NCBI RefSeq assembly: GCF_963921235.1
Contig: NC_086097.1
Coordinates: 136,216,001-136,280,000 of the forward strand
DNA from: Mobula hypostoma
Taxonomy: Eukaryota
Direction of reading: 5' to 3'
DNA: 64,000 bases
Part shown: piece by piece, positions 1 through 64,000 of the stretch
Numbering within the stretch: position 1 is the stretch's first letter
How the letters are laid out: each line of letters begins with the position of its first letter
The notes under the pieces: model-generated
The model's input: the letters and a program-made list of their open reading frames with translations, nothing else
Told to the model about the DNA's origin: nothing
Databases searched by the model: none
Position numbers and translations under genes: made by a program

Positions 1-1372
1 ATCAGAAACATCCAAACAAATTAAACCTGATGCACCTTCTATACATGTATGATGTGAAATTATATGCATCTTCAACAATAAAGCTAAAGCAATTATTTTA
101 AATAGTAGGACTATTTTCTTAAGATATAAACATGAACTTTGGTCTGGATAGGTGTAGACCATTAAACATAAAGAAAAGTGCAAGAGAGCTAGCAGAATAC
201 AAAACAGAGCAGCAGGATACCATACAACCGATGGATGAAAATGAAATATGTAAGTATTTGGGATATCAGCAAGCAAAGAAAACAGATCATAATGTGATAT
301 AGGGAAAACTTTTGTCAGAATTTACTTCAAGGCTTAAGAAAATCTGTCAAACAGAGTTCAATGCTAAAAATATAACAAAGGCAATAAATTCTTTTGCTGT
401 ACCCATATTAACGTATTCTTTTTGTGATGATATCTTGGTCCAAAACTGATCTGGAAAATTTGTAAAGAAAAATAAAAATTGAAATTACAAATTTTAGAAA
501 GCACTCTGCGCACTCGTACTCACTTTGATTAACTCTACCTAGAACAGAAGGAGGAAGAGGAATAACAGACAAAAAAAAACATATCAGTCAAATAAAACTT
601 CTAAAGAGACGGACTGCTTTGTCAAGCAGCTCTTCACTAAACGCCATAAGTAGGACTTCTCGGTGGCCAAATATTTTAATTCCATTCCCATTTCTGTTGC
701 AACATGTTGATCCATGGCCTCCTTTTGTGCTAAGTTAAGGCCACCTTCAGGGTGGAGGAGCAACACCTTATATTCTGGCCATGAGAAGCCAGAAACAATC
801 CGCCACATTACAGGATCCTGCAGCAGTTTAATTCAATCTGACTACTTACTCAGACACAATCAAATGGCAAACATCATTCACCAAAATCTTGTTTTAAAGT
901 ACAAACTCATAGACGCCATACTTTACTATAAATACAAGTCTGATCCAGTTTTAGAGTCCGACTCCTACAAATTATATTATGACTGATCCATAATTACAGA
1001 TAGGACAATCCATAATAACTGTCCGGATATAATATTACAGGATAAACTAGCAAGAACAGCTTAATAGATATGGATATTCCTAACACACATGACATACAGC
1101 AATCAATAAGTGAAAACACCAGAAATATGTTGAATTAAAAGTGGAAATTGAAAGACTATGGAACATGAGCAGGGTATACATTGTCCCAAGACTGGTACCT
1201 ACAACTGGTATCATCCCAAAGTCACTACACAATAGCATTAAACAATATTTGTGTAAATCTTCAGAAAGCCACAATACTAAACACCACTAAAATAATCCAA
1301 AAATTCCTAGCGATTGAGAAATAAGTGTGTTTAGCTATGCCTGTACCTCAGGTTTTGCCAGCTTGAGCTGAG
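1..1372 (+). mobile_element. Degenerate R4/Dong-clade non-LTR retrotransposon (RT C-terminal half + RLE endonuclease), 3' end
   Basis: Manual translation gives HLLYMYDVKLYA (decayed YMDD), DINMNFGLDRC, KYLGYQQ, KAINSFAVPILTYSF, LPRTEGGRGI, ETIRHITGSC..LRHNQMANIIHQ (ORF 714-986), IITDRTIHNNCPDIILQDK (PD..D nuclease), KYVELKVEIERLW. Frameshifts/stops; AT-rich; ends in a TAAA-like tract. Confidence 0.85.
650..780 (+). mobile_element. Penelope-like GIY-YIG 3' fragment embedded in the R4 element
   Basis: gtggccaaatattttaattccattccc...ccatggcctcc...ggtggaggagcaacaccttatattc matches the Penelope copy at about 60640-60750. Confidence 0.6.
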
Positions 1373-2810
1373 AATAAATAAATAAACAAACAAACCAATA
1401 AATACATGAATACATATATTTTGAGAACATGAAATGAAGAGCCCTTGAAAGTGAGTCCATAATTGGTAGGAGCAGTTCAGTGCCGGGGTTATGGAATCAG
1501 TTCAGTGTTGAGGTAAGTGAAGTTACCACTCTGGTTCAAGAGCCTGATGGTTGAGGGGTAATAACTGTTCTTGATCCTAGTGGTGTGGGTCCTGAGGCTC
1601 TGGTACCTTCCTTCTGATGGCAGGAGTGAGAAGAGAACATGGACTGGATGGTGGGGGTCCTTGTTGATGGATGCTGCTTTCCTGTGATAGCGCTCCAAGT
1701 TGATATGCTCAGTGGTAGGGAGGGCTCTACCTGTGATCGACTGGGCTGTATTGACAACTTTTTGTAGGCATTTCCATTCAAGGGCATTGGTGTTTCCATA
1801 CCAGGCCATGATGCAGCCAGTCAACATAAACTCCACCAAACATCTATAGAAGTTTTTCAAAGTTTTAGGTGGCATGTCAAATCTTCACAAACTTCTAAGT
1901 AGAGGTGCTGCTGTGCTTTCTTCATAATGGGACTTACGTACTAGACCCAGGACTGATCCTCTGAAATGATAGCATGAAAGAATTTAAAGTTGCTGACCCT
2001 CTCCACTTCTGATCTCTTGATGAGGACTGGCTCATGGACCTCCGGTTTCCTCCTCCTGAACTCAATAATCAGCTCCTTGGTCTTGCTGGCATTAAGTGAG
2101 AGGTTGTTGTTATGGCACCACCAGCCAGATTTTCTTTCTCCCTCCTATATGCTGATTTGTCACCATCTTTCATTTGGCTTACAACAGTGGTGTCATCAGC
2201 AAACTTAAGCATGGCATCGGAGCTGTGCTTAGCCTCACTGTCATAATTTCCAGCGAGTAGAGCAGGGGGCTGAGCACACAGCCTTGTGGTGCACCTGTGC
2301 AGATGGAGATTGTGGAGGAGATGTTGTCACCAATCTGAACTGACTTGGGTCTGCAAGTGTGGAAATCAAGGATCCAGTTGCACAAGGAGGTACTGAGGCC
2401 TGGGTCTTGTCACTCATTAGTTAGGTTTGAGGGGATGACAGTATTAAATGCAAAAACTGCATTCAGGTGAAGAGCATCCTGATGTATGCAACTTTGCTGT
2501 CCAGATGTTCCAGGATTGAATGAAGAGCCAATGAGATGGCATCTACAAATTGGAGCAGATCCAAGCTGCTTGTCAGGCAGGAATTGATATGCTTCATCTT
2601 AAACCTCTCAAAGCACTTCATCACATTACATGTAGGTGCTACCGGATGAGAGTCATTGAGGTAGGTTACCACGTTCTTCTTAGGCACTGCTTGTTTGAAG
2701 CAGGTGGGTACCTCAGACTGCTGAAGCGAGAGGTTAAAGATCTCAGTGAACCCTCCAGCCAATTGACCAGCACAGGTCTTTAGTACTTGGCCAGGTATCC
2801 CACCTTGACC
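1373..2810 (-). mobile_element. Rex1/Babar-type LINE, 5'-truncated, decayed RT
   Basis: ORFs 2463-2762 ([26 protein letters not shown]), 2179-2385 ([22 protein letters not shown]), 1489-1875 (C-terminal HPVHVLFSLLPS.GRYQSLRTHTTR). Confidence 0.85.
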
Positions 2811-3094
2811 GCGTCGTCATCCTTCTGTAGTTCCCTTTCAGCAAATACAGCATTTTGCTTTGTGGGTTGCAAACAAGGATAATCTAGTCCTTGCCACATT
2901 GTGCTTTGTGGGAGCTTGTTGTACTTTTCTGGATCCAGAGAAGGGGCTTGTGTTGTTCTTGGATCAAGAGAAAGCCTGTGTACAGTGCCTTCTACTAGTT
3001 ACCACCACCTGACCTCTTGAGGCTGATTGACTGTCTGAAGGTGATGAGCTGATCTGCAGATGTGCCTTTCTTTATTCAAACGTTCCAGATCAAA

Positions 3095-3786
3095 TCTGAT
3101 CTGAGGGAACACACTCCAGTCCTCATAGAGGGATCAGAAGTGGAGAGAATGAGCAATTTCAAGCTCCTGGGTGTCAGTATCCCTGAGGAACTAACCTGGT
3201 CCCAACATATCGATGCATCTATAAAGAAGGCAAGACAGTGGCTATATTTCATTTGGAGTTTGTGGAGATTTGGTATGTCACCCTAAACACTCAGATGAAC
3301 CATGGAGAACATCCTAACTAACTGCCCGCATCACCATCTGGAATGAGAGTGTGTGGGGGGGTGGGCTACCGCACAGGATGGAAGCTGTAAAATTAGTCAG
3401 CTCCATCATGGGCACTAGCCTCCATGGCATCCAAGACATCTTCAAAAGAGCGGTACCTCAGAAACACAGTGCCCGTCATTAAGGATTTCCCTCACGCAGG
3501 ACATGCCCTCTTTTCAGGAAGGACGTACAGAAGCCTAAAGGCACACACTCAACGATTCAGAAACAGCTTCTTTCTGAATGGACATTGAACCTATGAACGC
3601 TACCTCACTACTTCCTTATTTCTGTTTTTGCACTACTTACTTCATTTAACTATTTTATATATGTATATACTTACTGTAATTCACAGATTTTTTTTCTCTA
3701 TTATCATGTATTGCATTGTACTGCTGCTGCAAAGCTAAATAATGTCATGACATATACCAACCATATTAAATCTGACTCTGATTCTA
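3095..3786 (+). mobile_element. Rex1/Babar LINE 3' fragment
   Basis: ORF 3062-3286 (VERMSNFKLLGV..LTWSQHID..KKARQWLYF); ends attaaatctgactctgattct (GATTCT-type tail). Confidence 0.8.
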
Positions 3787-3789
3787 AGA

Positions 3790-4041
3790 CCAGAAAATCT
3801 GCAGGAGCTGGAAATTCAAGCAACACAAAAGATGGTTGAGGAGCTCAGCAGGTCAGGCAGCTTCTATGGAAAAGAGTAAACAGCCCAAGACCCTTCATCA
3901 GGACTGGAAAAAGAGATGAGAACTTCTCGTCTTTTTTTTTCCAGTCCTGGTGAAGGGTCTCGGCCCAAAACATCGACTGTTTTGTCTTTTCCATAGATGC
4001 TGCCTGGCCTGCTGAATTCCTCCAGCTTTCTGTGTGTTGCT
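3790..4041. mobile_element. Penelope-derived mini-element with inverted arms and two decayed hammerhead motifs
   Basis: Minus arm ..gacccttcatcaggactgg (about 3889-3907) and plus arm ccagtcctggtgaagggtctcggcccaaaacatcgactg (3941-3979); outer arms are reverse complements. Confidence 0.75.
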
Positions 4042-4159
4042 CTGCTCAGTTTGTTAGGTTTGAGAATTGGCAGCAAACTGGCAGCCACGGACAAAAACGT
4101 CTCCACTGCACCAGGTGAATCTCTGATTTCCGGTGCTGCTTGTGGTGGCTGAGAGAATT

Positions 4160-4468
4160 TGGTGCAGCATAGTGGTACAGCTGATGACTCATACCTCCAG
4201 TTACTCCGGTTTGATCTGGACCTCGACTGCCCTCTGTGTGGGGTTGGTACATATCACCCTGCGACCACATGGATTCCCTCCCACATCCCAAAGATGTGAG
4301 GGCTGATTGGTCACTGTGCTCTTCGTGAGTGATAGAATCTGGGGGAAGAAGATTGGCAAGTGGGGAGAACAAAATGGGATTTTGTCAGATTAGTGTAAAG
4401 GAGTGCTTGATTTTCTGTGTGGACTCAGCATACTAAAAGTTTTATATCCATGCTGGATAACTCCATGA
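4160..4468 (+). mobile_element. tRNA-derived SINE (HE1/V-SINE-like)
   Basis: tRNA-like head, central tgtgtggggttggtacatatcaccctgcgaccacatgg..ctcccacatcccaaagatgtg, CR1-like tail. Related copies at about 9260-9495(-), 19720-19970(-), 25410-25670(-), 55700-55945(-), 58345-58640(+). Confidence 0.6.
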
Positions 4469-6820
4469 AAAAAAACATAAACCTTTTCTCCAGCCAGTTG
4501 CCAACTACTCTGTAGTTATTTGACAATAAAATTAAACTGAAATAGTATCCGCCTTACCATCTGTAGTCGTCATGTAAGATCTACAAATGACCCCTTTAAC
4601 AGCGAGGCTTTCTCTATAAGATTGTGCATGGGATTGAACATCTAAATTAATGTTAATATCAAAAAGACTTTGCTGAAGTAGTAAGCAACAGCAAGTAATT
4701 CTGGCTCTCACTTCGATTAAAATTGTACTTTAGAACTGAAATGGCCTCTGCCTCTCTGTTCTGTGAGGCAGGGATTCTTTCATTAATTGATAGAAAAATG
4801 CTCGCTTGTTTACTGTGAATATTGCCACTGTAGCCCTGTGCATAACAGATGCATTCATTCCGAGTCTCTCGTCCAAGTCACGGATGTTTTAGAAAATCCT
4901 ATTAAACAGGAGTGCCATGCATCTGTCGTCAAGGTACCTGGATCTTGCCAGCTTGTTAATTCAGCAAAAATTTTCCGATGCTTTCGTTCAGTTAGTCCTT
5001 CTCTATTCTGTTTCTGCTGTTACCTGACGGCAGCGTGTGGACCCAAAGACAATGCAGAATGCACTATGAGGTGTCCTGGCCGATGGGCCAGATTTCAGCA
5101 TGGACCTGGCAGCATTATCCTAGAGGTCGTTGGTAATCGAATCAGAACGTGTGGTAGTGTGTGTGATGTCATGGCTGAAGGGGAGGCAGCAGTTAAAGAT
5201 ACAGTACAGAAGCAGGCTTCGGCCTATGGCAACCAAGGTGGCCATCTTAACTAAGCCCATTGGCCTGTGTTTGGTTCATATCCCTCTGAACCTTTCCTAC
5301 CCAAGTGCCTTTTAGATGTCCCTAATGTCGGAAGAAACCACAGAGAGTTGTGGACACGGCTCAGCATATCACAGAAACCAGCCTCCCCTCCATACACTCT
5401 ATCTACGCATTTCGCAGCAACATCAGCGACCCCACACACCCGGATTCTTCCCATTGGGAAGAAAGTACAAAGGCTTGACAACGCGCACCATCAGGCTCAT
5501 GGGCATCTTCTATCCTGCTGTTCTAAGACTATTGAATGATCCCCTGACATCACAATCTACCTTGTCATGGCTGTACCGTAACATCTGCCTGTGCTGCACT
5601 TTCTCTGTAATTGTAACACTTTATTCTGCATTCTGCTATTACTACTTCAAAGCACTGATAATGATGAAATGATCTGTAATGGATGGCTTTTCACTGTGCG
5701 ACTAAAATAAACCAATTTACCTGCCTGTACTATAGAAAAAGAGCAGTGCAGCACAATGCGGGCCCTGCTAGGGGTGGCGGAGGAGCCAGATACGATAGCA
5801 ACATTTAAGAATCTCTTAGAGAAGCACAACAATGAGCAGAGAATGGAGGGATCTGAACATTGTTTAGTTGGGCACTTAATTCCAAATTTGATTAGCTTGG
5901 TACAACATCATGGGCCCAAGGGTCTGTTCCTGTACTCTACAATTCTATTTTATATACTCTGGGCAGGGAATGGAGTGATATTAACCATGTGCCAGCAGGT
6001 GGGGTTACTTTACCCTGGCATCATGGTTGGCACAAACGTGGTGGGTCAAGGACCCTGCACTGTTCTGTGTACAGTGTTCTGTCCAGAGGATCACCAGGGA
6101 CTCCAGCCACCCCAACCACAAACTGTTACAGCTGCTTCCATCTGGCAAATGGTACCGCAACATTAAGGCCAGGAGCAACAGGCTCCGGGACAGCATCTTT
6201 GACCAGGACATCAGATTGATCAATACGCATTGATCTGATTGCATACACATGTATGCAAAACAATTACGTGTACGATCTTTGTGTTCGGGCACTATCCTCC
6301 CACATCTCCGTTCCTTATCGCTTGTAGTGACGGAGACGCAACATAAATATCTTTACTCCCTCATGTTACGAGATGGATGCAAGAAGTAAAGTAAATTGTA
6401 ATTCTAATTCAAATACCAAACATTACGTATTACTGGTGTTTCCTGTGGTGTGCTTGGCTGTACTCACAAATCTCTGCACAATATATTCTGCGTGATTGCT
6501 GGAAATCAGGGCCATGCCATCTTCTCGCTGCTGCTGTCAGGTAGGAGGTACAGAAGTCCGAAGTCTCACCATCAAGTTCAGGGACACCTACTTTCCTGCA
6601 ACCATAAGTCTCTTGAACTGACCTGCACAGACCCATCCCCTACTACAGCAATAGAATATTACAGACCACTTCTTGCATTAGCATGGACGTGCCCATGACT
6701 CTGTTTCTTTTTTCTCTAGGGTCTTATATTTCTTTTCTCTCTTCACTGCCTTGTATAATTTATGTGTAGTTTATATTCTGTGTGTTTTCTGTGGTGCTGC
6801 TGTATGCAAGATTGTTATTG

Positions 6821-6917
6821 CAAAGAACACAATGTGCTAGAGGGACTCAGCAAGTCAGTCAGCATCTACGGATGGGAACAGAGAGTCAATGTTTCAGGCC
6901 GAGACCCTTCGTCAGGA
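6821..6917 (-). mobile_element. Penelope-derived 97-bp mini-element with hammerhead motif
   Basis: TSD caagattgttattg (6807-6820) / caagcttgttattg (6918-6931); minus strand reads (g)tcCTGACGAagggtctcggcctGAAAcATTgactc. Confidence 0.8.
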
Positions 6918-7667
6918 CAAGCTTGTTATTGTACCTGTGCCTTGCTGTATTTGTGCACTAGACAATAAACTCGACTTGAAATAAGACCATAAGACCATAA
7001 GACAAAGGAGCAGAAGTCGGCCATTCGGCGCATCGAGTCTACTCCGCCATTTTATCATGAGCTGATCCATTCTCCCATTTAGTCCCACTCCCCCACCTTT
7101 TCACCATAACCTTTGATTCCCTGGCTACTCAGATACCTGAGTATCTGCAGCCTTGGAGAAAGAAGCAGCTCTTGTGTTTGCTGATGAGCTTCGATTGTAA
7201 GTGGGGAAGATTTGGGAGGGCGCTGTTGTTTTTTGTCACCTTCCAGAGAGTTTGGAGGACTTTGGGGTGGCAGCACTGCAGGTGAGTTGGAGACACAAGC
7301 GTCTGCAGGTGCTGGGACCTGGAGCGAAAAAACAAACTGTCATAGGAACTAAATGGTTCAGGCAGCATCTGTGGAGGGGTTTTTCCATCAGGAAGGAGGT
7401 GTAGGAGTTTTAGGTCCCACACCATCAGGTTCAGTTTCAGGAACAGTTATTATTTTTCAGTCATCAGACTCTTGAACCAGAGTGGAAAACTTCACTCACC
7501 CCAACACTGAACTGATTGCATAGCCTCTGGCCTCACCTTCAAGGACTTTACAACTCGTGTTCACAATACTTATTACTTATTTATTTATTGTTATTTTCTT
7601 TTCTTTTTCCTCATTGGTTGTTTGTCTTGTTGAGTGCAATTTTACATTTCTTCTATTGTGTTTATAT

Positions 7668-8848
7668 TATAGGAAAGGTACTAGCGTGGTTAGAAGATTG
7701 GCTGACTGGCAGGAGGCAAACAGTGGGAATAAACGGGGCCTTTTCTGGTTGGCTGCTTGTGACTAGAGGTGTTCCACAGGGTTTGGTATTGGGACAACTT
7801 CTTCTCATGTTATATGTCAATGATTTGGATGATGGAATTGATGGCTTTGTGGCCAAGTTTGCAGTTGATATGAAAAGATAGGTGGAGGGACAGGTATTTT
7901 TGAAGAGACAGGGAGTCTGCAGAAGGGGGGGGGTGCTCCCAATCTTCTTTATGTCATGGGCCAATACTATTAAACAAGGGGTCTGTGGACCCCAGATTGG
8001 GAACCCCTGACTTAGGCAGATTAGGAGAAGTGACAAAGTAGTAGTAGATGGAATATATTGTAGAGAAGTGTAAGCTCATGCACATTATTCCTTCTGTTTT
8101 CTAAACGGGGAGAAAATTCAGAAATCAGCAAAGGGATCTGGGAGTCTTTGTGCAGGATTCCCTAATGGGTAACTTGCAGGTTGAGTTGGTAGTAAGGAAG
8201 GCAAATACAATGTTAGCATACATTGTGAGAGGACTAGAATATAAGCACAAAGATGTAATGCTGAAGCTTTATAAGGCATTGGTCAGACGGCACTTGGAGT
8301 ATTGTGAGCAACTTTGGGCCCCTTATGTATAAAAAGATGTGCTGGCATTTGAGAGGGTCCAGAGGAGGCTCACGAGAATGATTCTGGGAATAAAAGGGTT
8401 AACGGATGAGGATTGTTTGATGGTCTGGGCCTGTACTTGCTGGAGTTTTGAAGAAAGGTGTGGGGGTGGGCGCAGACCTCATTGAAGCCTATCGAATATG
8501 AAAGGGCCTAGATGGAGTGGATCCGAAGAGGGTGCTTCCTACAGTGGGTGTCTAGGACCAAGCGGCACAGCCTTAGGATAGAGGGCATCCATTTAGAATG
8601 GAGATGAGGAGGAATATCTTTAGCTAGAGGGTGCTGAATTTGTGAAATTTGTTGCCAAGTATGGCTTTGGAGGTCAAGTCACTGTGTATATTTAAAGCAG
8701 AGGTTGATAGGTTCTTGATCCGTGAAGATGTCAAAGGTTACAGAGGAAATGGGGTTGAGAGAGATAATAAATCAGCCATGATGGAGTGGCAGAGCAGACT
8801 CGATGGGCTGAATAGCCTAATTCTGCTCCTATGTCTATTATCTTATGT
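7668..8848 (+). mobile_element. CR1 LINE 3' fragment (decayed RT + 3' UTR)
   Basis: GVPQGLVLGQLLLMLYVNDLDDGIDGFVAKFAVD; LYKALVRRHLEYCEQLWAPY; CR1 3' UTR hairpin and ttatgt-like tail. Confidence 0.9.
7929..8009. mobile_element. Short hAT-type MITE inserted in CR1
   Basis: Ends resemble CAGGGGTTCCCAAC..GTTGGGAACCCCTG; a second copy in opposite orientation at 11267-11346. Confidence 0.6.
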
Positions 8849-10504
8849 TTTCAGTGTATATGCTTTGAATGCCTGCAATAAAATGAACCTTAGGGCAGTA
8901 TATGGTGACCTATGTGTACTGAGATAATAAATTTACTTTGCACTTTGGCGGAGACCCTTCGTTATGAGGGGTGCAGAGTCCCAACTCCACGATGTTTCTC
9001 GACCCACTGAGTTCCTCCGGCAGTTTACCCTTTTCCTGACTGGGGATGAGATGTCAGCTGTAGGTGGTTGAGGTCCCAGGAGTGTAGAGGACAGGCATCC
9101 CTGCTGCCTGTGAGACCATGAGCTTTGCGCTGGGCCCGAGGTCTTGCTCTGCAATACACATGATAACAGCCATGACTTGCTTGTGGATTGATGCGCAGAA
9201 GTAGAAAGTGGGTCAGGATTTTACTGGTGTCCAGCGTGTCTTTCTACTGATTAATTGATTGATTGAGATACAGCGTGGAATAGGCCCTTTCAGCTCTTGA
9301 GGCCAAGCTGCCCAGCAACCCTGATGGCCAGTGACCTACAAATCAGTAGGTCTCTGGACTGTGAGAGGAAACTGCAGCACTTGGAGGAAACCCACACAAT
9401 CACGGGGAGAATGTACAAACTCCTTACCGACAGTGGTGGGAATTGAACCCGGGTCATTGGTACTGTAAACCGTTGTGCCCACCATGCTGCCCTATCGCAT
9501 CACGTTGGAGCTTAGCTCCTACTGAACGGTCAGTAAACAGCACAGCGAGTCATTACTAAATCTCGGACACTTCCAGCCTGCACGTTATTCTTCTCGGAGT
9601 TGAAATGCTGCATCTACAGTGCTGTATCTTCCATGCATCTGGAAGCGCATTCGAATTAATGATGGGAGCAGATGTGTTCAACATCTGCCAGCTGCCATGG
9701 TAAACAAGGAACTTGGTAATCTCCAGTGTCCCTAAGCTTTAACCAACACATCTGAAATGTATGCTGAGTGCATTTGTCACAGTGCTGGGTTCCACCTCTT
9801 TGCTTAGTAGGAGTTTGAGCAAATACATCTGGATTCCACAAGGCAGGCTCACACATAATCATCCTCTGTCTCAACAAAGGAGAACTGTGGGTCCCAAATG
9901 GTTCTCTGATTAAATGGTTAATCAACCCTTAGCACAGTGTGATGTGCAAAGGAATCAACTGGGTGACATTGGAATATAGTCCACAATGGACAGAAGGTGG
10001 CCATGCAGCCCATCAGGCCTGCTTCAGGAATCAATAAAATAATGACTGAAGCCTGACCCAGCTCCATCTTCACAACTATTTTTATATCTCTCAACAGCTG
10101 TAATAAACAAAATCTATCAATTTCAGATCTTCAAAATTAAGGAATTGTAATTTTTCCCAAAAGCTGTTGGATTCTGATGCTTTTACAATCCAAAGGTTCT
10201 TTAGGAGACAAGGTGGGCATAAAACCTATTGCTATGAATTCTATTAAGTGATCTTAAGTAATTTTATTAAAGCTTATGGCAAACAAGAGAAGAGGAGTTG
10301 AGAGAATGAGAAAAAGACATGGAAAAAGCAGTTGTGGTTGCCTCATACTCAGATTAACCTATAAAAGAGCAAGTTTCAAGTAGTGTGACACCGACTACTG
10401 AAGATTAAGAAGTTTCTAGAAAAATACAGAAGCAACTGTACTGTAGTTACTGGAAAATTCACTGACCAGTTGCTTGCATATAGGTAATTATAGTATGAAA
10501 ATAC

Positions 10505-11117
10505 TTCAAGAGCAGGGAGGTCATGCTGCAACTGTACAGGGTACTGGTGAGACTGCACCTGGAGTACTGTGCATTTCTGGTCTCCATACTTGAGGAAGGA
10601 TATACTGGTTTGGAGGCAGTGCAGAGGTGGTTCACCAGGTTGATTCCAGAGATGAAGGGGTTAACCTATGAGGAGAGATTGAGTCGCCTGGGACTATACT
10701 CTCTGGAATTCAGAAGAATGAGAGGGGATCTTATAGAAACATACAAAATTTTGAAAGGAATAGATAAGGTAGAAGTAGGAAAGTTGTTTCCATTGGTAGG
10801 TGAGACTAGAACGAGGGGACATTGCCTCAAGATTCAGGGGAGAAGATTTAGGATGGAGATGAGGAGAAACTGTTTTTCCCAGAAAGTGGTGAATCTGTGG
10901 AATTCTTTGCCCAGGGAAGCAGTTGAAACTTCTTCACCAAACATATTTAAGATACAGTTAGACAGATTTTTACATAGTAGGGGAATAAAGGGTTATGGGG
11001 AAAAGGCAGGAAGATGGAGCTGAGTTTACGGACAGATCAGCCATGATCTTATTGAATGGCGGGGCAGGCTCAATGGGCTGAACGGCCTACTCCTGCTCCT
11101 ATTTCTTATGTTCTTAT
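10505..11117 (+). mobile_element. CR1 LINE 3' fragment
   Basis: ORF 10523-11023 (LYRVLVRLHLEYC..RRMRGDLIETYKILKG..TRGHCLK..VVNLWNSLP); tail tcttatgttcttatg. Confidence 0.92.
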
Positions 11118-11266
11118 GAAAATGCAAGCAAGCATAGGAATGTTAAAGTACAAGAAAAATAGCAATTTACAGTCCACTCCAATAAAATCTACAGTCGATC
11201 TTCTTTTCAGATCACCCCCTCCTGCATTAGGCTTTCTGCTGATAAGCACATCCCTTCCCTCTATTT

Positions 11267-11346
11267 TAGGGGTTCCCAACCTGGGCTCCACAGACCCTTT
11301 GAGTAATGGTATTGGTCCAGAGCATTAAAATGGTCGGGAACTCCTG
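11267..11346. mobile_element. Short hAT-type MITE
   Basis: taggggttcccaacc...ggtcgggaactcctg imperfect TIRs; reverse-complement match to 7929-8009. Confidence 0.6.
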
Positions 11347-11824
11347 CAGAACCATGGAAATAAAATCATTTCCTGATCTTCTCATTGTGAAGAACTGGTG
11401 CAAACTTTCTTCGCTATTTAACCCCTGCGACCAAGTGTTGTTCTGGCAAGTCAGCACAATGCCCTCTCCAAGGCTGAAGTAATCTCTCTCAGGTGTGAAG
11501 GCAGCACTACCTGCAGGGCTCAAGGTCTGGTCCATCCTGAACCTGTAATGTTGCAGTTCAACTTTCATCCCCTGGTTTCCATCTTCAGGATATCAAAGTC
11601 AGATTTCCATTCATTTCGCTGACTACCTGTATATCTGTCCATGGCACATTAAGCATTTATAAAATTGACCTAGAATTCATCCTACTCTCGCTACCATTAA
11701 GAAAGATATTTTTAGTTACGTTATTTATTAGATTTGAGAATGGCAGGCAGTGTTTAATGCTCACTGCTAATTGCCTTATAAAGGTGAGCTACCTCCTTGA
11801 ATGAGTGACTCAAGGCTGGGAACC

Positions 11825-12222
11825 GCTAACTTAGACTGGGAGAATGGGCAAAGAAGTAGCAGGTGGAATACTCTGTAAGGAAGTGTATGGTTATGCACTT
11901 TAATAAAGGGACCCTTTTATTCCTGGAATCATTCTCGTGAATCTTCTGTGGACCTTCTCCAAAGCCAGCACACCTTTTCATACACAGGGGGCCCAAGATT
12001 GCTCACAATATTCCATGCCGTCTAACCAATGCCTTATAAAGCCTCAGCATTACGTCCTTGCTCTTGTATTCTCATTGTCTTGATATGAATACTAACATTG
12101 CATTTGCCTTCCTTACCCCTGACGCAAACTGCAAGTTAACCTTTAGGGAGTCCTGCACAAGTCCCTTTGCACATATGATTTTTGAATTTTCTCCCTGTTT
12201 AGAAAATAGTCTATGCCTTTTT
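11825..12222. mobile_element. CR1 fragments in opposite orientations
   Basis: Plus piece 11825-11905 (..tgtatggttatgcacttt) and minus piece 11910-12222 (LVQDSLKVNLQ..VRKANAMLVFISR). Confidence 0.7.
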
Positions 12223-12307
12223 AGTGAAGGTGATCCTAGATAGGGCTTGGGGGTTCCAGAACATTCAATCCATGAAACCCATTGACCAAAGTCAGTGATG
12301 ACGAAGG

Positions 12308-12929
12308 TACCGGAGTGATTGATAAGTTCGTGGCCTACAGTAGGATTCAATTTTAGAAAACCTAGCACATTTATTTTTCAGCATAATCCCCTCCTACATG
12401 TACACACTTAGTCCAGCGGTCGTGAAGCATACAGATCCCTTCTTTGTAGAAGTGGTACACAGCAGGGGTGATTGATAAATTCGTGGCCTAAGGTAGAAGG
12501 AGATGACTTATTAACTTCAAACTTTCTGCATTATCACTCAAAGAGTTGAATTGCACGTGCATGTAACAAGAGCGTTTTGGACCTCCAGGTGGTCCATAGC
12601 AGGGGTGATTGATAAGTTCGTGTCCTCGGGTAGAAGGAGATGAGTTATACAGCTCTCATTACGTGCACGTGCAGTCCAACTCTTTGAGTGAAAATGCAGG
12701 AAGTTTGAAGTTTCTCCTCATTCCCTTCTACTTTAGGCCACGAACTTATCAATCACCCCTGCTGTGGACCACTTCTGGAGGTCCAAGATGCCGACTTCTA
12801 CAAAGAAGGGATCCGTATGCTCCACAACCGCTGGACTAAGTGTGGAAATGTAGGAAAAATAAATGTGCTGGGTTTTTTAAAATTGACTCCTTCTACCTTA
12901 GGCCACGAACTTATCAATCACCCCTCATA
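12308..12929. mobile_element. Palindromic mariner-derived MITE with five TIR copies
   Basis: TA-bounded; TIR ggggtgattgataagttcgtggcct forward at about 12312, 12465, 12602 and reverse at about 12735-12760, 12900-12924; both arms carry the mariner transposase C-terminus (FYKEGIRMLHNRWTKC). Confidence 0.8.
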
Positions 12930-13879
12930 CAAGGTCAAAATCAAAGTACGTTTATTATCGAAGTATTCATATCTCACCATATACCATCTTGAGATTCATT
13001 ACCTTGCAGGCATTTACAAAAAAATAAAGAAATTCTTATATCAATTTATGGTATTGCTTGCACTGTTGTAACTATATGCTGTAATTATGTGGTTTTTGTC
13101 AGTTTTTTTAGCCTTGGTTTGTCTTGTATTTCTATGATATCATTCTGGAGGAACAAATTGTATCATTTCTTCATGCATGCAATACTAAATGACAATAAAA
13201 GAGGACTGCGTGTCCTCATAATCTAATCTAATCTAAATTCAATAAAGGAAAAACTATGCATTAATAAAGATTGGCAAGCAACCAATGTACAAAAAAAAAG
13301 ACAAATTGAGCAATCAATAAGTAAATAATACTGAGAACATGAGTCATAGAGTCCTTAAAAGTGATGAGGGACCTAAGTACTTCCTGCTTGATGGTACTAG
13401 TGCAAAGAAAGCATAGCCTGGATGGCGGGTGTCTTTGATGAGGGATATTGCTTTCTTGGTCAGGATGGTCAGAGCCTGGATGAGTAAGTAGCGTGGTATG
13501 CTGATGATATGAAGTATAGATGTTTAGTATAGATGTTTAGAGTGGTGGATGGAATGCAGCCAAGCAGACTGCTTTGATCTGGGTAGTACTGAGATTCTTG
13601 AGTATTGCTGGGACTGCCAGCAAATGCAGCGTATTCCATCACAATCCCAGCTAATGCCTTATACATTTGGAAGTGCTTTGGAGGTGAGTCACTTGCCACA
13701 GGATACCCAGTCTCTGACCTGCTCTTGCAGCCTGGGTATGTGTGTGGGTGCTGTTGTGTTCTGGTCAATGTTAACTTCAGTGACTGTAGGCTCTTTGCCG
13801 CTGTTGCTCACTAACCCAGGGAGAGATACCAAGAAAGAATTGGTTACTGAAGCAGCTTTAAATTCCTCAGTGCAATCAT

Positions 13880-14520
13880 TTCAGAGGACCTGTCCTGTGT
13901 CTAGCACATAAGTACCATTATGAAGAAAGAACAGTTGCAGCTCTACTTTCTTCGGAGTTTGCAAAGGTTCTGCACGTCATCTAAAACTTTGACAAATGTC
14001 TATTGATATGCGGTGGAGAGTATATTGATTGGTTACATTAAAGCCTGGTATAGAAACAACAATGTCTTTGAATGGAAAAGCCTACAAAAAGTAGTGGATG
14101 CAGCCCAGCCCATCACAGGTAAAAACATTCCCACCACTAAGCACATCTACACAGAGCACTGTTGCTAGCAAGCAGCATCCATCCTCAAGGACCCCCACCA
14201 TCCAGGCAATGGTCTCTTCCCTCTGCTGCCATCAGGAAGGGAGGTACAGGATCCTCAAGATCCACACCACCAGGTTTCAAGAATAATTATCCCTCAAACA
14301 TCAGGCTCCTGAACCAGGGAGGATAACTTCACTCAACTTCACTCACCCCATCACTGAACTGTTGTCACAGCTAATGGATTCACTTTCAAGTACTCTTCAT
14401 CTCATTGTTCTTGATATGTATTGATTGGCTGACTATTTATTTATCTATCTATTTATTTCTGTATGCATGTACAGTATTTATATTTTTTTCTTTTTATGTG
14501 CGTAGTTTATCGTCTTTTGC
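13880..14520 (+). mobile_element. Rex1/Babar LINE 3' fragment
   Basis: Homologous to 1489-1875 (aaggacccccaccatccagg..ctgccatcaggaagg..caccaccaggtt). Confidence 0.75.
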
Positions 14521-15080
14521 ACATCAGTAAAAATCATCTTCCAACTCCTACCTCAGCCCTCTCTCTTTTTTTTTGACAATCTTCCCTGTATAGTCTCATT
14601 GCAGATGCAGGGTCTTGACCTGAAATGTTAACCATCTCTTTGCCTCCACAACTGCTCTCTGACATAGTGGGTTCCACCAGCAGTTTGTTGCTCCAAATTC
14701 CAGCATCTGCTCTCTATGGTATCTCCTTCTTTCCTGTGTTATCTGCCTCAGGAGAGCAGCATCACTAGAGGCTCAATGGCCCCCACACAAATATTGGGAT
14801 CCCTAGAGCAAGTTAGAGGCTGGGAATCTTGCTGGGAGTGACTCACATCTTCACACCCCATGGTCTGGCGCAAGTTCACAGCATGATAGGATACCCTCCA
14901 CACCTGGATTCACAGCCCTCCGAATGGAGAGGGAGGGGATGTCTCGCCATGTCATTCCTCCCTCGACGTGCATCCAAGACTCGACTGTCTCACTGCTTCT
15001 GCAACTGACTTGTCCTTCCAGGCCTTCTGTGGGAAACTGACAAAAGAATACTGATTTGGCCTGTACTTCCTCCCTATTTT

Positions 15081-15082
<2 letters not shown>

Positions 15083-15150
<68 letters not shown>
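15083..15150. repeat. (TG)n microsatellite
   Basis: Near-perfect TG run with one TA interruption. Confidence 0.97.
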
Positions 15151-15779
15151 GTGCATCATGCTAAAGGATAATTGTTCTTTTTTGTCCATACTTCTTCCCT
15201 GCCATGTGTTTGTGTGTACCGTTTCTGTAAGTGTATGAGTACACACTTGCACCCTGTTCTAAATTAAACTTTTTTTCTGCTCTAATTGTGTTTTCTCGCA
15301 GAAGAAGCGTGTATTTATGTTTCTTGTGAATGCTGCTTATATGATGCTATGTGCCTCTGATACTGCAGTAAGCTTTTCACTGCAACTGTGCACACATATC
15401 CTTGTGCATGATGATAAACTCAACTTTGACTTCGATATGTGTGTTTTCTGCATGTTTTTGTGTGTGTGCACATGTGTCTGTGTGTCCCTATCTAAAGGAT
15501 GTTCACTTGGTCCGTTCCCCTCCCCTCCCCTGTGCCAGTGGAGACGTTGTTATCGCAGAAGGCTGATTGCCTCTCACTGCAGGATTCTCCGTCTGATGAC
15601 AACCGGTGTTGCAATAAATCTGCAAGCGGAAGGAACTGTTTCCAGACGGTGGCTAAACATGGTGATGGTTAAAGGATGAGCCAACAGAGCGAGGCTTTGA
15701 TCTTGAAATTAAATTATTCTTGAACCAATGAACCCAATTCAAGCCTTAAGCTGCGTTCATTTCATCCTAAACCATTCTG

Positions 15780-16125
15780 AGAAATAGTGAGTGTAAGAAC
15801 ATGAGCAAGAAAGAGCGAGGAGGAAAAGTGAGAGACAAAGATAGCAAAAGTGTGTGAGTGAGAGAAAATCAAACGAATTAAATGTGAAAAGGAGAATGTG
15901 AGAAAGAGTGGGTGAATGAGAGGGAATAACTGAGGGAAACAGACTGTGTGTGAAAAGAGTGATAGAGAGAGAGAGAAAATGATAGAGAGGCAGAACAAGA
16001 AAGAGAGAGAATCTAGGAATTGTTGATAGAAACAGAGGAAAGGAAAGAGAGTGGAAGAATGTGCATGTATGTGAGAGAAAGAGAGAGAGAGTGATAGAGA
16101 GAGACAGAGACAGATAGAGAGAGAG
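15780..16125. repeat. GA-rich low-complexity tract
   Basis: Degenerate (GA)n/(GAGT)n purine-rich sequence. Confidence 0.8.
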
Positions 16126-16189
16126 GTTGGGAGGGGACTGAATTGGTCATTCAGTACACATTCCTCAATCAACATCTATTATCACTGCG

Positions 16190-16290
16190 TGTTTGTGGGA
16201 TCTTGCTGTACTTCTAATATTATAACGGTGACCACACCAATTGCTCCTCTGAATGTCAAGCACCCTGGGGTGTTGGAGACACTGTGAGCT
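16190..16290 (+). mobile_element. Deu-domain (SacSINE1/AmnSINE-like) SINE remnant
   Basis: gtttgtgggatcttgctgt..ttataacggtgaccacac resembles the Deu domain as I recall it; similar remnants at about 26810-26870(+) and 53560-53665(-). Confidence 0.4.
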
Positions 16291-16544
16291 TGCACGTCCT
16301 CATCCAGCACCGATTGTTTGCTGCTGTGACTTTGTGTTGTTGAATGGGAATCAAATGTTTGCTTTCTGTTGTCATCAAGAAGGATACGAGCTGGAGATAC
16401 TTTTAAATCCCTTTTGATGTTTACCACTGGCCTGTCAGGAGCAAACATCCAGGCCTACGTGTTTGAAGAAACCAAGTTAGCTTTGTAGCTGTGATGTGGA
16501 TCTGTTGTCACCTGATGCTGGGGTTGTGGTGATCCCCTGATTAT

Positions 16545-19122
16545 AAACACAAAATACTCTGCAGATACTGGGGTCAAAGCAACAATCACAACACGCTGGA
16601 GGAACTCAGCAGGTCGGGCAGCATCCGTGGAAACGATGAGTCAACATTTCAGGCCGAATAGTGGCCAAAGGACCTAGGGTAATGGACGAACTGAAGGAAA
16701 TTTATATTAGGCAAGAAATGGTGTTGGATAGACTGTTGGGTCTGAAGGCTGGTAAGTCCCCGGGACCTGATGGCCTGCATCCCAGGGTACTTAAGGAGGT
16801 GGCTTTAGAAATCGTGGACGCATTGGTAATCATTTTCCAATGTTCTATAGATTCAGGATCAGTTCCTGTGGATTGGAGGGTGGCTAATGTTGTCCCTCTC
16901 TTCAAAAAGGGAGGAAGAGAGAAAACACGGAATTTTAGACCGGTTAGCCTGACATTGGTGGTGGGAAAGATGCTGGAGTCAATTATAAAAGATGAAATTA
17001 TGACACATCTGGATAGCAGTAACAGGATCGGTCTGAGTCAGCATGGATTTACGAAGGGGAAATCATGTTTGACTAATCTTCTGGAATTTTTTGTGGATGT
17101 AACTATGAAAATGGACAAGGGAGAGCCAGTGGATGTAGTGTACCTGGACTTTCAGAAGCCTTTGATAAAGTCCCACATAGGAGATTAGTGGGCAAAATTA
17201 GGGCACATGGTATTGTGGGCAGAGTACTGACAAGGATTGAAAATTGGCTGGCTGACAGAAAACAAAGAGTAGCGATTAACGGGTGCCTTTCAGAATGGCA
17301 GGCGGCGACCAGTGGGGTACCGCAGGGTTCAGTGCTGGGACCGCAGCTGTTTACAATATATATTAATGATTTAGATGAGGGAATTAAAAGTAACATTAGC
17401 AAATTTGCCGATGACACAAAGCTGGGAGGCAGTGTTGAATGTGAGGAGGATGTTATGAGAATGCAGGGTGACTTGGACAGGCTGGGTGAGTGGGCAGATG
17501 CATGGCAGATGCAGTTTAATGTGGATAAATGTGAGGTTATCCACTTTGGTGGTAAGAACAGCAAGGCAGATTATTATCTAAATGGAGTCAAGTTAGGAAA
17601 AGGGGAAGTACAACGAGATCTAGGTGTTCTTGCACATCAGTCACTGAAAGCAAGCATGCAAGTACAGCAGGCAGTGAAGAAAGCTAATGGCATGCTGGCC
17701 TTCATAACAAGGGGAATTGAATATAAGAGCAAAGAGGTCCTTCTGCAGTTGTACAAGGCCCTGGTGACACCACACCTGGAGTACTGTGTGCAGTTTTGGT
17801 CTCTAAATTTGAGGAAGGACATTCTTGCTATTGAGGGAGTGCAGTGTAGGTTCACAAGGTTAATTTCCGGGATGGCGGGACTGACATATGTCGAAAGGTT
17901 GGAGCGACTGGGCTTGTATACTCTGGAATTTAGAAGGCTGAGAGAGGATCTGGTTGAAACATATAAGATTATTAAGGGATTGGACACGCTGGAGGCAGGA
18001 AGCATGTTCCCGCTGATCAGTGAGTCCAGAACCAGAGGCCACAGTTTAAGAATAAGGGGTAGGCCATTTAGAAAGGAGTTGAGGAAAATCTTTTTTTACC
18101 GAGAGAGTGGTGAATATATGGAATGCTCTGCCCCAGAAGGCTGCGGAGGCCAAGTCTCTGGATGCTTTCGAGAAAGAGATGGATAGAGCTCTTAAAGATA
18201 GAGGAATCAAAGGTTATGGGGATAAGGCAGGAACTGGATACTGATTGTGGATGATCAGCCATGATCACAGTGAACAGTGGTGCTGGCTCGAAGGGCCAAA
18301 TGGCCTACTCCTGCACCTATTGTCTATTGTCTATTATTGTCTATTGACTGAAGAGGGAAGGGGCAGAGGCCCTATAAAGAAGGTGGGGGGGGGGTGGGAA
18401 GGAGAAGGCCGGTAGGTTCCAGGTGAAAAACCAGTAAGGGGAAAGATAAAGGGGTGGGGGGGGGGAACAGGGAGGTGATAAGCAGGAAAAGTGAAGAAGG
18501 AATAGGGGAAAACACAATGGGTAGTAGAAGGAGGCAGAACCATGAGGGAGGTGATAGGCAGCTGGGGGAGGGGGCAGAGTGACATAGGGATAGAGGAAGG
18601 GAGGGGGAGGGAATTACCGGAAGCTGGAGAATTTTATGTTCTTACCAAGGGGCTGGCAACTACCTAAGATGGTATATGAGGTGTTGCTCCTCCAACCTGA
18701 GTTTAGCCTCAATATGGCAGTAGAGGAGGCCATGTATGGACATATCTGAATGGGAGTGGGAAGCAGAGTTGAAGTGGGTGGCTACCAGGAGATCCTGTCT
18801 GTTGTGGCGGACGGAGTGGAGGTGCTCGACGAAGCGGTCCCCCAATCTGCGTTGGGTTTCACCGATGTAGAGGAGGCCGCACCGGGAGTACCGGATGCAA
18901 TAGATGACCCCAACAGACTCACAGGGGAAGTGTTGCCTCACCTGGAAGGATTGTTTGGGCCCCTGAATGGTGGCAAGAGAGGAGATGTGGGGACAGGTGT
19001 AGCACTTACACTTACGGGGATAAGTGCCGGGTGGGAGATCCGTGGGGAGGAACGTGTGGAGCAGGGAGTTGCGGAGGGACCGATCCCTGCGGAAAGCGGA
19101 GAGGGGTGGAGAGGGATAATCA
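16545..19122 (-). mobile_element. Penelope-like element (GIY-YIG endonuclease + pLTR), 5'-truncated, interrupted by CR1
   Basis: ORF 18660-19268 contains CKCYTC..FPCESVGVIYCIRYSRCGLLYIGETQRRLGDRFVEHL..HFNSASH..EEQHLIYHL; perfect TSD gatcccctgattat at 16531-16544 and 19123-19136. Confidence 0.92.
16658..18346 (+). mobile_element. Young CR1 LINE, 5'-truncated, RT with frameshifts
   Basis: ORFs 16661-17188 and 17188-18186 (KSPGPDGLHP, QHGFTKGKSCLTNL, SGVPQGSVLGPQLF, SKFADDTKLGG); (ctattgt)n tail 18317-18346. Confidence 0.96.
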
Positions 19123-20990
19123 GATCCCCTGATTATCTCCTGGGCTTCCTGTCTCTCCTCCATGTTGTTCTCTCCCCCATCACCAGTCCCCGCACCGAAA
19201 GAAATGAAAGGAGGAGGGGCACCAGACGGATGCGATAGGTGGGTGAGGAGAAGGGAAGGAGCAGCCAAAATGGGGAATGGAAAATGCGAGGTGGGGGAGG
19301 GAAGAGAAATTACTGAAAGATGAAGACATCGATGTTCATTTCTAAAAATTAATTCATTTGTTCATTTACAGGATGCAGGTGTCGCCAGCTAAGCCAGCAT
19401 TTATTGCCCATCCCTAGTTGCCTTTGAGAAGATGGTGACGAGCTGAGAAGGTGGTCATACCATCAGGTTAGAGGCTGCCCGACTAGAATGTGATGTGTTG
19501 CTCCTCCAACCCGAGAGTGGCCTCGCCGTGGCAACAGAGGAGGCCATGGACCAAGATGTCGGGGTGGGAATAGAAAGTGGAATTAAAAGGAAAGGCCACC
19601 AGGAAATCCTGCCTGTTGCAGAAGGCGCTCGACAGCCTCCAGATGCTCAGCTACCTGTCGTTGTGCCTTAGGTTTCCAGCATCAGCACTGCTTTGGTTTT
19701 TCAAGGGTTAATGAGTCACAGAATTGCAAAGAGACATATCACAGAAACAGGCCCTTCAGCCCATTGATTCTGCACTGACCATCAACCACCCACTTATACT
19801 AATTTTACACTAACCTCGTTTTATTCTCCCCACATTCCTGTCAATTTACCCCAGATTCTACCACTCACCAACACACGGGGGGTAATATACAGAGGCCAAC
19901 CTGCACACCTTTGGAATGTGGGAGGAAAGCAGACCACCCATATTGAACCTGGGTCTCTGGAGCTATGAATCACCCCATATTTTATTGTAATTTGCATTGC
20001 ATTCTGGGAGGAATATTTAGCTCACAGCCCGCGCATTGCAGACCACCTGCTCACCTTCCAACTCACATCTTTGTTGTTTCCAGCAGCTAATTAAAATAGA
20101 TATTTCTCCCCAAACAAATGCCTAAATCCCTAAATTACTCTGCAGATTGATATCTGTCTGGGACTCAGGGAAGGTGAATGAACACACACATTACCTCCCA
20201 GACTTTAGGGGTTAGTAAACTAGAATTAAACTCTTATGAGGTAGATAAGGAGCCAATAAATTCACAGTTAAATTGAAAAACTCAAGTGTCAGATAAGAGT
20301 TTAAGGATTAGGAAAACTGTTTGCAGTTCTATGCCAGGGGGCTGCTTAATTAATGAAGGAGTTGCCACAGTCTAGTGCTTGGGAATGATTTTTATCTCTC
20401 AGGAAGTGGAATAATTCCGAGTCAATCAATTGATGTTGGGTCAACAGAATGAGTTTGAAAGACCTTTACCATGAAATACTTTACAACATGCTTTCTTTGC
20501 TTTAGCTGTATTGGTTAGAGATTAAAGGACGTTCTGTTTGACTGCATACAATGGAGGAGCTTGACAGGAAACGTCCATCTGACCTTTTCTGTCCATTGTG
20601 AGGTTGTTAACAAGGTGGGGAGAGGCCATTGAACTGAAGGTAGATTGATATGAATGAAGGGTAATGTTTCTGGGCCCCAAGACACTGGCGGGAATCTGTA
20701 TTTGAGGTGATTGCAGTTCGCGCTCTCATCAGGAGCTGCTGGAAGGTCAACGTCTCAGCAGAAGAAGTCCTTGGGTCTGCCCGAAATTTGTTTGTCTTCC
20801 ATCGCAGCGAGATGTCCATTGGTATTGTTGATAACTGGCACATTCCAGGCTACAGGAGGTACGCTTGGCTTTGCCAATGCAAAGGCTCTGTGGGTTAGGA
20901 CCAGTTGCGTTTAAGGGGAAGAACCTCAAACAATGAAATGGTGTATCATCCCAGGGGGCTACATGGGGCAATGAAGCTATGGTTTGTATA

Positions 20991-21079
20991 CACGAGGAAT
21001 TCTGCAAATGCTAGAAATTCAAGCAACACACATCAAAGTTGCTGGTGAACGCAGCAGGCCAGCAACTTTGATGTGTGCT
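20991..21079. mobile_element. 89-bp Penelope-derived hairpin insertion (no hammerhead)
   Basis: Perfect TSD gctatggtttgtata at 20976-20990 and 21080-21094; arms cacacatcaaagttgctgg / ccagcaactttgatgtgtg. Confidence 0.85.
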
Positions 21080-22177
21080 GCTATGGTTTGTATATATTCT
21101 TTTAGTTAGTCCCCAGCCCTTTTATCAATTACCCCTTCACAGCAATGCACTGTAAACACTTCTTATAATGCTCTTTACATTGTAAATATATTATGGTATT
21201 TATATATTTATGCACATTTTATTCCATATCCATATTTTAACCTCTATAGTTTATATAATTCTTTAGTCTTTTGAATTGTTGAAAATTGTTGCTTTTTTTT
21301 GTTGCATGTCATGTCAACACTCCACAGCAAATTCCTAATACATACAATTCCTAATAATGTTGATCCCATGATCCTTGATCCTAGATCTTTTTTGAAATAC
21401 AAAAAAAGTACAGGCTGAATTAGGGTTCTTATGCCTTCCCCTACTTCCATTGCTTTGCATTGATGTACAGGCAACAACATCCTGGAATGTTTTAAATATA
21501 AAAGTTTTTTTACATTTTTATTGGCCCCAGGCTTGGAAAGGATTTCTGGGAATAGTGGGACAGAACCCCTCCCCCCCCCAACATGTTGGGAAGATCCTTG
21601 TGTAAAGTCAGATAACACATTGTCCATCTATACTTTAGGAGACAATATGGAAGTTAATATTGATTAGGTATGGAGGGAAGGACCTCTGTGTTGTTCCACT
21701 TAAAATGGCTAAATACTAGAAGTCCTTTGGAAGTACCAGTCCTGGCCAATGTTCTCACATCTCTCCACTTGTTGCCAGTTTTACATGCATTCCAAAAGAC
21801 AGAAACTATCGGAAACACTCAGCAGGTCAGGCAGAATCTGAGGAGTGGGAGACAGGATTAATGTTTCCGATCAATTACTTTACCTCAGATTTTGTTTCAG
21901 AGAGGCAGTGACTTTATATCCTTTGACAAGTCTTCTACACCAGTACTCTCTTACAACGTTTCGCTCTCTTAGCGACTACAGTGAATTACGTTCAGCTGGC
22001 AGACACAACCAGACTATTCAGCCCCTCTGCTCCTAACCAACATTTCAGCCCTGCACTTGCCTCCCCCGCAGTTCTTCACCTTCTCCCGTATCACCTTGGC
22101 CCTCTCCAACTTGTGTGGGTAATCACGTTTGCTTAAATCCATCTCTGTGGTTCACCTCTAACATTCCCTGTGGGAGT

Positions 22178-22308
22178 AAACACAAAATAATCTGCAGATG
22201 CTGGAGACAATGCAACACTCACGAAGGGTTCCGGCCCAAAACGTCGACCGATCTTTTCCACGGATGCTGCCCGACCTGCTGATTTCCTCCAGCGTGTAGA
22301 GAGTGTTG
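22178..22308. mobile_element. 131-bp Penelope-derived mini-element with inverted arm and mutated hammerhead
   Basis: Perfect TSD ccctgtgggagt at 22166-22177 and 22309-22320; acgaagggttccggcccaaaacgtcgacc at about 22221-22249. Confidence 0.85.
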
Positions 22309-23015
22309 CCCTGTGGGAGTGAGTTCCTATTCTCCATGGGCAGGGACAACTCCTGAGTTTCCTTTGGGAATTTTTTGAGGCTTTCTTATACGACGGCTGG
22401 TTGTGTCCCTTGGTGGAAATATCCCCTGTGTGTCTGCTGCATCTCAAAGCCTCTGTGTTGTTATTATTACCATTATCATCGGTTGTTCATGAGAGTGGGT
22501 TTGGTCCCGCTGGAACTTGGTATCTGGATGCCCTGATTTGCTTTGATCAGAGTCAGAATCAGGTTTAATATCACTGGCATATGTCTTGAAATTTGCTAAT
22601 TTAGCAGCAGCAGTACAATGCAGTACATGATAATAGAGAGAAGATGCTGTGAATTAGAGTAGGTATATATATAAAAAATAGTTAAATTAAATAAGTACTG
22701 CAAAAAATAGAAATAAAAAAAGTAATAAGGTAGTGTTCATCGGTTCAATGTCCATTCAGAAATCTGATGGTGGACGGGAAGAGGCCGTTGCTGAACAAAT
22801 GAGTGTCTGCCTTCAGGCTTCTGTACCTCCTTCCTGATGGTAGCAATGAGAGTAGGGCACGTCCTGGGTGGAGTGCGTCTTCAATGATGGACGCCAGAAA
22901 TCTGGATCACCCCCCGTTAGTGAATGACAGAAAATTGACTTTCAGACCACGCTGATGTCCAGCTTGGAATCCGATTCCACTCGCTAGCATCCTTTCACAA
23001 TATTAGAAGGATCCG

Positions 23016-23205
23016 AGCAACACCCACAAAAAATGCTGGTGAACGCAGCAGGCCAGGCAGCATCTATGTGTCCTGACGAAGGGTCCCGGCCCGAAACGTC
23101 GACTGTGCCTCTTCCTATAAATGCTGCCTGGCCTGCTGCGTTCACCAGCACTTTTTGTGTGTGTTGCTTGAATTTCCAGCATCTGCAGATTTCCTCCTGT
23201 CTGCG
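23016..23205 (+). mobile_element. 190-bp Penelope-derived mini-element, hammerhead inside a long hairpin
   Basis: TSD attagaaggatccg (23002-23015) / attagaaagatccg (23206-23219); about 50-bp inverted arms 23016-23068 vs 23117-23169. Confidence 0.9.
23070..23103 (+). ncRNA. Minimal type-I hammerhead ribozyme motif (intact core)
   Basis: gtc CTGACGA a gggt cccg gccc GAAA C GTC gac; predicted cleavage after 23100; helix III reduced to palindromic ACGT. Confidence 0.8.
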
Positions 23206-23706
23206 ATTAGAAAGATCCGCCCTGTATTCCAGCAATCCTTTCCAAACCTGGGCCAAATATCGAAGATGGCCCTCTTTACTGAGTTTCCTCAGCTAATCTT
23301 TTTTTTTGTATTGCAAAAATAGACTTTATGCATAATATATGTAGTAAATACAGTTGGTACACATCTTTCTCTACATTAAGTATATAATCAATTCAATATA
23401 TTTTCTTAAAATACTGTAGGTCATCACTATTCACATTTCCTCTTTAAACAGTGCACCCATGAAGTGTTTAAGAAGCTGTTACACCAAACCAAATCCCTCA
23501 GTGTCGAGACAGGTAGAAGTCTAGACTGGAATCACAAGAAACTGTGCCAGATGCTGGAATCTGGAGAGAAAAACAGATTGCTGAATGAACTTAGCAGGTC
23601 AGGCAGCATATGTGGAGGCTTAGCATGTCATGATTGTGGGGCCTCAACTCAAAACTTCAGCTACCCTTTCCATCTTCAGCTGCTGACTGACCTAATGAAT
23701 TTCTTC

Positions 23707-23834
23707 CTGACGAAGGGTCTCGGCCTGAAACGTCGACTGTACCTCTTCCTAGAGATGCTGCCTGGCCTGCTGCGTTCACCAGCAACTTTGATGTGTGTTG
23801 CTTGAATTTCCAGCATCTGCAGAATTCCTGTTGT
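23707..23834 (+). mobile_element. 128-bp Penelope-derived mini-element starting exactly at the hammerhead core, nested in an older related repeat (about 23533-23865)
   Basis: Perfect TSD taatgaatttcttc at 23693-23706 and 23835-23848; insert begins CTGACGAagggtctcggcctGAAACGTCgactg. Confidence 0.9.
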
Positions 23835-26134
23835 TAATGAATTTCTTCAGCAGATTGGTTTTTGACCCACGATGTGATCTTTCCCCACAGACCCTTTGCA
23901 GTAACTGCACCAAGAATCATTCACTGATAATATGCTGATCCCTTTATCCATTGAGTCGCAGAGTTAGCACAGAAACAGGCCTTTAGGCCTAGCTCATCCA
24001 TCCCAGCCAGTGTGCCTACCTGAGCTAGTCCCATTTGCCCGCATTTGACCAATATCCCTCTAAACCTTTCCTACCCACGTGTATGCTCAAATGTCTCTTT
24101 AAGCATCGCAATAATTATCTGCCCTTTGTGACCTCCTCCAGTCTGGGCCCCTGTGCTTCTCCAAGTCCAAATGGTAGGGAGTACTGAGTGGGTCAGTTCG
24201 CTCCGTTGCTGGAATCCATCCCAAAGTTTACCACAACCCCCTCCCCTGTTCTGCGCAAGCCTGGAAAGAGTTATTATCTGTGGAAACAGGAAATGTACTC
24301 TGATATCACAATGTTTGTAAAGTGATGTTGGTACAGTAATGACGCCAAAAGGGAACAGGGAGGGATCCTGCTGTTGCCTCTGTTAGGTATGTGGGAGACC
24401 AAAACACTGATGCATGTTAGCAGAGACTTGATGCTGAGATTCTGATTCAGGGAACGCTGGCTGGAAGGTCCCACTCATTTCCTCCCTAGCCCAGAGGCCA
24501 AAGGATACGGTGTATGTTCTGAGAGATTTGTCTGTGCTTTCTTCAGATTGGAAAGGATAGCGAATTTATTTACTGATGCATTCAGGGGTGAATAAAATAT
24601 CACTCAAAGTAAAGCTCAATTTTCCACCTGACATGCACAAGACTGGGAATTTATTAGCACCTAGAAGAATCCTCTCAAAAATGGCGAGCGGAACCAATCG
24701 ATTTCCACTGGCACATCTGACTAATCCTACAGACGGCCCCCAACCTCCCACACCATCCCCAGACCAGGTTGCTGAAGGCAGCTGACTAAAGCAACGTTGA
24801 TATGTTAATCCACAGGAGTTCCCCTCACAATTGATTGGATTGCCCAAGTTTCACAAAGTGCCTCGAGTGTCAATGACCAGACACAAATGGTACCCACCAG
24901 TGACCTTATAGGCGTAGTGGTCGGTCGTTCCCTCGGTCATCTGTGCCAACTGGGAGAAGTAGAGTGAGCAACAGTGGTTTCACCCTCTGTTCTTACTTCT
25001 ACTGACATCGGTGAGAGACATACACGGTGCCATTGACTCAGAGACATAGAAGGGAAACAGGACCTTTGTTCCTCCGAGCCACACTGACAACCAAGCACCC
25101 ATTTCCAACCTCAGACAGTTAATCTAAGCAACATTCTCATTAGCTGCCCCCCCAACCCTGCTCTATCCATTAACCCCGTCACTGCACTTCAAAACACTTT
25201 TTATAATACATTGTAAATACATGTTGTTACTAATGTATTTATGCACATTTTAGTCTATACTTTAACATCTAACTTTGTTTTTTATGTAATTCTTTCTTCG
25301 TTATAATTGTTGTTTTATGTTGCACATCACACCCTGAGCAACACATCACCGCAAATTCCTAATACATGTAAACGTCTATGGAGCATGAAGATGATGCTTG
25401 ATCCTTGACTTACACCAGGCCTGCACCAATCCCACTTCATCCTCCTCACACTCCCATCAACTTCTCCCAGATCCCGCCACTCACCTACACCCTCGGGGTA
25501 AATTACAGCGCACAACCAGCCTTTCAACCCCCACAGTACTGGGACGTGTCGGGAAACCGGAGTACCCAGAGAAGACCCATGCGGTCACAAGGAGACTGTG
25601 TAGACTCCACACCGGCAGTGCTGGAATCTGATTTCTGCAGCCAAGAGATAGCAGCATTACTAATTGCACCACAGAGTCATCCCTTCCCATTGATTGGGGA
25701 ACAAAGGGTTTCATTTTAGAAAAGCCTGACTTGAGTCATACCTGTTATCAATGTGTTACCATCTGACCAAGGCAGAAGGAAGCTCCTGTGAACCATCCTC
25801 TCTATGAGGGAGCTTGACAGCTCTGCTGGCCCAAACGTCGTCCTCTGCACTATCTCTTCAATTACAACTCCGGTCAGGTGGCAGACACCTGCCCTCTCGA
25901 GCCCGCAAGTTGTGGGTTCAAAACCCTGGGCTGATGCACATCCTGCCAGAGGAGCTGTGTTTCACCACGAGGGGATGTCTTCGCTCAGAGGGTGGTGAGA
26001 ATGTGGAACGAGCTGGTGGATGTGGATTTAATTGCAACATTTAAGGACAGGTACAGTGAGTGGTATGAAGGGCTATGGTCCATGTGCAGGTCGATGGGAT
26101 TAGGTAGACTAACAAATACAAGAAAGGCTTCAGA

Positions 26135-26346
26135 TGCGGAAATCCAAAGCAGCACACAAAAAACACTGGAGGAACTCAGCAGGTCAGGCAGCATCTGTGG
26201 AAAAGAGTAAACAGTCGGCATTTCAGGCCGAGACCCTTCATCAGGACTGAAGAAGGGTATCAGCGCGAAACCTCAAGTGTTTTTACTCTTCCTCATAGAT
26301 TCTGGCTGACGTACTGAGTTGCTCCAGCATTCACTAGGTGTTGCTC
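26135..26346. mobile_element. Penelope-derived mini-element with back-to-back decayed hammerheads, inside a CR1 3' fragment
   Basis: agtcggcatttcaggccgagacccttcatcaggactg (minus) directly followed by ctgaagaagggtatcagcgcgaaacc (plus). Confidence 0.7.
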
Positions 26347-29109
26347 AGTATGGAGTAGATGGGCCAAAAGGCCTGTTTCTGCGATGTAGTGCTCTACAGC
26401 TCCATAACGCTGTGTGAAACTGAACCACCGGTGGGAGGAGGTGACCCCAAGGATCACATATGTAAAAAAAAAGAATGGGAGCTCCAGGTGCAACATTTAC
26501 CTCTCAACCAAAGTCAATGGGCTGTCGTCACAGTGTTGTGTGGGGGTTGATGCTGATGCTCTGTGATGCTGCTGCAACATTTATAATGCCCTTTGCATAC
26601 ATGTAATTGTGTATATGGCAATCAACTTGACTTTGACTTTGACTTTGCCATGCACAAATTGGCCTTTGCATTACCTCCTTTGTGCTTTCTCATTATTCCT
26701 TTACTTTGCACAATTTACTACTTGTAATTTATAGTGATTTTCTGTCCACAATATAACAAATTTCTCGACACATAAATCCATGATAATAGTTTTGATTCTG
26801 ATACTGATTTAAAGAATGTTTCATTGGCTGCAAGTTGCTTGGGGGTCACTTGAGAGGTCATGAAGTGTAGGGTTTCAGGACTACCAAGCTCAGTCGCCTG
26901 GTCTGCAGCTTTTGCCACGGCCCCTGATACTCACACAGAACTGAGCAACACAAATTGTAAAATTTCACTTTTACTTGTTGTTTTGACTTGCTTAAGTGCA
27001 TCCATACTGTGTTGTCATTGTTGGTATGGTGATTATGTCCATTACGACATGTTTTTGACAATTAACACTTGCCCTTGGAGAGTTTGTGAGAGGGGTGGAG
27101 TGCTGCACGTGCTCTCAATCCCATCTCCGAGACCATGCCTATGAAAGACCAGGGCAGTGTGTGCTGTGTAAAACACATCAAATCAAAGATTCTCCGAGCC
27201 TTGGGCAGTTTAGTGGAGAGTAACCTGATATTTTGTGCGGTGGTCCTGACGTACGGGCCTCCCTCCCTCCCTCCCTAACTGACATAAAGTTGAGGGAATA
27301 ACGGAGCATTTCAACTTCAATCGTTGCCATGACAGCCGAAGTCTGTTATGGAACCAGTGACGGCACACTTTTGCAAAACATCTTACTTTGAGTTTAAATT
27401 CTGATGTCATCCTGTCACCTGTTAATTATTAAGGCCATTGCAAAGAGCTGGCAATAACTCAGTCTGCTCAACACTGCAGCTAAAACCTAATGGATGTCAG
27501 AAAGCTATGTTCTGCTTTGACCAAGCAGCTACACTTCGTAAAATTTGCTGATAGGCTGCTTTTCAGATTACAGCTTTGGTTATTTCTTGATGATGGCCGT
27601 AATTAGTTGATCCAAACACTTATTTCCAGGTCATTAATAGGAGAGAAACAGTTCCAAAGTAAATTGAGGAAAGAGCAAGTTTGAAAAATTCCCAGACTTG
27701 CGTTCTCGTCCTTTGCTGGCTTCAGACCTCGGCAGGGATCTTCAGTAATTTCCTCCAGCACCAGTATTCTCTCACATCTCAGAACTTGTCCAAATCTAAT
27801 CTCCAGAGCAAAACCATCCCTGGCAGCCATTCCCTTCAGCTGCCTGTGCTCTAAGCTCTGGAATTCCATCTCCAAACCTCTCCATCTTTCCTCCTTTAAT
27901 ACCATATTCCCAAGAACATAGCAACTCTTGCCCTCAGCACTAGTATCTCCTTGTGTGGCTTGATATAGAATCATATAATGAACACTCTTTGGATGATGTA
28001 AACACATGGGCTGGTCCTGGACTTATTTCCTGGCATAACTTACATATTACTATTTAATTATTTATGGTTTTATTAATATTTAATTATTTATGTTGCAACT
28101 GTAACGAAAACCAATTTCCCTTGGGATCAGTAAAGTATGACTATGAGTATGACTAAATTGTTGTGGTACTCATCGACATTAAGAAGAAGGATAACACATG
28201 TTGCTGACTTGGATTAGTTTATCGATACAGGTATATATATTCCTTTCTTGCATGAAGCTGAGAGAGTAAACACATACAACACTACAGTGACAATCACAAA
28301 ACACCAGAATGGTGCAAAGATTGTAGTGCAAATTTGAGGTGGTGCTAAAAGAATCGCTAAAGTGACAATAACGGAACAACCAAGAATTAAGAGTCTGAAA
28401 AGATGGTAGCATCCCAGGGAAAGGGAGAGAAAGAGGTGATTGGTTCAGAGGTCAATCAGTGGGGAAGAAGCTATTCTTGAGTTTTGTTGTGCAGACTTTC
28501 AAGTTCCCGTATCTTCTCCCAGACAGCAAAAGTGAGAAGAGAATGGCCAGGGTGGCAGGCATCCTTGACAATACTCAGCCTGAAGCAAGGCATTGTGAAT
28601 TAGGACTGGAGGGAAGAGGTAGGTCTGTGAAGCAACGAAAAGTGATAAGTTGCACCCCTTGAATGAATGCAGAGGTTGGGAAAAATGGGCAGAAGTGTCA
28701 AGGTGCAGCATAGATTAACCAGAGCGGAACGGATACGTCTGCAGGAGAGACTGGACAGGTTGGGTATTCCCACAGAAAGAGGTTTAAGTTTAAAGGAGCT
28801 CAATAGGAAGAAGTAGAACTTTGCTGTATAGAAGGGACCAAGGCGGTAGATCACAAAGACGAGAGAGTTCCAAAAATATCCACCTGGGAGTTCACGAGAA
28901 ATCCTTTCCCCTGGGTTGGAACAAAACAGGAATGTCACTCCCACAGTGAGGAGCTGAGGTGAATGGCTTTCGAGAGAAGACAGCAAACATGGGGGGAGGT
29001 GGAGTGAAGGATGCAGTGATGAAATGAGGTGAAGATTTGAGAAGAGAATAATGAGGTGAAGAAAACCATCACAGAGAAGAGGGGCTGAATGGTCTGTTTG
29101 ACGTTATAG

Positions 29110-29950
29110 TCTTAAAGTTGTGCACCATTGAAACAGGCCATTCAGACCACTGTGTCTATGCTGACCTCCATACCTATCTATACTAATCCTACTTTCCTGT
29201 ATTAATTCCGTATCTCTTTATGCCCTGTTCATTCAAGTCCCTGTCCAGATGTCTTTTAAATGTCAATATTGCTGCTGCCTCCAACACCTCCTTTGGCAGC
29301 TCATTCCAGATCCCAGCCAAGTGCGTGTTAGGGAATTTTGGTGATAGGACATATAGCAAATAACTCTCTCTAGCTTAATCACATACTTGATATAGCACGG
29401 TGACCTGAATGGCGCGCCATACTTTAAATGTGACTTAACCAATATTTTGCACAACCGTAACATGGTGCCCCAACTCTTGTAATCAATGTCAGGGCCAGTG
29501 AAGACATGTGCACCATACCCTTCTTCACCATCTTGTTTACCTTCAGGGAATTATGTACTTTTATTTCTAGGTCTCTCTGTTCTACACTGCTTGCCAGGGC
29601 CCAATCATTGACTGTTTAAGTCATGACCTTCCCAATATGTAACACTTCACACTTGTCTGAATTAAATTCCATCTGCCTTTCCTTGGCCCACATTCCCTGT
29701 TGATTTAGATCCTGTATAACTTTTGACAATCTTCTTCACTGTCCACTATGCCACCAATTTCAGAGTCATTTGCAAACTTACTAATCACACCACCTACATT
29801 CTCATCCAAATCATTAATATATATGATGAACAACAATGGAGTCAACACCAATCTCTGTGACACACTAGTAGTTACAGTTCTCTGATCTGAGAAACAGCTC
29901 TCTCCTACCACCCTCAGACTACTGCTACCAAGCCGGCTTTGTATCCAGTT
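29110..29950 (-). mobile_element. Old CR1 fragment
   Basis: ORFs 29705-29911 (LLFIIYINDLDENVGGVISKFANDSEIGG) and 29263-29463. Confidence 0.8.
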
Positions 29951-31782
29951 TCAGTGCTCTGTGATTCTGGAGAAGGATTGAAATGAGTCCAGGTTGACTC
30001 ATTCCTTCAATTAGATCACTTGGGTGGTTTGAGGGAAGCCCACGGCTGACACTTCCCCATGTGGAAGCAGCCCATCACAGGCTACCATCAGCCACCTCCT
30101 GCCCCATCCATGGAACTGTCTGCAGTCCCCATGTCGGCATCATCAGTTAGTTCAGAACCCATGGAACTGGATAGGAAGCAGGTCACCCACGATGCTAACA
30201 GACTGTTTGTGAAGGAGATCTAGAGACTGTCAAAGTGTTTCAGAATGAATCATCCCCACATTAGGGATTCTATTCAGCAAAGGTTTTGAATATGACTGAT
30301 GAAAGACACTAATGAATCAGTAAATTTATCTACTGATTTGGCCCAAGATGTTGTGCTGAACTGATTAAGCAATAAGACTTAATCCCTTCTGTCCACAAAT
30401 GGTCCATGTCCCTCTATTCTCTGCATATTCCTGGCCCTTTGTAAATACATTTATCATATCTACTGACCACCCCCGATAGTGCATTCCAGGCACACGCCAT
30501 CCAGTGTAAAAAACTTGCCCTGCACTTTTCCTTTGTACTTTCCCCCTCTTGGCTTAAATGCATAGCCTCTAGTATTAGACATTTCAATTCTGGGAAAAAA
30601 TATTAGCTGTCTACCCTATTAATGCCTTTCATAATCTGATAAACTTTTATCAGTCTCCCCTCAGCCTCTGGTGCTCAAGATAAAACAGACCAGTTTTGTC
30701 CGAACCCTCTTTATATCACATGCTCTCTAATCCAGGCAGCATCCTGGTGAACCACTTCATCCTTCCGGTAGTGGGCGGTCAGAATTTAGCAGCAGGAAGC
30801 TGTCTTCTGCGTCAATAGCCAAAACAATTAAAAGGTTTGGAGCCAGCAATGATTACAGAGCAAACTGGTGAACAGACAATGATGTTTAAAAAGGACTCCA
30901 CATCCCCTCCCCTCTCTTCTTCTGAAGTCTGCTGTTCCAACAGTTGCTCAGAGCATGGTGGGAGAAGTTTGTTGATTCCTGTTGGGTCTTCCTGGGGTTC
31001 GTGAGGAATTGGGGGATGCCTTTCCCTTTACACCTAGGTTTGAGGGGGATATCTATCCCTCCTCATCCTCACGGCCCCCCAGGGTTTACTCCAGGCTGCC
31101 AGAGGTGAGTAGGGGGATCTGACTCATCACGGACTCATCCTGAAGCAGGATGTATGGAGCGCACACTGCCTACAGTGGCTGAGGGAAATGGGAGCTCAGG
31201 CCACAACTTATTAATGGGACAGTGGTGCAGGGAATGTGTACTTAAACCGAAGACTCTGCCTCTGGCTTGCCTGTATATTTAGGACAGGTTTAATGCTACA
31301 GAAACTGCCCAGTGTCAAATGGACAGCAATCTTTACAGGGCTTTTGGAGGGCAGGATCATTGGCATCCCAACAGATAACATCTTAAACCCTGCTTTATAA
31401 ACAGCTCCACAGTACTTTCCTCCAACAGCCAAGAATGTCAAGAATGATCTCAGGAATGAAAGGCTCCACAGGAATGAGGAGAATTTGATGTATATGGGCC
31501 TGTACTCAAAGGAATTCAGAAGGTTGATGGTGCATCTCTTGGATCCTACTGGATACTGAAAGGCCTAGATAGAGTGGATGCAGAGAGGATGTTTTCATTA
31601 ATAGTATAGGTACCAAAGACACAGCCTCACAATAAGAGCATAAGATATAGGAGTATTCGAGTGAATTCTAGTGAGTACAGGCCCAGATCCATCAAATGCT
31701 CTTCATATGACAAGCCACTCAATCCTGGAATCATTTTTGTGAACCTCCTTTGAACCCTCTCTAGTTTCAGCGCATCCTTTAG

Positions 31783-32690
31783 GAACATAGAAATGTAGAA
31801 AACCTACAGCACAATACAGGCCCTTTGGCCCACAAAGCTGTGCTGAACATGTCCTTACCTTAGAAATTACCCAGGGTTACCCATAGCCCTCTATTTTCCT
31901 AAGCTCCATGTACCTATCCAGGAGTCTCTTGAAAGACCCTATTGTATTCACCTCCACCACCGTCACCAGCAGCCCATTCCACGCACTCACCACTCTGCAT
32001 AAAAAACTTACCTCTGACATCTCCTCTGTACCTACTTCCAAGCACCTTAAAGCTGTGCCCTTTCATGCTAGCCACTTCAGCCCTGGGAAAAAGCCTCTGA
32101 CTATCCACACAATCAATGCCTATTATCATCTTATACACCTCTATCAGGTCACCTCTCATCCTATGTCACTCCAAGGAGAAAAGGCCAAGTTCACTCAACC
32201 TATTCTCATAAAGCATGCTCCCCAATCCAGGCAACATCCTTGTAAATCTCCTCTGCACCCTTTCTACAATTTCCACATCCTTCCTGTAGTGAGGCGACCA
32301 GAACTGAGCACAGTACTCCAAGTGGGGTCTGACCAGAGTCCTATATAGCTGCAAAACATTACCTCTCTGCTACTAAACTCAATCCCATGATTGATGCAGG
32401 CCAATGCACCGTATGTTTTCTTAACCATGGAGTCAACCTGCGCAGCTGTTTTGAGTGTCCTTTGGACTCGGACCCCGAGATCCCTCGGATCCTCCACGAC
32501 TGCCAATAATCTTACCATTAATACTATATTCTGCCATCATATTTGACCTACAAAAATGAACCACTTCACACTTGGCTGGGTTGAATTCCATCTGCCACTT
32601 CTCAGCCCAGATTTGCATCCTATCGATGTCCTGCTGTAACCTCTGACAGCCCTCCACACTATCCATGACACCGCCAACCTTTGTGTCATC
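31783..32690 (-). mobile_element. CR1 3' fragment nested in another minus-strand CR1 (about 31640-32765)
   Basis: ORFs 32433-32666, 32166-32354, 31914-32159; atagaaa-type tail; catccttt repeated at both junctions. Confidence 0.88.
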
Positions 32691-32898
32691 CTTTCTAGGA
32701 TAAGGGGTCCAAACCTACCCTCAATACTCCTAGTAAGGCCTCAGCAGAGCTTTATAAAGTCTCAAAAAGATGTCCCTTTAAAACTGAAACGAGGAGAACT
32801 TCCTCACCCAGAAGCTGTTGGATCTGTGGAATTCATTGTCACAGAGGTCTGTGGAGACCAAGTCATTGGGTGTATTTACGGAAGGGATTGATGGGTTC

Positions 32899-34095
32899 TT
32901 TTTTTTACTCAGCATAACAAAACTTTCAATTTCCAGATACACTTACATTTACATTTCTTCCCCTCACAGATATCAGGTATCAGAACACTTCCATCAAAGT
33001 ATAGACATTACCACAACACCCTATACAAAAGCCCTTATTAGTATAGCAGACAGGTTTACATCTATATACTGCAGAAAAGGTTGCCATGTTTATGAAAACT
33101 ATTTGTTTTTGAGTGTAGCATACATGTCAAAAAGTCCAAAGGAATGTGTTCCATGATTAATTTACGCCAACCAAAAAGTCCAGGGGCCTTATTGGATATA
33201 GTAAAATGTTCTTCCTCGCACAAAAAGTCAGGATGTTAAAAAGTTTTTTCTGATGTGCATTAATAATACGACTGCTGGGTAAGCCGAAGAGAAAAGACAC
33301 TGGGTCCAGTTCAAGCTCCATCTTCACAATCTTTTCCATTTCATCCAAAATATCACTCCAGTATGCCTGAAGTTTGGAACAAGTCCAAAAACAGTGGGTG
33401 AAAGTTCCAGTATTTACTTTACATTTAGAATACATTGGAGAATTCCCCGTCTTAAATTTCGAGAGATGATCTGGAGTCAAATGGGCTCTATGCAGAATTT
33501 TGAGTTGCAATGCTTTAGGTCTATTACAAACTGAAATCTTCTTTGCATTATCACAGATGTCTTCCCATGTTTCAGCTGTAATTTCTACTCCCAGCTCTTC
33601 CTCCCAGCCTCTCCACAAGAACCTTCCCTCAGGATGCTGTAAAAAGTACTAATAGAGACTTCACCCTTAGAACGAAACACCCTCTTTTCTATGTCAGAAC
33701 TATAGAAGTCAGTTAACAATGATGTTTTTTTTCTGTATATTATCTCTTATCTGAAAGAAAGGAAAAAGATCCTTGTTGGGTATGTTAAATTTATGTACTA
33801 TTTGACTAAAAGACATCATAATTCCTTCATCAAACAAATCTCCTAGACGGGAAATACCCTTAGAAATCCAAAGTTTAAATCCTGAATCCATTATGCCAGG
33901 CCGAAAATCTGGACTGCCGGTTATTGGAGTGAAGTGTGATATTTTCGCTGCGTTGTCCACAATTTGTCGCACTGCCCTCCAAGCCCTGACTGTATTAATT
34001 GTTACTGGATTGCGATAATATTCCTTAACTAGTTTCATCTTATTGAGGAAAAGCAAATTAATAAGAGGGCATTTTGCTTGTGAAGCTTCAATGTC
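32899..34095 (-). mobile_element. L1-clade LINE ORF2 C-terminal fragment
   Basis: ORF 33157-33618 (WEEELGVEIT..QLKILHRAHLTP..SKCKVNTGTFTHCFWTCSKLQAYW) and 33709-34230 (WISKGISRLGDLF); T-run at 32899-32906. Confidence 0.85.
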
Positions 34096-35794
34096 TTGAT
34101 TGGTAAGGGAGTTATGGATTACAGGAATAAGGTGGGCGAATGGGATTGAAAAAAAATCGGCCATGATTGAATGGCAATGTAGACTCACTGGACAAAATGA
34201 CCTAATTCTGCTCCTATATCTTATGGTCATTCATCCACTCCCTGTATACATTGCCGACTAGTGAAAATGTCATTTACAAAGCCGGTATTTATTGTTCACC
34301 CCACCTGCCCTGGAGATGGTCAAGGTGAATTGCCTTTTTGAAGTGCTGCCGTTGTTCTGGTGAAGCTCCCACGGTGCTGTTGGGGAGGGAATTCGAGCCT
34401 AGTCGAAAGTACGGAGGAGTTTGACTGGAATGGTCTCAGTGATGAAGGATTTTGGTTGTATGGAGAAATTGGAGAGGTTGGGGCTAAAACCAAAATCAAA
34501 GTTGAGTTAATGTCATCTGTACAGTACATATATGCACAGATATGATGGAAGATTGACTTGCAACAGCATCATAGGGGCATAGCATTTGGGATACAACGTT
34601 CTCAATGATTTAAGCATAAATCATAGAAGAAAGAACAATGAGAACAGAAGTAATGTCCATTGCACTGCAAAGTGATCAAAATGTTGCTATTGAGGTAGTG
34701 ATTATGGTTGTGCACCATGGTTCAAAAATAGCTGAAGGGAAGTAGCTGTTCTTGAACGTGATGCTGTGGGACTTCATGCTTCAGTGCCTTCTGCTCGATG
34801 GTAGCAGTGAGAAGATGGTACGGCGCAGATGGCTAGTGTGTTTGATGATCGATGTTGCTTTCTTGAAGCATTGCTTGGTGTAAGTACTCCCGATGTTCCC
34901 CTTGGAACAGAGATTCAATACAGGCCTTCAGAGTTCTGAAGATATTTGATGAAGGGCAAATGAGCAGAGTGATATGGATTAGTGGAAATTGTTGAAAGAA
35001 ACAATAAAATTGATGAGTGGTATATTGTTTATCTGTGAGTTATTGTAACCTTGCTGGCTCTTAAAATAGGTTCATTCTCCAGACTGGCATACACACCATG
35101 CAGTTTATTTTACTTTTATTATTGTCACATGTACTAAAATACAATGATAATTTTTCTGTTTGTACTGTATGTCTTCCAGACAGATCATGCCATATGTTAG
35201 AGCATATTCTGGAGTTAATAGCAAATATTAATTTCAACAGTATCCGGTCTTCAGACCAGAAAGTAGATTGTAGACTGAGTTAAAAATGCACCCAGATCTA
35301 TAGTCTTCCTGGAGCAGCAGTCTGGCAGTGATGGCAAACCAGGAAACACCCATTCACCTGAGGATGCATATGCATGAATGCAGCTGCAGAGTTAGTGGGG
35401 ATTAACATTCATCTCATTGAAACCTACCCAACATTGAAAGGAGTAGATAAAGTGGATGCTGAGAGGATGTTTCCTATGTCGGGGGTATCCAGAACTGGAG
35501 GGGACAGCCTCAGAACTGAAGGGCAATCTTTTAGAACACAGGTAAAGAGGAATTTTTTTAGCCAGAGAATGTTCTACCACAGGCTGCGGTGGAGACCAAG
35601 TCCGTGGGTATATTTAAAGCGGAAGCTGTTGGTTTCCTGATTGGTCCTGGCATGAAAGGATATGGGGAGAAGACAGGTGTATGGTGTTGAGTGGGATCCG
35701 GGATCAGCCGTGATGGAATGCCGGAGCAGACTCGATGGGTTGAATGGCCTAATTCTGCTCCTATGCCTTATGGTCTTATTTTGGGTGTCTGGAG

Positions 35795-36057
35795 TGTTGG
35801 TGTGAAAATGGATGTGTTTGAAAACTGTATGTAATTCAAAGGAAGCATTATTGATGCATGGTAACTATAGAATCGTCCTGCTGTTATCTTTGATCTTTAG
35901 CATATAAAAATGGCATGTAATATTGGGTCAGGCAGGCCTCTTTTTCCAAGAGAGTCTCGAGTATGATGCCTGCTGCTTGTTTTGCTGAATAAAGACCTCT
36001 ATATCCATCAGCTTCAGTGTCTCCCTGCTGACTTTGTTCACCGTCACAACACCAACA
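35795..36057 (+). mobile_element. Probable solo LTR
   Basis: tgttggtgt..acaccaaca inverted ends (TG..CA), internal TATAAAA and AATAAA in LTR order; no TSD found. Confidence 0.45.
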
Positions 36058-36399
36058 ATAGAAAACTGAATGAGGATGTAGTTCTGCAGTTACAGTGAAA
36101 GTTCAGTGTGCATAAACAAATCAATCTAAAGGCCGTGAAAAGGTAGATCATGAGATAAGGTGTTCATCCTTTAGCGTATGAGAGGTCCATACAGGAGTCT
36201 GACAACTGGGTTAGAAGTTGTTCTTGAACCTGGTGATACGTGTTCTCAGGTCCTTGTACCTTCTCCCTGATGGAAAGGGGAGATGAGAAAATGTCCAAAA
36301 CTCCTCAATGTGCCATCCATCGGTGGCAGGAGTTCAGTAAGGGCCCATGTGCCATAAGAGAGACACAGACGCAAAATGAACAGTTCTCTGAGTTTTAAT

Positions 36400-38103
36400 A
36401 AGAAGAAGAAGAAGAAGAGGAATATCTTTATTGTCATTGTTGTGGAGCAATGATACACAGTTTAGCAGCTCAACGTTTTGCAGCATGACAAAGAATATAT
36501 ACATAAAATAAACTCTAAAACCTCAGGAGTGCAGTCAAAAATTAATAATATATGGATGGGGGGGTAGGACTATTGCACACCTGCCATTCCTGGAAGTGTG
36601 ATGCATTTAGCTGCCGCTGTCTTCGGAGGGGGGGCAGGAGAAGGGAAGAGGATGTTATACATTTCACTGCTTGTGAGTAGAAGCTGTTAAGAAGTCTCTT
36701 TGTTTTTGTCCTTAATGCTCTGTATCTCTTCCCAGAAGGTAGAGGGGAAAACAGGTGATGTCCAGGATGAGTGGGATCCTTTGAAATACAAGTAGCTTTC
36801 TTTTGAAGTCTGCCAGTATAAATGTCTCTGAGGGAGGGTAATGTTGTGCCAATAACCCACTCTGCTACCCTCACCACCCGCTGCAAGTCCTTCCTGTTCT
36901 GTTCTGTGCAGCTGGCAAACCACACTGCACAGCAATACGTCAGGAGGCTCTCTATAGTTGTCCGATAGAAGTTGATCAGCAGGTGATGAGAGAGGAGAGC
37001 GTGCTTTAGCTTCCTTAGGAAGTAGAGCCTCTGTTGGGCCTTCCCCACCTGATAAGAGATATGGGCAGTCCAGGTGAGGTCAGCCGAGTTGTGGACGCCA
37101 AGGAACTTGAAACTCTCTACTCTCTCCACTTCTTTCCCGTATATGTGCAGAGCAGAGTGCTTGACGCGCTTTGATTTCCTGAAGTCTACTATCAGCTCCT
37201 TGGTTTTTGTGATGTTCAAGTCCAGGTTATTATGACAACACCATTCTGTCAAATGCTGTACCTCCTCCCTATAGGCTGTCTCGTCACAGTCTGATATGAT
37301 ACCTATTAGGGTGGTATCGTCAGCAAATTTGACAATGGTGTTGGTGGAGTGAATGGTAGAGCAGTCATGGGTGAGGATGGGGCTGAGACCACATCCCTGT
37401 GGTGTACCGGTGTTCAGGATGAGAGTAGATGATGTCTGTTCTCCCATCCTGACACTTTGGGGTCTGTTACTCAGAAAATCCAGTATCCCTGAGCACAGGG
37501 AACTGCCAAGGCCCAGGTTGCTCTATTTCTGCACCAGTTTGTAGGGGATGAGCTGTATTCAAAGCTGAGCTGTAGTCCACAAACAGCATTTCTACATAGG
37601 TGTTATCCAGATCCAGGTTTGTAAGATCCAGCTGTGTGGAGAGCTGTGATGATTGCATCCTCTGTCGATCTGTTTGCACGATACGCAAACTGGTATTTAT
37701 CAAGGTCAGCAGGTATGGTAGACTTAATATAAGACAGTATGAGTCTCTCAAAACATTTCATATGATAGGAGTTAGAGCAACTGGGTGATAGTCACTAAGG
37801 CAGTTCACTGTACTTTTCTTGTGGCTGACTTAGGGCAGGTGGGGACTACAGACTGTAGTAGCGAGAGGCTGAAGATGGTAGTAAATACTCCCGCTAGGTG
37901 ATCTGCGCAGTCCTTAAGAATCCTTCCGGTGACTCCATCTGGGCCAGCTGCTTTCTTCGCATTGACTCCGTGCAGGGCGGATCTGACCTGGTGCTGGTGT
38001 AATTGTATAGGGTCATCCTTCTCTGTTAGTGCTGACTGGATGCCAACTTCTCCATTCTGACTGTCGAAGCGAGAAAAGAACTGGTTCAGAGTGTCTGGCA
38101 ATG
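36400..38103 (-). mobile_element. Rex1/Babar LINE, 5'-truncated, (CTT)n tail
   Basis: ORF 36542-37447 ([33 protein letters not shown]), 37805-38155 (KAAGPDGVTG); AATAAA then (CTT)n tail on minus strand. Confidence 0.92.
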
Positions 38104-39832
38104 TAGAACTGTAGAGAACAAAGGAACACAATGAACTCTTGGCCAACAGGGCCACTGTCTAAAAACTCTCAAACCAACTAAACAGTGGCACTGTCAATGT
38201 GACTTGAAAGCAGTAAACTAGGACTACATTAATATCACTCCTTTAACAGTGTCTAACTCAATCACTAGTCTTCCTTCCCAGAACATGGACTAAAGTAAAA
38301 TGTTGTCTCTGTGCTTTGATCAAGACTTGACAAGACTGAACAAAAGGGAGAGAGTTAAATACAATTACAAAGAAACCCTAATTGGCTGGAACGTGTGCAT
38401 TTTCACATGCTTGATTGCTGTCTTCTTTCAGCTGCCCACCTGCAAGAGTGCTCAGACTCCACGGCAGTGTCTACAGTTGTGAGAGGGCCCCCTTCCTGAG
38501 GCGTCAGAGGCCTGTGTCCATCAGGCATATTGTTTCAAGGTGCACAGCGGAGAAGCCTTGGTCTGCCTTCATGTGTACTTGTAGCAATAGACCAACTGTT
38601 CAGCTGAAGTGACTCCCAGGTCAATCTCTTAATGGCTGGAATCTCTTTTGTCATTCAAAGGGAGACATACCCGTGGAAGACAATTGGAGGTTATTGTGGA
38701 CAATCTCTGCACAAACCAGTTGGGAGCTCCAGGTTCTGAGGGTTGAAGAAACAAGGCAGCACAGGTTTCTCTCCAGCTCCTGATTCACTCTCTCAATCTG
38801 AACTCTGAGAACATTTGGGCTTCTTCACTTGTCCATTGGAATCTTGCAAAGGTCTCAGTGAGTGCATTTATGGAAGCCGTGATGGAACTACAGATTCTGA
38901 CGAAGTGGCGATAAACGTTTACAAACCCTCTGAAACACCGCATCTGTTTGACTGTAGATGGGTTGTCCATTCTGTGCCTGCCTGAACTTTACATGGGTCC
39001 ATTTGAACACTGGAAAAAAGCTACAGAAGGTTGTAAAATTAGCCAGGTCCACCTTGGTATCCATAGTATCCAAGACATCTTCAATAGGCAGTGTCTCGGA
39101 AAGATAATGTCCATTATTAATTTCTGTTGTTATACTATTTTTACTCTATTTAATTTATTAGAATATTAGAGTATTTATTTATTTTTCTATATTATCATGT
39201 ATAGCATTGTACTGCTGCTGCTAAGTTAGCAAATTTCACGACACATGCTAATGATAATAAATCTGTTTCTGATTCTCAGAGAAGTTAGAATGTAGCCCAA
39301 GAACCACACCTACTCTTTGTGGACCCACTCTTCTCTGATTCAGCATAAAGGTTGCTCTCAAGGGGCCATCTGAGAACCTTCCAGACATGCTAGATGTGTT
39401 CCTGAGGCGAGTGGGAATAGGTAATAATGTTATCCAATTACACGAAAACAAACTGATTCAACATGTCCTCTAGCACATCGTTGACCAGGGTCTGAAAAAC
39501 AACAGGGGCATTAGCCAGACCAAATGACTTCATGAGGTACTCAGAGTGGCCAATGGGAGTGTTGAATGCTGTCTTCCACTCGTCTTCTTGTTGGATGCGA
39601 AGCCAGTTACAAGTGTTGCACAGATCTATCTTAGGGAATGTGGTTGATCCCCAGAGATGTTCAAATGCACAGGCAAGCAGGGGAAGAGAATAACAGTTCT
39701 TCACCATGATGTTGTTGAGGGGCCAGTAGTCAATGCAGGGCTGGAGCTCGTCATCCTTTTTGCTTACAAAAAGAAGCCTGCCCCTGCTGGTGAGGTAGAT
39801 GGATCCTAAGGCCAATACCTCCTTGATGTATT

Positions 39833-40575
39833 AAGACTATAAGACATAGGAGAAGAATAAGGCTATTCAGCCTATCGGGTCTGCTCCACCATTCCATCAT
39901 GGCTGATCCCGGATTCTACCCAATCCCATTCACCTGCCTTCTCGTCATAACCTTTGTTGCCTTGATCGACCAGGAAGCGATCAACTTCCACCTTAAATAT
40001 ACCCACAGACTTGGCCTCCAACACAGTTTGTGGATTAAGCGTTCCACAGATTCACTACTCTCTGGCTAAAAAAAAATTCTGCCTTACCTCTGTTCTAAAA
40101 GGTCATCTCTCAGTTTTGAGGCTGTGCCCTCTAGTTCTGGATACGAAACATCCTCTTCACATGCACTGTATCTAGCCCTTTCAACCTTCGGTAGGTTTCA
40201 ATGAGATCCCCTGCATTCTTCTAAATTCCAGTGAGTACAAGCTCAAAGCTGCCAAACGCTCCTCATATGTTAACCCCTTCATTCCCGGAATCATCCTTGT
40301 GAACCTCCTCTGTTCTCTCTCCAATGACAACATATCCTTTCTGAGATATGGGGCTCAAAACTATTGACAATACTCCAAGTGCAGCCTGACTAGTGCCTTA
40401 TAAAGGCACTAGTCAGGCGGCATTATCTCCTTGCTTTTATATTCTATTCCCTTTGAAATAAATGCCAACATTGCATTTGCCTTTTTACCACAGATTCAAC
40501 CAGTAAAATAACCTTCTGGGAGTCCTGCACGAGGACTCCTAAGTCTCTCTGCACCTCTGATGTTTGAAATTCTTC
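39833..40575 (-). mobile_element. CR1 3' fragment inserted in Gypsy pol
   Basis: taagactataagacatagg tail plus reverse-complement CR1 RT C-terminus. Confidence 0.85.
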
Positions 40576-41110
40576 TATGGCCACAGATTTTCAGGATGAG
40601 GGAGGGAAAAGAGCAGGCCCTGAGGAGGGCCTCAACAAGGTAAGAGGTCAATGGTGCAGTTGTATGTCTGCTGTGGAGGCCGGGCGGTGGCAATCTTCTT
40701 ACAGAAGGTCAGCATATTCAGACAGGTCCACAATAACAGTTGACTCAGGATGCTGACAAGGGTTGGATCTGGACCCAGACAGGTAGATGGGCATGGGCAT
40801 GCTCTTGAAGCACTTTTAGGGACCAATTGGTCCATAGGTTGTGTTGAGAGAATTGGGGAAGGCTAAGCACTAGCAGCAGTTCAGGTAGATCAACAAGATG
40901 TAAAGAGAGCTATTCTCTTATGGTTGCCCTCTAGCACAAGTTGGAGGGGTGCTGTGGAAAGGTGATCTCGTTGGTGTCCAGAGCTCAACCATTCAGAACC
41001 TTGATAACAATATTCTGTCTCAATTGTTGAGTGGGGACTTCCCATTTTTGAGCCTGAGTGATATACATGAAGTTCCCAGCTGTCCCGGAGTCAATAAATG
41101 CCAGGGAAGC

Positions 41111-42835
41111 TGTTGAATTCTGTTCATGTGGACTATGAAAGTATTTAGTATGCATGCGCACTCTCCCTGTTATGTGTGTGCACGTGGGAGGAGAGGGTGG
41201 AATTGTGGAATATAAAGATGGTGGCCCTCAGGGATTGAATAGAGACATTGAAGGTAAAGTTGTTTATACAAAAGAAAAACGTGCCTTTGTTATTTGGGCG
41301 TTAGCAATAGTAACAGAGGGGATCGTTTCCAGTTATAAGATCCTGCCAGCATTTGACGAGAGCAAGCCTTACGAAAGCTGAAAAAGTGAAACTGGAATAT
41401 GAACGTGTTACAGAACTGGAGAAGATGAAGCAAGCCTTGGTTGTTGTGCTGTCAATTTTGGGAAGAGCAAGAGAGACCGCGATGGGAATTTTGGAGGAAG
41501 ACTTGAGCAAAGATAATGATGTGAGTACGCTAATAAATCCACTTGACTGTTTTTTCGAAGGAAGAAAAGGATCGTATTTATGAAGCATATTCAGACTTTG
41601 ACAAAATTTACAGAGACAATTCTAAAAACAGGGATGCTTTTATTACTGATTTTAAACAGAAGTACAGTCGCAGGTGTAAATACAAAATGGAATTTCCTGA
41701 CACTGTCAAGAGAAAATCTGCAGATTCTGGAAATCCAAGCAACACACACAAAATGCTAGAGGAACTCAGCAGGCCATGGTAGCATCTCCGGAAAAAGTAC
41801 AGTCAACATTTCGGACCAAAAGTCTTCGGCAGTCCTGCTGATTTCCTTCAGCATTTTGTGGGTGTTACTCTGATTTCTAGCACCTGCAGAGTTTCTCTTA
41901 TTTGTGAACATGGCATCCAGCACAAGAAATACCACAGTACAATCTTTACATGAAGAAAACAAGATAGTGTGCAGAATTCAATCTGAAAAAGTAGTCTTGA
42001 CGTTTCAACAGCTTGTAAAAAGATAACTCACTGAGGCTCGTTGTCTTCAATGATGTCTCATTTGGGAATCTTCTTGATGAAGGTACTCAAGGGGAACATT
42101 TTATTGTACTGATGGGAGAAGAGGGAAGTTTTTCACTTCTACTGGCAATCAAAAAGGATCCAAAGTGTTTGTATGGAGTACACTGGCAGGAGAAACCCTT
42201 GAAATGTCTGAAGGTTTTGACAATGCTGTTTTCTGGCCACTCTATTCTGAGCTTTTCCATGGTGATGCAAAGAAGGATAGTCTACAGAACACCTGTGTCA
42301 CAGACAACTACTCTTTGGTTGATGCCATCAATTCCACCAAGTCAATTACAAAGAAGAAGCAGCATCAAAGAACTTGTCCAAGCACAGAAAATTCATCACG
42401 TGTTGTGGTCAACGACAAAAGAACAGCGAGTTGAGGGCCTCACAAAGAAAGGAGCACCAGCTCTTATGTTGTTAAAGGCACTTAGTGAAGGCATTCAGTA
42501 CTTTTAAGAATTGTATTAACGTCAAGGATTAGAACTAATTCTCATATCCTAGTGGACATTTGAATTGTTTGGACATCTGATTTGCCCTTAAATTTTTTTC
42601 AAATTTAATTTTTAATATAAGCATAAAAAGGATGAGAGATTGTTGAGTTCTGTTCATTTGAACTATGTAAGTATTTAATACTCATGCGCACTCTCCCTAT
42701 TATGCATGCGTGCTTGGGAGGAGTGGGTGGAATTTGGGATGTAGAGGTGGTAGCCCTCGCGTATTGAAAGGAGACGTTGAATGCAAAGTTGTTTAGACAA
42801 AAGAAAAATGTGTCCTTGTTGGTTGGGCATTAACA
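41111..42835 (+). mobile_element. Internally deleted Ty1/Copia (GalEa-type) LTR element
   Basis: LTRs 41111-41306 (TGTTG..TAGCA) and 42641-42835 (TGTTG..TAACA); aagc on both flanks; PBS-like tagtaacagag 41308-41318; PPT 42625-42639; gag (PAFDESKPYES, KQALVVVLS.LGRARE, EEKDRIYEAYSDFDK) and RNase H (STLAGETL, TDNYSLVDAINSTK, EQRVEGLTKKGA). Confidence 0.88.
41707..41910. mobile_element. Penelope-derived inverted mini-element at the Copia gag/RNase H deletion junction
   Basis: aaaatctgcagattctggaaatccaagcaacacacacaaaatgctagaggaactcagc ... ccttcagcattttgtgggtgtt..tttctagcacctgcagagttt; decayed hammerhead about 41800-41835. Confidence 0.7.
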
Positions 42836-44765
42836 AAGCTGAAAGCATTATTTGACAGGGGAAGATGCCAGCAGGGAGAATCCGAATTTCCTTTCTTATT
42901 GATGGGTCTCCTCTTTAATTCAACGCTTGGGTCATGATGCCCAGAAGTGTCCAAGAGAGCCATAGCAAAGGCAGCAATCTATTCTTCTGTGCCATCTCAT
43001 TCCTCTTGAGATACAATATGTGTAGGCCCCTCACCTGCATCAGCTCCTCAGCAGACTATGTACTGGATGATGATAGAAAGAACAAGGACAGGCCATAATC
43101 AGATGAGTAGGCTCAGAGCATTCTCTCTCTGTGCCATTCAGCTGCCCGGTTGTCTGAATGGCCGGATTTACTGGGTCACCCAGGCTGTCCTGTTCATCAT
43201 GCACTTCAATCTGTGCTCGGCCCATGTTGGACAGCAGAAATGAGAGATCTCTTCTTCCAACTCATCTCAACCATGAGTGCAGAACTTTACCGCATAGTCT
43301 CTCACTGGCCCTCTACCTTGGTACAGGCCCAAGAGTCGATGAGCAGCCTCCTGACCCCATACTGGAAGGTCAAACACTCTCTTGAACTCAACTACAAATT
43401 GCTGGAAAGACCGGGCTGCAAGAGCACCTTGTTCTCATTGGGCACTGAGCAGACTGAGTGAAGGTCTGTTTAAGTGCCTCACCAGTTTAAGTAGATCATC
43501 ACTGAACTGGCCTGGCGGGGATTGGAATGTCAGCTCACACTGGGTGCTAAAGTTTCTGCAGCTGTTGGGGTTGTCGGAGTATCTGACTGGTGGAGGAATG
43601 TTCAGTTCGGGTCCAGAAGCAGCCCAGGGGAATCAGGATCTTAGTGGCTGAGGCTGATGATACTGCAGTAGAGGAGGATGGGGTGTTGCCGCTGTTGGAA
43701 GTGGGGCTGCTGATAGAGAGCGGCTAAATAGCAGCAGTGAGAGACAGTAACACCTGCCACCTGACTGACTGTCTGTTGTGAGCTGCTTGGACTGGGCTTG
43801 CCTCTCTGAGAGTAGTTATCACACCACGGGAGCCACTTCTGCAACCCAGACTCCACTAAAAACTCTCAAACTAAAAACTGATGCTGTTACTGCAGCTTGA
43901 AAGCTACAACTATAACTATAACCATATTAATACCTACAACTACATTAATACCTTTAACAGCATCCACCTAAATTGCTAATCTTCTTTCCTGGAACACGGA
44001 CTAAGGTAAGCAGGGAGCTTTGTAGTCGCTGTTCTTCGATCAAGACCTGACAAGACTGAGACAAAAGGAAGAGCATTAAGTACAGTTACAGTGAAACCCT
44101 GATTGGCTGTAATGTGTGCATTCTCACATGTGTGATTGCCGTCTTCCTTCAGCTGCCCGCATGCGAGAGTGCCCAGACTCCGCAGCGGTGTCCGTGGTTT
44201 TGACAGCAGGTAACAATTACCCTTTGGAGCCCGGTAGAGTCACTGAATCAGTTTCAGAGATGAGAAGATTGTCCCATGAGCCGAGATCAGATGTAAGGGT
44301 GCAAGACTCACTGGAGTTCCGATGACCTGGCTGAGAAGCAGGTTTCTGAGGTGGGATCAGGAGTGTAACTGTCCTCCCTCCAAGTGAAGTATTCTGTCTT
44401 TGACTACAGTATTAAAGCAGTATTATAGAAGTTAAAGCAAGTATGAGCAAGGCCAAATATTCCACTCCTCCTCCTTCCTCTGATCTATTAATCAGATGAC
44501 AGGTGGGCAAGGTACAGTTTTGTCTTCACACAACAAAACATCTGTTGGAGGAGTTCAGGAGTTTGGAGAACCTGTGGTGGTGAAGGTTGGGGAAGGAGTT
44601 GTTGACACTTTGGGTCAAAACCCCGCACGAGTGCACTGTTTCTATTTGTCTCTACACAAAATTTATTTTGATACTGATCATCACTGTCCCTGTCCTCCCC
44701 CAGAAAAGAACTTGCCAAAATGGGTCTGCGACTGGAAGAGGAAATAAGAGATGGAACTAGTTTAG

Positions 44766-44930
44766 AAACACAAGAGATTTTGCAGATGCTGGAAATCCAA
44801 ATCAATACACACAAAATGCTGGATGAACCCAGCAGGTCAGGCAGTATCTGTGGAAAAGAATAAGCAGCCGATGTTTTGGGCAGGGATCCTTCATCAGGAC
44901 CGGAAAGGAAGGCAGAAGAAGCCAGGATTG
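44766..44930 (-). mobile_element. Penelope-derived mini-element, decayed hammerhead
   Basis: TSD tggaactagtttag (44752-44765) / tggaaatagttttg (44931-44944). Confidence 0.75.
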
Positions 44931-47347
44931 TGGAAATAGTTTTGCTTCACTGCCATTAGAACTGAGTTTTGCAAATGTACTGATTTTTTATTTCTTCACA
45001 CAACCTGTCTCCCTATAGAAATGACTTTTGTCTGAATCAGAATCAGAATCAGATTCAGGTTTATTATCACCGGCATGTGATGTGAACTTTGTTAATTTAG
45101 CAGCAGCAGTTCAATGCAATGCATGATCTAGCAGAGAGAGAGAGAAAAAATAAAATAAAACATAATAATAAATAAACAAGTAAATCAATTACGTATGTTG
45201 AATAGATTATTAAAAAATGTGCAAAAACAGATGTACTGTATATTAAAAAAAGTGAGGTAGTGTCCAAAGCTTCAAAATCCATTCAGGAATCAGATGGCAG
45301 AGGGGAAGAAATTGTTCCTGAATCGCTGAGTGTGTACCTTCAGGCTTCTGTACCTCCTACCTGATGGCAACAGTGAGAAAAGGGCATGCCCTGGGTGCTG
45401 GAGGTCTTTAATAATGGATACTGCCTTTCTGGGACACCGCTCCCTAAAGATGTCCTGGGTACTTTGTAGGCTAGTGCCCAAGATGAAGCAGACTAGATCT
45501 ACAACCTTCTGCAGCTTCTTTTGGTCCTGTGCAGTAGCCCCTCCATACCAGACAGTGATGCAGCCTGTCAGAATGCTCTCCATGGTACAACTATAGAAGT
45601 TTCTGAGTGTATTTGTTGACATGCCAATCTCTTCAAACTCCTAATAAAGTACAACCACTGTCTTGCCTTCTTTATGACTCTATCAATGTGTTGGGACCAG
45701 GTTAGATCCTCAGAGATCTTGACACCCAGCAACTTGAAGCTGCTGACACTCTCCACTTCTGGTCCCTCTATGAGGATTGGTATGTGTTCCTTTGTCTTAC
45801 CCTTCCTGAAGTCCACAATCAGCTCTTTTGTCTTACTGATGCTGAGTGCCAGGTTGTTGCTGCAGCACCACTCCACTAGTTGGCATATCTCACTCCTGTA
45901 TGCCCTGTTGTCACTATCTGAGATTCTACCAACAATGGTTGTATCGTCAGTAAATTTATAGATGGTATTTGAGCTATGCCTAGCCACAGAGTCACGTGTA
46001 TATGGAGAATAGAGCAGTGGGCTAAGCACACACCCCTGAGGTGCACCAGTGTTGATCATCAGTGAAGAGGATATAGAAACATAGAAACATAGAAAACCTA
46101 CAGCACAGTACAGGGTCTTCGGCCCACAAAGTTGTGCAGAACATGTCCCTACTTTAGAACTACCTAGGCTTTACCCATGGCCCTCTATTTTTCTAAGCTC
46201 CATGTACCTATCTAAAAGACTCTTAAAAGACCCTATCGTATCTGCCTCCACCACCATTGCCGGCAGCCCATTCCACACACTCACCACTCCCTGCGTAAAA
46301 ATCTTACCCTGACATTTCCTCTGTATCTATTCCCCAGCACCTTAAACCTGTGCCTTCTCATGTTAGCCATTTCAGCCCCAGGAAAAAGCCTCTGACTATC
46401 CACACGATCAATGCCTTTCATCATCTTATACACTTCTGTCAGGTCACCTCTCATCCTCCGTGCTCCAAGGAGAAAAGGCCAAGTTCACTCAACCTGTTTT
46501 CATAAGGCATGCTCCCCAATCCAGGCAACATCCTCGTAAATCTCCTCTGCACCCTTTCTATGGTTTCCACATCCTTCCTGTAGTGAGGCGACCAGAACTG
46601 AGCACAGTACTCCAAGTGGGGTCTGACCAGGGTCCTATATAGCTGAAATATTACCTCTCAGCTCCTAAATTCAATTCCACGATTCATGAAGGCCAATACA
46701 CCATATGCCTTCTTAACCAACCTGCGCAGCTGCTTTGAGCGTCCTATGGACTCAGACCCCAAGATCCCTCTGATCCTCCGCACTGCCAAGAGTCTTACCA
46801 TTAATATTGGACCTACCAAAATGAACCATTTCACACTTATCTGGGTTGAACTCCATCTGCCAGTTCTCAGCCCAGTTTTGCATACTATCAATGTCCCGCT
46901 GTAACATCTGACAGCCCTCCACATTATCCACAACACCGCCAACCTTTGTGTCATCAGTAAACTTACTAACCCATCCCTCCACTTCCTCATCCAGCTCATT
47001 TATAAAAATCACGCGAAGAGTGGGGGTCCCAGAATAGATCCCTGAGGCACACCACTGGTCACCGTCCTTCATGCAGAATATGACCTGTCTACAACCGTTC
47101 TTTGCCTTCTGTGGGCAAGCCAGTTCTCGATCCACAAAGCAATGTCCCCTTGGATCCCATGCCTCCTTACTTTCTCAATAAGCCTTGCATGGGGTACCTT
47201 ATCAAATGCCTTGCTGAAATCCATATACAGTACATCTGCTGCTTTTCCTTCATCAATGTGCTTAGTCACATCCTCAAAAAATTCAGTCAGGCTCGTAAGG
47301 CATGACCTGCCCTTGACAAAGCCATGCAGACTTTTCCTAATCATATT

Positions 47348-47934
47348 GGTGGTGGCATTCATTAGTCTTGCGAGACCATGGATCTGTACCTGGACTCTCC
47401 AGGGTGCAGGCCTGGGCCAAGGTTGTACGGACAACCGGCAGTTGCCCATGCAGCAAGTCTCCCCTCTCCACGACACCGATGTTGTCCAAGGGAAGGGCAA
47501 GGGCCAATACAGTTTGGCACCAGTGTCATTGTAGGAATTGCCAGAGAGGTTGAAGGCAACGTCGGACTGCCTTAGGGACTCCAGCTCCAGATTTGTCCTT
47601 AGGGTTTACTCCTGAAGCCTTTCCCATGAGTGGGTATGGCCACAAGGCAGCGGAGGTTTGAAATTAGAGTTTTCCCTCTCTTAGACAGACTGCCTTCCCA
47701 GGCTGATGAGCTCCATCTACCCGAAGCACTGGTTTTAAGGCACCAGGACCCGCCTTTGCCCCTTCTCCTGTCAGTAGAAACAGTTCTGCTGGGCTTAGAG
47801 GCTAAGCCACACGGGAAGGCCAGGAGTTGGACTTGGTTGTCAGAGGCTATTTGAGGCACATGCCATGAGGAGCACTTTTAGGTAGTGGGAGTTTCTCCCC
47901 ACTACCACTCCTCGGCTTGACAACCTTGGAACCA
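47348..47934 (-). mobile_element. Non-autonomous RTE-derived element (structured 5' part + RTE-type 3' end)
   Basis: Perfect TSD cctaatcatatt at 47336-47347 and 47935-47946; minus 3' end tccatggtctcgcaagactaatgaatgccaccacc resembles RTE-clade termini; non-coding. Confidence 0.7.
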
Positions 47935-47980
47935 CCTAATCATATTATACCTCTCCAAATGTTCATAAATCCTGCCTCTC

Positions 47981-48330
47981 AGGATCTTCTCCATCAACTT
48001 CTCCATCCACTACATAATGTACTGGTTGGGTACAGGAGTACATTCAGCCAGAGACTCATTCCACCGAGATGCAACACTGAGCATCATAGGAAGTCATTCC
48101 TGCCTGTGGCCATCAAACTTTACAACTCCTCCCTTGGAGGGTCAGACACCCTGAGCCAATAGGCTGGTCCTGGACTTATTTCCTGGCATAATTTACATAT
48201 TACTATTCAATTATTTATGGTTTTATATTGCTATATTTATACTCTATTCTTGTTTGGGGCAACTGTAATGAAAATCAATTTCCCTCGGGATCAATAAAGT
48301 ATGACTATGTCTATGACTATGACTATGACT
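47981..48330 (+). mobile_element. Rex-type LINE 3' end with (ATGACT)n tail nested in CR1
   Basis: HPLHNVL..RLIPPRCNTEHHRKSFLPVAIKLYN; aataaagtatgactatgtctatgactatgact; second 3' UTR copy at about 28008-28155. Confidence 0.75.
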
Positions 48331-51300
48331 AACTTACCAACCACTGAAGTAAGACTCACTCATCTATAATTTTCTGGGCTATCTCTACTCCCTTTCTTGA
48401 ATAAAGGAAAAACATCCGCACCCCTCCAATCCCCCAGAACCTCTCCCATCCCTGTTGATGATGCAAAGATCATCACCAGAGGCTCAGTAGTCTCCTCCCT
48501 CGCCTCCCACAGTAGCCTGGGGTACATCCCATTTAGTCCCGCTGACTTATCCAACTTGATGCATTCCAGAAGTTCCAGCACATCCTCTTTCTTAATATCT
48601 ACGCGCTCAAGATTTTCAGTCAGCTGCAAGTCAGCACTGCAATCACTAAGATCCTTTTCCATAGTGAATACTGAAGTAAAGTATTCCTTAAGTACCTCTG
48701 CTATTTCCTCCAGTTGCATACACACTTTCCCACTGTCACACTTGATAGGTCCTATTCTTTCATGTCTTATCCTCTTGCTCTTCACATACTTGTTGAATGC
48801 CTTGGGGTTTTCCTTAATCCTGCCTGCCAAGGCCTTCTCATGGCCCCTTCTGGCTCTCCTAATTTCCTTTTTAAGCTCTTTCCTGTTAGCCTTATAATCT
48901 TCTAGATCTCTTACATTACCTAGCTCTCTTAACCTTTTTTAAGCTTTTCTTTTCTTCTTGACTAGATTTATTACAGCCTTTGTACACCACTGTTCCTGTA
49001 CCCTACCATAACTTCCCTGTGTCATTGGAACGTACCTGTGCAGAACTCCACACAAATATCCCCTGAACATTTGCCACATTTCTTCCATACTTTTCCCTGA
49101 GAACATCTGTTTCCAATTTAAGCTTCCAATTTCCTGCCTGATGGCCTCATAATTCCCCTTACTCCAATTAAACGCTTTTCTAACTTGTCTGTTCCTATCT
49201 CTCTCCAATGCTATTGTAAAAGAGAGAAAATTATGATCACTATCTCCAAAATGCTCTCCCACAGAGAGATCTGACACCGGACCAGGTTCATTTCCAAATA
49301 CCAAATCAAGTAGTCTCTCCTCTTGTAGGCTTATCTACATATTGTCTCAAGAAACCTTCCTGAACACACCTAACAAGCTCCACCCCATCTAAACCCCTTG
49401 CTCTAGGGAAATGCAATCAATATTTGGGAAATTAAAATCTCCCATCATGACAACTCTGTTATTATTACACCTTTCCAGGATCTGTTTCCCTATCTACTCC
49501 TCGATATCCCTGTTCCTATTGGGCGGCCTATAAAAAACACCCAATAAAGTTATTGACCCCTTCCTGTTCCTAACCTCCACCCACAGAGACTCCGTAGACA
49601 ATCTCTCCATGACGTCCACCTTTTCTGCAGCCATGACACTATCTCTGATTGGCAGGACACGCCCCCACGTCTTTTGCCTCCCTCCCTGTGCTTTCTGAAA
49701 CATCTAAAACCCGGCACTTGAAGTAACCATTCCTGTCCCTGAACCATCTAAGTCTCTGTAATGGCCACCACATCATAGCTCCAAGTACTGATCCACGCTC
49801 TAAGCTCATCTGCTTTGTTCACAATACTCCTTGCTTTAAAATAGACACATCTCAAACCGTCATTCTGAGCGCGTCCTTTCTCTATCACCTGCCTATCCTC
49901 CCTCTCGCACTGTCTCCAAGCTTTCTCTATTTGTGAGCCAACGGCCTCTTCCTCAGTCTCTTCAGTTCAGTACCCACTCTCCAACAATTCTAGTTCAAAC
50001 TCTCCCTGGTAGCCTTAGCAAACCTCCCTGCCAGGATATTGGTCCCCCTGGGATTCAAGTGCAACCCGTCCTTTTTGTACAGGTCACACCTGCCCCAAAA
50101 GAGGTTTCAATGATTCAGAAATCTGAATCCCTGCCCCCTGCTCCAATCCCTCAGTCACGCATTTATCCTCCACCTCACTCTATTCCTATACTCACTGTCA
50201 CGTGGCACAGGCAGTAATCCCGAGATGACTACCTTTGCGGTCCTGCTTCTCAACTTCCTTCCTATCTCCCTGTAGTCTGTTTACAGGGCCTCTCCCTTTT
50301 CCTACCTATGTCATTGGTACCAATATGTACCATGACCTCTGGCTGTTCTCCCTCCCACTGCAGGATATCGTGGACACGACCTGAAACATCCCAGACCCCG
50401 GCACCTGGGAGGCAAACTACCATCCGAGTTTCTTTTCTGCATCCACAGAATTGCCTGTCTGACCCCCTAACTATAGAGTCCCCTATCACTGCTGCTGTAT
50501 CCTGATGTAGGTGTTTGTGTTGTCTAGGTGGTCTAAAGTCGTGTGAAGAGCCATGGAGATTGCATCTGCTATTGAACTATTGTGACAATAGGCAAATTGC
50601 AATGGGTCCAGGTCCTTGCTGAGCCAGGAGTTCAGTCTAGTCATAGCCAACCTCTCAAAGCATTTCATCACTGTAGATGTGTGTGCTACCGGGTGATAGT
50701 CGTTAAGGCAGCCCACATTATTCTTCTTTGGCACTGGTATAATTGTTGTCTTTTTGAAGCAAGTGGGAACTTCTGCCTGTAGCAGTGAGAGGTTGAAAAT
50801 ATCCTTGAATACTCCCATTAGATGGTTGGCACAAGTTTTCAGAGCCTTACCAGTCACTCCATCAGGACATTCTGCCTTGCGAGGGTTCACTCTCTTTAAA
50901 GACAGTCTAACATTGGCCTCTGATACAGATCACAGGGTCATCAGGTGCAGCAGGGATCTTCACAGCTGTAGTTGTGTTCTCCTTTTCAAAGAGGGCATAG
51001 AAGGCGTTGAGTTCATCTGGTAGTGAAGCATCACTGCCATTCATGCTATTGGGTTTCGCTTTGTAGAAGTGATGTCTTGCAGTCCCTGCCAGAGTTGCCG
51101 TGAACCTGATATCGCCTCCAACCTCGTTCAGAATTGTCCCTTTGCCCTTGAAATAGCCCTCTGCAAAGCATACCTGGGTTTCTGATACAGGCCTGGGTTG
51201 CCAGACTTGAATACCACAGATCTAGCCTTCAGCAGATGATGTACCTCCTGGTTCATCCACGGCTGTTGGTTTGGGAATGTACAGTAAGTCTTTGTAGGCA

Positions 51301-54208
51301 CACATTCATCCACACAGGTTTTAATGAAGTTGGTAACAACTGCAGCATACTCATCTAGGTTCAAAGATGAATCCCTGAATACAGTCCAGTCCACCGATTG
51401 AAAGCAGTCCTGTAGGCGCTCCTGTACTTCCCTTGTCCAAACCCTCTTGGTCCTCACTACTGGTGCTGCAGTCTTCAGTCTCTGCCTGTACTCAGGAAGT
51501 AGAAGTACAGCCAGGTGACCAAACTTCCCGGAGTGAGGGCATTGAATATCACGGTAGGCATTCTTGATGGTGGTGTAACAATGGTCCAGTGTGTTGTTTC
51601 CTCTGCTATTGCAAGTTATCTGTTGATGGTAATTGTTTAGTAATTTTTTCAGACTGGCCTGGTTAAAATCTCCCAAAACGATGGTGAAGGCGTTAGGGTG
51701 CACTGTTTCATGCATGTTGATCCCACTGCTCAGGTCATCTAAAGCTTGATTGCCATTGGCCTGAGGTGGAATGTAATCTGCTACCAAAATGACCCCAGAG
51801 AACTCCCGTGGTAAGTATAAAGGACGGTACTTTACTGCTTGATATTCCAGGCCTGGTGAGTAGCATTGGGACAGCACTGATATACTTGTGCACCAAGAGT
51901 TGATCATGAGGCGTACTCCTCCACCTCTGCTTTTGAGAGACTCCATAGATCTATCCTGACAGTGTATAGTAAACCCGTCGATCTGAATCACTGCATTCGG
52001 TAGAGAAGGGTCTCACCAGGATTCAGTGAAACGAAGGACACATGCGGTCCTAATGTCCCTCTAATTCAGCACCCTGGCTCTAAGATCATCGATTTTATTC
52101 ACCAGAGACTGCATGCTCGCCAGCAAGATAGTCGGTAAGGGGAGTTTAAAACCCCAGTTGCTTAAATACACTTGTAATCCTGATCTTCGCCAATGCTTTC
52201 TCCGAGGTTTTCTCCATGCGCCATGTCATCCTCAGAGGAAGGTGAGGAGATCTTGCACCAGATCTCTGTAGATGCAATGAAGCCCACTTGAAAGGGATTG
52301 CTACCACATGAAAAGAGAGTTGGAAACTTCTAGTTGAGTGGGAACGCCTGTTGGGCAACACCACAGGGAGGGGAAGAATGTCAAACTTATTAATAAAGCA
52401 GCACAAGACGCTTACAGGTGAGAAGAAAAAAGAAAAGAAAGGGCAAAAGAAGTCAAAAATAGTTAATCCTGCAATACAGCTGTGCCAGATGCTGGTGAGG
52501 ATGCTCTCGCCAACAGGATGTGATTAAGGCAGAAAGGGTGCAGAAATGAATCACAGGAATGTTACCAGGACTGACAAGCTTGAGTTATAAGGAGAGAATG
52601 GATAGACCAGGACTCATTTCCTTGAAGCACTGGAGGCTGAGGGGTTTATAAACTCATGAAAAGCAGGGATAAAGTGGACAATCACAGTCCTTATCCTAAG
52701 CCAATCTAAAAATTAGAGCGCATAGGTTGGAACTGTGAGGGAAAAGATTTAAAGGAGATCTGAGAGGCAAGTTTCCACACATATCTGATTAGTGTATGGA
52801 ATGAGCTGCCGAGGGAGGTGGTAGAGGTGCATACGGTTATAACGCTTAAGGTCATTTGGAAGGTCCATGGATAGGAAAGGATTAGAGGGGTATTGGCCAA
52901 GTACAGGTAAATGGGACCATCTTGGACAGACAGCTTGGTTGCCATGGAGGATTTGGGCCAAATCCGGGCTGTAAAACTCAACGATTCTACTGACCTCAGT
53001 AAATCAGAGGATCTGTGGGAATCCTGCGCTGTGATAATTGGAGGCCACTTTTTTCTACAATATAACCATGGCAGCACTTTTGTTGGCTGGAGAACATTGA
53101 GTTATAGAGTTCAACAGCACAGAAAGAGGTCCTTCGACCTACTATGTCTGTGCCAACCATCAAGATCCCATCCATACTAATCCCTCTTGACATCACTTGG
53201 GCCTACAGGTTGAGATAGCCCTGGGTTCCTTCTCTTTGATCTTTCCTGCTCCACTTGTTCTATTGATAATTATTCAGTCTGTTCATAGGTTTACATTCTT
53301 TTCAGTTTGATTATTGACCTTTGCGCATCTGACCGTTCTGCAGATTGTCTTGCAAATTGTTGGCTGCTGTTGTGTTGACTGTCGTGGTGTTGTCCTGTGA
53401 TTTAAACCTGGCACCGAGCCATGATCAAATCTGGTATGTCTCACATAAAGTTATTGTGATTCTGATTCTCCTTTCTCCCGGGGTAGGGATCCTCTGCAGG
53501 GTAACTGATCCTGTTCTCTGACACAAGCCTGCTTTTCCATAGCGCTTTTCACACCCTCGGGATGGTCTAGACTGCCTCCAGGACAGCCAAGCTTTTTCAG
53601 AAGTGCGATGACCTCTCTAATGCTGTAAAAACAGGCGCTGGATGTGCTCAGCAGGATCCCGTAAAAAGACCACCCATTTTCAAGAAGGACTAGCCGCTAA
53701 GAGAACTGGGGTGAGCCCCTCTGCACATCCTCAAAATAACACCATGGGTCAGCTTGCACCCACTTCAAGTCTGACTGCTAGCAGTGAGAGTTCAATTTCA
53801 AGTTCAGGGCAACCGTTGTCAGAGGCACAGGGTATAAATGCCGTGAAAATAATTTTTTTGCAGCAGCACTGCAGTACATTACAAGAACAAGTTAAAATAA
53901 ACAAATTAACATAAATTATACATAATGCATATGTATGCAAATCAAACAACAAAATAAATGTGATGACAGTGCGAAGCAGAGAGAGAGAGAGAGAGAGTTG
54001 TCAGGTCAGAACAAGAAATTGATGGCAGTTTGGAAGAATCCATTGTTATACCTTGAGGTGCGAGTCTTCATGCTCCTGTACTTCCTGCCTGACAGCAGTA
54101 TCAAGAAGAGGGTAAGTCCCAAATGATGGATGTCGCCTTTCTGAGATATCACCTCGTGTAGACATCCTCAATGGTGAGAAGAGATGTACCCATGATGGAA
54201 CTGGCTGA

Positions 54209-55085
54209 AGGACGAGAAAATTCCACCATCTCCAACGGGATCCCACCACCAAGCACATCTTTCCCCCTCCCCCACTTTCCACTTTCCACAGAGATCGCTC
54301 TTCCCTACGTGACTCTCTTGCCCATTCGTCCCTCCCCACTGATCTCCCTCCTGGTACTTATCCTTGCAAGTGGAACAAGAGCCACAACTGCCCCTACACC
54401 TTCGCCCTCACTACCATTCAGGGACCTTCCAGGTGAGGTGACACTGCACCTGTGACTCTGTTGGAGGGTCATCTACTGTATCCGGTACTCCCGGCGAGGC
54501 CTCCTGTATATCAGGGAGACCCGGCACAGATTGGCAGACCGTTTGGCTGAGCGGCTACATTCCATCTGCCAGAAAAAAGGGGATCTCCCGGTGGCCACCC
54601 ATTTGAATTCTACATCCCTTTCTCATTCCGACATGTCAGTCCATGGCCTTCTGTACTGCCGCAATGAGGCCACCGCCAACCTGATGGCCTGAACGTTGTT
54701 TTTGCAAACTTCTGGTAATTGCCCCTCCCCCTGTACCATCCCATTCCCATCTCCCTCTCTCACCTCATCTCCTTATCTGTCCATCACCTCCCTCTGTGCT
54801 TCTCCCCCTTCCTCTACCCTCTCTTATCAAATTCTCCCTTCTCCAGCCCTTTACCTCTCACCTATCAGCTCTCCAGCCCTTTACACCATCCCTCCCCCCT
54901 CCCAGTTACACCTCTTACCCACCTCCTTGTACTTCTTCCTCACCTCCCCCTACCTTCTAATTCTAACTTCTTATCTTTTCTTCCAGTCCTGATGAAGGAT
55001 CTCGGCCCGAAATTTCGACTGTTTACTCTTTTCTATAAATACTGCCTGGCCTGCTGAGTTCCTCCAACGTTTTGTGTGTGCCGCT
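54209..55085 (+). mobile_element. Penelope-like element 3' part (GIY-YIG + pLTR + hammerhead) inserted in a Rex1 fragment
   Basis: gtcatctactgtatccggtactcccggcgaggcctcctgtatatcagggagacc (decayed VIYCIR..LLYIGET); TSD tggaactggctga (54196-54208) / tggaaatgtctga (55086-55098). Confidence 0.85.
54984..55021 (+). ncRNA. Minimal hammerhead motif (core intact, helices II/III mutated)
   Basis: cagtc CTGATGA aggatctcggccc GAAA t TTC gactg; 5-bp helix I. Confidence 0.6.
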
Positions 55086-56074
55086 TGGAAATGTCTGAGT
55101 CCACCATTTTCTGTAGCCTCTTGTGGTCCTGTACCTTGGAGTTTCGATTTTGAAACCAGACTAAGATACAACTAATGAGAGTGCTTTCCACAGTACACCT
55201 GCAGAAGTTTGTGGGTGTCTTTGATGACTTTTTGGATCAGCAGGCAGAGACCGAGGCATTGATCCAGACACAAGAACTCAAATCCCACTACAGCAGCTGG
55301 GGAATTTCAGATCAGTTCATGAAATAAAGCTAGTCCCAGCAATAAAAACCATCTAATGACTGGACCATCTGTTTCACTAATGTGGTCCAGAGGAGGAAAT
55401 CTGACTCCTTATCCATCTTGGCTTTAATGTGACTCCAGTAGCTGCCTTAAGAAGGCAGCATCTATGATCAAGAATCCTCATCATTCTGGGCCATGCCCTC
55501 TTTCCCCTGACACCATTGGGCAGGAAGTGTAGAAGCCTAAGGTTTCACACCACCAGGTTCAGGAGCAGTTACTTTCCTGCAACCATCAAGTTCTTGAACT
55601 GACTTTCAGGAGCCTAACCCAGCCTCAGCAATGGAACACTGTAATCTACCTCTCGTACTGATTATGTTTTTCTTTGCATTAATGTCTTGCAGTGTTTTTT
55701 TTTGCCACACTGCCCCAGCAGGCCCACAACCCCAATAAATCCTAACCTAATCAAAGGACAATTTACAATGGTCGATTAATCTTTCCCCGTTTCTCTTTGG
55801 ACTGTGAGAGGAAAGCAAAGCACCCCCGGAAAACCCATGTATACCATGGGAGGACATACAGGGACTCCTGACAGAATTGAACTCCAAACTCTGGAACGTC
55901 CCGCACTGTAATAGCGTCACGCTAACCGCTACAGTACCATGGTGCCCAATATCTATATTCAGTGTGTTGTCTGTACATGCATACAGGTGATACCACCGTA
56001 AGCAAGTTTTTCGTTGTACCTGTACCTCTCCATACTGGTGCATCTGAACATAAACTTGACTTGACCCACAACTT

Positions 56075-56895
56075 CGGGGCGAAGCTAAGGTGGTGCTAAA
56101 CGGCAACTCCTTTGCTTGTATCTTTGGAAACAGCTCTATTTCCATCTTTAGTATCTCTATTTTTCCCTTTCAGGGTTGTTTTGAAGACCCTAACCTGGAG
56201 TTACAGGCTGACTTCGCTTCTTTGCAGGAATGGGACCTGCTCTCGGGGTTCTATAACTGGCCGTTGCTCAGCACGCCAAGGGTTCGGCCTGAGTGTCCAG
56301 CTCCAATTTGGAAGCCTAAGATCTTGGGGCTCGGGAGACGGGTGGATAGAGGGTTGGTGTCATGGCAGGAGACCCATGTGTCATCGGGGGAGTCAGGATA
56401 TCTGCTGTGGGCCCGAAGACCCGAGATCTTTGCGATCTTTGGTCACAGAGCTCGGAAAAAGTGACATAATGGAATTTTAACATCATAAACCAATGAGTTG
56501 TTTGTTATGTCTCCTCGCTCACTGGTGAAAAATGGAGACACCTTTTTCTCCCTCATTAGGGAGAGAGAGAACCTGCGGTATGTCGAATGCGAGTCTTTGG
56601 GGTAACTGCAAGTCTGTGTCTTTGCTATTGATTTGCTCACGCTGAGTGCTGGGTGGTGGGACCGATGCTTGCTTTTATCTTCCGGTGGGGGGAGGGGGAT
56701 TGTTGCTCACTGCCACTTACGCGCGGGAGGGAGTGGAGCTGGCGGGGGGGGGTACGTTGGGGTTCTTACATTCATCTGTCATTCATTCTCTGGGGCACTT
56801 CTCTGTTTTCGTGGATGCTCATGAAGAAAAAGCATTTCAGGATGCATATTGTATACATTTCTCTGACATTAAATTGGGCCTTTGTACCTTTGAAC
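56075..56895 (+). mobile_element. Unclassified non-coding repeat-like element
   Basis: CpG-retaining, with a LINE-like 3' end (gtatacatttctctgacattaaa..cctttgtacctttga); no coding signature. Confidence 0.4.
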
Positions 56896-58780
56896 TCAGT
56901 TCAGGACCGATGAGGGATATACAATAAATGTCAGCATTACCAGCAACACTGACGTCCTGTGAATGAATAAATAAAGGCTCGATTGGCAGAGTCTGGCCCT
57001 CGGTATAATGTTACAGACTCATCCAGCACAGAAACTGGCCCTTTGCCCACTGAGTCTGAGCCAACTATCACTGAGAATATAAACTGTGCTATTGACTAAC
57101 AGAGTCACAGAAGGAAACGGGCCCTTTGTCCCACTGAATCCACATTGACAATCAAACACCCAGTTACACCATTCCTATGCTAATTCCATTTTATTCTTCC
57201 CATGTTCCCATAAACTCTCCCAGATTCTACTAATCACCTTCATATTAGGGGCAATTTACTGCGGCCAATTAAAATAAACTCAGCCAGCTCCATCATGGGC
57301 ACTCGACTCCCCACCATCGAGGACACCTTCAATAGGTGATACCTCAAGAAGGCAACATTATTAAGGAACCTCACCATCCAGGACATGCCCTCTTCTCATT
57401 GCTACCACCAGGGAGGAGGCACAGGAGCCTGAAGACCCACACTCAACATTGTAAGAACAGCTTCTTCCCCTCTGCCAACAGATTTCCGAATGGACCATGA
57501 ACCCATGAAGTCTACCTCTGTTTTTGCTCTCCTTCTGCACTACTTATTCATTTATATATATATTTCTTATTGTAACATAGTCATTATTTTTTATATTGTC
57601 CTGTACTCCTGCCACAAAACAACAAAATTCATGACATTTGTGAGTGATAATAAGTCAGATTCTGATTCTAACCTCCCGACCAGCACATCTTTGGGAATTG
57701 GGTAATGAGCAGGCCAGGAGTGAGGCTCATTGAGGTAGGGGTCAACTTCTATATATGGACTTATTCTACGGGCCCTCAGTGTTAGCTGGGAATCTTGCAT
57801 ACTGCTGACAATGAACAGAAATGATTTACCACGTAATACCCTGTCTGTACTTGTTACTAGACTCCCCAAAGAACGTCTGTGGCTGGTTCCTTCATTGTTA
57901 CTTTAATGAGCTTAAAGTAGCATTTTCACTAACACTCCTGAGCGCCAAATTGTGAGTGATCAAGCAACCACACACAGAGTGTGTATCATGAATTTTCATG
58001 CAATGAGTTTTAATTAGTCATGAACCAAGGCAAGGTGGCTGATCAGACCAATGCTCAGGAGAAGCCCAAGAGCTGGTGGAGGGCGTTTGTTTAACTTCTG
58101 AGATTCTTACAGCATGGACATTGGAAAGAAGCAGGCAGAAGTGAATCCCCATGGTACAGGGACAGTGGGGGAAATAAGGGCCCTGAGGGTATAGAAGAAA
58201 AATATAAATCCCTTGTGTCCACACCTCCCACGCCCTCAAAAAAGGAGCCAGCATAATCAAAGACTCCTCACACACCGGTCATTCTCTCTTCACCTCCCCC
58301 TCCTTCCACCAGGCAGAAGATACAAAACAGCTTCTACCCACTGATAACATGGTAATGTAGCGGTTAGCGCATCGCTTTACAGCAGTTACAAATTCAGTCC
58401 AACTCTTGCCACTGACCATAAGGAGTTTGTGTGTCCTCCCTGTGACCACATGGGCTTTCTCTGGGTGCTCCGGTTTCCTCCCACAGTCCAAAGGCACGCG
58501 TTTAGGATTCATGCTATGCTGAAGCCAGAAGTGTGGTGACTCTTGCGGGCTGCACAGCACTATCCTCACTTACTAGATTTGATGCACATAATGAACTTCA
58601 ATGTATATTTCAATGTTTCGATGTATATGTGACTCTTAAACAGACCTCCTATATGATAATGATGAACTCTTGACCTCATGATCTACCCGGCATTGCCCTG
58701 GCACCTTATTGTCCGCCCGCACTGCCCTTTGTAACTGTAACACTATATTCTGAGTTCCATTATTGACTTTTCATTTATGC

Positions 58781-59267
58781 GTTTGTCCATCGTCGATGTC
58801 GATGAGCACCTTGACACCATTTGATGGTGTCGAGACTAACGCTTGATTTGGATTTAAGTGAGGGAGAGTTGCGCAGTGTCAGCGTCACTCTCTCTTCCCA
58901 ATTCCCATCTGGATCCAGCAGCAAGACAAGAGTCGAGACGGCTGGAGATGGGACTAGGCGCAGTGGATGACCAGGATGTCTTCTGTGCCTTGTCCTGCTC
59001 TACGCGTTCCACAACGCTTGCAGAGACCGCCTTCTTGACCATTGGACTTTCCATTGGTCTTGTCCACTCAATCCGCCGGAGTCTGTCTTCACATGCTGGG
59101 ATAGGCAACTCCCTATCTCACCGAGGGTTTGAGACCCGTCGGCTACCCTCACCTGGTCTAGCCAGCTTGTCGAAGCCGTTGCCTGGGGTGTGGCCGCTGT
59201 CGCATGGAAACAGGTGAAAGCTGAGTACTAGGTGGACTAACCACCCTGAAAAGGACACAACATTATA
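58781..59267 (-). mobile_element. Second non-autonomous, possibly RTE-derived element
   Basis: TSD ttttcatttat at 58768-58778 and 59268-59278; CpG-rich with hairpins (gacaccatttgatggtgtc; ggataggcaactccctatct); interrupts a Rex1-type 3' UTR. Confidence 0.55.
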
Positions 59268-59379
59268 TTTTCATTTATACTGATGTATGGAATGATTTGT
59301 CTGGATTGCACTAAATTATTCATTGTATCTTTATAAGTGACAATGACAAACCAATTGTCCATGACCACAGAAAAATTAC

Positions 59380-61267
59380 ACACAAAAAATGCTGGTAAGC
59401 GCAGCAGGCCAGGCAGCATCTATAGGATGTACGGTACAGTCGACGTTTCAGGCCGGGACCCTTCGTCAGGACTAACTGAAAGAAGAGGTGATAAGAGATT
59501 TGAAAGGGGGAGATCCAAAATGATAGGAGAAGACAGGAGGGGAGGGGTGGATCTAAGAGCTGGAAAGTTAATTGGCAAAAGGGATACCAGAGTGGAGAAG
59601 GGAGAGGATCATGGGACAGGAATCCTGGGGGGAGAGAGAAGCGGGGAGGGGAGCCCAGAGGGTGGAGAGCAGGCAAGGAGTTATAGTGAGAGGGATAGAG
59701 GGAGAAAAAAGAGAGAGAGAAAAAAAAGGGGGGAGAAATATATTAAATAAATAAATAAGGGATGGGGTGTGACGGAGAGGAGGGTCATTAACGGAAGTTA
59801 GAGAAGTCAATATTCATGCCATCAGGTTGGAGGCTACCCAGACGGAATATAAGGTGTTGTTCCTCCAACCTGAGTGTGGTTTCATCTTTACAGTAGAGGA
59901 GGCCGTGGATAGACATGTCAGAATGGGAATGGGATGTGGAATTAAAATGTGTGGCCACCAGGAGATCTTGCTTTCTCTGGCGGACAGAGCGTAGGTGTTC
60001 AGCAAAACGTTCAGTGTAGGTGTTCAGTGTTATATCTACTATAGGCCCACGGACTCTCACAGCTACCTGGACTATTCCTCTTCCCACCCTTCCTTTCTTA
60101 AAGAAAGAAGCTTCCCTTCCTCCACCATCAACTCTGCTCTCAAACGAAATCTCTCCCATTTCACGCACATCTGCTCTCACCCCATCCTCCTGCCACCCCT
60201 TGTCCTCACCTACCACCCCACCAACCTCCGGGTCCAACACATAATTCTCTGTAACTTCCGCCACCTCCAACAGGATCCCACCACCAAGCACATCTTTCCC
60301 TCCCCCATCTCTCTGCTTTCCGCAGGGATTGCTCTCTACGTGACTCCCTTGTCCATTCGTCTCCACCATCCCTTCCCACCAATCTCCCTCCCAGCACTTA
60401 TCCTTGTAAGCGGAACAAGTGCTACACATGCCCTTACACTTCCTCCCTCACTACCATTCAGGGCCCCAGACAGTCCTTCCAGGTGAGGCGACACTTCACC
60501 TGTGAGTCAGCTGGGGTGATATATTGTGTCCGGTTCTCCCGATGTGGCCTTTTATATATTGGTGAGACCCGACGCAGGCTGGGAGACCGTTTCGCTGAAC
60601 ACCTATGCTCTGTCCGCCAGAGAAAGTAAGGTCTCCCAGTGCCACACATTTTAATTCCACGTCCCATTCCCATTCTGATATGTCTATCCACGGCCTCCTC
60701 TACTGTCAAGATGAAGCCACACTCAGGTTGGAGGAACAACACCTTATATTCCGTCTGGGTAGCCTCCGACCTGATGGCATGAATATTGGCTTCTCTAACT
60801 TCCATTAATGCCCCTCCTCCCCTTCACACCCCATCCCGTATTTATTTATTTAATATATCTTTTCCCTCTCTTTTTTCTCCCTCTGTCCCTCTCACTATAC
60901 CCCTTGCCTGCTCTCCACCCTCTGGGTTCCCCTCCCCCCTTCTCTCTCTCTCTGCAGGCTTCCCGTTCCATGATCCTCTCCCTTCTCCAGTCTGGTATCC
61001 CTTTTGCCAATTAACTTTCCAGCTCTTAGATTCACCCCTCCCCTCCTGTCTTCTGTCCTATCATTTTGGATCTCCCCCTCCCCCTCCCCCTCCTACTTTC
61101 AAATCTCTTACTATCTCTTCTTTCAGTTAGTCCTGACGAAGAGTCCTGGACCAAAACATCGATTGTACCTCTTCCTATAGATGCTGCCTGGCCTGCTGCA
61201 TTCCACCAGCATTTTTTTGTGGGTGTTGCTTGAGTTTCCAGTATCTGCAAATTTCCTTGTGTCTGTG
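59380..61267. mobile_element. Penelope-like element with inverted partial duplication (single insertion)
   Basis: Perfect TSD acagaaaaattac at 59367-59379 and 61268-61280; plus arm 60020-61267 (YYRPTDSHSYLDYSSSHP RT end; GVIYCVRFSRCGLLYIGETRRRLGDRFAEHL GIY-YIG; pLTR); minus arm 59380-60008 duplicates about 60588-61225. Confidence 0.93.
59438..59473 (-). ncRNA. Minimal type-I hammerhead ribozyme motif (intact core)
   Basis: Minus strand: agtc CTGACGA agggtcccggcct GAAA C GTC gact; partner copy at 61129-61164 (+) has GAAA changed to AAAA. Confidence 0.8.
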
Positions 61268-61675
61268 ACAGAAAAATTACCATGGGTTTCAGAGCCTGAA
61301 CTAGGTGATGATATCTCGAGAGCTGTAGGTGAAGACTGCCTATAAGCTTAACACCCCCCTACCCTCAGTTGTCTCAACAATCTCCCAGTCAGATCTACCC
61401 CCAACATCAAAACCAGAAGAGATGTGCTTCTGGTGTGATATCACCATAAGAAATGGCATAATAAAACAGAAACTCAACCAGACAGGTAGGTGGGTACCGG
61501 TAACTCTTAAATCAGAATGGGATACGTTCCAACCTTCCAGCCTCACAGCTGAATTCCACAGCTTCAGGTGATCTTCCCTTTGCCTCCCTGCATCTGAAAT
61601 GGCTGTTTCTGCCACTCGTTCATTTGTGATAAGCCCAGTTTTCCCTCTCCATCGATACAATCTGATCTGCTGCAT

Positions 61676-62657
61676 ATATATATATTAATGACTTGGATGA
61701 GGGAATTAAATGCAGCATCTCCAAGTTTGCGGATGACACGAAGCTGGGTGGCAGTGTTAGCAGTGAGGAGGATGCTAAGAGGATGCAGGGTGACTTGGAT
61801 AGGTTGGGTGAGTGGGCAAACTCATGGCAGATGCAATTTAATGTGGATAAATGTGAAGTTATCCACTTTGGTGGCAAAAATAGGAAAACAGATTATTATC
61901 TGAATGGTGGCCGATTAGGAAAAGGGGAGGTGCAACGAGACCTGGGTGTCATTATACACCAGTCATTGAAAGTGGGCATGCAGGTACAGCAGGCGGTGAA
62001 AAAGGCGAACGGTATGCTGGCATTTATAGCGAGAGGATTCGAGTACAGGAGCAGGGAGGTACTACTGCAGTTGTACAAGGCCTTGGTGAGACCACACCTG
62101 GAGTATTGTGTGCAGTTTTGGTCCCCTAATCTGAGGAAAGACATCTTTGCCATAGAGGGAGTACAAAGAAGGTTCACCAGATTGATTCCTGGGATGGCAG
62201 GTCTTTCATATGAAGAAAGACTGGATGAACTGGGCTTGTACTCGTTGGAATTTAGAAGATTGAGGGGGGATCTGATTGAAACGTATAAGATCCTAAAGGG
62301 ATTGGACAGGCTAGATGCAGGAAGATTGTTCCCGATGTTGGGGAGGTCTAGAACGAGGGGTCACAGTTTGAGGATAGAGGGGAAGCCTTTTAGGACCGAG
62401 GTTAGGAAAAACTTCTTCACACAGAGAGTGGTGAATCTGTGGAATTCTCTGCCACAGCAAACTGTTGAGGCCAGTTCATTAGCTATGTTTAAAAGGAAGT
62501 TAGATATGGCCCTTGTGGCTACAGGGGTCAGGGGGTATGGAGGGAAGGCTGGGTTCTGAGTTGGATGATCAGCCATGATCATAATAAATGGCGGTGCAGG
62601 CTCGAAGGGCCGAATGGCCTACTCCTGCACCTATTTTCTATGTTTCTATGTTTCTAT
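61676..62657 (+). mobile_element. Young CR1 3' fragment with uninterrupted RT C-terminal ORF
   Basis: ORF 61693-62559, 288 aa ([33 protein letters not shown]); (ttctatgt)n tail. Confidence 0.96.
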
Positions 62658-62734
62658 ATAACCTAGAGCCCAATGTTCCCTTTTTACCCACAGTCAACAT
62701 TGATTCCTTGAATCAATGAATACCCACAGTCAAC

Positions 62735-63190
62735 AAGGAATGGAAGGGTTATCATATGAGGAACCTTTGATGGCTCTGGGTCTGTTCTCGCTGGAATTTA
62801 GAAGGATGAGGGGGGATCTCATTCAAACCTTTCAAATGTTGAAAGGCCTGGACAGAATAGATGTGGAAAGGACGTTTCCAATGGTGGGAGAGTCTAGGAC
62901 AAGAGGACACAGCTTCTGGATAGAGGGGCGTCCATTCAAAACAGAAATGCGGAGAAATTTCTTTATCCAGAGGGTGGTGAATTTGTGGAATTTGTTGCCA
63001 CATGCAGCTGTGGAGGCCAGGTCGTTGAGCATATATAAGGCAGAGATTAACAGGTTCTTGATTGGACATGGCATCAAAGGTTGGGAAATGGGGTTGAGGA
63101 GGAGAACAAAAAGGATCAGCCATGATTGATTGGTAGAGCAGACTTGATGGGCCAAATGGTCTAATTCTGCTCCTTTCTCCTATGGTCTTG
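62735..63190 (+). mobile_element. CR1 3' fragment
   Basis: ORF 62716-63129 (LFSLEFRRMRGDLIQTF..VVNLWNLLP). Further CR1 3' remnants at about 6980-7140(-), 30340-30790(-), 35400-35780(+), 52480-52990(+). Confidence 0.88.
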
Positions 63191-64000
63191 TGATTCGGAA
63201 TGTGGGAGCTTTCTGAGTGTGCACTTCGATCATTACGGGTTGGCTATGTTCTCATGGTACAGCAAGGACCATAAGGCAATTAGAACAGGAGTAGCAATAC
63301 AGAAATGAAAGTTTTCTTTTCATTCGGAATTCTCAGAAGACTCCTGAACCATGACCTTTCACCTGCATAAATCTTAATTCTAAGACAATATCTCTTTCAG
63401 AATATATTTGTCGTGGTCACTTATTGCATGAGTAATTTCTTAATAAAAGTTTCAAATAAGGCCAGTGTCATTGTGAAAGGCTGTTCCTTTGATGTGGAGT
63501 GGTAAGGATATTGACGTGAGTGCCTCCTTTGTGTGAGAGCTTTCTCGTGAGTGCCATTAGAAACATGAAAGCAAAACTAAATATTCTCTTGTTTCCTGTA
63601 CAAGTCCCACTCCGACTCCCTTTCCCCTGCCTGTGTGCACTGACCAGCTCAAGGAAGTCACTGGCCGGAGACAGAAGGTGGTATATCAAACTTCAGGACA
63701 TTTCCAGGGATATGAAGTCGATGTCCTTAACAAGGCCATAGACTGACTAGTAAGGCTGCTTTCGTGTCTGCAGAGAATGTGGAGTTTAGCAAGACCACAC
63801 AGGCTGTAGCCACCAGCCATTCACAGATACGCAGTAATAAAGGACATGAGTTACTCACTTTACAAAATGTTCATGTTTGACAATTCATCAGAGCTATTAG
63901 TGGGAGCCTGACCTTGTTCTGGCTGACTCTGGGAATCAATCTCCAGGGCCCTGACACTCAGTCTAATCTCCCCCAACCTCAGAAAGTGATGGCCGTGCAC

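Follow-up and report, generated by a model that had tools for sequence, protein, structure and literature searches.

The short, hammerhead-bearing repeats that are scattered through this genome are best explained as separate insertions of the head of a Penelope-like element (PLE) encoding a reverse transcriptase (RT) and a GIY-YIG endonuclease, and they are likely dead-on-arrival cDNAs of the RNA of that autonomous element, a reading to which we assign a probability of about 0.6. That these minis are by-products of the PLE, and not products of mini master copies, we consider very probable. An initial annotation of the window, by which we mean the whole stretch of 64,000 nucleotides analysed here, had proposed a distinct family of retrozyme-like mini-elements. 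The listed copies and the three intact ribozyme cores are where it placed them; the status as a family of their own is not supported.

Element positions are counted from the predicted cleavage site, with 0 as the first base after GUC, so that C3 lies at -28 and the first G of helix I at -31. All positions at which copies had been listed in the window bear a member of the family by blastn and nhmmer, and two further copies lie at 14601-14710 and 23532-23613. A descriptor of type-I hammerheads returned exactly the three intact cores that had been claimed, with C3 at 23073 and 23707 on the forward strand and at 59469 on the reverse strand; requiring 3 bp or more in helix I left 2 matches in the window, whereas 40 Markov controls averaged 0.0. 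The bare heptamer CTGAYGA was not above chance in the window (27 vs 19.6 +/- 4.4), and an Rfam search found no hammerhead match at E<=10, its miRNA matches being rejected as fold-back artefacts.

The flagged insertion at 23016-23205 had been described as one 190-bp unit, but is composed of two arms paired head-to-head. The inverted arm (23016-23067, minus strand) holds the PLE head from +16 to +68 from the cut, finishes with the short-tail end and is without the ribozyme, while the forward arm (23070-23205, plus strand) spans -31 to +104 and finishes with the long-tail end. The arms are joined via two extra bases (23068-23069), and the insertion is enclosed by target-site duplications (TSDs) of 14 bp at 23002-23015 and 23206-23219 that differ by one mismatch. 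An intact minimal type-I hammerhead occupies 23070-23103 on the plus strand, its core beginning at 23073, with 3 bp in helix I, 4 bp and a G-U pair in helix II, and a palindromic, loop-less helix III; the predicted cut, after 23100, agrees with the site named in the initial annotation.

The 1.9-kb GIY-YIG insertion at 59380-61267, with an exact 13-bp TSD (59367-59379 and 61268-61280), has the same design, namely a short-tailed minus-strand arm and a long-tailed plus-strand arm bearing the GIY-YIG domain. An intact hammerhead with a 5-bp helix I sits at its end (59435-59474, minus strand) and a decayed one in its other arm (61130-61165, plus strand). The positions 59438 and 61129, which had been listed among the copies, are ends of a long PLE copy and not minis; the same holds for 54984, which belongs to the 3' part of a long, older copy with a decayed core (54624-55089, plus strand). 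A GIY-YIG coding remnant of another older PLE lies at 18599-19361 on the minus strand; its Pfam GIY-YIG match, at E 0.0023, falls short of the curated cut-off.

TSDs of 12-15 bp had been claimed for six short copies, and all six are present, three exact and three with one mismatch. They flank an older solo mini with a decayed helix III at 6821-6917 (minus strand; 14 bp, one mismatch), a fold-back of two tail-only arms at 20991-21079 (exact 15 bp, 20976-20990 and 21080-21094), an older inverted pair at 22178-22308 (exact 12 bp), the flagged insertion itself (14 bp, one mismatch), a solo mini at 23707-23834 (plus strand; exact 14 bp, 23693-23706 and 23835-23848) and an older mini with a decayed core at 44766-44930 (minus strand; 12 bp, one mismatch). 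As carriers of hammerheads the six are uneven: the description is right for 23016-23205 and for 23707, although at the latter only 2 bp of helix I are left beside the intact core, whereas 20991-21079 has no hammerhead and the core at 22178-22308 is broken. Older inverted pairs are found at 3789-4041 (cores decayed, no TSD of at least 8 bp found), 26115-26344 (cores decayed, no clear TSD) and 41705-41903 (core decayed, no clear TSD), and an older minus-strand copy at 16546-16657 starts inside helix II. Other repeats in the window include a probable MITE of 180 bp bounded by long terminal inverted repeats (12591-12770, with a related piece near 12990-13030), whose Rfam miRNA match is far under the gathering score. 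Translations inspected by eye revealed many LINE RT/endonuclease remnants of at least two kinds (10499-11023, 16640-18186 and 61666-62559; 36542-37522, 45568-46170 and 51128-52012) and an LTR-type RT remnant (39438-39830).

Which element supplies these sequences? Long copies were located from a GIY-YIG query, and one of them, L161, contains an 848-aa frame with an RT (Pfam RVT_1 E 3e-5), a C-x4-CxxC linker and, at the C-terminus, a GIY-YIG domain, the RT and GIY-YIG Pfam scores both being under the curated cut-offs. Where copies are nearly full-length, the 5'UTR and the ORF follow the hammerhead and tail without interruption, with a likely start codon ~135 nt past the predicted cut, and the element carries the hammerhead-and-tail segment again at its 3' end, in line with the earlier claim that the mini sequence is the end of a GIY-YIG PLE. 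Because the head is continuous with the ORF and the segment is repeated 3', the mini corresponds both to the PLE 3' end and to the head of the RNA. Most PLE heads sit behind a truncated upstream copy, a partial tandem that forms a hammerhead-holding pLTR. A single RT and GIY-YIG ORF, a pLTR with a hammerhead, an inverted partner and an optional tail together describe an EN+ PLE. The C-x4-CxxC linker points to a Neptune/Nematis architecture, a CX2-5CxxC linker before GIY-YIG being common to both in Craig et al. (2021, PMC8557442), and we tentatively assign the element to the Neptune clade, given that vertebrates yielded only Neptune and Poseidon according to Li, Clavereau and Pollet (2026, 10.64898/2026.07.22.740005).

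The very high abundance that had been proposed is upheld. Across the 3.48-Gb genome, whose repeat content suggests a cartilaginous fish, exact patterns match 45,522 young ribozyme cores; for two young subfamilies the tail motifs number 46,525 and 1,645, and the 5'UTR just past the tail is matched 701 times, with 0 in the reversed control in every case. Exact patterns were preferred since the tail by itself, used as a DNA query, gave no match, probably owing to words that occur too often. In 1.0 Mb, nhmmer detected 169 arms with a 3' end, and 0 in reversed sequence, and the descriptor with at least 3 bp in helix I found 22 matches in 100 arbitrary 10-kb stretches and 0 in five Markov controls. 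Extrapolation from 1.0 Mb drawn from large contigs only gives an estimated genome total of ~6x10^5 arms.

The motif is, as had been recognized, a minimal hammerhead of type I whose helix III is palindromic, its core and helices I and II being found by the descriptor, and subfamily variants keep the pairing (C-G/U-G in helix I, G-C/G-U in helix II). The core is more conserved than the adjacent linker in young (0.98 vs 0.88) and old copies (0.86 vs 0.70), and the segment from +19 to +27 reaches 0.96 in young copies (p 0.11 against the core) and, at 0.91, exceeds the core (0.86) in old ones. All 11 core bases are intact in 32/44 young and 10/76 old copies; decay of the core in old copies is as expected if selection acts on master elements and not on copies. 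Folding by minimum free energy (MFE) produced no significant z-scores and did not favour the active fold, and for the monomer the predicted MFE structure is a competing hairpin, with the fold containing helices I and II lying 4 kcal/mol above it. We predict that the ribozyme cleaves only as a dimer. Known PLE ribozymes cleave weakly, as dimers or with protein (PMC4209133, PMC11167929), dimer cleavage is attributed to Lunse et al. (cited via PMC6765202), and 8/9 Xenopus dimers failed to cut (10.64898/2026.07.22.740005).

The ends of the copies carry most of the mechanistic information. We assembled a young set of 154 unique tail-anchored copies (157 minus 3 duplicates) from contig 1 pattern loci and random stretches. 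Their 5' ends grade continuously, 89 reaching no farther than 100 nt upstream of the cut, 23 falling at -101 to -480 and 42 lying beyond; those of the minis range from +35 to -91, and the junctions differ per insertion. TSDs of at least 8 bp, with a length mode of 13-15 bp, accompany 66/89 short young copies as compared with 3/444 mismatched controls, in support of the earlier notion of separate insertions, and 46/89 short copies have an inverted partner. Among 128 copies at risk, 39 start at -22 to -36, a 15-nt zone at the 5' edge of the ribozyme that coincides with its outer edge and not with the cut site. The start rate per nt is 0.020 in this zone, 0.0066 on either side (p 2e-11) and 0.0009 beyond -100, which places the hot spot ~20x above background. 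Solo copies start at -30 to -36 in 16/85 cases, with a mode at -31, and the downstream unit of tandem junctions begins at about -30 to -34 in 7/7. The pile-up is broad, starts from -11 to -60 also being raised 7x, and does not mark one base. At the 5' ends of ORF-bearing copies, which represent a second pass, the hot spot is weaker (4/33 vs 39/128, p 0.046), a marginal difference in a small comparison; this count excludes three tandem loci and one overlapping locus.

The 3' ends are bimodal, at ~+66 (short tail) or ~+103 (long tail) from the cut, and two-tailed inverted pairs combine one short-tail with one long-tail arm in 39/39 loci. Of the copies with 5'UTR sequence, 19/47 end 110-220 nt past the long tail (L348-L397), which suggests RT priming on the RNA head and makes this region at the ORF start a possible third priming zone. 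Several candidate features of the 5' junctions were rejected: a spliced first exon attached to the acceptor-like, pyrimidine-rich site ahead of helix I, as solo minis share no extra upstream bases; repeated TGTCC starts, which reflect query bias; and a cap-derived G, with 1 clear case by eye among 14 TSD-bearing solo junctions.

How might such copies arise? We envision that the endonuclease would nick both strands ~14 bp apart and that each nick would prime reverse transcription at one of two internal sites, as in vitro for the anole PLE. Upon priming on the 5' head of the RNA, the cDNA would likely run off the RNA 5' end near -31 to -36 and yield a copy of 95-140 nt, and two such cDNAs might then join via 1-5 nt of complementarity to give fold-backs. 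Because most minis contain the whole ribozyme, their template was uncut RNA, on which the ribozyme would ride as a passenger. Given a by-product origin, such a run-off at an RNA end is probably the cause of the hot spot. At -36 there is an initiator-like motif. The weaker second-pass hot spot argues against a purely local block, which would not predict it. Speaking against run-off are the spread of the pile-up from -11 to -60, the lack of a consistent cap-derived G at the solo junctions and the transcription start of Penelope in D. virilis, which lies well upstream of the hammerhead, ahead of an intron (PMC2377424).

The main rival to run-off shares the origin from PLE RNA and attributes the pile-up to a structural or protein-bound stop, whereby RT drops off at the folded hammerhead or at the partner cDNA and templates continue upstream. 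Such a stop, which we regard as rather unlikely, could account for stopping that is raised from -11 to -60, including the interior of helix II, for a hot spot that persists in ORF-bearing copies (4/33 in 15 nt vs 6/27 over 380 nt) and for the ~70% of first-pass copies that read through it. However, the peak in solo copies (-30 to -36) lies at the exit side of the structure and not at +4, where RT enters, and the rate decreases on the second pass.

Alternatively, the minis may form an independent, non-autonomous SINE- or retrozyme-like family with its own masters, mobilised by the PLE in trans and perhaps via circular RNA. Very high copy number, individual TSDs and the existence of rare tandem arrays (L378, L362, L379) are compatible with this possibility, as is a nearest-neighbour test on 53 long-tail copies, in which neighbours belong to the same class at 0.64 vs 0.50 expected (p 0.01); this excess would accommodate a degree of copying from mini to mini, or masters of differing yield. 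None of 20 variable sites, however, distinguishes minis from long copies (lowest p 0.068; subfamily sites p>0.5), the main haplotypes are common to both, and divergence is alike (51/2059 vs 50/1730). A SINE-like family would have a fixed 5' end and its own subfamily variants, whereas here the 5' ends and junctions vary and there is no mini-specific site. The distinct mini-element family of the initial annotation is not supported: 5' ends grade into long copies, and subfamily variants are equally proportioned in both. The label 'retrozyme-like' fares no better, because the tandem arrangement of retrozymes is represented by only 4 + 3 = 7 direct head-to-tail junctions genome-wide in the main young subfamily, next to 46,525 tails and 45,522 cores, or ~7 per 46,000. 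The minis also lack the upstream pLTR, to which the Penelope promoter was mapped (PMC2377424). An independent family is thus improbable and, for the young copies, already largely refuted.

That the minis record ribozyme cleavage in vivo, with cut RNAs templating copies that start at the cut, is highly improbable and would explain at most ~2% of copies: copies whose first base directly follows the cut and is preceded by foreign sequence are in excess (209, as compared with 24 for a control position lying 3 nt downstream; 3/145 in sampled copies), but 26/30 inspected cases were scored as inverted-pair junctions, mostly at a 3-nt microhomology of helix I for which the control position is unmatched, so that the excess is confounded and no proof of cleavage, and most minis hold the whole ribozyme, indicating an uncut template.

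Much of this picture has precedents. Cervera and de la Pena (2014, PMC4209133) interpreted single minimal hammerheads (min-HHRs) found genome-wide, including opposite-strand pairs, as probably truncated PLEs. The present family resembles their metazoan motifs in the type-I core, the loop-less helix III with its palindromic 15.2-16.2 pair, the extra base after A9, the G10.1-C11.1 pair, the short helix I and the location in pLTRs, as well as in the prevalence of single motifs tied to truncated PLEs and the presence of some opposite-strand pairs. It differs in helix II (4-5 bp here, 7-8 bp in schistosome families) and in scale, the 45,522 exact young cores comparing with ~4,000 motifs in coelacanth and ~9,000 in Xenopus (PMC4209133). 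A term search of the supplement text of that study gave no shark, Callorhinchus or Leucoraja entry, and its available part contains no description of a 5'-end hot spot.

Canonical EN+ PLEs of the Neptune/Nematis type (Craig et al., 2021, PMC8557442) likewise show heavy 5' truncation, partial-tandem pLTRs, an adjacent inverted truncated copy, an optional tail of 30-40 bp at one end, the CX2-5CxxC linker and cysteines inside GIY-YIG. Unlike in these elements, about half of the young copies here consist of the head alone, and the rule of one short and one long tail, set against that account, is here counted (39/39). The two 3' ends match PAc, the Poseidon element of Anolis (Frangieh et al., 2024, PMC11167929), in which two internal RT start sites in the RNA head bound the tail downstream of the hammerhead; in vitro, PAc has both strands nicked and extended, and uncut RNA is the main substrate. 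PAc belongs to another clade, and its ORF starts inside the ribozyme (PMC11167929), whereas the likely start codon here lies ~135 nt after the cut. With non-LTR retrozymes (Cervera and de la Pena, 2020, PMC7229834) the minis share a non-coding nature, a type-I hammerhead and derivation from PLE terminal repeats. Retrozymes, however, are tandem repeats with a ribozyme per unit that are expressed as circles (PMC7229834, 10.64898/2026.07.22.740005), whereas the copies here occur singly or as inverted pairs, with tandems as rare exceptions.

The novelty of ribozyme-bearing mini-elements as such is mostly gone, in view of the account of 2014 (PMC4209133): the motif, its location in PLEs, truncation, genome-wide single copies, inversions and tails are already published. 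Given that the motif and its link to truncated PLEs were known, the gain lies in mechanistic detail and in repeat annotation, and not in a new class. Among the papers listed by a literature search, none deals with the chondrichthyan family or with the 5'-end hot spot; the sample of Li, Clavereau and Pollet (2026, 10.64898/2026.07.22.740005) includes one chondrichthyan genome. PLE transposition is poorly understood, and this genome offers an unusually large fossil record of it, in which ~45,000 ribozyme cores are identical and the arms are estimated at 6x10^5. Together with the strict pairing of short and long tails, the hot spot provides countable in vivo constraints on the mechanism with two start sites and two strands seen in vitro, and both suggest where the RNA may start.

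The rare tandem arrays bear on the origin of retrozymes from PLE ends, which has been proposed (10.64898/2026.07.22.740005). L378 (G000:C2, ~157816470-157817740) is one PLE-head insertion with a 12-bp TSD and a repeat of 310 bp x 4.1. Its four ribozyme-bearing 310-bp units are 99% identical, each extends from -34 to ~+276, and the units alternate in a variant of the cut triplet. From its sequence, L378 looks like a nascent retrozyme; an origin by back-splicing was rejected, there being no donor GT at the unit end. L362:1086-2119 (435 bp x 2.4) and L379:1526-2062 (262 bp x 2.0) are shorter arrays of an extended PLE head; the first 100 of the 701 5'UTR matches include three arrays with longer units. 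L378, L362 and L379 are tandem in the sense of the retrozyme definition and fit an origin from PLE ends, but they are very rare. It is conceivable, if doubtful, that the minis are to Penelope what strong-stop DNA is to retroviruses, a joint reading that would also cover failed transfers and tandem re-entries. RT would prime on the 5' head of the RNA, run off a defined RNA end at the edge of the ribozyme and normally then transfer to a 3' end or use a ribozyme-made circle; failed transfers would scatter tens of thousands of intact ribozymes across the genome, and rare re-entries would lay down tandem ribozyme arrays. If true, L378 would catch the birth of a retrozyme in the act.

A few PLE loci have unusual compositions. 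At L199:1166-1219, 54 nt of tRNA sequence with a GUC anticodon loop (Rfam tRNA E 7e-4), in which ARAGORN finds no whole tRNA gene, lie between the inverted arm and the head of a long PLE copy; this fragment was probably captured by template switching. Near the PLE 5' ends of L192 and L195 the order is head, part of the ORF and head again; a mini-sized head behind an internal ORF position suggests a jump after RT had left the head. Finally, L208 carries a mini in reverse inside the PLE body (oriented 2046-2180).

What the first reader, a model, noticed from the sequence alone, without database searches (positions are those of the whole stretch)
23693..23848. 5' breakpoints of mini-elements cluster at the first bases of the hammerhead
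Seen: 23707-23834 starts exactly at CTGACGA after a perfect 14-bp TSD; 6821-6917 starts at (g)tcCTGACGA; the sense arm of 23016-23205 starts at gtcCTGACGA; the hammerhead arm at 22221 starts at ACGA; the arms at 26247 join at CTGA. Five insertions end within a few nt of the same site, about 30 nt upstream of the predicted cleavage site rather than at it. Inference: reverse transcription stalls or switches template at the folded ribozyme, or a discrete short RNA begins here. The cDNA also reads through the cleavage site, which implies an uncleaved, re-ligated/circular or template-jumped RNA.
Basis: partly seen in the sequence, partly recalled or inferred. Interest (0 to 1): 0.7.

Follow-up and report, generated by a model that had tools for sequence, protein, structure and literature searches.

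The report
Penelope retrocopies starting at hammerhead edge
These are short copies of the end of a known kind of jumping gene in a ray-like fish; about a third of them begin within ten bases of the start of its small self-cutting RNA motif, which most likely marks where the copied RNA begins and not a stall at the ribozyme.

Summary
The five junctions are real, including the perfect 14-bp target-site duplication (TSD) around 23707-23834, and a sixth insertion (41702-41901) fits. They are 5'-truncated ends of Neptune-type Penelope-like elements (PLEs) carrying a minimal hammerhead. A census that ignores the hammerhead puts 7 of 19 scorable arms at -5..+4 (+1 = C of CUGA). The other 12 end elsewhere, and 4 of those read hundreds of bases past the site. 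Scan-corrected p is 0.002-0.03, weakening to 0.02-0.2 if six old, unscorable hits are counted against it. No arm ends between +5 and +44, which covers the cut site and the 3' edges of the helices, so a stall at the folded ribozyme fits poorly. Copying through the cut site needs no circular RNA: uncleaved RNA is the published dominant in-vitro template. Best model (0.45): reverse transcription primes internally near the 5' end of the transcript and runs off an RNA start at about -4 to -8. A 3' splice-site roadblock and hairpin or microhomology joining remain open. No genome was held, and the contig test was confounded. This refines known PLE behaviour; it is not a new system.

The parts
23693..23706 (+). 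Left target-site duplication, 14 bp
   Evidence: identical to 23835-23848
23707..23834 (+). Single-arm mini-element, subfamily A; 5' end at -2..+1; carries the optional tail
23707..23739 (+). Minimal hammerhead core and 3' strand of helix I; predicted cut after 23734. The 5' strand of helix I is lost in this copy, so it cannot form the full helix
   Evidence: sequence read against the min-HHR description in PMC4209133; no Rfam hammerhead hit
23835..23848 (+). Right target-site duplication
23531..23706 (.). Older, decayed two-armed copy of a related element into which the young copy inserted; 5' ends not scorable
   Evidence: profile hits 23616-23531 (E 3e-11) and 23639-23701 (E 0.06)
6821..6917 (-). 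Single-arm mini-element, 5' end at -2, no tail, 14-bp TSD (6807-6820 / 6918-6931)
22178..22308 (.). Two-armed insertion, subfamily C; arm 5' ends at +83 and +4; 12-bp TSD
23016..23205 (.). Two-armed insertion, subfamily A; arm 5' ends at +45 and -3; 14-bp TSD
26116..26348 (.). Two-armed insertion; arms join at -5/+1 through a 3-4 base overlap; no TSD found
41702..41901 (.).
20993..21079 (.). Counter-example: two arms ending at +56 and +72, 4-base microhomology, 17-bp TSD
3788..4044 (.). Counter-example: two arms, subfamily B, ending at about -21 and -26
44764..44930 (-). Counter-example: single arm, subfamily B, 5' end at -33, 12-bp TSD
59380..61267 (.). Long two-armed Neptune-type insertion, 13-bp TSD; both arms read through the hammerhead start into the pyrimidine-rich pLTR and the GIY-YIG end of the ORF
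54218..55091 (+). Long read-through arm, subfamily B
16546..19116 (-). Long read-through arm, subfamily C, split inside the hammerhead core by a LINE (about 16658-18345)

Best explanation
The mini-elements are run-off cDNAs from the 5' end of a Neptune-type PLE transcript. Shown here: they are 3'-terminal PLE segments with two 3' end classes (about +91..+101 and +126..+131), 12-17-bp TSDs, frequent head-to-head arm pairs, and an excess of 5' ends at -5..+4. Taken from PAc biochemistry (Frangieh 2024): the protein nicks both strands, primes reverse transcription at two internal sites downstream of the hammerhead, uses uncleaved RNA, and the product shortens when the template's 5' end is shortened. 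Inferred: in a partial-tandem PLE the hammerhead-plus-tail segment lies both near the start and at the end of the RNA. Priming in the 3' copy gives long, randomly truncated arms. Priming in the 5' copy gives a 95-135-nt cDNA that runs off the RNA start at about -4 to -8 and loses a few bases on joining. This would work like a retroviral strong-stop product that is integrated directly.
For: 7 of 19 scorable arms end in one 10-nt window. They come from at least three subfamilies whose hammerhead-bearing segments are 62-91% identical, so one amplified master copy cannot explain them. No end falls in +5..+44, as expected if the enzyme passes the ribozyme and stops at a template end. No clustered arm extends past -5. 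An initiator-like YYANWYY word has its A at -4 in 4 of 4 long read-through arms checked. Similarity between subfamilies begins at about -5. Tail asymmetry in 6 of 7 two-armed insertions matches the two internal starts of PAc and fig. 2 of Craig 2021. Two ray gene models with this segment in frame lose similarity to it at -7..-10 (P0021, P0023; 2 of the 2 hits that cover the site).
Against: No transcript start was observed: no RNA holder was listed, and contigs cannot show starts. The initiator word is weak evidence: it occurs 4-8 times in each 270-320-nt pLTR, and its bases are also fixed by pairing in helix I. In D. virilis Penelope the start lies 46 nt before a 75-nt intron whose end, not the start site, maps to helix I (PMC2377424; PMC4209133). 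None of the 7 clustered junctions shows a clear cap-derived extra G. The window holds no copy in which the tail continues into an element body, so the 5' copy is assumed. The two gene models fit a splice acceptor at -7 equally well. The statistics weaken to p = 0.02-0.21 in the worst case.
Confidence: 0.45

Rival explanations
1. 3' splice-site roadblock. The bases just upstream of the core are a polypyrimidine tract ending in YAG at -3 (and at -7 in subfamily A). Proteins bound to this acceptor on unspliced RNA stop reverse transcriptase at their 3' edge, about -2..+4.
For: A YAG ends at -3 in 4 of 4 long arms. The D. virilis Penelope intron ends at the 5' end of helix I (PMC4209133), and PLEs are known to retain introns on transposition (PMC2377424). 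Both ray gene models join at V-S-P-D-E-G, as a phase-1 splice into the -7 acceptor would give. The -21/-26 pair ends next to a branch-point-like word (one event).
Against: The whole pLTR is about 80% pyrimidine with 3-6 YAGs, so the tract is not specific. No joint with intron-type ends at this acceptor appears among the 15 joints shown (198 not shown). None of the 7 clustered arms carries an upstream exon, which argues against a plainly spliced template. The gene models were seen only as protein.
Confidence: 0.17
2. Hairpin or microhomology steering. Sequence upstream of the core is partly complementary to the first core bases, so cDNA folds back or is trimmed at the loop, or two opposing cDNAs anneal there.
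For: In subfamily A a hairpin pairs -18..-7 with +1..+11, with its loop at -6..-1 (-9.4 and -9.8 kcal/mol; 2.5% and 1% of 1000 upstream shuffles were as stable). The 26247 junction uses a 3-4-base overlap, and other junctions show 2-4-base microhomology or a templated filler.
Against: The hairpin is absent in 4 of 4 subfamily-B copies (49-100% of shuffles as stable) and weak as DNA (-5 to -6.5 kcal/mol). Equal or better partners for the core start lie elsewhere in the pLTR. Two of the clustered arms are single arms joined to target DNA, and three other clustered junctions show 0-2 shared bases.
Confidence: 0.15
3. Small-sample effect or ascertainment: truncation is smooth, and the cluster reflects few events plus the fact that similarity between subfamilies stops at -5.
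For: 12 of 19 arms end elsewhere. The contig loose ends at -4 have a consensus that reads as subfamily-B upstream sequence, so this artefact does operate.
Against: Scored ends were fixed by a TSD or by the opposing arm, not by loss of alignment. A hammerhead-free census found the same arms. p = 0.002-0.026 on the scorable set.
Confidence: 0.13
4. One reading: reverse transcriptase stalls or switches template at the folded hammerhead.
For: The ends do lie at the motif's boundary. In copy 23070, which starts at -3, helices I and II are predicted to form (pair probabilities 0.73-0.99). PAc protein assists hammerhead folding, so a protein-clamped fold could release the template only at its far edge.
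Against: The polarity is wrong for a structural stall: 0 of 14 arms end in +5..+44. With upstream sequence present the hammerhead helices are a minor fold (0.25 or less in 4 copies). Hammerhead mutants did not change the product size in vitro.
Confidence: 0.07
5. The template is a cleaved and re-ligated or circular RNA, as for retrozymes.
For: Proposed as tentative for PLEs in PMC4209133; retrozymes derive from pLTRs (bioRxiv 10.64898/2026.07.22.740005).
Against: No tandem hammerhead units in the window (3 rows, all microsatellite). 0 of 19 arms start at the cut site. Every read-through arm is collinear with the genomic pLTR. A circle would not explain ends 30 nt upstream of the cut.
Confidence: 0.03

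Closest known systems
Poseidon of Anolis carolinensis (PAc) and canonical endonuclease-bearing PLE insertions (Frangieh et al. 2024, PMC11167929; Craig et al. 2021, PMC8557442)
   Same: Hammerhead just upstream of two 3' end points separated by an optional 30-40-bp tail; frequent 5' truncation; inverted arms; copying through the uncleaved cut site.
   Different: This family has a Cys-rich RT-EN linker (Neptune type). The parts of those papers that I read do not report a pile-up of 5' ends at helix I; their supplementary coverage figure could not be read.
Minimal type I hammerheads in pLTRs of metazoan PLEs (Cervera and De la Pena 2014, PMC4209133)
   Same: Conserved core, extra unpaired base before helix II, 4-5-bp helix I, palindromic minimal helix III, mostly solitary copies linked to truncated PLEs.
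   Different: Helix II is 4 bp here. Copies starting at +1 or +4 have lost the 5' strand of helix I. That paper does not analyse breakpoints in the parts read.
Penelope of Drosophila virilis (Schostak et al. 2008, PMC2377424)
   Same: Internal promoter in the pLTR; a processing landmark (intron end) at the 5' end of helix I.
   Different: There the start site lies about 120 nt upstream of helix I; my preferred model puts it at helix I, and no intron is demonstrated here.
Non-LTR retrozymes (Cervera and de la Pena 2020, PMC7229834; Li et al. 2026 preprint)
   Same: Short non-coding pLTR-related units with a type I hammerhead and long TSDs.
   Different: No head-to-tail arrays, a minimal rather than canonical hammerhead, and ends that do not map to the cut site.

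Membership tests
Minimal hammerhead of metazoan PLEs | CUGANGA, GAAA and NUH core boxes with an unpaired base before helix II | tested here: met
   read directly in 23707, 23073, 59469 and others, against PMC4209133
Minimal hammerhead of metazoan PLEs | Short helix I (4-5 bp) and helix II closed by G-C | tested here: met
   pairs possible in 59469 and 23073; not met in the 23707 copy itself, which lacks the 5' strand of helix I
Minimal hammerhead of metazoan PLEs | Palindromic minimal helix III (dimer type) | tested here: met
   4-base palindrome between GAAA and the cut triplet in the intact copies
Minimal hammerhead of metazoan PLEs | Self-cleavage as a dimer or with protein | not testable with these tools
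   needs an assay; Rfam gave no hammerhead hit up to E = 1
Endonuclease-bearing PLE, Neptune type | C-terminal GIY-YIG endonuclease | tested here: met
   Pfam GIY-YIG at E 0.0027 and 0.0023, both below the curated cut-off; among the 20 homologues are one named GIY-YIG nuclease and one with PF01541
Endonuclease-bearing PLE, Neptune type | Cys-rich linker between RT and endonuclease | tested here: met
   C-x4-C-x2-C in the reading of 60255-60629; feature named in PMC3846280; Nematis shares it
Endonuclease-bearing PLE, Neptune type | PLE-type RT upstream in the same ORF | tested here: inconclusive
   window copies are truncated before the RT core; relatives carry it (P0001, 92% identical, has a YIDD motif; P0014 has PF00078)
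Endonuclease-bearing PLE, Neptune type | pLTR with hammerhead, inverted 5'-truncated arms, optional tail at one end | tested here: met
   7 two-armed insertions, 6 of 7 with the tail on one arm only
Endonuclease-bearing PLE, Neptune type | Placement in the Neptune clade on an RT tree | not tested
Non-LTR retrozyme | Head-to-tail repeats, each with a hammerhead | tested here: not met
   no such array in the window
Non-LTR retrozyme | Expressed circular RNA | not testable with these tools
   only contigs of guessed RNA runs were available

The most novel reading that the evidence does not exclude
Transcription of these Neptune elements starts at the first base of hammerhead helix I from a promoter inside the 100-135-nt segment. 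Each mini-element would then be a complete transcription unit and template: a ribozyme-headed, SINE-like family fed by integrated strong-stop-like cDNAs. In subfamily A the upstream pLTR forms a competing hairpin that would switch the ribozyme off in the downstream copy and leave it foldable only at the RNA's 5' end.
Probability: 0.2. Interest if true: 0.7.

Novelty: new variant of a known kind. Interest (0 to 1): 0.4.

Why it matters
The PLE transposition cycle is only partly worked out: where vertebrate PLE transcripts start, what the hammerhead does, and how the short inverted copies arise are open questions. If 5' ends pile up at the RNA start, a very large set of genomic copies (about 89,000-112,000 contigs per DNA run aligned to one 671-bp stretch) becomes a built-in map of the transcript's 5' end. 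It would also extend the internal-priming model of Frangieh et al. to the other end of the cDNA. It is directly testable with one genome and the existing in-vitro assay. If the peak vanishes genome-wide, the copies are ordinary truncated PLE ends.

Tried and rejected
Genome-wide test: no genome is held for this window. Pattern scans of viral, genome and metagenome contigs gave 127 loci, none a copy of the element (0 matches), and no related viral locus.

Contigs laid on 59350-60020 (runs X1, X5, X15, X17): position 59473 (-4) is among the listed loose-end sites in 3 of 4 runs (478, 379 and 44 records; agreement 0.38-0.46). Its consensus reads as subfamily-B upstream sequence, so true truncations cannot be separated from the end of cross-subfamily similarity, and 2009 rows were not shown. 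Contigs cover the pLTR upstream of the core in all 4 runs. Summed depth 56 nt upstream is 56%, 30%, 18% and 23% of that in the core, but the tool warns that contig depth cannot rank parts, so I draw nothing from the lower values in the guessed-RNA runs. No RNA holder was listed. No splice-type joint at the acceptor was among 15 of 213 joints shown.

Rfam found no hammerhead family. Protein searches with the element's open frame gave three ray gene models, two of them informative and ambiguous between truncation and splicing. The upstream hairpin as a general cause was rejected because it is absent in subfamily B. One amplified master copy was rejected because the clustered arms belong to several subfamilies. 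The arm at 16657 first looked like a +14 truncation and proved to be a long arm split by a LINE. Selection against intact ribozymes was considered: it could make a step but not a peak (reasoning only). Six old profile hits (7375, 13596, 14646, 21844, 23616, 61548) were left out of the main count and put back as a worst case.

Full report
1. What the sequence is. The window is eukaryotic repeat-rich DNA, and no whole genome is held. The longest, 59380-61267, has two outward-facing arms and a 13-bp TSD. It encodes a Cys-rich linker followed by a GIY-YIG endonuclease (Pfam E 0.0027, below the curated cut-off). Its closest proteins are from rays (92% to a Mobula hypostoma model), and more distant ones carry the RT. 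The Cys-rich linker is the mark of Neptune-like PLEs (PMC3846280). I did not build a tree to place it.

2. The ribozyme motif. Numbering +1 at the C of CUGANGA, the motif has an extra base before a 4-bp helix II, GAAA, a 4-base palindrome, a cut triplet ending at +28, and a 4-5-bp helix I formed by -5..-1 with +29..+33. This fits the minimal hammerhead of Cervera and De la Pena 2014. Rfam has no matching model hit. Activity was not tested. The 23707 copy lacks the 5' strand of helix I.

3. Checking the observation. All five junctions are as described. TSDs: 14 bp perfect (23707), 14 bp with one mismatch (6821, 23016), 12 bp perfect (22178), none found for 26247. To avoid finding copies by the motif under test, I searched with a profile that starts at +40: 24 hits, 0 on the reversed window. 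Nineteen arms have 5' ends fixed by a TSD, by the opposing arm or by long read-through: +83, +72, +59, +56, +45, +4, +1, +1, +1, -2, -3, -5, -21, -26, -33, and four arms running 540 to 1100 bases upstream. I assigned these by eye. Six old hits could not be placed and were dropped. Seven of 19 ends fall in -5..+4, from six insertions, one of them (41832) new. Against smooth truncation, allowing the best 10-nt window to lie anywhere in -60..+85, p = 0.002 (uniform) or 0.007 (constant hazard), and 0.01 or 0.026 with the 26247 pair counted once. The window and range were chosen after seeing the data. The cluster is probably real, moderate in strength, and not a wall.

4. The 3' ends and the arm pairs are known PLE behaviour. 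3' ends fall in two classes, about +91..+101 and +126..+131. Six of seven two-armed insertions have the tail on one arm only. Craig et al. 2021 describe inverted 5'-truncated arms and a 30-40-bp tail often at one end. Frangieh et al. 2024 showed that the tail is the distance between two internal priming sites, that both DNA strands are nicked and extended, that shortening the template's 5' end shortens the product, and that uncleaved RNA is the dominant template. The last point removes the need for a circular or re-ligated RNA. None of the 19 arms starts at the cut site, and there is no tandem array.

5. Why the ends sit at helix I. A structural stall should leave ends at the 3' edge of a helix, because the enzyme meets that edge first (general knowledge, recalled; not taken from a paper read here). 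Fourteen arms enter +5..+44 and none ends there (p about 0.05 at the background rate); seven end just beyond the far edge. That pattern suits a template end or a roadblock lying upstream. Three features coincide at -3 to -8: an initiator-like word with its A at -4, a YAG at -3, and the point where similarity between subfamilies begins. I favour a template end. In a partial-tandem PLE the hammerhead-plus-tail segment is present near both ends of the RNA, so internal priming in the 5' copy would give a short run-off cDNA with a fixed end, while priming in the 3' copy would give the long arms. The clustered arms come from at least three subfamilies, so the boundary belongs to the element and not to one master copy. 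Shown: the ends and their distribution in this window. Inferred: the 5' copy, the start site and the run-off.

6. Against this. No RNA start was seen. The initiator word is common in this pyrimidine-rich pLTR (4-8 per arm). In D. virilis Penelope it is the intron end that maps to helix I, with the start about 120 nt upstream, which makes a splice-site roadblock a serious rival. Two ray gene models join this segment at V-S-P-D-E-G; that is what a splice into the -7 acceptor would give, but also what truncation at -7..-10 would give, and I saw only the proteins. A plainly spliced template is disfavoured because no clustered arm carries an upstream exon. A hairpin joining -18..-7 to +1..+11 exists in subfamily A (1-2.5% of shuffles as stable) but not in B. 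Microhomology explains the 26247 joint well and the other clustered joints poorly.

7. Outside data. Pattern scans returned 127 unrelated loci or nothing. Contigs of two DNA runs and two guessed-RNA runs laid on 59350-60020 gave loose ends at -4 in 3 of 4 runs. Their consensus is subfamily-B upstream sequence with low agreement, a mixture I cannot resolve, and most rows were hidden. I treat this test as inconclusive. Earlier notes of this scan on another genome (e1-7858061, e1-7858579) reached a similar reading after I had noted mine; they are unchecked AI notes and are not counted as support. One note on this genome favours short inverted matches (e1-7809460), and one reports a single copy starting at the cut site (e1-7790562).

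8. Literature seen. PMC11167929: parts 1-2 of 4 and passages; supplement 2 gave panel labels only, supplements 1 and 3 were not read, and Fig. S2 (genomic coverage along the template) may bear on the claim. PMC4209133: parts 1-2 of 4. PMC8557442: passages and section 10. PMC3846280: parts 2-3 of 5. PMC2377424, PMC8969392 and PMC7229834: passages. bioRxiv 10.64898/2026.07.22.740005: parts 1-3 of 5, supplements not seen. PMC12602865: term search, no hits. Searches turned up no report of 5' ends clustering at the PLE hammerhead. The library lacks most subscription papers; Arkhipova 2006 and 2017, Lunse 2017 and Repbase entries (recalled) were not read.

9. Verdict. Observation confirmed; interpretation partly supported. 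The elements are ordinary truncated Neptune-type PLE ends with a known ribozyme motif. The excess of 5' ends at helix I is a plausible, apparently unreported refinement, best read as the start of the copied RNA (0.45), with splice-site roadblock (0.17), hairpin or microhomology (0.15), chance (0.13), ribozyme stall (0.07) and circular template (0.03) as rivals. Interest 0.4.

Noticed in passing
window 16658-18345: A LINE with an RT ORF (17077-18186, RVT_1 E 1e-18) sits exactly in the hammerhead core of a long PLE arm, with about 13 bases of the core missing at the site.
   Followed up: partly
window 59458-59487 (-) and 61115-61143 (+): In subfamily A the upstream pLTR can pair with the first 11 core bases, which would mask the ribozyme when the RNA extends upstream; not seen in subfamily B.
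   Followed up: partly
window 3788-4044, 20993-21079, 22178-22308, 23016-23205, 26116-26348, 41702-41901, 59380-61267: 6 of 7 two-armed insertions carry the tail on one arm only, as if the two nicked strands are primed from the two different internal start sites.
   Followed up: partly
window 59995-60030: The inversion junction of the long element contains a short locally templated filler, like end-joining scars.
   Followed up: no
window 23706-23834, frame starting at 23706: The mini-element has an open 43-codon frame that appears inside three ray RefSeq gene models (P0021 STARD3NL isoform, P0022 CoA synthase, P0023), i.e. predicted exonisation.
   Followed up: partly
window 12575-12790: An unrelated ~200-bp element with long, near-perfect terminal inverted repeats (MITE-like); the Rfam MIR2646 match is far below its gathering score.
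   Followed up: no
window 41330-42507: Decayed protein-coding sequence of unknown family, interrupted by the 41702-41901 mini-element; no Pfam hit for 42019-42504.
   Followed up: partly
window 666-775 and 19455-19588: Further fragments of the PLE ORF end without a following pLTR.
   Followed up: no
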